Virus record (IMG/VR): IMGVR_UViG_3300037479_000624
Location: 1-24,442 of that record
Strand: one strand, 5' to 3'
Source: a virus
Lineage: Duplodnaviria; Caudoviricetes
Length of the DNA: 24,442 nt
The translations under genes and the position numbers were made by a program. Every line of letters begins with the position of its first letter. Positions within the stretch are counted from its first letter, which is position 1. Of this stretch, positions 1 to 24,442 are shown piece by piece. The notes below the pieces were generated by a model. The model had not been told where the DNA came from. It searched no databases and saw only the letters and a program-made list of their open reading frames with translations.

Positions 1-9
1 GTCCAGGCC

Positions 10-309
10 ATGAGGACCGCGAACGAGGACTACAGAACGATCACGAACGCCGAATACAGGGCGCGGGGATTCCTCGATTCCCTGGGGGCGCCTGAGTGGG
101 CCGAAGACTGGCAGGCCCTCATTGACAGACTCAGCCTACGGATTCCGCTAGCGTACAACGCCATCAACCAGCTCGATGGGTTTGCAAGCATCCTCGGCGC
201 CAATTTCTTCATCTCCACAGCCAAGGCGAGGATCAACGAAAACATCACCCTCGCGCAGTTGACCATTCCGCTCCTGGAGCGGGCGCGTGACCGGAGGTTT
301 TACGTCTGA
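10..309 (+). CDS. hypothetical protein (possibly 5'-truncated)
   Basis: Frame is open from base 1; normal globular composition; codon usage less GC-skewed than the rest of the window. Confidence 0.5.
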   Translation: MRTANEDYRTITNAEYRARGFLDSLGAPEWAEDWQALIDRLSLRIPLAYNAINQLDGFASILGANFFISTAKARINENITLAQLTIPLLERARDRRFYV

Positions 310-489
310 TGACGGCGCGCCCTTCTGGATGGCCCTCTTCTGGACCGGCGTCAGCGGAGGCAACTGCGGCCTCGGCCACTCGGTCATACACCCCGCCGCG
401 CAGATTTCGATCAACGGTTCCGCCGCAGCGCGTGTTGCCCCCCACCCCACGGAAAGGAGGACCACGACCCCGAGCAGGAGCGTTCGCAT
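148..489 (-). CDS. putative secreted protein with signal peptide
   Basis: GGGAGG RBS 7 nt before ATG on the minus strand; N-terminus MRTLLLGVVVLLSVGWGATRAAA-EP resembles a Sec signal; overlaps the 3' end of 10..309. Confidence 0.5.
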   Translation of the reverse strand: MRTLLLGVVVLLSVGWGATRAAAEPLIEICAAGCMTEWPRPQLPPLTPVQKRAIQKGAPSSDVKPPVTRPLQERNGQLREGDVFVDPRLGCGDEEIGAEDACKPIELVDGVVR

Positions 490-549
490 CCCGGCGCCTC
501 CCGATGGATGGCCGCCAGTCTACCACCCCCACACCATGAGGACACGCCC

Positions 550-867
550 ATGAACCGATTCGTCAAGGCCACCGGTCCCATCACCAACCCCGTCGCCGAG
601 ACCGTGCTCCTGGCCACGGGCAAACTGCCCGCGAGCGCCTGGCACTTCCAGATCATGCTCAGCGCCAGCGCGGACGCCCAGGTGTCGCTGGAGCACTACG
701 CGGCGGACGGCACGACCAAGCTGTTCGACCACCGGATCTACCTGAACGGGAACACCCCGCACAACTTCGAGCTGCACTGGCCGCTGGCCACCAACGAGGA
801 GATCAAGATCGCCGTCAAGTCGAACCTCACGGGCGTCATCGGCGCCGCCCTCGTGGCGATGGGCTAG
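550..867 (+). CDS. small beta-rich hypothetical protein, paralogue 1
   Basis: GAGGAC RBS before ATG550; aligns end-to-end with 879..1199 (shared SLEHYAADGxTKLFDHRIY). Confidence 0.85.
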   Translation: MNRFVKATGPITNPVAETVLLATGKLPASAWHFQIMLSASADAQVSLEHYAADGTTKLFDHRIYLNGNTPHNFELHWPLATNEEIKIAVKSNLTGVIGAALVAMG

Positions 868-878
868 GGGAGGGGGCC

Positions 879-1199
879 ATGAACAAGATCGAGAAGGCCT
901 CCGGCCCCATCTCCAGCCCCGCGCAGGACACCGTGCTCCTGGACACGGGCCCGCTGCCGGCAGGGCTGTGGAGCCTGCAGTTCATGCTGAGCCCGAGCGC
1001 GAGCAACCAGCTCTCGCTGGAGCACTACGCGGCGGACGGGGTGACCAAGCTGTTCGATCACCGGATCTACGTCGCGTCCGACGCCCCGTGTCACTTCCGG
1101 CTGCTGTGGCCGGTCCAGACCAACGAGCGCTTCAAGATCGCGGAGAAGAACTCGGGGTTCGTCGGGACCATCGCGGTGGCGGTGATCGCCACCGGGTAG
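879..1199 (+). CDS. small beta-rich hypothetical protein, paralogue 2
   Basis: GGGAGGGGG RBS; paralogous to 550..867. Confidence 0.85.
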   Translation: MNKIEKASGPISSPAQDTVLLDTGPLPAGLWSLQFMLSPSASNQLSLEHYAADGVTKLFDHRIYVASDAPCHFRLLWPVQTNERFKIAEKNSGFVGTIAVAVIATG

Positions 1200-1203
1200 G
1201 GAT

Positions 1204-1252
1204 TTCCAGGAAACCTATCGCCGGCGATATGCTATCGTCGCTGGCGATAGGT
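1204..1252 (+). promoter_or_regulatory. putative promoter with operator-like palindromes / inverted repeat
   Basis: Perfect palindrome TATCGCCGGCGATA 1216-1229; 15-bp inverted repeat 1213-1227/1238-1252 with one G-T; TATGCT -10-like hexamer at 1228-1233. Confidence 0.55.
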
Positions 1253-1269
1253 ACACCGAGGAGGGCGGC

Positions 1270-1593
1270 ATGACGCCAGGGGCCGAGCAGGACAGCGCCG
1301 GGGCGGCCGGGGCCGGCGGGCAGCACGAGAACCCCGACCCCCTGACCGAACGGCTCAAGAGCAAGCTCGGCAAGGTGCACGAGGAGCTCGAACGCCTCCA
1401 GGCCGAGACCCCGGGCCCGCGCGCCGACCAGCAGCTCGCCGCGCGCGTCCGTGCCTTCGTGGCGACGATCCGCGACGGCAAGGTGCGGACGGTGGCCGAC
1501 GAGCGGACGCTCACCGACCAGCTCATCGCCGACGTGCAGGCGATCGACGCGCCGCCGCAGGCCTCGCCGATCGACCCGGTGCAAGCGCCATGA
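1270..1593 (+). CDS. hypothetical helical protein
   Basis: GAGGAGG RBS; ATGA overlap with next gene. Confidence 0.75.
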   Translation: MTPGAEQDSAGAAGAGGQHENPDPLTERLKSKLGKVHEELERLQAETPGPRADQQLAARVRAFVATIRDGKVRTVADERTLTDQLIADVQAIDAPPQASPIDPVQAP

Positions 1594-1910
1594 CCGGCCT
1601 GCTTGCCGCGATCCTCCTGGTGGCCGGGTGCGCCTCGGCGCCAGGAGTGGCCCCGCCCGATCCCGCCCGGGTCAAGGCCACGATCGAGACCGTCAAGCTC
1701 GCCGTCGACGGTGTGAAGGTCCTGACCGGCCCCGCCTTCGCCCTGGCCGTGGCCGACGTCCAGGCGTCGCGGACCCGGGGCGAGCTGGACGACGCGGGCT
1801 GGCGCGAGTTCGTGAAGTGGTGCACCCGCTACAAGGCCCTGAACCTGGTCACGGGGGCCACGCCCGAGGTGCAGGCCATCGCGTGTGAGCCGGAGACGTC
1901 CGCGAAGTGA
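1590..1910 (+). CDS. putative lipoprotein (possible lysis/spanin-type component)
   Basis: MTGLLAAILLVAG-C lipobox followed by a Pro-rich linker; next to a holin-like gene. Confidence 0.7.
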   Translation: MTGLLAAILLVAGCASAPGVAPPDPARVKATIETVKLAVDGVKVLTGPAFALAVADVQASRTRGELDDAGWREFVKWCTRYKALNLVTGATPEVQAIACEPETSAK

Positions 1911-2095
1911 TCGAGCGGCTCAACGGCGCCGTCCGCCCCATCGTGACCCTCGGCCTGGCCGGGACGTTCTGCTACCTGGCCATCATCGGCACGGTGCCCG
2001 TCGAAGCGTTCGTGTCCACCGTCAGCATGGTGTTCGGCTTCTGGTACATGCAGCGCCAGCAGGCCAAGCCGAACGGGGACCAGCCCCACTCGTGA
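1907..2095 (+). CDS. holin-like small membrane protein (2 TM)
   Basis: 62 aa, two hydrophobic segments, VFGFWY followed by a polar/basic tail. Confidence 0.6.
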   Translation: MIERLNGAVRPIVTLGLAGTFCYLAIIGTVPVEAFVSTVSMVFGFWYMQRQQAKPNGDQPHS

Positions 2096-2283
2096 TCCCG
2101 CGGTGCTACCGCCTCCAGCTCTACCGCGATCGCACCGGCGGCCACCGCTGGCGGCTGGTCGCGCCCAACGGGCAGACCATGGCCACGGGCGAGGCGCACC
2201 CGGAGCGCAGCAAGGCGCGGCGCGCGTGGCGGGCGATCGAGCGCGCGATCCTTGGGCGCACGATCCGCGTGGTGGCGGCATGA
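2092..2283 (+). CDS. YegP/DUF1508-like protein
   Basis: GTG start overlapping upstream TGA; motif LYRDRTGGHRWRLVAPNGQTMATGE resembles the DUF1508 pattern. Confidence 0.7.
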   Translation: MIPRCYRLQLYRDRTGGHRWRLVAPNGQTMATGEAHPERSKARRAWRAIERAILGRTIRVVAA

Positions 2284-2468
2284 CCGGCCGCGAAGCCGGG
2301 CCCGGGGCGCGCCCGCCCGCGCAGACGCGGTGTCCGGGCTGCGGCGAGCTGGCCACGCCTCCGCATCGGTACTGCCCGACGTGCATCCAGGCCAGCTACG
2401 TGGTCGGCCCGAGCCTCGACAGCATCCGCGTCGAGCGCGTCAAGGGGGGGATGCCAGATGCCGCGTGA
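2280..2468 (+). CDS. small zinc-ribbon protein
   Basis: ATGA coupling; CPGC...CPTC. Confidence 0.65.
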   Translation: MTGREAGPGARPPAQTRCPGCGELATPPHRYCPTCIQASYVVGPSLDSIRVERVKGGMPDAA

Positions 2469-2832
2469 CAGCTCGATCCTCGGCGGTGCCGATGCCCTGC
2501 TCGGGGCCCCCGTCTCCGTGACCGGGGGGAGTGCCAGGCCGAAGGTCGGCCGCGAGACATCGCCCTACGTGCCGCGTCAGCCCCAGCCGCTCCCGGAGGA
2601 TACGCCGCAGGCCGAAGCCGTCGTGACGGTCGGCGAGCCGCAGTTCTTCGCGCCGCCGGCCCGCGAGTCAGGCGAGGGTGCGCCGAGCGGCGATGGCCCC
2701 GAGGGCGGGAACGCGGGCGCGCCCGGCGATCCGGGGAATGCCGGGGACGATGGCGACGGCGACGCGGGATCGTCGGGCGACACGGGCGTCGGAGGCGAGT
2801 CGGGGTCAGGGATCGGCGGCAATGCGTGGTGA
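2458..2832 (+). CDS. hypothetical protein with acidic Gly-rich disordered C-terminus
   Basis: G-rich RBS; G/D/E/S low-complexity tail. Confidence 0.65.
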   Translation: MPRDSSILGGADALLGAPVSVTGGSARPKVGRETSPYVPRQPQPLPEDTPQAEAVVTVGEPQFFAPPARESGEGAPSGDGPEGGNAGAPGDPGNAGDDGDGDAGSSGDTGVGGESGSGIGGNAW

Positions 2833-2836
2833 CCAC

Positions 2837-3049
2837 ATGAAGGACTTCCCCAAAGGCCACATCATCGTTCCGGTCACGATCGGGGGCACCACGAAGAACC
2901 TCTGCCTGTCGTGTGGCAACAACGACCTGGGCAAGGACGGCCAGCTCCCCAAGAAGGTCACGCCCGAGATGGCCGCCAACGCGCTCAAGCACCGGCTCGA
3001 ACACGGCCGCTGCGAGGAGTGCTGGCCTGCGAAGGAGCCCGAGGCATGA
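2837..3049 (+). CDS. small Cys-motif (CxxC x2) protein; alternative start 2822
   Basis: CLSC and CEEC motifs; typical codon usage; ATGA coupling to next gene. Confidence 0.7.
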   Translation: MKDFPKGHIIVPVTIGGTTKNLCLSCGNNDLGKDGQLPKKVTPEMAANALKHRLEHGRCEECWPAKEPEA

Positions 3050-3315
3050 TCGTCGACACCCTGCCCGACACCGGAGGGCCGGACTTCCGATCGTCGTGCC
3101 CGGGGTGCGATCCCGCGTTCGACCCCCGCCGCCACAACGAGTCGTGGTGCGCGGCCTGCCGCCCGCGTGAGGCCCTCGGCGTCGATGACGCGCGCGTGCG
3201 GGCGGACAGCATCGTCATCGGGACAGGCGACACGTGCGACGCCCAGAATCAGCGGGCCGCGGGCGCCTTCTTTCGGTCCCCGCCGTCGGCAGTCCCCGGA
3301 GCGGACGAGGCGTAG
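3046..3315 (+). CDS. small zinc-finger-like protein
   Basis: AAGGAG RBS; CPGC...CAAC. Confidence 0.65.
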   Translation: MIVDTLPDTGGPDFRSSCPGCDPAFDPRRHNESWCAACRPREALGVDDARVRADSIVIGTGDTCDAQNQRAAGAFFRSPPSAVPGADEA

Positions 3316-3537
3316 ATGACCCTCTCGATGCCCATCCTGCTCATGGTCATCATGCTGGTGGTCCCGGGCGCGGCGAAAGACCAGCTCGACGCGATCCGGC
3401 ACCACGTCCGGGCGGCGGCGATGGCGCTGGGCTGTCGCGATCCGCGGATCACGATCCAACCGGACACGCGGAACCCCGACGACTTCGAGATCTCGGCGAC
3501 CTGCGCGGCGCCGGTTCCCCGGGAGCCACGGCCCTGA
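3316..3537 (+). CDS. small exported/membrane protein
   Basis: N-terminal hydrophobic stretch ending PGAA-K; two Cys in the mature part. Confidence 0.65.
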   Translation: MTLSMPILLMVIMLVVPGAAKDQLDAIRHHVRAAAMALGCRDPRITIQPDTRNPDDFEISATCAAPVPREPRP

Positions 3538-3677
3538 TGGGGCTCTGGGCGCCGCTCGTCGTCCTGCGAGTCCTCGACGTCGTGCTGTCCTGGCTCGGCG
3601 TCGCCATCCTGGTGTTCGGGCTCATCTTCGTCGGCGCGATGCTCTGGCCGGACGTCACGCGGTGGCTGCGCCGATGA
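3537..3677 (+). CDS. small membrane protein (46 aa)
   Basis: TGATG coupling; MGLWAPLVVLRVLDVVLSWLGVAILVFGLIFVGAMLW. Confidence 0.6.
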   Translation: MGLWAPLVVLRVLDVVLSWLGVAILVFGLIFVGAMLWPDVTRWLRR

Positions 3678-3883
3678 TCGCCGTCTCGCCCAACCGCTAC
3701 CTCGACCTGCGCTCGCCGGCCTGGGCGCCGCTCGAACAGCGCGAGGAGATCCGCTTCGAGGAGGGCGTCGTGATCGTCAGGCCCGAGGGCCCCGTGACCG
3801 ACATGCTCCGCGTGCAGGCGCCGGAGCTGACGCTGGCGGAGGTCAGCGTGCTGAGGCGGGCATGGCAGCGCCGGCGCGCGTGA
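3674..3883 (+). CDS. hypothetical protein
   Basis: ATGA coupling upstream, GTGA downstream. Confidence 0.6.
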   Translation: MIAVSPNRYLDLRSPAWAPLEQREEIRFEEGVVIVRPEGPVTDMLRVQAPELTLAEVSVLRRAWQRRRA

Positions 3884-4029
3884 TCCGTGCCCGCGAGCGG
3901 CCGGACGATGGCCACCCCCACCACGTCAACGTGACGATGGTGATGTGCTGCCGGATCTGCACGCGGCGCTTGTGGGAGCACATCGAGCGGATCGCCGCGA
4001 TGGAGAGGAGGGCCGAGCCGTGCCGTTGA
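3880..4029 (+). CDS. hypothetical 49-aa protein (His/Cys-rich)
   Basis: GTGA coupling; MIRARERPDDGHPHHVNVTMVMCCRIC...; fills the gap between neighbours. Confidence 0.45.
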   Translation: MIRARERPDDGHPHHVNVTMVMCCRICTRRLWEHIERIAAMERRAEPCR

Positions 4030-4172
4030 CGGAGAAGGGCAAGCACATCCTGGCCGAGATGAAGAAGGGCTACGGCGCGAAGAAGGGCGAGCGCGTGTTC
4101 TACGCCTCGGCGAACAAGGGCACCATCCGCGGCGTCCACAAGCCGCGCAAGCCGGCGAGCGTGACGAAGTAA
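4020..4172 (+). CDS. small basic phage protein
   Basis: AGGAGGG RBS, GTG start; MPLTEKGKHILAEMKKGYGAKKGERVFYASANKGTIRGV resembles a basic protein type I recall near phage head genes. Confidence 0.75.
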   Translation: MPLTEKGKHILAEMKKGYGAKKGERVFYASANKGTIRGVHKPRKPASVTK

Positions 4173-4215
4173 TGCAGGCCGAGATGGCGCGGCGCGCCCG
4201 TCGCTTGGTGGCCGT

Positions 4216-4437
4216 GTGAGCAGCCCGAGCTCCCTCAAGCCCGAGCCGCCGCCGCCCGCGCCCGTCCAGAACGAGGCCGCGACGAAGAAGGCGACCGACG
4301 AGGCCGCCGCCGCGGCGCGGGCCGCGCAGAAGCGCCGTCGTGGCCGAGCGGCCACGATCCTGACCGATCCGGCCGCCCAGGCGCTCTCGGGCGAGCGGCG
4401 GACGTCGCTGCTCGGCGGCGGGGACTACCCGGCGTGA
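4216..4437 (+). CDS. small pre-portal virion protein (T7 gp7.3-like position)
   Basis: Pro-rich N-terminus, RRRGRAATILT and terminal LLGG, a pattern typical of genes just upstream of podovirus portals. Confidence 0.7.
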   Translation: MSSPSSLKPEPPPPAPVQNEAATKKATDEAAAAARAAQKRRRGRAATILTDPAAQALSGERRTSLLGGGDYPA

Positions 4438-4514
4438 GCGGCACCGCGGTGGGAACCCTCGCTCTGCTGGCGGCCCTGGCGTTCTACGTGGCCGTGATCG
4501 TCGGCTGGATCTGA
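4434..4514 (+). CDS. 26-aa single-TM peptide
   Basis: GTGA overlap upstream and TGATG overlap with portal start; MSGTAVGTLALLAALAFYVAVIVGWI. Confidence 0.5.
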   Translation: MSGTAVGTLALLAALAFYVAVIVGWI

Positions 4515-6250
4515 TGCCCGCCATCCTCCGGGGGGCCGAGCCGACCGCCGACGCCGCCGAGCTGGCGCGCAACTGGGAGCGGCTGCTCCAGCGGCAGGGC
4601 ACCTTCCGCGAGATGTGGCAGACGATCGCGGACTACCTCTGCCCCCACAAGAGCACCATCACGCGCACGTACGAGCCCGGGGCCAAGCAAACCTCGCGCG
4701 TGTTCGACGGGACCGGCATCCGCGCGCCCTTCCTCCTGGCCGCGTCGATCCACGGCGGGATGACCCCGGTCACCCAGAAGTGGCTCAGCCTCACGGTGCG
4801 CCAGAAGGAATTGAAGCGCCTGCCCGGCGCCCAGGCGTGGCTCGAGGAGGACGCCGACCGGCTCCACCTCGCGAAGATGCAAGCCAACTGGAACACCGAG
4901 ATTGCCGAGTGGTATCACGACCTGGTGACGTTCGGCACGGGCGCCATGCTCACCGAGGCCAAGCCCGGCGATCCGCGCGGCCTGAACCGCTTCGGCGGCT
5001 TCCGCTACAAGACCCTGCCCATCGGCTCCTACGCGATCGACGAGGGACGGGACGGCCGCGTCGACACGCTCTATCGGACCTTCACGCTCTCGCGCCGGAC
5101 GGTGCTGCGGACCTGGGGCGCCGCCGTGGCGATCGACCGGGGTTTTCGCGAGCAGGCCGAGCAGAACCCCTACGAGCCCACGGAGATCCTGCACGCCGTC
5201 TATCCGCGCCAGGAGCGGCGGCGCCGCAGCCTCGGGCCCCGCGGCATGCCGTTCACGTCCTGCTACGTGCTCATGCGCGCGGGCGACGCGCAGGGCGGGA
5301 CGGCCGCCAGCGGGGAGCGCATCGTGCTGGCCGAGGGCGGCTATCGCCAGTTCCCGTTCGCGGTCGCGCGCTGGAGCCAGACGAGCGGCGAGGTGTACGG
5401 CCGGGGCCCGGGCCACAACGCCTTGCCCGACATCCGCACGCTCAACCGGATGAAGGAGCTGAACCTCCAGTACATGAGCAAGGTCGTCGACCCGCCGATG
5501 CTCCAGAAGCACGAGGCCGTGCTCGGCGTGACCGACCTGACGCCGGCCGGGGTGACCGTCGTGGACTACGAGGGCCCGGTCGGCGAGGCCGTCTCGGCCA
5601 TGGAGATCGGGCGCAACGATCGCCAGGTGTGGATCACGGTCGACGACCTGAAAGAGTCCATCCGCGAAGCCTTCTACTGGTCCCTGCTCCAGCTCCAGGA
5701 GCGGAAGGGCATGACGGCGACCGAGGTCCAGATTCGCTACGAGTTCATGCAGCGGCTCCTGGGCCCGACCTTCGGCCGGCTCAAGGACGAGGGCTACGCG
5801 CCGATCCTGGAGCGCGACTTCGCCCTGATGGCCTTCTACGGGGCGCTCCCGCCCGTGCCCGAGGAGCTGGCCGTCTACGGCGACGCGGTGGACATCGACA
5901 TCGAGTATGAGGGCCCGCTCGCGCGCGCCCAGCGGTCGCACGACCTGGTGGCGATCGACCGCTTCAACGGCTGGCTCGGCTCGGTCCTGCCGTTCTACCC
6001 GCAGGCGCAGGACATCGCCGACTTCGACGAGCAGGGCCGCGTCGTCGCCGAGGTGGCGGGGATGCCGGCGAACATCCTGCGCGACGAGAAGGCCGTCGCC
6101 CGCATCCGCCAGGACCGCGCGCAGCAGCAGCAGCAAGCGGCGCTCCTGGAGACCATCGCCGGTGGCGCCGAGGCCCTCGGGAAAGCCGGCCCCGGCGTGA
6201 AGGCCTTGGCCGAAGCCCGCCAGGCCGGGCAGGAGGGCACGCCGGCGTGA
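4514..6250 (+). CDS. portal (head-to-tail connector) protein, T7 gp8/BPP-1-like
   Basis: 578 aa; motifs W..IADY..P, FDGTG, DLVTFGTG, RW...SGEVYGRGPG..ALPDIRTLN, MTATEV, LLGP..GRL, IEYEGPLARAQ. Confidence 0.95.
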   Translation: MPAILRGAEPTADAAELARNWERLLQRQGTFREMWQTIADYLCPHKSTITRTYEPGAKQTSRVFDGTGIRAPFLLAASIHGGMTPVTQKWLSLTVRQKELKRLPGAQAWLEEDADRLHLAKMQANWNTEIAEWYHDLVTFGTGAMLTEAKPGDPRGLNRFGGFRYKTLPIGSYAIDEGRDGRVDTLYRTFTLSRRTVLRTWGAAVAIDRGFREQAEQNPYEPTEILHAVYPRQERRRRSLGPRGMPFTSCYVLMRAGDAQGGTAASGERIVLAEGGYRQFPFAVARWSQTSGEVYGRGPGHNALPDIRTLNRMKELNLQYMSKVVDPPMLQKHEAVLGVTDLTPAGVTVVDYEGPVGEAVSAMEIGRNDRQVWITVDDLKESIREAFYWSLLQLQERKGMTATEVQIRYEFMQRLLGPTFGRLKDEGYAPILERDFALMAFYGALPPVPEELAVYGDAVDIDIEYEGPLARAQRSHDLVAIDRFNGWLGSVLPFYPQAQDIADFDEQGRVVAEVAGMPANILRDEKAVARIRQDRAQQQQQAALLETIAGGAEALGKAGPGVKALAEARQAGQEGTPA

Positions 6251-6402
6251 TGATCGTTCCGGCTGCGCTCTACTTGGCCCTCGGCATCGTCTGGTGCCCG
6301 TGGATGCTCCTGGCGCTCCTGCCGGTGACCCTGTACGCCGTGTTCGTCGTGCTCGTCTGGCTGGCCATCGTGATCGTCGGCGGGATGCTCTCCACGCGAT
6401 GA
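6250..6402 (+). CDS. 50-aa very hydrophobic membrane protein
   Basis: TGATG overlap with portal stop, ATGA overlap with next gene; MIVPAALYLALGIVWCPWMLLALLPVTLYAVFVVLVWLAIVIVGGMLSTR. Confidence 0.6.
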   Translation: MIVPAALYLALGIVWCPWMLLALLPVTLYAVFVVLVWLAIVIVGGMLSTR

Positions 6403-6749
6403 GCGCCGACCCCTGGGGCGACGACCGGGACGAGCGCCAGGCCGAGCGCGACCAGGCCGCCCGCGAGACGGTGGCCCGGCGGCAGCAGCTCGACGTCGAC
6501 ATCCTGCTGACGTTCTCGACCGACCAGGGCAAGCGCGTCCTGGCCTGGCTGGAGGAGAGCTGCTACGCCTACCGCTCGATCTTCTCGGCCGTGTCCGCGT
6601 CGGCGTCGATGGTGGACACGGCCGCGACGTTCCGCGCCGAAGGGCGGCGCACGGTCTGGACGGACGTCCACAACGCGATGAACCGGGCGCGCGCGGGGCA
6701 GCGATCCCCGGCGCCCGAGGTGAGATCCGCTGTGAGCCAGGAGGGATGA
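6399..6749 (+). CDS. Bbp19-like phage protein
   Basis: TFSTDQGKRVLAWL...AEGRRTV pattern; position between portal and scaffold. Confidence 0.75.
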   Translation: MSADPWGDDRDERQAERDQAARETVARRQQLDVDILLTFSTDQGKRVLAWLEESCYAYRSIFSAVSASASMVDTAATFRAEGRRTVWTDVHNAMNRARAGQRSPAPEVRSAVSQEG

Positions 6750-6750
6750 G

Positions 6751-7680
6751 ATGCGGCTCGACCGATGGCTGATGGTGCGACGAGCAGAGGGGGACGCAGG
6801 AGCCGGCGCCGCGGGCGCTGGCGGGGCCGCTGGTGCGGGATCGCCGGGCGGACAGGGGGGCGCCACGGGCGGCGCCGGAAAGCCGGCCGCAGGAGCCAGC
6901 GCCGGCGCGCAGGACTGGCGCGCGGGCTGGTCTGACGACCTGAAGGGCGACGCCACGCTCGCGCGCTTCAAGACGAGTGACGAGCTGGCCAAGTCCTACC
7001 TGGAGGCCCGCAAGACCATCGGGCAGACGGTGACGAAGATCCCCGGCAAGGACGCCAAGCCCGAGGAGATCGCCGCGTTCCGCGAGAAGCTCGGCATCCC
7101 GGCCGACGTCGCGAAGTACCGCGAGGCCGTGAAGCTCCCCACGATCGAGGGCGTCACGTGGGATCCCAAGGCCGTCGAGGGATTCACCGCGAAGGCCCAC
7201 GGCTGGGGCATCCCGCCCGACGTCGTGCCGCAGCTCCTCTCCGAGCTGGCCACCTACGAGAAGGGCGCGACCCAGCGCATGGTGGGCCAGTGGGTGAAGG
7301 AGCAGGAGGCCCTCGAAGGCGAGTGGGGCGCCGACTACGACGCCAAGGTCCAGGCCGGCAAGACCGCCTTCGCCTTCTACAACGAGGCCAGCGAGGGACG
7401 TCTCGCGAAGATCTTCCAGGCATCGGGGCTCGACCGGAACCCCGACGTGCTGCGCATGTTCGCCCACCTGGGCGACCTGCTCAGCGAGCACGGCTACGTC
7501 GAGGGCGAGACGGTGCCGGCCGATGGCCTCGAGGATCTCCGCGCCCAGGTGGCGGCCATCGAGAACGACCCGAAGCACCCGGCGATGGATCGGGAGCACC
7601 CCAACTACCGCCAGGCGCGCGAGCGGTACGAGGGACTGCTCAGGAAGCTCTACGGCACGGGGCCGGCGCGGCGCGGTTGA
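6751..7680 (+). CDS. capsid scaffolding/assembly protein
   Basis: GGAGGG RBS; G/A-rich N-terminal linker, DW..., LAKSYLEA, EWGADYD, GL..NPDVLRMF; directly upstream of the capsid gene. Confidence 0.85.
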   Translation: MRLDRWLMVRRAEGDAGAGAAGAGGAAGAGSPGGQGGATGGAGKPAAGASAGAQDWRAGWSDDLKGDATLARFKTSDELAKSYLEARKTIGQTVTKIPGKDAKPEEIAAFREKLGIPADVAKYREAVKLPTIEGVTWDPKAVEGFTAKAHGWGIPPDVVPQLLSELATYEKGATQRMVGQWVKEQEALEGEWGADYDAKVQAGKTAFAFYNEASEGRLAKIFQASGLDRNPDVLRMFAHLGDLLSEHGYVEGETVPADGLEDLRAQVAAIENDPKHPAMDREHPNYRQARERYEGLLRKLYGTGPARRG

Positions 7681-7706
7681 CGTGCTCCTATCACATGCGA
7701 TAGGAT
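7677..7706 (+). promoter_or_regulatory. sigma70-like promoter for the capsid gene with overlapping palindrome
   Basis: TTGACG (7677-7682), 18 nt spacer, TAGGAT (7701-7706); near-perfect palindrome TCCTATCACATGCGATAGGA 7686-7705. Confidence 0.65.
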
Positions 7707-7709
7707 CGC

Positions 7710-7860
7710 TGCGGGTTCCACCACAACCCCGCGCCAGCGGGCCGGTGGTGAGGGCGGGGTAGGCACCCGCCGAAGGAGCGCCGCGCCAGGGCGCGAGGGG
7801 GCCGGCCATGGGCCACAACCCCCCGTCACGGACAGGCACCAGCAGTCCATGACCGGGAGC
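7710..7860 (+). other. structured 5' leader of the major capsid mRNA
   Basis: Several GC hairpins (GCGGGTT/AACCCCGC, GGCGGG/CCCGCC) in one of the few long intergenic gaps. Confidence 0.45.
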
Positions 7861-7867
7861 CAGGCCC

Positions 7868-8773
7868 ATGATCTTCAACGAAGCGTGGTTCGTCCACGCC
7901 CTCAACGCCGAGGTGGATCTGCTCGCGCAGCAGCTCGAGCAGGCCACCCGCGGCAGCTACCGCCTCAAGGATGGGGTGATCGGCAAGACCTGGCCGTTCA
8001 ACATGATCGGCCCGGCCCGCATGAGCCCCATCACGCGGGACAGCGATACGACCTACGTCAACCCCGGCCAGACCAAGCGCCGGGCCCAGCTCGTCGACCG
8101 CGGCGTGGCGGCCCTCATCGACGACTTCGACCGCATCAAGACGGTGGCCGACATCGACCCGGCCATCACGGAGACGCTCGCCGCCGCCAAGAACCGCGAG
8201 AAGGACGTCATCTGCATCAGCGCCGCGCTCGGCAACGCGGTCACCGTCGACGAGGCCGGCGAGGTGACCGGCGTCCAGGCGCTCCCGGGCAGCCAGACGA
8301 TCGCCCACGGCAGCGTCGGCCTCACGGTGGCCAAGGTGCTCGACGTGAACGAGCGGTTCAACAAGGCCAACGTGCCCCAGCAGGATCGGTACATGTTCTA
8401 TTCGGCCGAGGCCATGACCGACCTGCTCCAGAACACGCAGGTCACGGACTCGAACTTCAACACCATCAAGGCCCTGGCCGAGGGCGGATTCCCGCAGGAC
8501 CAGAAGTGGTGCAACCTCTTCTGGCGGATGGTGACGGGCTTCATCGACGAGGCCCAGACCATCCCCATCCTGCCCAAGACCGGCAACATCCGCACCTGCG
8601 TCGCCTGGCAGAAGCGCGGCGTCGGCGTGGCCATGGGGCTCGACAAGAGCATCGAGACCGGGCCGGCCCCGCACAAGTGGAACAACCAGCAGATGGTGCT
8701 CAAGCTCTCGATGGGCGCGGTCCGCATCCAGGATGCCTACGTCGTCGCCGTCGAGATCGACGAGAGCGTGTAA
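7868..8773 (+). CDS. major capsid protein
   Basis: 301 aa after scaffold; LAQQ..., F..IG, LIDDFD.IK...D, AAA.NR.KD.I..AALG, C-terminal MGAVRIQD..VV.VE. Confidence 0.9.
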   Translation: MIFNEAWFVHALNAEVDLLAQQLEQATRGSYRLKDGVIGKTWPFNMIGPARMSPITRDSDTTYVNPGQTKRRAQLVDRGVAALIDDFDRIKTVADIDPAITETLAAAKNREKDVICISAALGNAVTVDEAGEVTGVQALPGSQTIAHGSVGLTVAKVLDVNERFNKANVPQQDRYMFYSAEAMTDLLQNTQVTDSNFNTIKALAEGGFPQDQKWCNLFWRMVTGFIDEAQTIPILPKTGNIRTCVAWQKRGVGVAMGLDKSIETGPAPHKWNNQQMVLKLSMGAVRIQDAYVVAVEIDESV

Positions 8774-8782
8774 GGAGGAGCC

Positions 8783-9250
8783 ATGGCGACCTTCTACGGC
8801 AACGAGGTCACCAAGCAGCGCGCCGGGCGCAACCTGAACCCGAGCGAGTGGGGTGGCAAAGAGCGCGTGCTGTCCTGGAGTTTCACCACGCCGGCCGCCG
8901 GCAACGGCGTCGGCGACATCTGGGTGCTCGGGCGACTGCGCAAGGGCGAGCGCATCCTCGGTGGAGGCCAGGAGTTCCACGGGGCCGGCGGCGCCGGCAC
9001 CTTCCACATCGGCACCTACGAGATCGCGGCGAACGGGGATCTCGGCGCCGTGATCGACGCCGACGCCATCGCCACGTCGCTGTCCGCGGCGACCGGCGTC
9101 ACCAATCTGCCCGAGGCCGATACGACCGTCGTGGCGGCGGGCGGGCAGTACGTCGCCGCCCGCGATCAGTACGTGTGCATCACCAACGTCGGCACGGCCT
9201 TCGCGGTGAGCATCCTGTTCGCCGGGCACCTCAACGTCGTCGGCGACTGA
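8783..9250 (+). CDS. putative capsid decoration/cement protein
   Basis: TAAGGAGG RBS immediately after the capsid gene; beta-rich; GD...LGRL.KG.RI pattern. Confidence 0.65.
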   Translation: MATFYGNEVTKQRAGRNLNPSEWGGKERVLSWSFTTPAAGNGVGDIWVLGRLRKGERILGGGQEFHGAGGAGTFHIGTYEIAANGDLGAVIDADAIATSLSAATGVTNLPEADTTVVAAGGQYVAARDQYVCITNVGTAFAVSILFAGHLNVVGD

Positions 9251-9256
9251 CTCGGC

Positions 9257-9311
9257 GCGGGCGCAGGCCCGCAGGGGAGAGCAGGGCGGCGGTCCGTGGT
9301 GGCCGCCGCCC
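9257..9311 (+). terminator. tandem hairpins after the capsid/decoration genes (terminator or mRNA stabiliser)
   Basis: GCGGGC-gcag-GCCCGC (9257-9272) and 11-bp stem 9284-9294/9301-9311; no U-tract. Confidence 0.45.
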
Positions 9312-9329
9312 GCTGGGCAAGGAGAGGCC

Positions 9330-9548
9330 ATGAGGGCACGCAAGCGGTTCATCGTGAACGCGATCGGCGGGACGTCCGTCACGCTCCAGCCCGAGGCCGC
9401 GGCCAAGGGCCCCGAGGTCGAGCCCGGCGGCCAGCCGAACGTGTGGGGGACGGGCAACCTCGTGCTCACCCAGGGCGCCACGCCGGATGCCACGTTCTGG
9501 AAGGCGGCCCGCAAGTACCTCATCGAAATCTCGGTGGTGGACGGCTGA
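9330..9548 (+). CDS. hypothetical protein
   Basis: AAGGAG RBS; 72 aa. Confidence 0.7.
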   Translation: MRARKRFIVNAIGGTSVTLQPEAAAKGPEVEPGGQPNVWGTGNLVLTQGATPDATFWKAARKYLIEISVVDG

Positions 9549-9549
9549 G

Positions 9550-9915
9550 ATGGCCACGCGGGACCGCGCCGCCGTCTTCACCGGAGACGACGGAATCACC
9601 ATCGAGTGGCTGGGGCTCCTCAACGGCGACGATGGCGCTTACTACGTGATGCCCCCGGGCTACGACTGGAGTGTGGGCGCGTTCGGGACGTGGGGTGTTG
9701 GAGGCACCGTGACGCTGGAGCAGTCCAACGAATCCGGCACGCCGACGAGCCCGCAACCCTGCCATGACGTGCTGAACGTCGCGGCCACGCTGACCGACGC
9801 CGCGGGCAACCGCCACAAGCAGCTCCTGGACACCGCGCGCCAGTTCCGCCCGCGCGTCTCGGCCGGCGACGGGGCGACAGCCCTGACCGTGCGCCTCGTG
9901 GGGAGGCGCCCGTGA
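9550..9915 (+). CDS. beta-rich putative virion accessory protein
   Basis: ATG 1 nt after upstream stop; GTWG.GTVTLEQSN motif. Confidence 0.7.
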   Translation: MATRDRAAVFTGDDGITIEWLGLLNGDDGAYYVMPPGYDWSVGAFGTWGVGGTVTLEQSNESGTPTSPQPCHDVLNVAATLTDAAGNRHKQLLDTARQFRPRVSAGDGATALTVRLVGRRP

Positions 9916-10379
9916 ACCTCGCGCAGATGCTCGCAGACGTGCAGCGCGCCTGCCACCAGATCGGCCGGCCCCTCGTCGAGCTGGAGCGGCATCTTGGCGA
10001 GGCGGTGGAGCTGGAGTCCTCCCTGGCCACCGCGCGCCAGCAGCGCGCCCAGGCCGAGGCGTCCGTGGCCGAGGTGATGGCGCAGCTGGCCACGGCCCGC
10101 GCGGACCTGGAGCGCGTGGCCGCGGAGCTTGCGGACGTCCGCCGCACCGCCGCGGCCGAACGACGCCAGCTCGAGCAGCAGAGCGTCGAGGCTCGCGCGC
10201 AGACCGAGCGCGCCATCGCGCAAGCCAGCCACGATCTGGAGACCACGCGCACGGCCATGCGTGCGGAGCATGACCGACAGGCCGCCACCCTGTGCGAGAA
10301 CATCGCGGAACTCACCGCCCAGCGCGATGCCTTGGTGCGCGCGATTGACGATGCCAAGGCCCGCGTGGCGAGTATGTAG
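9912..10379 (+). CDS. coiled-coil protein
   Basis: GGGAGG RBS, GTG start; heptad-rich A/E/R/Q composition. Confidence 0.75.
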   Translation: MNLAQMLADVQRACHQIGRPLVELERHLGEAVELESSLATARQQRAQAEASVAEVMAQLATARADLERVAAELADVRRTAAAERRQLEQQSVEARAQTERAIAQASHDLETTRTAMRAEHDRQAATLCENIAELTAQRDALVRAIDDAKARVASM

Positions 10380-10390
10380 GCGGGGGCGCC

Positions 10391-10672
10391 GTGGCGACGG
10401 GGACGACCACGATTGACTTCGGCACGGCGACCCAGAAGCCCGGAGACATCCGGAAGACCATCACCGGGCAGGACGATATTCTCGCGGGCTCACTCGTGGA
10501 AGCCTGGGTCCGCGCGGAGGCGTCGGTGGACCACACCAGCGATGAGCACATGATCGAGGCCCTCAAGGTCGAGGCGGGGAACATCGTCGAAGGGGTGGGG
10601 TTCGACATCGTGGCGACGTGCACGCTCGGGTCGACCTACGGCCTCTGGCACGTCAACTGGGCGTGGATCTAG
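10391..10672 (+). CDS. hypothetical (putative virion) protein
   Basis: 93 aa beta-rich, GTG start. Confidence 0.7.
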   Translation: MATGTTTIDFGTATQKPGDIRKTITGQDDILAGSLVEAWVRAEASVDHTSDEHMIEALKVEAGNIVEGVGFDIVATCTLGSTYGLWHVNWAWI

Positions 10673-11299
10673 GTGGCCATCAAGATCATCGGATCGACCA
10701 GTGGCGCCGAGCTGGAGACCGACGCCAACAAGAATGTCTATGTCCGCCGAGGTCTGACGGAATACGGAGCGGCCGGCGGGGGATACAGCGTCGCGGGGGC
10801 GACCTCGGCGGTCGTCGCGGCGGCCCTCGCGGCGAACACGACGCTCATGGCGATGCGGTTCAATCCCGCGTCCGCCCGCAGAGCGTACATCACCCGGATG
10901 TATGTGGCGTTCTCGCCGGCCACGTTGGGAGCCTCCGGCGGCGTCGCGGGCACGCTTGGGCTCCAGAAGTTCACGACGGCGACGCCCACGGGAGGTACGG
11001 CGAGAACACCGCTCCGGAAAAACGCGAGCACGGGCTCGGGCACGGACATGACCGACGTGCGCGACAGCAACGCGGCCCTGACGGTGACCGGGGTGGCGTT
11101 TGCGGAGTACGTGGCGATGTCGTTGGTCCCGCTCTTCGTGTCGTCGGCTGGCGGGTTCCTGTGGCAGTGGAGCGCCGAGAACGCCGGGGAGCCCGTAGTG
11201 CTGAACGCGGGCGACGGCCTCTGTCTGCGGACGGTCGTGGCCATGGCCGCGACGCAGACGTGGCTCTACGCCTACACCTTCGACTGGTTCGAGCGGTGA
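10673..11299 (+). CDS. hypothetical beta-rich putative virion protein
   Basis: 208 aa, A/T/G-rich; C-terminal PVVLNAGDGLCL...DWFE. Confidence 0.75.
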   Translation: MAIKIIGSTSGAELETDANKNVYVRRGLTEYGAAGGGYSVAGATSAVVAAALAANTTLMAMRFNPASARRAYITRMYVAFSPATLGASGGVAGTLGLQKFTTATPTGGTARTPLRKNASTGSGTDMTDVRDSNAALTVTGVAFAEYVAMSLVPLFVSSAGGFLWQWSAENAGEPVVLNAGDGLCLRTVVAMAATQTWLYAYTFDWFER

Positions 11300-11388
11300 G
11301 CGTCCTGGTCGCGCTCCCCGGGCAAACACCCCCGGCGGCGCTCGCGCTGGCCATCTACATTCCCACATTCCGGCCCCGGAGACGCTGA
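11296..11388 (+). CDS. 30-aa peptide ending IYIPTFRPRRR
   Basis: GTGA coupling to upstream gene. Confidence 0.4.
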   Translation: MSVLVALPGQTPPAALALAIYIPTFRPRRR

Positions 11389-11493
11389 TGGCCGCGTCCG
11401 ACGTCGCCATTGACGCCGACCGCCGCCGGAGATTTCGTCGTCGAGTGGCAAGGCCCCATGATCCGTGCGCCTGGCCGGGTCCGTCCGTGAGAC

Positions 11494-12144
11494 ATGGCAG
11501 ACTCTGAGGTCGCCATCGTCAACCAGGTCCTCGTGCAGCTCGGGCAGACGCCCCTCGTCAGCCTGGACGACGAGACGGACGTGGCGCTCACCGCCCGCAC
11601 GCTGTACGCGCCGACGCGCGATGAGATCCTGGCCGACCACCCCTGGAACTTCGCCATCCGCCGCGCAGGGCTCGTGCAGATCGCCGACCCGCCGGCGCCG
11701 GCCGATCCGATCCCCCTCTACGGCTTCGCCTACGCCTACCAACTCCCGCCCGGGGGCGAGTCCACGGAGCCCCCGTACTGCCTGCGCGTGCTCGACACCA
11801 GCGAGGACGGCACGTGGGGCTCGCCCGTGTCCGGCTGGTGGGGCCCGTGGAACTGGTCGGAGCTGTGGCAGGTGGAGGGCCGCACGCTCGTCACCAACGC
11901 CACAGCCATCCAGATTCGCTACGCCGGCCGGATCACGGACACCGTGCTGTTCGCGCCGTGGTTCGAGCGGGCCCTCGTGGCGGCTTTGACCGCGAAGCTA
12001 GCCGGGCCGCTGCGCCAGTCGGACGCGGCCATCGAGTTGTGGGAGAAGAAGTTCGAGCGCGCGCTCAGCCGCGCCAGGGCGATCGACGGGCAGGAGGGCC
12101 GCTACGCGCCGCGCGCCGCGTATGACCTGCTGATCGTCCGGTAG
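11494..12144 (+). CDS. tail tubular protein A / head-tail adaptor (T7 gp11-like)
   Basis: SEVAIVN..L..LG, L..HPWNFA.RR, Y.YQLP..CLRV, F..ALVAAL.AKLA, A.AIDGQE. Confidence 0.88.
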   Translation: MADSEVAIVNQVLVQLGQTPLVSLDDETDVALTARTLYAPTRDEILADHPWNFAIRRAGLVQIADPPAPADPIPLYGFAYAYQLPPGGESTEPPYCLRVLDTSEDGTWGSPVSGWWGPWNWSELWQVEGRTLVTNATAIQIRYAGRITDTVLFAPWFERALVAALTAKLAGPLRQSDAAIELWEKKFERALSRARAIDGQEGRYAPRAAYDLLIVR

Positions 12145-12148
12145 GCCC

Positions 12149-14605
12149 ATGCCCCGCGGGCGCATCCCGACCACCTCGTGGTCCCGCGGCGAGATCGACC
12201 CGCTACTCGAAGGCCGCGTCGACCTGGAGCAGTACTACAACGGCGCCCGCACCCTCGAAAACATGCTGGTGCGGGAGACGGGCCCCGCCCAGCGCCGGCC
12301 GGGCACGCGCTTTGTCGGCGCCACCAAGACGCCGAGCGAGACGGCCAAGCTCGTGCCCTTCATCTTCTCCGAGAGCCAGGTGTACATGCTGCTCTTCGGC
12401 GAGGGGTACATCTGGGTCTACAAGGACAACGCCCGCGTGGGCACCGTCGAGATCCCCACGCCCTACCTGGAAGAGGACCTGCCGCTCCTGCGCTTCGAGC
12501 AGAGCGCCGATGTGCTCTACATCGCGTGCACCTTCTACCAGCCGCGCGTGCTGGAGCGCTACAGCGACACCGACTGGCGGCTGAAGGTCTTTCCGCCCAC
12601 CCAGGCCGGCACGCCGCCGAGCCGGGAGTACGGCGAGCGCCCCTCGGCCACCGTCACGCCGAGCGCCACCACCGGGACCGGCGTGACCTTCACGGCCAGC
12701 GCGGCACAGTTCCTGGCCTCCGACGTGGGGCGCTTCATCGCGATCCTGGCGGGCGCCAACGCCGGGGCGCGGGCTCTCATCACCGGCTTCACCAGCTCGA
12801 CCCAGGTGACCGGCGATGTCATCGACAACTTCGTGACCCTCGCGGCGAACGCGGCGACGGACTGGAAGCTCACCGACTCGCCGGTGACGACCTGCACGCC
12901 GAGCGCGGCCGGCCCGGTGGGCGCCACCATCACCCTGACGCTCGGCGCCGCCGGCTGGCGCTCCACCGACGTCGGCAAGTTCGTCTTCATCAACGGCGGG
13001 ACGTGCCTCATCACGAGCATCACCACGACGACGGTGGCGAACGCCAAGGTGCTCACCGCCCTCAGTGGCACGACGGCGGCGCAGGGTGGAGCCTGGCTGC
13101 TGGAGGAGACCGCGTGGTCGTCCTTCAACGGGTTCCCCGCGGCGGTGTCCTTCGGCCCCGGCGATCGCCTGTTCTGGGCGGGGACGCTGGCGCAGCCGAC
13201 GACCGTCTGGGGCTCGGCGGTGGGGGACTACACGAACTACGCCGCGGGCTCACTCGATGACGAGGCGGTGGAGTTCAGCCTGAACACCCGCGAGGTCAAC
13301 CAGATCGTGTGGCTCGCGTCCGGCAAGGATCTCATCGCCGGGACGCTCGGCGTGGGGATCCCCATCACGACGGCGAACGATACGCCGTTGACGCCCTCCA
13401 ATCCCCCGTCCTCGTTCCCCGAGGCGCGGTACGGCGCGTCGCCGCTCGTGGCGCCCGTCAAGGTGGGCAATGCCATCCTGTTCCCCTCGCGCAGCGGCCG
13501 GCGCCTGCGCGAGCTGGTGTACCGCTACGAGGAGGACGCCTATCGGGCGCCGGATCTGCTGCAGCTCGCCGGGCACCTCACGCGCGGCGCGGGCCCGCCG
13601 CCCGACGGGGAGCCCGTCACGATCCCGCGGCGCCTCGTCGACCTGGCCTACCAGGAGGAGCCTGTCTCGACGATCTGGGCGGTGCGCGAGGACGGCGTGC
13701 TCCTGGCCTGCACCTATCTCCGCTACGAGAACGTGGTCGCGTGGTCGCGCGTGGTCATGAACGGCCGCGTCGAGGCCGTCGCCGTCATCCCGCACCCGGA
13801 CCAGGACCGCGAGCAGGTGTGGCTCATCGTCCGGCGCAATATTGGGGGCGCGGTGTGCCGTTACGTGGAGTACCTGGACGACTCCACCATCGTCTACGAC
13901 CGGCGCCACGTGGACGCGGCCGTGACCTACGACTTCACCGTGACCGGCAAAACCTGTCAGCCGCTCGCGGTGGAGGGCATCGGTGTCACCTTCGTCGGCA
14001 GCGGGGGCCCCTTCGCCGTGGGCGACGTCGGCAAGCAGATCCGCAATCTCCAGGGCACCGGCATCGCCACCATCACCGCGTTCACGGATGCCGACCACGT
14101 GACGGCGGATATCATCGCGCCGTTCCCCTCGACGGCGCCCATGGCCTCGGGTGCCTGGGCCCTCTGCCCGTTCACGCTCACGGGGCTCGGCCACCTCGAC
14201 GGCTACATCGTCGACGTGCAGGGGGATGGGGTGGCGTTCCCGCAGCAGCTCGTCGTCGGCGGCGCCATCACCCTCGACGCCACCGCGGTCAGGCTCGAAG
14301 TGGGCAGCCACTATTCGTCCATCCTCACCACGGTTCGGCCCGGCCAGCTCGAGCAGGCCCTCGACAAGCGCCTGGGCGAGATCCTGGTGCGCCTCCACGA
14401 GAGCCTGGGCATGACCGTCAATGGCGAGGCGGTGACCTTTCGCTCGACGTCGGACCCGCTGGACACGCCCCCGCCGCTCTTCACGGGCGACAAGAAGGTA
14501 ACCAAGCTCGGCATCGACAACGAGGGGCGCATCACCATTCGCCAGGACCAGCCCTTGCCACTGACCGTCTCCTACGTGTCGGGGTTGTATCAGACGGGCG
14601 CATGA
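12149..14605 (+). CDS. tail tubular protein B / nozzle (T7 gp12, P22 gp10-like)
   Basis: GEIDPLL.GRVDL..Y, RRPGT.FV, LVPF.FS, QSADV, G.P.AV.F..RL, AYQ.EP...W.V..DG.L, Q.QPLPLTV. Confidence 0.9.
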   Translation: MPRGRIPTTSWSRGEIDPLLEGRVDLEQYYNGARTLENMLVRETGPAQRRPGTRFVGATKTPSETAKLVPFIFSESQVYMLLFGEGYIWVYKDNARVGTVEIPTPYLEEDLPLLRFEQSADVLYIACTFYQPRVLERYSDTDWRLKVFPPTQAGTPPSREYGERPSATVTPSATTGTGVTFTASAAQFLASDVGRFIAILAGANAGARALITGFTSSTQVTGDVIDNFVTLAANAATDWKLTDSPVTTCTPSAAGPVGATITLTLGAAGWRSTDVGKFVFINGGTCLITSITTTTVANAKVLTALSGTTAAQGGAWLLEETAWSSFNGFPAAVSFGPGDRLFWAGTLAQPTTVWGSAVGDYTNYAAGSLDDEAVEFSLNTREVNQIVWLASGKDLIAGTLGVGIPITTANDTPLTPSNPPSSFPEARYGASPLVAPVKVGNAILFPSRSGRRLRELVYRYEEDAYRAPDLLQLAGHLTRGAGPPPDGEPVTIPRRLVDLAYQEEPVSTIWAVREDGVLLACTYLRYENVVAWSRVVMNGRVEAVAVIPHPDQDREQVWLIVRRNIGGAVCRYVEYLDDSTIVYDRRHVDAAVTYDFTVTGKTCQPLAVEGIGVTFVGSGGPFAVGDVGKQIRNLQGTGIATITAFTDADHVTADIIAPFPSTAPMASGAWALCPFTLTGLGHLDGYIVDVQGDGVAFPQQLVVGGAITLDATAVRLEVGSHYSSILTTVRPGQLEQALDKRLGEILVRLHESLGMTVNGEAVTFRSTSDPLDTPPPLFTGDKKVTKLGIDNEGRITIRQDQPLPLTVSYVSGLYQTGA

Positions 14606-14943
14606 TGGACGCCAACGGCCGCGACGAGATCGGCGTCAAGCTCCCTGGGGGGGCCGGGGGCTACCTCAAGGGCTTCAATCTCATCATGATCGTCCTCCTG
14701 CTCGGTGGCCTGGCCCTGGCCCTCTACGTGATTCACCTGGACGCGACGGCCGACGCGACGTCGCACGCCGCGATCGCGCAGAACCAGGATCGGCTCGTGA
14801 ACGCCATCACCGTGCAGAACTGGCTCCTGTCGCTGCCCGCCGAGCGCCGGCCACCATTGCCGCCCCCGTGTCCGGCGCTCCGCGCGATCTATGGGACCAT
14901 GGCCATTCCGGGCGAGTGCCGGCCGCCATGGGAGCCCCGGTGA
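14602..14943 (+). CDS. single-TM membrane protein with Pro/Cys tail (start 14602 or 14605)
   Basis: ATGATG overlap with nozzle stop; FNLIMIVLLLGGLALALYVI TM segment. Confidence 0.65.
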   Translation: MMDANGRDEIGVKLPGGAGGYLKGFNLIMIVLLLGGLALALYVIHLDATADATSHAAIAQNQDRLVNAITVQNWLLSLPAERRPPLPPPCPALRAIYGTMAIPGECRPPWEPR

Positions 14944-15461
14944 GCGCCGCGGTCCTTACCAGGACCGGCTACGTCGTGCGCCCCTTCGCACCCGAGGACT
15001 ACGGGATCGTCCACGAGGCCATCCGCGCCGCCGGCGGGCCCGCGCTCGTCAACGACCCGGAGGAGATGGGGCGCCTCTACCGCCACAAGGGCCCCGCCTG
15101 GACGGCGACGTTCGACGGCCGCGTGCTCGGGTGCGCCGGCGTCGTCATCAACTGGATCGGCTGCGGCGTGGCGTGGCTCGTGATGACCCCGGAGGGGCGA
15201 GAGAATCACCCGCTCGTCGCGGCGCGGCTCGTGCGCCGGCTGCTGCCCGAGGCCGCGCGCGGGCTCCGGCGCCTGGAGGCCGACGTGCTGGAGGGGTGGG
15301 AGGCCGGGGAGCGCCTCATGCGCTGGCTCGGCTTCGAGAAGGAAAGCCGGATGCCGCAGTACGGGCCGCGGGGCGAGGCGTTCTGCAAGTGGGCATTCTT
15401 CCCGTATAATTCCTCTATCGTTGACGATGTTCCACGTGAAACGAGGGGGAGATGCGCGTAG
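14940..15461 (+). CDS. GNAT-fold protein (T7 gp13-like position)
   Basis: GTGA coupling; G.VLGCAGV..W.G.G.AW, RRLEADV..., R.MRWLGFEKE..M..YGP.G. Confidence 0.75.
   Translation: MSAAVLTRTGYVVRPFAPEDYGIVHEAIRAAGGPALVNDPEEMGRLYRHKGPAWTATFDGRVLGCAGVVINWIGCGVAWLVMTPEGRENHPLVAARLVRRLLPEAARGLRRLEADVLEGWEAGERLMRWLGFEKESRMPQYGPRGEAFCKWAFFPYNSSIVDDVPRETRGRCA
15428..15443. promoter_or_regulatory. parS-like site TGTTCCACGTGAAACG
   Basis: 15/16 match to the bacterial parS consensus TGTTNCACGTGAAACA; lies in an AT-rich patch. Confidence 0.7.
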
Positions 15462-16048
15462 CCCATCCCTGGGAACCCGACGCCGAGCCCGCCCGCCCGG
15501 GCCTCTGCTCAACCGGCGTGGAGACGGCGCTGCTCGTGGCCGCGGCCGTGGCCGCTGCGGGGACCGCCTACAGCATCTACGCCAGTGGCCAGGCCCAGCA
15601 GGCGGCCGGGGAGTACAACGCGGATGTCGCCGAGCAGCAGGCCCAGGCCGCCCGCGCCTCGGCGGCCGTGGACGAGGAGGCCGCGCGCGAGAAGGCCCGG
15701 CGCATCCAGGCCGCCGCGCGGGCCGCCTACGGCGCCTCGGGCGTGAGCCAGGAGGAAGGCTCACCCCTGCTCGTGCTCATGGACAACGCCGCCCAGGCCG
15801 AGCTGGAGGCCCAGCGCATCCGGTATGCGGGCGAGCTGGCCGCCACGGGCTACGGCAACCAGGCCACGCTGGCGCGCACGCAGGGCGCCCAGGCCGCGCA
15901 GGCGGGCCAGATCGGCGCCGGGATCTCGCTGCTCAGCTCGGGGGCGAGCATCGGCTACCGGGCGTACTACGGGATGAATCGGCCTGGCGACTTCGCGGCG
16001 CTCCAGAGCCCGGCCTATCAGGCGTACCGCCGGGGCGAGCGGTTCTGA
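15452..16048 (+). CDS. small internal virion/ejection protein (T7 gp14 / P22 gp7-like)
   Basis: Hydrophobic Ala-rich N-region, YNA.VA.QQA, A.YGASGV...GSPL. Confidence 0.8.
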   Translation: MRVAHPWEPDAEPARPGLCSTGVETALLVAAAVAAAGTAYSIYASGQAQQAAGEYNADVAEQQAQAARASAAVDEEAAREKARRIQAAARAAYGASGVSQEEGSPLLVLMDNAAQAELEAQRIRYAGELAATGYGNQATLARTQGAQAAQAGQIGAGISLLSSGASIGYRAYYGMNRPGDFAALQSPAYQAYRRGERF

Positions 16049-16049
16049 C

Positions 16050-17699
16050 GTGAAAATCCCCCAGATCGTTTCCGGCGCCGGCATCCCCGCGGGCATCCCT
16101 GCGGGCCAGGCGCGGGCCATCAATCCCGCCGGCACGATCGCCTCGGGCCTCAGTGATGTGGCCAACGTCGCCGTGCGCGCGCTCGACGCCCGCCAGCGCC
16201 TCCAGGCCGAGCAAGAGAAGATCGCCGCCGAGAGCGACGCGGCCGAGCGCCTGGCCCGCTTCGAGGTGGGCCTGGCCGAGTTCGACACCGGCCTGCGGCG
16301 GACGCAGCAGGACCCCACGGCGTACCTGGAGCAGTACCAGGAGGGCGTCCAGCGCCTCCGCGACGAGATCCTGGCCAACGCATCGGGTCCTGCCAGCGCG
16401 ATCCTGACGAAGAAGCTCACGCCCTACCTGGCCGGCAAGCAGATCGACGCCACGCACCACGCGGACAAGCTCTTCGTGGACGCCAACGAGGCGTCGCTCA
16501 CGCGCACGCTCGACCAGCGCGCCCAGCTCGCGGGGCTGGCCCCGATCGGCAACGCCGACGAGTTCGTGCGCCAGTACCGCGAGGCCGTCGCGGCGATCGA
16601 GGCCCGCCGGCCGATCCTCGGCAACCAGAAGACCGAGGCCCTGCTCATCAAGACCCGCGAGGGGTTCTTCGCGGAGCGGGCGCGCCGCCACGCCACCCTG
16701 GACCCCGAGTCCTTCATCCGCGAGGTGGAAGGGGGCGCATTCTACGAGGGCATGGACCCCACCCGGCGCGAGGCGCTCGTGGAGGGCGCGTCCCGGCGCA
16801 TCGAGGCCCGCCAGCGCGAGGCCGACCGGCTCCAGGCCAGGGCCGAGCGGACCTACGAGCACCAGCTCCGGCAGCAGCAGGACGAGGCCAACATCCGCGC
16901 GCGCCAGCTCTTCGACCGGGGCGCGCTCACCGTCGAGTGGCTCGACGACGCGGCCGAGCTGCGGCTGCTCACCCCGGAGAAGTACGAGCACTTCGTCACG
17001 CTCTTGAAGAAGGCGGCCGAGGAAGAGCCCAAGGCGGACCCGGCGCTGGTCCGTCGGCTCGGCGTCGAGGTGTACCGCATCGGCACCGACCCGCGCGCGA
17101 TGCAGCGCAAGGTGGAGCAGCTCATCGCGGACGGCCGGCTCCCCTACAAGGGCGAGGCCGAAAAGTGGCTCGGCCATCTCGAAGCGAGGGCCCGGTCCGA
17201 CGCGCTCCGGGCCGATGCGCAATCGGAGCGTGCGGAGCGCCGCGCCGAGGCCCTGGCCGAACGCGCGGAGACCCGGCGCCGCTCCGATCTGAACGCCGCG
17301 CACAGCCAGGCCGAGCAGCTCCTCGCCAACGACCTGCGCACGCGCTCGCCCTTCGAGCCCTTGAGCCAGGACGGCCAGATCGCGCTGGCCGACGCGCTGC
17401 GGGATCTCACGCGGGCTTCGGCCGCGATGGGCGGCAGCCAGCACCCGCTCGACTGGTACGAGGCGAACCGGCTCACGTACGTGGCGCGCGTGTCGGACGC
17501 GGCCCGCAATCGCCTCGAGGCCATCCGCCGCGAGATCGCTGCCGCGGGCTTCCAGAACGCGGCCGAGCTGGCGCGCGCCCGGCCGCGCCTGAGCGAGCAG
17601 GCGTACTACCGGCTCGTCGACCGCTTCCGCGACCTGGACATCCTCTCGCGCGAGGTGGGCCAGCTCGAGGCGCTGTCGAAGGTGAAGCGGGCCCCGTGA
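16050..17699 (+). CDS. internal virion/ejection protein (gp15-like position)
   Basis: MKIP start, helical charged composition, synteny. Confidence 0.7.
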   Translation: MKIPQIVSGAGIPAGIPAGQARAINPAGTIASGLSDVANVAVRALDARQRLQAEQEKIAAESDAAERLARFEVGLAEFDTGLRRTQQDPTAYLEQYQEGVQRLRDEILANASGPASAILTKKLTPYLAGKQIDATHHADKLFVDANEASLTRTLDQRAQLAGLAPIGNADEFVRQYREAVAAIEARRPILGNQKTEALLIKTREGFFAERARRHATLDPESFIREVEGGAFYEGMDPTRREALVEGASRRIEARQREADRLQARAERTYEHQLRQQQDEANIRARQLFDRGALTVEWLDDAAELRLLTPEKYEHFVTLLKKAAEEEPKADPALVRRLGVEVYRIGTDPRAMQRKVEQLIADGRLPYKGEAEKWLGHLEARARSDALRADAQSERAERRAEALAERAETRRRSDLNAAHSQAEQLLANDLRTRSPFEPLSQDGQIALADALRDLTRASAAMGGSQHPLDWYEANRLTYVARVSDAARNRLEAIRREIAAAGFQNAAELARARPRLSEQAYYRLVDRFRDLDILSREVGQLEALSKVKRAP

Positions 17700-20600
17700 A
17701 CGACGCGCAGGTGCTCACCGAGCGCGAGGCCCGGCGACGCCGCGAGCTGGACGCCTGGGTCGCGCAGCAGGTGGCCGCGCCGCAGGAGCAGCAGGCGACC
17801 ACGGTCCAGTACAAGGAGCCCTTTGGCCCGCCATCGCCCACCTTCGGCCAGAAGGCCGGCCAGGCGGCCGGGCAGATGGCGCGCACGGCGACGGCGACAC
17901 TCCGCACCGCCGCCGGCGCCATCGGAACGGGGCTGTGGCGCGGTGCCGAGTCGCTCGCCGAGGGCACGCGCAACATCATGGAGGGGCTCATCACCGTGAC
18001 GTCGGCCGTGCCCGTCACGCGCACGCCGCTCGCGCTGGATGAGTGGAGCGCCCGGATGCACGGCGTGAAGCGCGTCGTGGATGGACTGTTCCAGGTGGTC
18101 CTCTCGCCGGCGGCGGCCGCCACGGGTACGATCGGCGCCGGCGTCGACACCATGGCCCCGGGCGCGCTGGATGTGCCGTTCCTGGACCCGAACGTGTCGG
18201 CGTTCATCCGCATGAGCATGGGCGGGGCGACGCCGGAGGCGCCCTTCGGGGACCGGACCCCCATGACCGGGCGCGAGGTGCTCGACATTGTGGGCGGTCT
18301 CCTGTTCCTGGGGGGCGCCCACAGGGCCGTGGCGGGCCGTGGAGAGGCCCGGGGGAGAGCAGTACCCGCAGAATCGCCCCGAGCGCTTCCAGGGGGCACC
18401 CTGGAGCGCAAGGCGCTCCCGGCCATCGGGGAGACCACGCCGCCGACCGTCCGCGGACCGATCCCGCAGCCCGGGACGGTGGCACCCCGCGAGCTGACCC
18501 CCACGGAGCGATGGATCGTGCTCGACCGGCTCCGGCGCGAGGGCAAGCTCGAGCGTCTCATGCGCGCGGTCGAGGAGCAGGCGGCGGCCACCGCCCAGCG
18601 GGCCGAGGTGCTCCGCGAGCGGTTCCCACGGCGCGAGGCCGAAGGGGAGCCCGCGCGCGTCGAGGGCCGCCCCCCGGAGCTCCAGGCGGGGGAGCTGGTC
18701 GACCCGCAGGGCCGGCCGCTCCCGCCGGCGGGCGAGCCCACGATGACCGGCCGCGAGCGCGAACGGGCGCTCGGCAAGACGCCGCTTGGTGAGCCAGCGC
18801 GTGCGCAGGGCGAGGCGCCTGCCACGGGCACGCTGGAGACCCCGGCCGGCCCACTGCGCACGCGCGCCGAGATCCTCGCCGAACGCTACCCGCCTGAGCT
18901 GCGCGACGTCGCCGACCAGGCCGAGCAGGCCGTCATCGACGTCATGGCGCAGTGGGAGCGCCGCGCCGCGTCCGTGCGGACCGAGGCGGCGCGCCGCGAC
19001 CTGGCCCTGCGCCGCCAGGCCGAGGACGCCGAGTGGCTGCGTCGCGCCACGGAGAAGCCCGAGGAGGCTGGTCCGTCGCCGATCGACGCCGAGCTGGCCG
19101 AGGCCGGCGACTTCTTCACGACCATGGCGCGCCAGGAGCAGCAGGCGGCCGCCACACGCTTCACCGAGGAGGCCTACGCGGCAGCCCTCCAGCTCCCGGG
19201 CGTCAACCCCGCCACCATCGACGTGCTCGGCCTCATGGTCACCGAGCTACGCGAGGCCCGGGCCGGCCGGCGTATTCCAATCACGGAGCGCATCGAGGGC
19301 AAGGGAAAGGTCACGCGCACGATCGCCGAGCCCTCGACCTACCCCGACTACATCGACCAGCTCGGCTATCCGCGGACGCGGGCCGGGGCCGATCGGCTGG
19401 CCGCCGACATCGAGCGCGTCCTCGATGGCAAGGCGAGCCCGGAGAAGGCCGGACCGATCATCGACTACGCGAACCAGCAGACGGCGCGCTACCTCGGCGA
19501 GCAGGGGAGCGCCAACGTCGAGCTGCTCGCGCGCATGGCCGTGGGGGCGCTCATCGGCGGCAGCACGGGCGACACGCCGGAGGAGCGCATCCAGAACGGG
19601 CTCCTGGGGATGGGGCTCGGCGCGATCCTCTCGCGCCAGCTCGCGCGGACCTTCGTGGAACGCCTCAAGCAGCGCGGCCCGGTCGGGGAACCCGGTCCCA
19701 CGTTCAACGTGATCCTGATTCCCAACCTCCGGTGGATCGAGGCCAGCGAGAAGGTCAAGACCTTCCTCAGCGAGATCACCCAGGAATCGGCGCTGGCCAA
19801 GGAGGTCGAGGCGCAGGCGCGGGGCGTCCGGCCACGCGCCGAGACGGAGGCCGCGGCGCTCCGGCTCATCAAGGGCGGCCGCTTCCGCGCACAGAAGGTG
19901 CTCGACTTCGAGCCCGGCACGATCCTCAACGCCGAGCAGGCCGCGGCCGCGCGCATGCTCACCATCGCCTCAGCGAACCGCGCCGTGCGGATCGCCGGCG
20001 AGGTGAAGGCCGGCCGCGCCTCCATCGACGACCTGCACGCCGCCGTGGCGCTCTCCGGCCGCATGGTGGCCAATACCCACGCGGTCATGACGGAGCAGGG
20101 GCGGGCGCTCAACGCGCTCGGGATGACGGTGTCCGGGGACGTGCCGCTCAAGATCAGCCCGGAGCGACTCGCCGAGGTGGCCGCGCAGGCGCCGCGGGAT
20201 GCGCGCCTGGTCGACATCGTGCTCGATCTGGCCGCCGAGCACGGCCCCGAGCAGGTGGGCCGCTTCGCGCGCGCGTGGTCGGCGCTGCCGGACGCGCTGA
20301 TGGAGCTGTACTACGGCTTCCTGCTCTCGAACCCGCTGACCCAGCTCCGCAACACGGTGGGAAACACGCTCGCCACCGTGACGGCCCTGGCCGAGCGCCA
20401 GGCAGCCGGCGTCGGCGCCGCGTTCAATCCCTTCGCCGCGCCGAGCAAGGCCCACGTCGCCCTCGGCGAGGCCGGCCAGATGGCCGTGGCCGGGTTGGAG
20501 ACGCTGCGTGACTCGCTGCGGCTGGCCTACCGCGCCGCGCGCAGCGCCGAGGCCAACGTGACGAAGCTGGACACGCCCTTCCGCGAGCCGGCGATCACCG

Positions 20601-22135
20601 CCGAGCGGTTCGGCATGGACCCGGCGACGCCGTGGGGCGGCTTCGTCAACGGGCTGGGCTCCGTCGTGCGCGCCCCGCTGCGCGGGCTGGAGATCACCGA
20701 CACCTTCTTCAAGGCGTTGAGCTTCTCCATGGAGCGCAAGGCGCTCGCGCTCCGGCACGCCGAGTTCGAGGGGCTCACGGGCGAGGCCAAGGCCGCACGC
20801 ATCGCCGAGCTGTGGCGCGACCCGCCCGAGTGGCTGATGACCCAGGCGTGGGACTTCGCCAGGGAGCAGACCTTCTCGCGCGACTTCGAGGGGCGCATGG
20901 CGAGCCTCCAGCGCGGCCTCTCGCATCCGCTGCTCAAGATGACCATGCTGCCGTTCTTCCGCACGCCGCTGCGGCTGGCCGAGTACGCGGCCGTGCGGAC
21001 GCCGGTGCTCAACCTCATCACGTCGCAGTTCTGGGGCGACCTCCAGGCCGGCGGCGCGCGGCGCGAGCTGGCCATGGCCAAGCTCGGCACGGGCGCGGCG
21101 ATCGCCACGGCGGTCAGCTACGCGGTGCTCCAGGATCTCATCACGGGAAATCCGCCCAAGGACGCCGGAGAGCGGCGCCGCGCCGAAGAGGCCGGCGTCC
21201 AGTGGAAGAGCATCTACAACCCCGCCAGCCGGCGCTACTACTCGTACGACAACCTCGAACCCATCTCCTCGATCGTGGCCACGGTCGCGGATACCGTGAC
21301 CCTGATGCGCAAGCTCCCCGACGTCGAGGACGTCGAGACCCGGCTCGGCCAGCTTGTGACGGCCGTGACCCTGAGTGCCACCCGGAACCTGGCCAGCAAG
21401 CAGTACCTCGAATCGGTCGGCCGCTTCCTCGACGCCGTGCAGGAGCCGGACACGAACGCGGCGCTCAAGACCCTCCAGCGCCAGCTCGCGTCGTGGGTGC
21501 CCGCCATCGTCGGCCAGGCCGAGCGGATCTACGACCCGGCGATGCGCGAGACCGAGACGCTCCTTGAGGAGTTCCAGGCGAAGATCCCCGGGCTCAGCGA
21601 GACGCTGGTGCCCCGGCGGAACGTCATCACGGGCGAGCCCCTGCCGCACGGTGGCTTCACGCGCGAGAAAACGACGGACCCGGTGCTGCTCGAGATCCTC
21701 CGACTCGACGGCGCCGGCATCCGGGCCCCGCGGCCCTACGTCGCCGGCCGGGCGCCAACCACCGCACCGATCCCGATGGAGGAGCCGAGCGCGGGGCAGG
21801 GGATCGACCTGAACAAGCGGGAGTACGACCGGCTCATCGTCCTGATGACGCAGGAGCCGGGCGCCGGCGGGAGAACGCTGCACCAGGCCCTCGGCGACCT
21901 GATCGCGTCGCCGAACTACCAGCGGCAGGGCGATGGCCAGGACGGCGGCAAGGCGCTCCTGCTGCGCAACGTCTACCACGCCTACGTGGAGAGCGCCCGG
22001 GCGCGGCTGCGCCAGGAGAACCCCGAGCTGGAGGCGAAGATCCGGCGGCGGATGGAGGAGCGGCGCTTCCGGCTCACGCCGAGCGACCAGCCGGCCGGCG
22101 CCGTCCAGCAGCTCATGGACACACTCGGGAGGTAG
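17696..22135 (+). CDS. large internal virion/ejection protein (gp16-like position), about 1479 aa
   Basis: GTGA coupling gives start 17696; LLSNP.T..RN..GN, PFFRTP, YYSYD.LEP motifs and Gly-rich hydrophobic hairpins. Confidence 0.8.
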   Translation: MNDAQVLTEREARRRRELDAWVAQQVAAPQEQQATTVQYKEPFGPPSPTFGQKAGQAAGQMARTATATLRTAAGAIGTGLWRGAESLAEGTRNIMEGLITVTSAVPVTRTPLALDEWSARMHGVKRVVDGLFQVVLSPAAAATGTIGAGVDTMAPGALDVPFLDPNVSAFIRMSMGGATPEAPFGDRTPMTGREVLDIVGGLLFLGGAHRAVAGRGEARGRAVPAESPRALPGGTLERKALPAIGETTPPTVRGPIPQPGTVAPRELTPTERWIVLDRLRREGKLERLMRAVEEQAAATAQRAEVLRERFPRREAEGEPARVEGRPPELQAGELVDPQGRPLPPAGEPTMTGRERERALGKTPLGEPARAQGEAPATGTLETPAGPLRTRAEILAERYPPELRDVADQAEQAVIDVMAQWERRAASVRTEAARRDLALRRQAEDAEWLRRATEKPEEAGPSPIDAELAEAGDFFTTMARQEQQAAATRFTEEAYAAALQLPGVNPATIDVLGLMVTELREARAGRRIPITERIEGKGKVTRTIAEPSTYPDYIDQLGYPRTRAGADRLAADIERVLDGKASPEKAGPIIDYANQQTARYLGEQGSANVELLARMAVGALIGGSTGDTPEERIQNGLLGMGLGAILSRQLARTFVERLKQRGPVGEPGPTFNVILIPNLRWIEASEKVKTFLSEITQESALAKEVEAQARGVRPRAETEAAALRLIKGGRFRAQKVLDFEPGTILNAEQAAAARMLTIASANRAVRIAGEVKAGRASIDDLHAAVALSGRMVANTHAVMTEQGRALNALGMTVSGDVPLKISPERLAEVAAQAPRDARLVDIVLDLAAEHGPEQVGRFARAWSALPDALMELYYGFLLSNPLTQLRNTVGNTLATVTALAERQAAGVGAAFNPFAAPSKAHVALGEAGQMAVAGLETLRDSLRLAYRAARSAEANVTKLDTPFREPAITAERFGMDPATPWGGFVNGLGSVVRAPLRGLEITDTFFKALSFSMERKALALRHAEFEGLTGEAKAARIAELWRDPPEWLMTQAWDFAREQTFSRDFEGRMASLQRGLSHPLLKMTMLPFFRTPLRLAEYAAVRTPVLNLITSQFWGDLQAGGARRELAMAKLGTGAAIATAVSYAVLQDLITGNPPKDAGERRRAEEAGVQWKSIYNPASRRYYSYDNLEPISSIVATVADTVTLMRKLPDVEDVETRLGQLVTAVTLSATRNLASKQYLESVGRFLDAVQEPDTNAALKTLQRQLASWVPAIVGQAERIYDPAMRETETLLEEFQAKIPGLSETLVPRRNVITGEPLPHGGFTREKTTDPVLLEILRLDGAGIRAPRPYVAGRAPTTAPIPMEEPSAGQGIDLNKREYDRLIVLMTQEPGAGGRTLHQALGDLIASPNYQRQGDGQDGGKALLLRNVYHAYVESARARLRQENPELEAKIRRRMEERRFRLTPSDQPAGAVQQLMDTLGR

Positions 22136-22138
22136 CCA

Positions 22139-24262
22139 ATGAAGCGACTGACCGCAGCCCTCGTGTGGGCCCTGCTCCTGTCGTGGCTGACGCTGGTGGC
22201 CAGCGCCACGGTGACAACGACCACCGCCCGCAACGACTACACCGGGAACGGCGCCACCACGGTCTACCCGTACACCTTCCGCATCCTGGCCAACTCCCAC
22301 ATCCAGGTGATGGTCAACAACGTGGTGAAGTCCCTCACCACGGACTACACGGTGTCGGGGGTGGGCTCGCCCACAGGAGGCAACATCACCTTCCTCGTGG
22401 CGCCGCCGACCGGCCAGGCCATCGTGTTCTCGCGCCGCGTCCCGTTCACGCAGACCACCGACTACGTGCAGGGCGGCCCGCTGCCGGCCGAGACGCTGGA
22501 GCAGAATCTCGACAAGCTCACCATGATGGTGCAGCAGCTCCAGGAGCAGCAGCTCGCGCTCGCGGTGCCTCCCACGAACACCGTGTACTACAGCGCGAGC
22601 GCGGCGTCGGCCGCCATCGCGAACACCACGACGGAGACCACGTTCAGCACCGGGACGGTGACCGTCGCGGCCGGCGATCTGAACCAGCTCGGCGCCGTGC
22701 TGTGCGTCTCGGCTGGGGGGACGTACAGCACCACCGGGACGCCCACGCTCACGCTGCGCATCAAGACGCCCACCAGCACCACGACCCAGCTCGCGGCGAC
22801 GACCGTCACCAGCGCGAGCAACGAGCCCTGGTCGATCACGGCCTGCTGGACCGTGACCGCGATCGGCGCCTCCGGGGCCCTCGGCCGCGCGGGTGGGCTG
22901 GCGACCGTCTCGTCCACCACCGGCAACACGGCCGCGGGCACGGGCGCCGCGGTGGACCTCACGGTGAGCCAGAACTTCACCGTGACGGCGCAATGGGGCA
23001 CGGCGAACGCCGCGAACACGATCACGGCGCGCGGCGTGGCCGCCTGGCTGGACCGACAGCAGTCGTCGCCGGCCCTCCTGGCCAGTTTCAGCGGGAGCGG
23101 GACGGCCAGCGGGTTCGCCTACTGGACGGGGCCCAACGTGCTGGCGAGCCAGGTGAGCGGCATCGACCTGGCGATCAACGGGCACGCGACGCTCAACGCG
23201 GTGATGTCCCGAGGGACGAACGGCGCGCCGGACACCACCATCGGCCCGATGGCGTCGTTCTTTCGCATCGTGAATCAGTCGGCGTCGGCGTGTGACGGGG
23301 GGTCCGGGTTCTCTCCCGACTGCGCCTCTGGGCTCCAGGTGGTCGTGAATGGCACGACGGCGAACCAGGTGCAGCCGGTCGCCGCGTTCTTCGGAGGCCA
23401 GAACGACGCGACCACGGGAGACACCGTGTCCCCGCCCGGTGGACAGGCTGACTTTGCCGCGGTCTACGCGCACGCGCAGCTCAAGGTGGCGCCGAGCACC
23501 GGCAGCAAGCAGTCGATCGCCGGCTTCTTCGCGGCGCGGCGGGACGTGTCCACCAACTCGCTCATCCATGCCCTCGAGCTGGCGACGGAGAACTACACCT
23601 CGGTCGACTGCAACGTCGAGGACGTGAACTACCAGGGCGCCGACTGCGCCGGGATCTACCTGTTCAGCACGGGCGGCACGACGCACAAGAACGGCATCGG
23701 CATCGTGATGGGCGCCTCGGACCCCACGGCGAACATCAGCCGGTTTCAGTACGGATACACGTGCATGGGCGCCGGCCGCGGGCCCACGGTCGCGTGCTTT
23801 GCCGATGCGACCACGGCGACGTCCAGTCTGCTGCTCAAGGGCACCTACCAGAACGCCATCAACCTGCTGAGCGCGACCCTCACGGGGCCGGCGATCCTCT
23901 TGAAGAACGACACCAGCATGGGATGGGGCGGCGGCGCGAACCCCGTCATCCTCACGGCATCCGATGGGACGGGTGTGCTCACGCTGAGCTGGAACGGCGG
24001 GGCTGGCGGCACGGCGACGCTCAAGCTCGTCGGCACGGGGTCGAACCCGAACAAGCACATCCGGTCCGGTATCGGGGGAAGCGGCTACTTCGAGGTCATG
24101 AACAGCGCCAACAGTGCGGCGCTGCTGCAGATCGCCAATGGCGGCAACGTCTACATCCCTGCCATGGCGACTGGCAGCGCGGGCGGCAAGAAAGTGGTGT
24201 GTTACGACACCGCCACCAAGGAGCTGATCTATAGCTCCACCTCGACCGACTGCACCAACTGA
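22139..24262 (+). CDS. tail fibre/receptor-binding protein with T7 gp17-like N-terminal adaptor, preceded by a signal peptide
   Basis: YTGNGATTVYPYTFRI...DYTVSGVG...GG.ITF..AP...R.VP.TQ.TDY..G..LPAETLE..LDKLTM..QQL adaptor; T/A/G-rich beta body; GGGAGG RBS. Confidence 0.88.
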   Translation: MKRLTAALVWALLLSWLTLVASATVTTTTARNDYTGNGATTVYPYTFRILANSHIQVMVNNVVKSLTTDYTVSGVGSPTGGNITFLVAPPTGQAIVFSRRVPFTQTTDYVQGGPLPAETLEQNLDKLTMMVQQLQEQQLALAVPPTNTVYYSASAASAAIANTTTETTFSTGTVTVAAGDLNQLGAVLCVSAGGTYSTTGTPTLTLRIKTPTSTTTQLAATTVTSASNEPWSITACWTVTAIGASGALGRAGGLATVSSTTGNTAAGTGAAVDLTVSQNFTVTAQWGTANAANTITARGVAAWLDRQQSSPALLASFSGSGTASGFAYWTGPNVLASQVSGIDLAINGHATLNAVMSRGTNGAPDTTIGPMASFFRIVNQSASACDGGSGFSPDCASGLQVVVNGTTANQVQPVAAFFGGQNDATTGDTVSPPGGQADFAAVYAHAQLKVAPSTGSKQSIAGFFAARRDVSTNSLIHALELATENYTSVDCNVEDVNYQGADCAGIYLFSTGGTTHKNGIGIVMGASDPTANISRFQYGYTCMGAGRGPTVACFADATTATSSLLLKGTYQNAINLLSATLTGPAILLKNDTSMGWGGGANPVILTASDGTGVLTLSWNGGAGGTATLKLVGTGSNPNKHIRSGIGGSGYFEVMNSANSAALLQIANGGNVYIPAMATGSAGGKKVVCYDTATKELIYSSTSTDCTN

Positions 24263-24274
24263 AAGGACCATCGC

Positions 24275-24442
24275 GTGAGCAAGGGGTTGTCGATCATCAC
24301 CGCCATCTCGGCCTCGCTCGTCGGGCTGTTCTGCGCCTGGCAGCTCACCAGCCAAACGGTCTTGCTCGTGCTCAACGCCCAGGTGACGGCGGCCCAGGCG
24401 CAGGCGCAGCTGCGCGCGTGCGAGGCGCGGACGGCGAAGTAG
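24275..24442 (+). CDS. 55-aa membrane-anchored protein (i-spanin-like topology)
   Basis: AAAGGA RBS, GTG start; N-terminal TM followed by A/Q helix with Cys. Confidence 0.55.
   Translation: MSKGLSIITAISASLVGLFCAWQLTSQTVLLVLNAQVTAAQAQAQLRACEARTAK

Follow-up and report, generated by a model that had tools for sequence, protein, structure and literature searches.

The accepted view is that tailed phages complete their particles in the cytoplasm, ahead of lysis, and the T7 fibre gp17, which has no leader, is assembled in that compartment. In P22 the tailspikes, and in T7 the fibres, join the particle at the final step, and they bind finished particles spontaneously in vitro. The phage proteins that pass through Sec include pIII and pVIII of filamentous phages, secreted endolysins, spanin lipoproteins and superinfection-exclusion proteins; of these, pIII and pVIII come from untailed phages with assembly at the membrane, and the secreted endolysins, spanins and exclusion proteins are not virion parts.

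The fibres closest to the one described here are Carin-1 Dpo31 (8CK1, 28LX), the epsilon15 tailspike and the fibres of phiV10 and HTVC010P, all of which have the same tail anchor, starting from residue 2. In the available portion of PMC13317679, Dpo31 is described as binding the tail via its D1 domain. No signal peptide on a tailed-phage fibre is described in the available portions of that paper or of PMC5723332, PMC12635225, PMC9144972 and PMC3556154, and a literature search, with most subscription journals and supplements outside its reach, returned no description of a Sec-exported tailed-phage fibre.

The structural module and its fibre

The window (the whole stretch of DNA analysed, 24,442 nucleotides) is the structural module of an uncultured podovirus with 71% GC. 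Its structural operon is of the Carin-1/epsilon15 type, and the final large gene (22139-24262) encodes a 707-aa fibre and lies after genes of that type for the connector, nozzle and ejection proteins (Table 1), the connector and nozzle also having matches in Carin-1 8CK1. Whereas Dpo31 aligns from its own residue 2 and has no leader, the window's fibre carries a leader of 23 aa in place of the leaderless Met-Thr start typical of Carin-1 and epsilon15 fibres, and its distal part is cysteine-paired and unrelated to the Dpo31 type. It is considered a variant because of this leader and the strong ribosome-binding site (RBS) in front of it. The phage collection gave 121 matching records, of which none covers 80% of the leader-plus-anchor query, the 40 matches listed aligning from residue 31, and the leader is a feature absent from the solved and cultured members of the fibre family.

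Table 1. Features of the window, in order of position, with domains given by residue of the fibre
Feature	Position	Strand	Remarks
Portal, scaffold-like and major capsid genes	4514..8773	+	Leaderless; portal 4514-6250, capsid 7868-8773
Tail connector/adaptor protein	11494..12144	+	Leaderless; 8ck1_E, E 3.6e-4; expected docking partner
Tail nozzle	12149..14605	+	Leaderless; 8ck1_A, E 5e-77; expected docking partner
Three internal virion (ejection) protein genes	15452..22135	+	Leaderless; directly 5' of the fibre gene
Shine-Dalgarno GGGAGGT	22127..22133	+	Overlaps stop codon of the upstream ejection-protein gene
23-aa Sec/SPI-type leader	22139..22207	+	n-region MKR, h-region, Ala-Ser-Ala cleavage motif
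Tail-anchor beta-sandwich and start of coiled coil, residues 24-144	22208..22570	+	Carin-1 Dpo31 D1 / epsilon15 tailspike N-terminal type
Predicted beta-sandwich (jelly-roll-like) domain, residues 146-306	22574..23056	+	Cys189 and Cys236; low-confidence model
Distal fibre, residues 307-707, Gly/Thr/Ala-rich	23057..24262	+	Close Cys pairs 385/395, 491/503, 542/553, 688/705
55-aa gene, hydrophobic N-terminus, predicted coiled coil	24275..24442	+	No family match

The RBS, which can be read as GGGAGG (22127-22132) or GGAGGT (22128-22133), reaches into the upstream TAG (22133-22135) and is separated by 5 nt from the ATG at 22139. Because the RBS overlaps this stop codon, fibre translation is likely coupled to that of the upstream ejection gene; no promoter-like site was found near the fibre gene, and no terminator excess there. 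The anti-Shine-Dalgarno duplex has an energy of -11.6 kcal/mol at ATG22139, among the strongest of the twelve starts compared, against -4.9 kcal/mol at the in-frame GTG22211 and 0.3 and -1.5 at two further in-frame GTGs. GC3 is 0.91 in the 22 leader codons and 0.94 in the remainder of the fibre gene, compared with 0.71 and 0.57 in the other frames; the leader is coding-like, and the strong start is the leader start. The stretch is held by two public runs from two studies, and, since an independent 534-nt contig from a run of a different study (X2) spans 21741-22274 with zero differences or gaps, the junction of leader and anchor is not an assembly error.

The N-terminus, MKRLTAALVWALLLSWLTLVASA and then TVTTTTARNDYTGNG, has a basic n-region, an uncharged hydrophobic h-region and small residues at -3 and -1, the properties of a Sec/SPI signal peptide under a rule-based test with controls, and contains neither a twin-Arg motif nor a lipobox. 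In the AlphaFold model, residues 3-15 of the leader form a helix of their own. Three of the 31 window genes tested pass the signal rule, namely the fibre, the 55-aa gene after it and one small membrane protein, while the portal, capsid, connector, nozzle and ejection proteins all fail it. For the 55-aa product, which also contains Cys, roles as a co-exported fibre chaperone or in lysis are possible.

Downstream of the leader, the anchor matches PHROG 1640 over residues 24-144, from profile position 2 (E 1e-42), and Pfam PF03906 at its gathering cut-off (E 1.4e-5). Among solved structures, Carin-1 Dpo31 is nearest through its D1 domain (8CK1, profile E 1e-29), with 8ck1_B as the top Foldseek match. 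In the AlphaFold model of the full fibre the anchor, an N-terminal beta-sandwich followed by a coiled coil, is confident (pLDDT around 90 for residues 31-100) and the remainder is of low confidence. The preliminary description had called this a T7 gp17-like anchor; a relation to the gp17 N-terminal fold stands, through the PF03906 match at cut-off and weak structural matches to 7EY7 and 7BOZ, but the type is that of Carin-1 Dpo31, epsilon15 and HTVC010P, distant from T7 gp17. As regards a beta-helix depolymerase domain, Pfam and PHROG give no match past residue 165 or so, and the distal model is of low confidence. For the domain at residues 146-306, comparison with small viral proteins (models only) gives TM scores of 0.74-0.80 by target; modelled alone it has a pLDDT of 49 and no significant PDB match.

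Distribution of leaders among homologous fibres

When only the anchor served as query, a hydrophobic leader ending precisely at the anchor start was present in 13 of the 120 best-matching proteins (12 of 119 without the window's own), and the other 107 have Met there. Two further searches with leader-plus-anchor profiles enlarged the set to 338 proteins, which is leader-enriched and gives no readable prevalence; in it, 86 divergent proteins have leaders of 12-35 aa ending at the anchor start. With the junction placed by the anchor HMM alone, Ala occupies -1 in 76 of these 86 leaders, and after four junctions were shifted by a small pattern rule there is Ala at -1 in 80, Ala, Val, Ser or Thr at -3 in 81 and Thr at +1 in 74. 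The n-region has a net positive charge in 82 leaders, the Tat motif RRxF[LI] is found in none and lipobox-like matches in two, and the full n/h/c rule is passed by 75. In the 119 leaderless control loci, by comparison, no in-frame upstream leader passes the n/h rule. These homologues and controls, together with the X2 contig, bear out the observation in the preliminary description of a GGGAGG RBS followed by a leader with basic n-region, h-region and A-S-A motif fused directly to the anchor, and its reading of the leader as an export signal is supported as far as sequence features can indicate.

Cleavage at the predicted site would restore the usual N-terminus, as had also been proposed: the homologues' leaders stop at the point where leaderless sequences continue after their Met, and MTV, MTI or MTL opens 220 of the 252 leaderless proteins. 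The start of the anchor is itself conserved (Thr 79-88%, Val 73-81%), and the anchor conservation profiles of leader-bearing and leaderless proteins correlate over 113 columns (Spearman 0.75). In the nearest relative, P0002, the leader is 27% identical to that of the window's fibre and the anchor 71%; leader sequences thus diverge, and it is therefore the property that is kept and not the sequence.

A first DNA pattern was too loose, none of its 119 matched loci being anchors. A leader-blind pattern, with Ala fixed before the anchor and nothing else of the leader specified, gave 15 loci over three collections, of which nine are true anchors and six chance matches, the genome-collection part consisting of three false matches. 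All nine true anchors are preceded by a hydrophobic leader, although those of L151 and L155 are long (46-51 aa counted from the first ATG) and atypical, and L150 and L156 are near-copies. The leader is rare overall, because replacing Ala by a start codon in this pattern yields about 1,300 IMG/VR stretches, against two for Ala. A search of IMG/VR with the upstream ejection protein yielded no relative, and the nozzle as query yielded three loci, none of which reaches a fibre. Among prophages of the phylum of a Geobacteraceae bin, a diderm phylum, 18 anchors were found in 14 of 401 genomes, none with a leader.

In a tree built from the 338 anchors (118 columns, with many forks unresolved), the leader needs 17 changes, at least six of them on well-supported branches, compared with 76 changes for shuffled labels. 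A single clade of leader-bearing fibres is rejected (p-AU 1e-4) in a test on 48 rows chosen after the 338-anchor tree had been viewed. On account of these changes and this rejection, repeated gain or loss of the leader is likely, in a direction that the tree does not make readable. Close relatives occur on both sides of the divide, as in P0017 and P0163 (66% identity over 400 aa). More widely, some leader-bearing and leaderless fibres share 61-66% identity across roughly 400 distal residues (P0017, P0123 and P0124 compared with P0163 and P0157, and P0125 compared with P0152), and such pairs are natural material for testing the effect of the leader.

Cysteine content

The mature window fibre has 10 Cys, eight of them in close pairs, and for the pairing alone P is 0.15. 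Among proteins having any Cys, an even count is seen in 55 of the 77 that bear a leader and in 71 of the 206 that lack one. After the distal parts had been clustered (dereplicated), 324 of 398 Cys were paired in leader-bearing representatives, where random placement predicts 185, and 352 of 636 in leaderless representatives, where it predicts 294. The window's pairs 385/395, 491/503, 542/553 and 688/705 match positions in P0238, P0016, P0228, P0134 and P0121, all leader-bearing, and pairs at matching positions were seen in leader-bearing fibres only. The link between leader and cysteines is not significant over six phylogenetically independent contrasts, a test of low power in which the lean is in the same direction (2.4 versus 0.1). 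Eighteen of the 86 leader-bearing fibres have no Cys or a single one, and P0003, the sister of the window's fibre and leaderless as recorded, has 11 Cys and the Cys-rich tip common to leader-bearing fibres. Disulfide formation in the exported fibre is likely, with metal binding as a possible alternative role for some of the pairs. In P0159 and P0329, both leader-bearing, a Cys pair lies within the first strands of the anchor.

Genomic context of leader-bearing fibres

The fibre is in the canonical position in seven of the nine true-anchor loci, those long enough to show context, following tail and ejection genes in L148, L149, L150, L154, L155 and L156 and head genes in L147. In L155 the late operon closes with holin-like and endolysin genes after the fibre. 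The order in L147 is unlike that of the window, with the leader-bearing fibre (7996-9149) directly after the capsid region and before any tail genes. In L148, the nozzle homologue (1839-4162) is seemingly split into two adjacent ORFs of 194 and 579 aa.

A six-frame search found one anchor each in the window and in L147, L148, L149, L151, L153, L154 and L155. Two anchors each are present in L150 and L156, where a leaderless 184-aa anchor gene (3215-3769 and 2062-2616, respectively) lies directly upstream of the leader-bearing fibre. The records of all these loci are partial. The window's fibre protein also occurs on a 27,668-bp record that extends 3.2 kb beyond the window; the window is probably less than a whole genome, and a leaderless anchor may lie beyond it.

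In L147, L149 and L154 the gene next after the fibre also opens with a signal-like leader. That of L147 (10675-10935) is small, with a hydrophobic N-terminus, a coiled-coil-like body and a Cys, and could encode a co-exported fibre chaperone. Further genes with signal-like leaders stand in series on the minus strand of L149 past the fibre (about 14030-20073 on the reverse complement) and in L154 after 7532, and these series include a protein with 30 Cys and a length of at least about 1,000 aa.

Signal-bearing proteins in other tailed phages

In the Cellulophaga phages phi18:3 and phi10:1, seven of 24 virion proteins with MS/MS annotation in the GenBank stretches examined pass the signal rule. 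The seven (phi18:3 gp085-087 and phi10:1 gp091-094) are all encoded in the fibre position. They have no homology to the window's fibre or anchor, contain few cysteines and belong to phages of Bacteroidota. Their presence indicates that tailed virions can be accompanied by signal-bearing proteins, without saying as much of the window's fibre, and co-purification could explain it. No paper discussing the leaders of these seven was found in a search that had the original proteomics paper and supplements outside its scope.

Proposed assembly route and its alternatives

Under the proposed route, translation would start at ATG22139, coupled to that of the upstream gene, and the leader would direct the fibre through the host Sec translocon. 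Cleavage by signal peptidase I behind Ala23 would then expose Thr-Val as the N-terminus, the same end that removal of Met leaves on leaderless fibres. Folding, trimerisation and disulfide formation would take place beyond the cytoplasm, in the periplasm, and the fibre would dock on particles still lacking fibres when lysis breaches the inner membrane, a timing that we infer. Export and cleavage are, on the features of the leader and its homologues, very probable. The fibre probably ends up attached to the virion, because its anchor is conserved, because there is no second anchor in the window or in four other loci (L147, L149, L154 and L155) and because the Cellulophaga phages offer a precedent. 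The whole chain, from coupled start through Sec export, cleavage at Ala23 and periplasmic folding to docking at lysis, is the most likely reading, at somewhat better than even odds.

The preliminary description had also allowed for an exported fibre that is displayed or secreted to block receptors, which is less likely than joining of the virion. In its general form, this alternative holds that the exported fibre acts off the virion, in the periplasm, at the surface or after release, in receptor masking, superinfection exclusion or as a decoy, and that another, leaderless protein is the virion fibre. It would fit the second, leaderless anchor of L150 and L156, the gain and loss of the leader across the tree, the likelihood that the window falls short of a whole genome and the several leaderless genes of no assigned family between capsid and tail. 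The 86 divergent proteins, however, keep the conserved residues of virion-bound anchors, for which a free factor would have no need, and the presence of just one anchor in the window and in each of four other loci, the late-operon position and the coupling to an ejection gene also speak against an off-virion role, which is unlikely.

A division of labour between two products of the one gene is more doubtful still. In this case an internal start (GTG22211, or Met at +1 in a few relatives) would give a cytoplasmic virion form, and the leader-bearing form would be exported for another task. GTG22211 is in frame, its weak Shine-Dalgarno energy resembles those of two core genes (the gp15/gp16-like starts), and Met directly follows the cleavage site in four of the 86 homologues; the other 82 lack it, and a start at Val25 would cost the conserved Thr-Val. 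The idea that this GTG, at about 22211, is the true start, considered in the preliminary description, is contradicted by the homologues: the codon at its position is GTT, GTC, GTA or ATA in all nine loci and a start codon in none.

Slightly less credible again is a leader that is uncleaved or slowly cleaved and tethers fibres to the inner membrane until lysis, in the manner of signal-arrest-release proteins. Some leaders are long enough to suggest this (30-35 aa, and longer in L155 and L151 if counted from the first ATG), but most homologues have small residues at -1 and -3 that coincide precisely with the ancestral N-terminus, a sign of selection for cleavage, and the C-terminal side of a tethered fibre would face outward all the same. 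Mis-assembly or chance 5' extension of an ordinary fibre gene, conceivable for a metagenomic window with no close isolate, is very improbable given the independent contig over the junction, the strong RBS, the coding-like GC3, the 85 further leader-bearing homologues and the absence of such leaders from the 119 control loci.

Returning to export followed by docking on the virion, a fibre that crosses the inner membrane would place the last assembly step outside it, and such a route, if confirmed, would be new for tailed phages. A more general proposal is marginally favoured: in several tailed-phage lineages, the head and tail core would be built in the cytoplasm while the fibre (with partners, perhaps a chaperone) is exported by Sec, oxidised by the host and joined at lysis, and leader gain would be a small, repeatable step that makes disulfide-bonded domains available to evolving fibres. 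If the fibre is exported, the infectivity of progeny would be tied to the mode of lysis, host Sec and the disulfide machinery, which would offer a new target for host defence. Annotators would call such genes morons or trim their starts, and the leader is a warning for cytoplasmic expression of phage receptor-binding proteins. These proposals are testable, since closely similar fibres with and without a leader exist and cultured Cellulophaga phages have analogous proteins.

Other genes of the window

No endolysin or terminase was recognised within the window. Upstream of the portal, a lipoprotein-like gene (1590-1910, +) with the lipobox VAGC and a further Cys pair overlaps the gene for a 62-aa two-helix membrane protein (1907-2095, +; phrog_13256), and the two are a possible lysis pair of the spanin/holin type. 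The lipoprotein gene fits a diderm host and is no proof of one. A 73-aa protein (3316-3537, +) has a hydrophobic N-terminus and one Cys pair, without a basic n-region, and may, judging from these features, be another exported protein. The tandem 105-aa genes at 550-867 and 879-1199 (+), of no PHROG family, are clearly alike and have a long motif in common.
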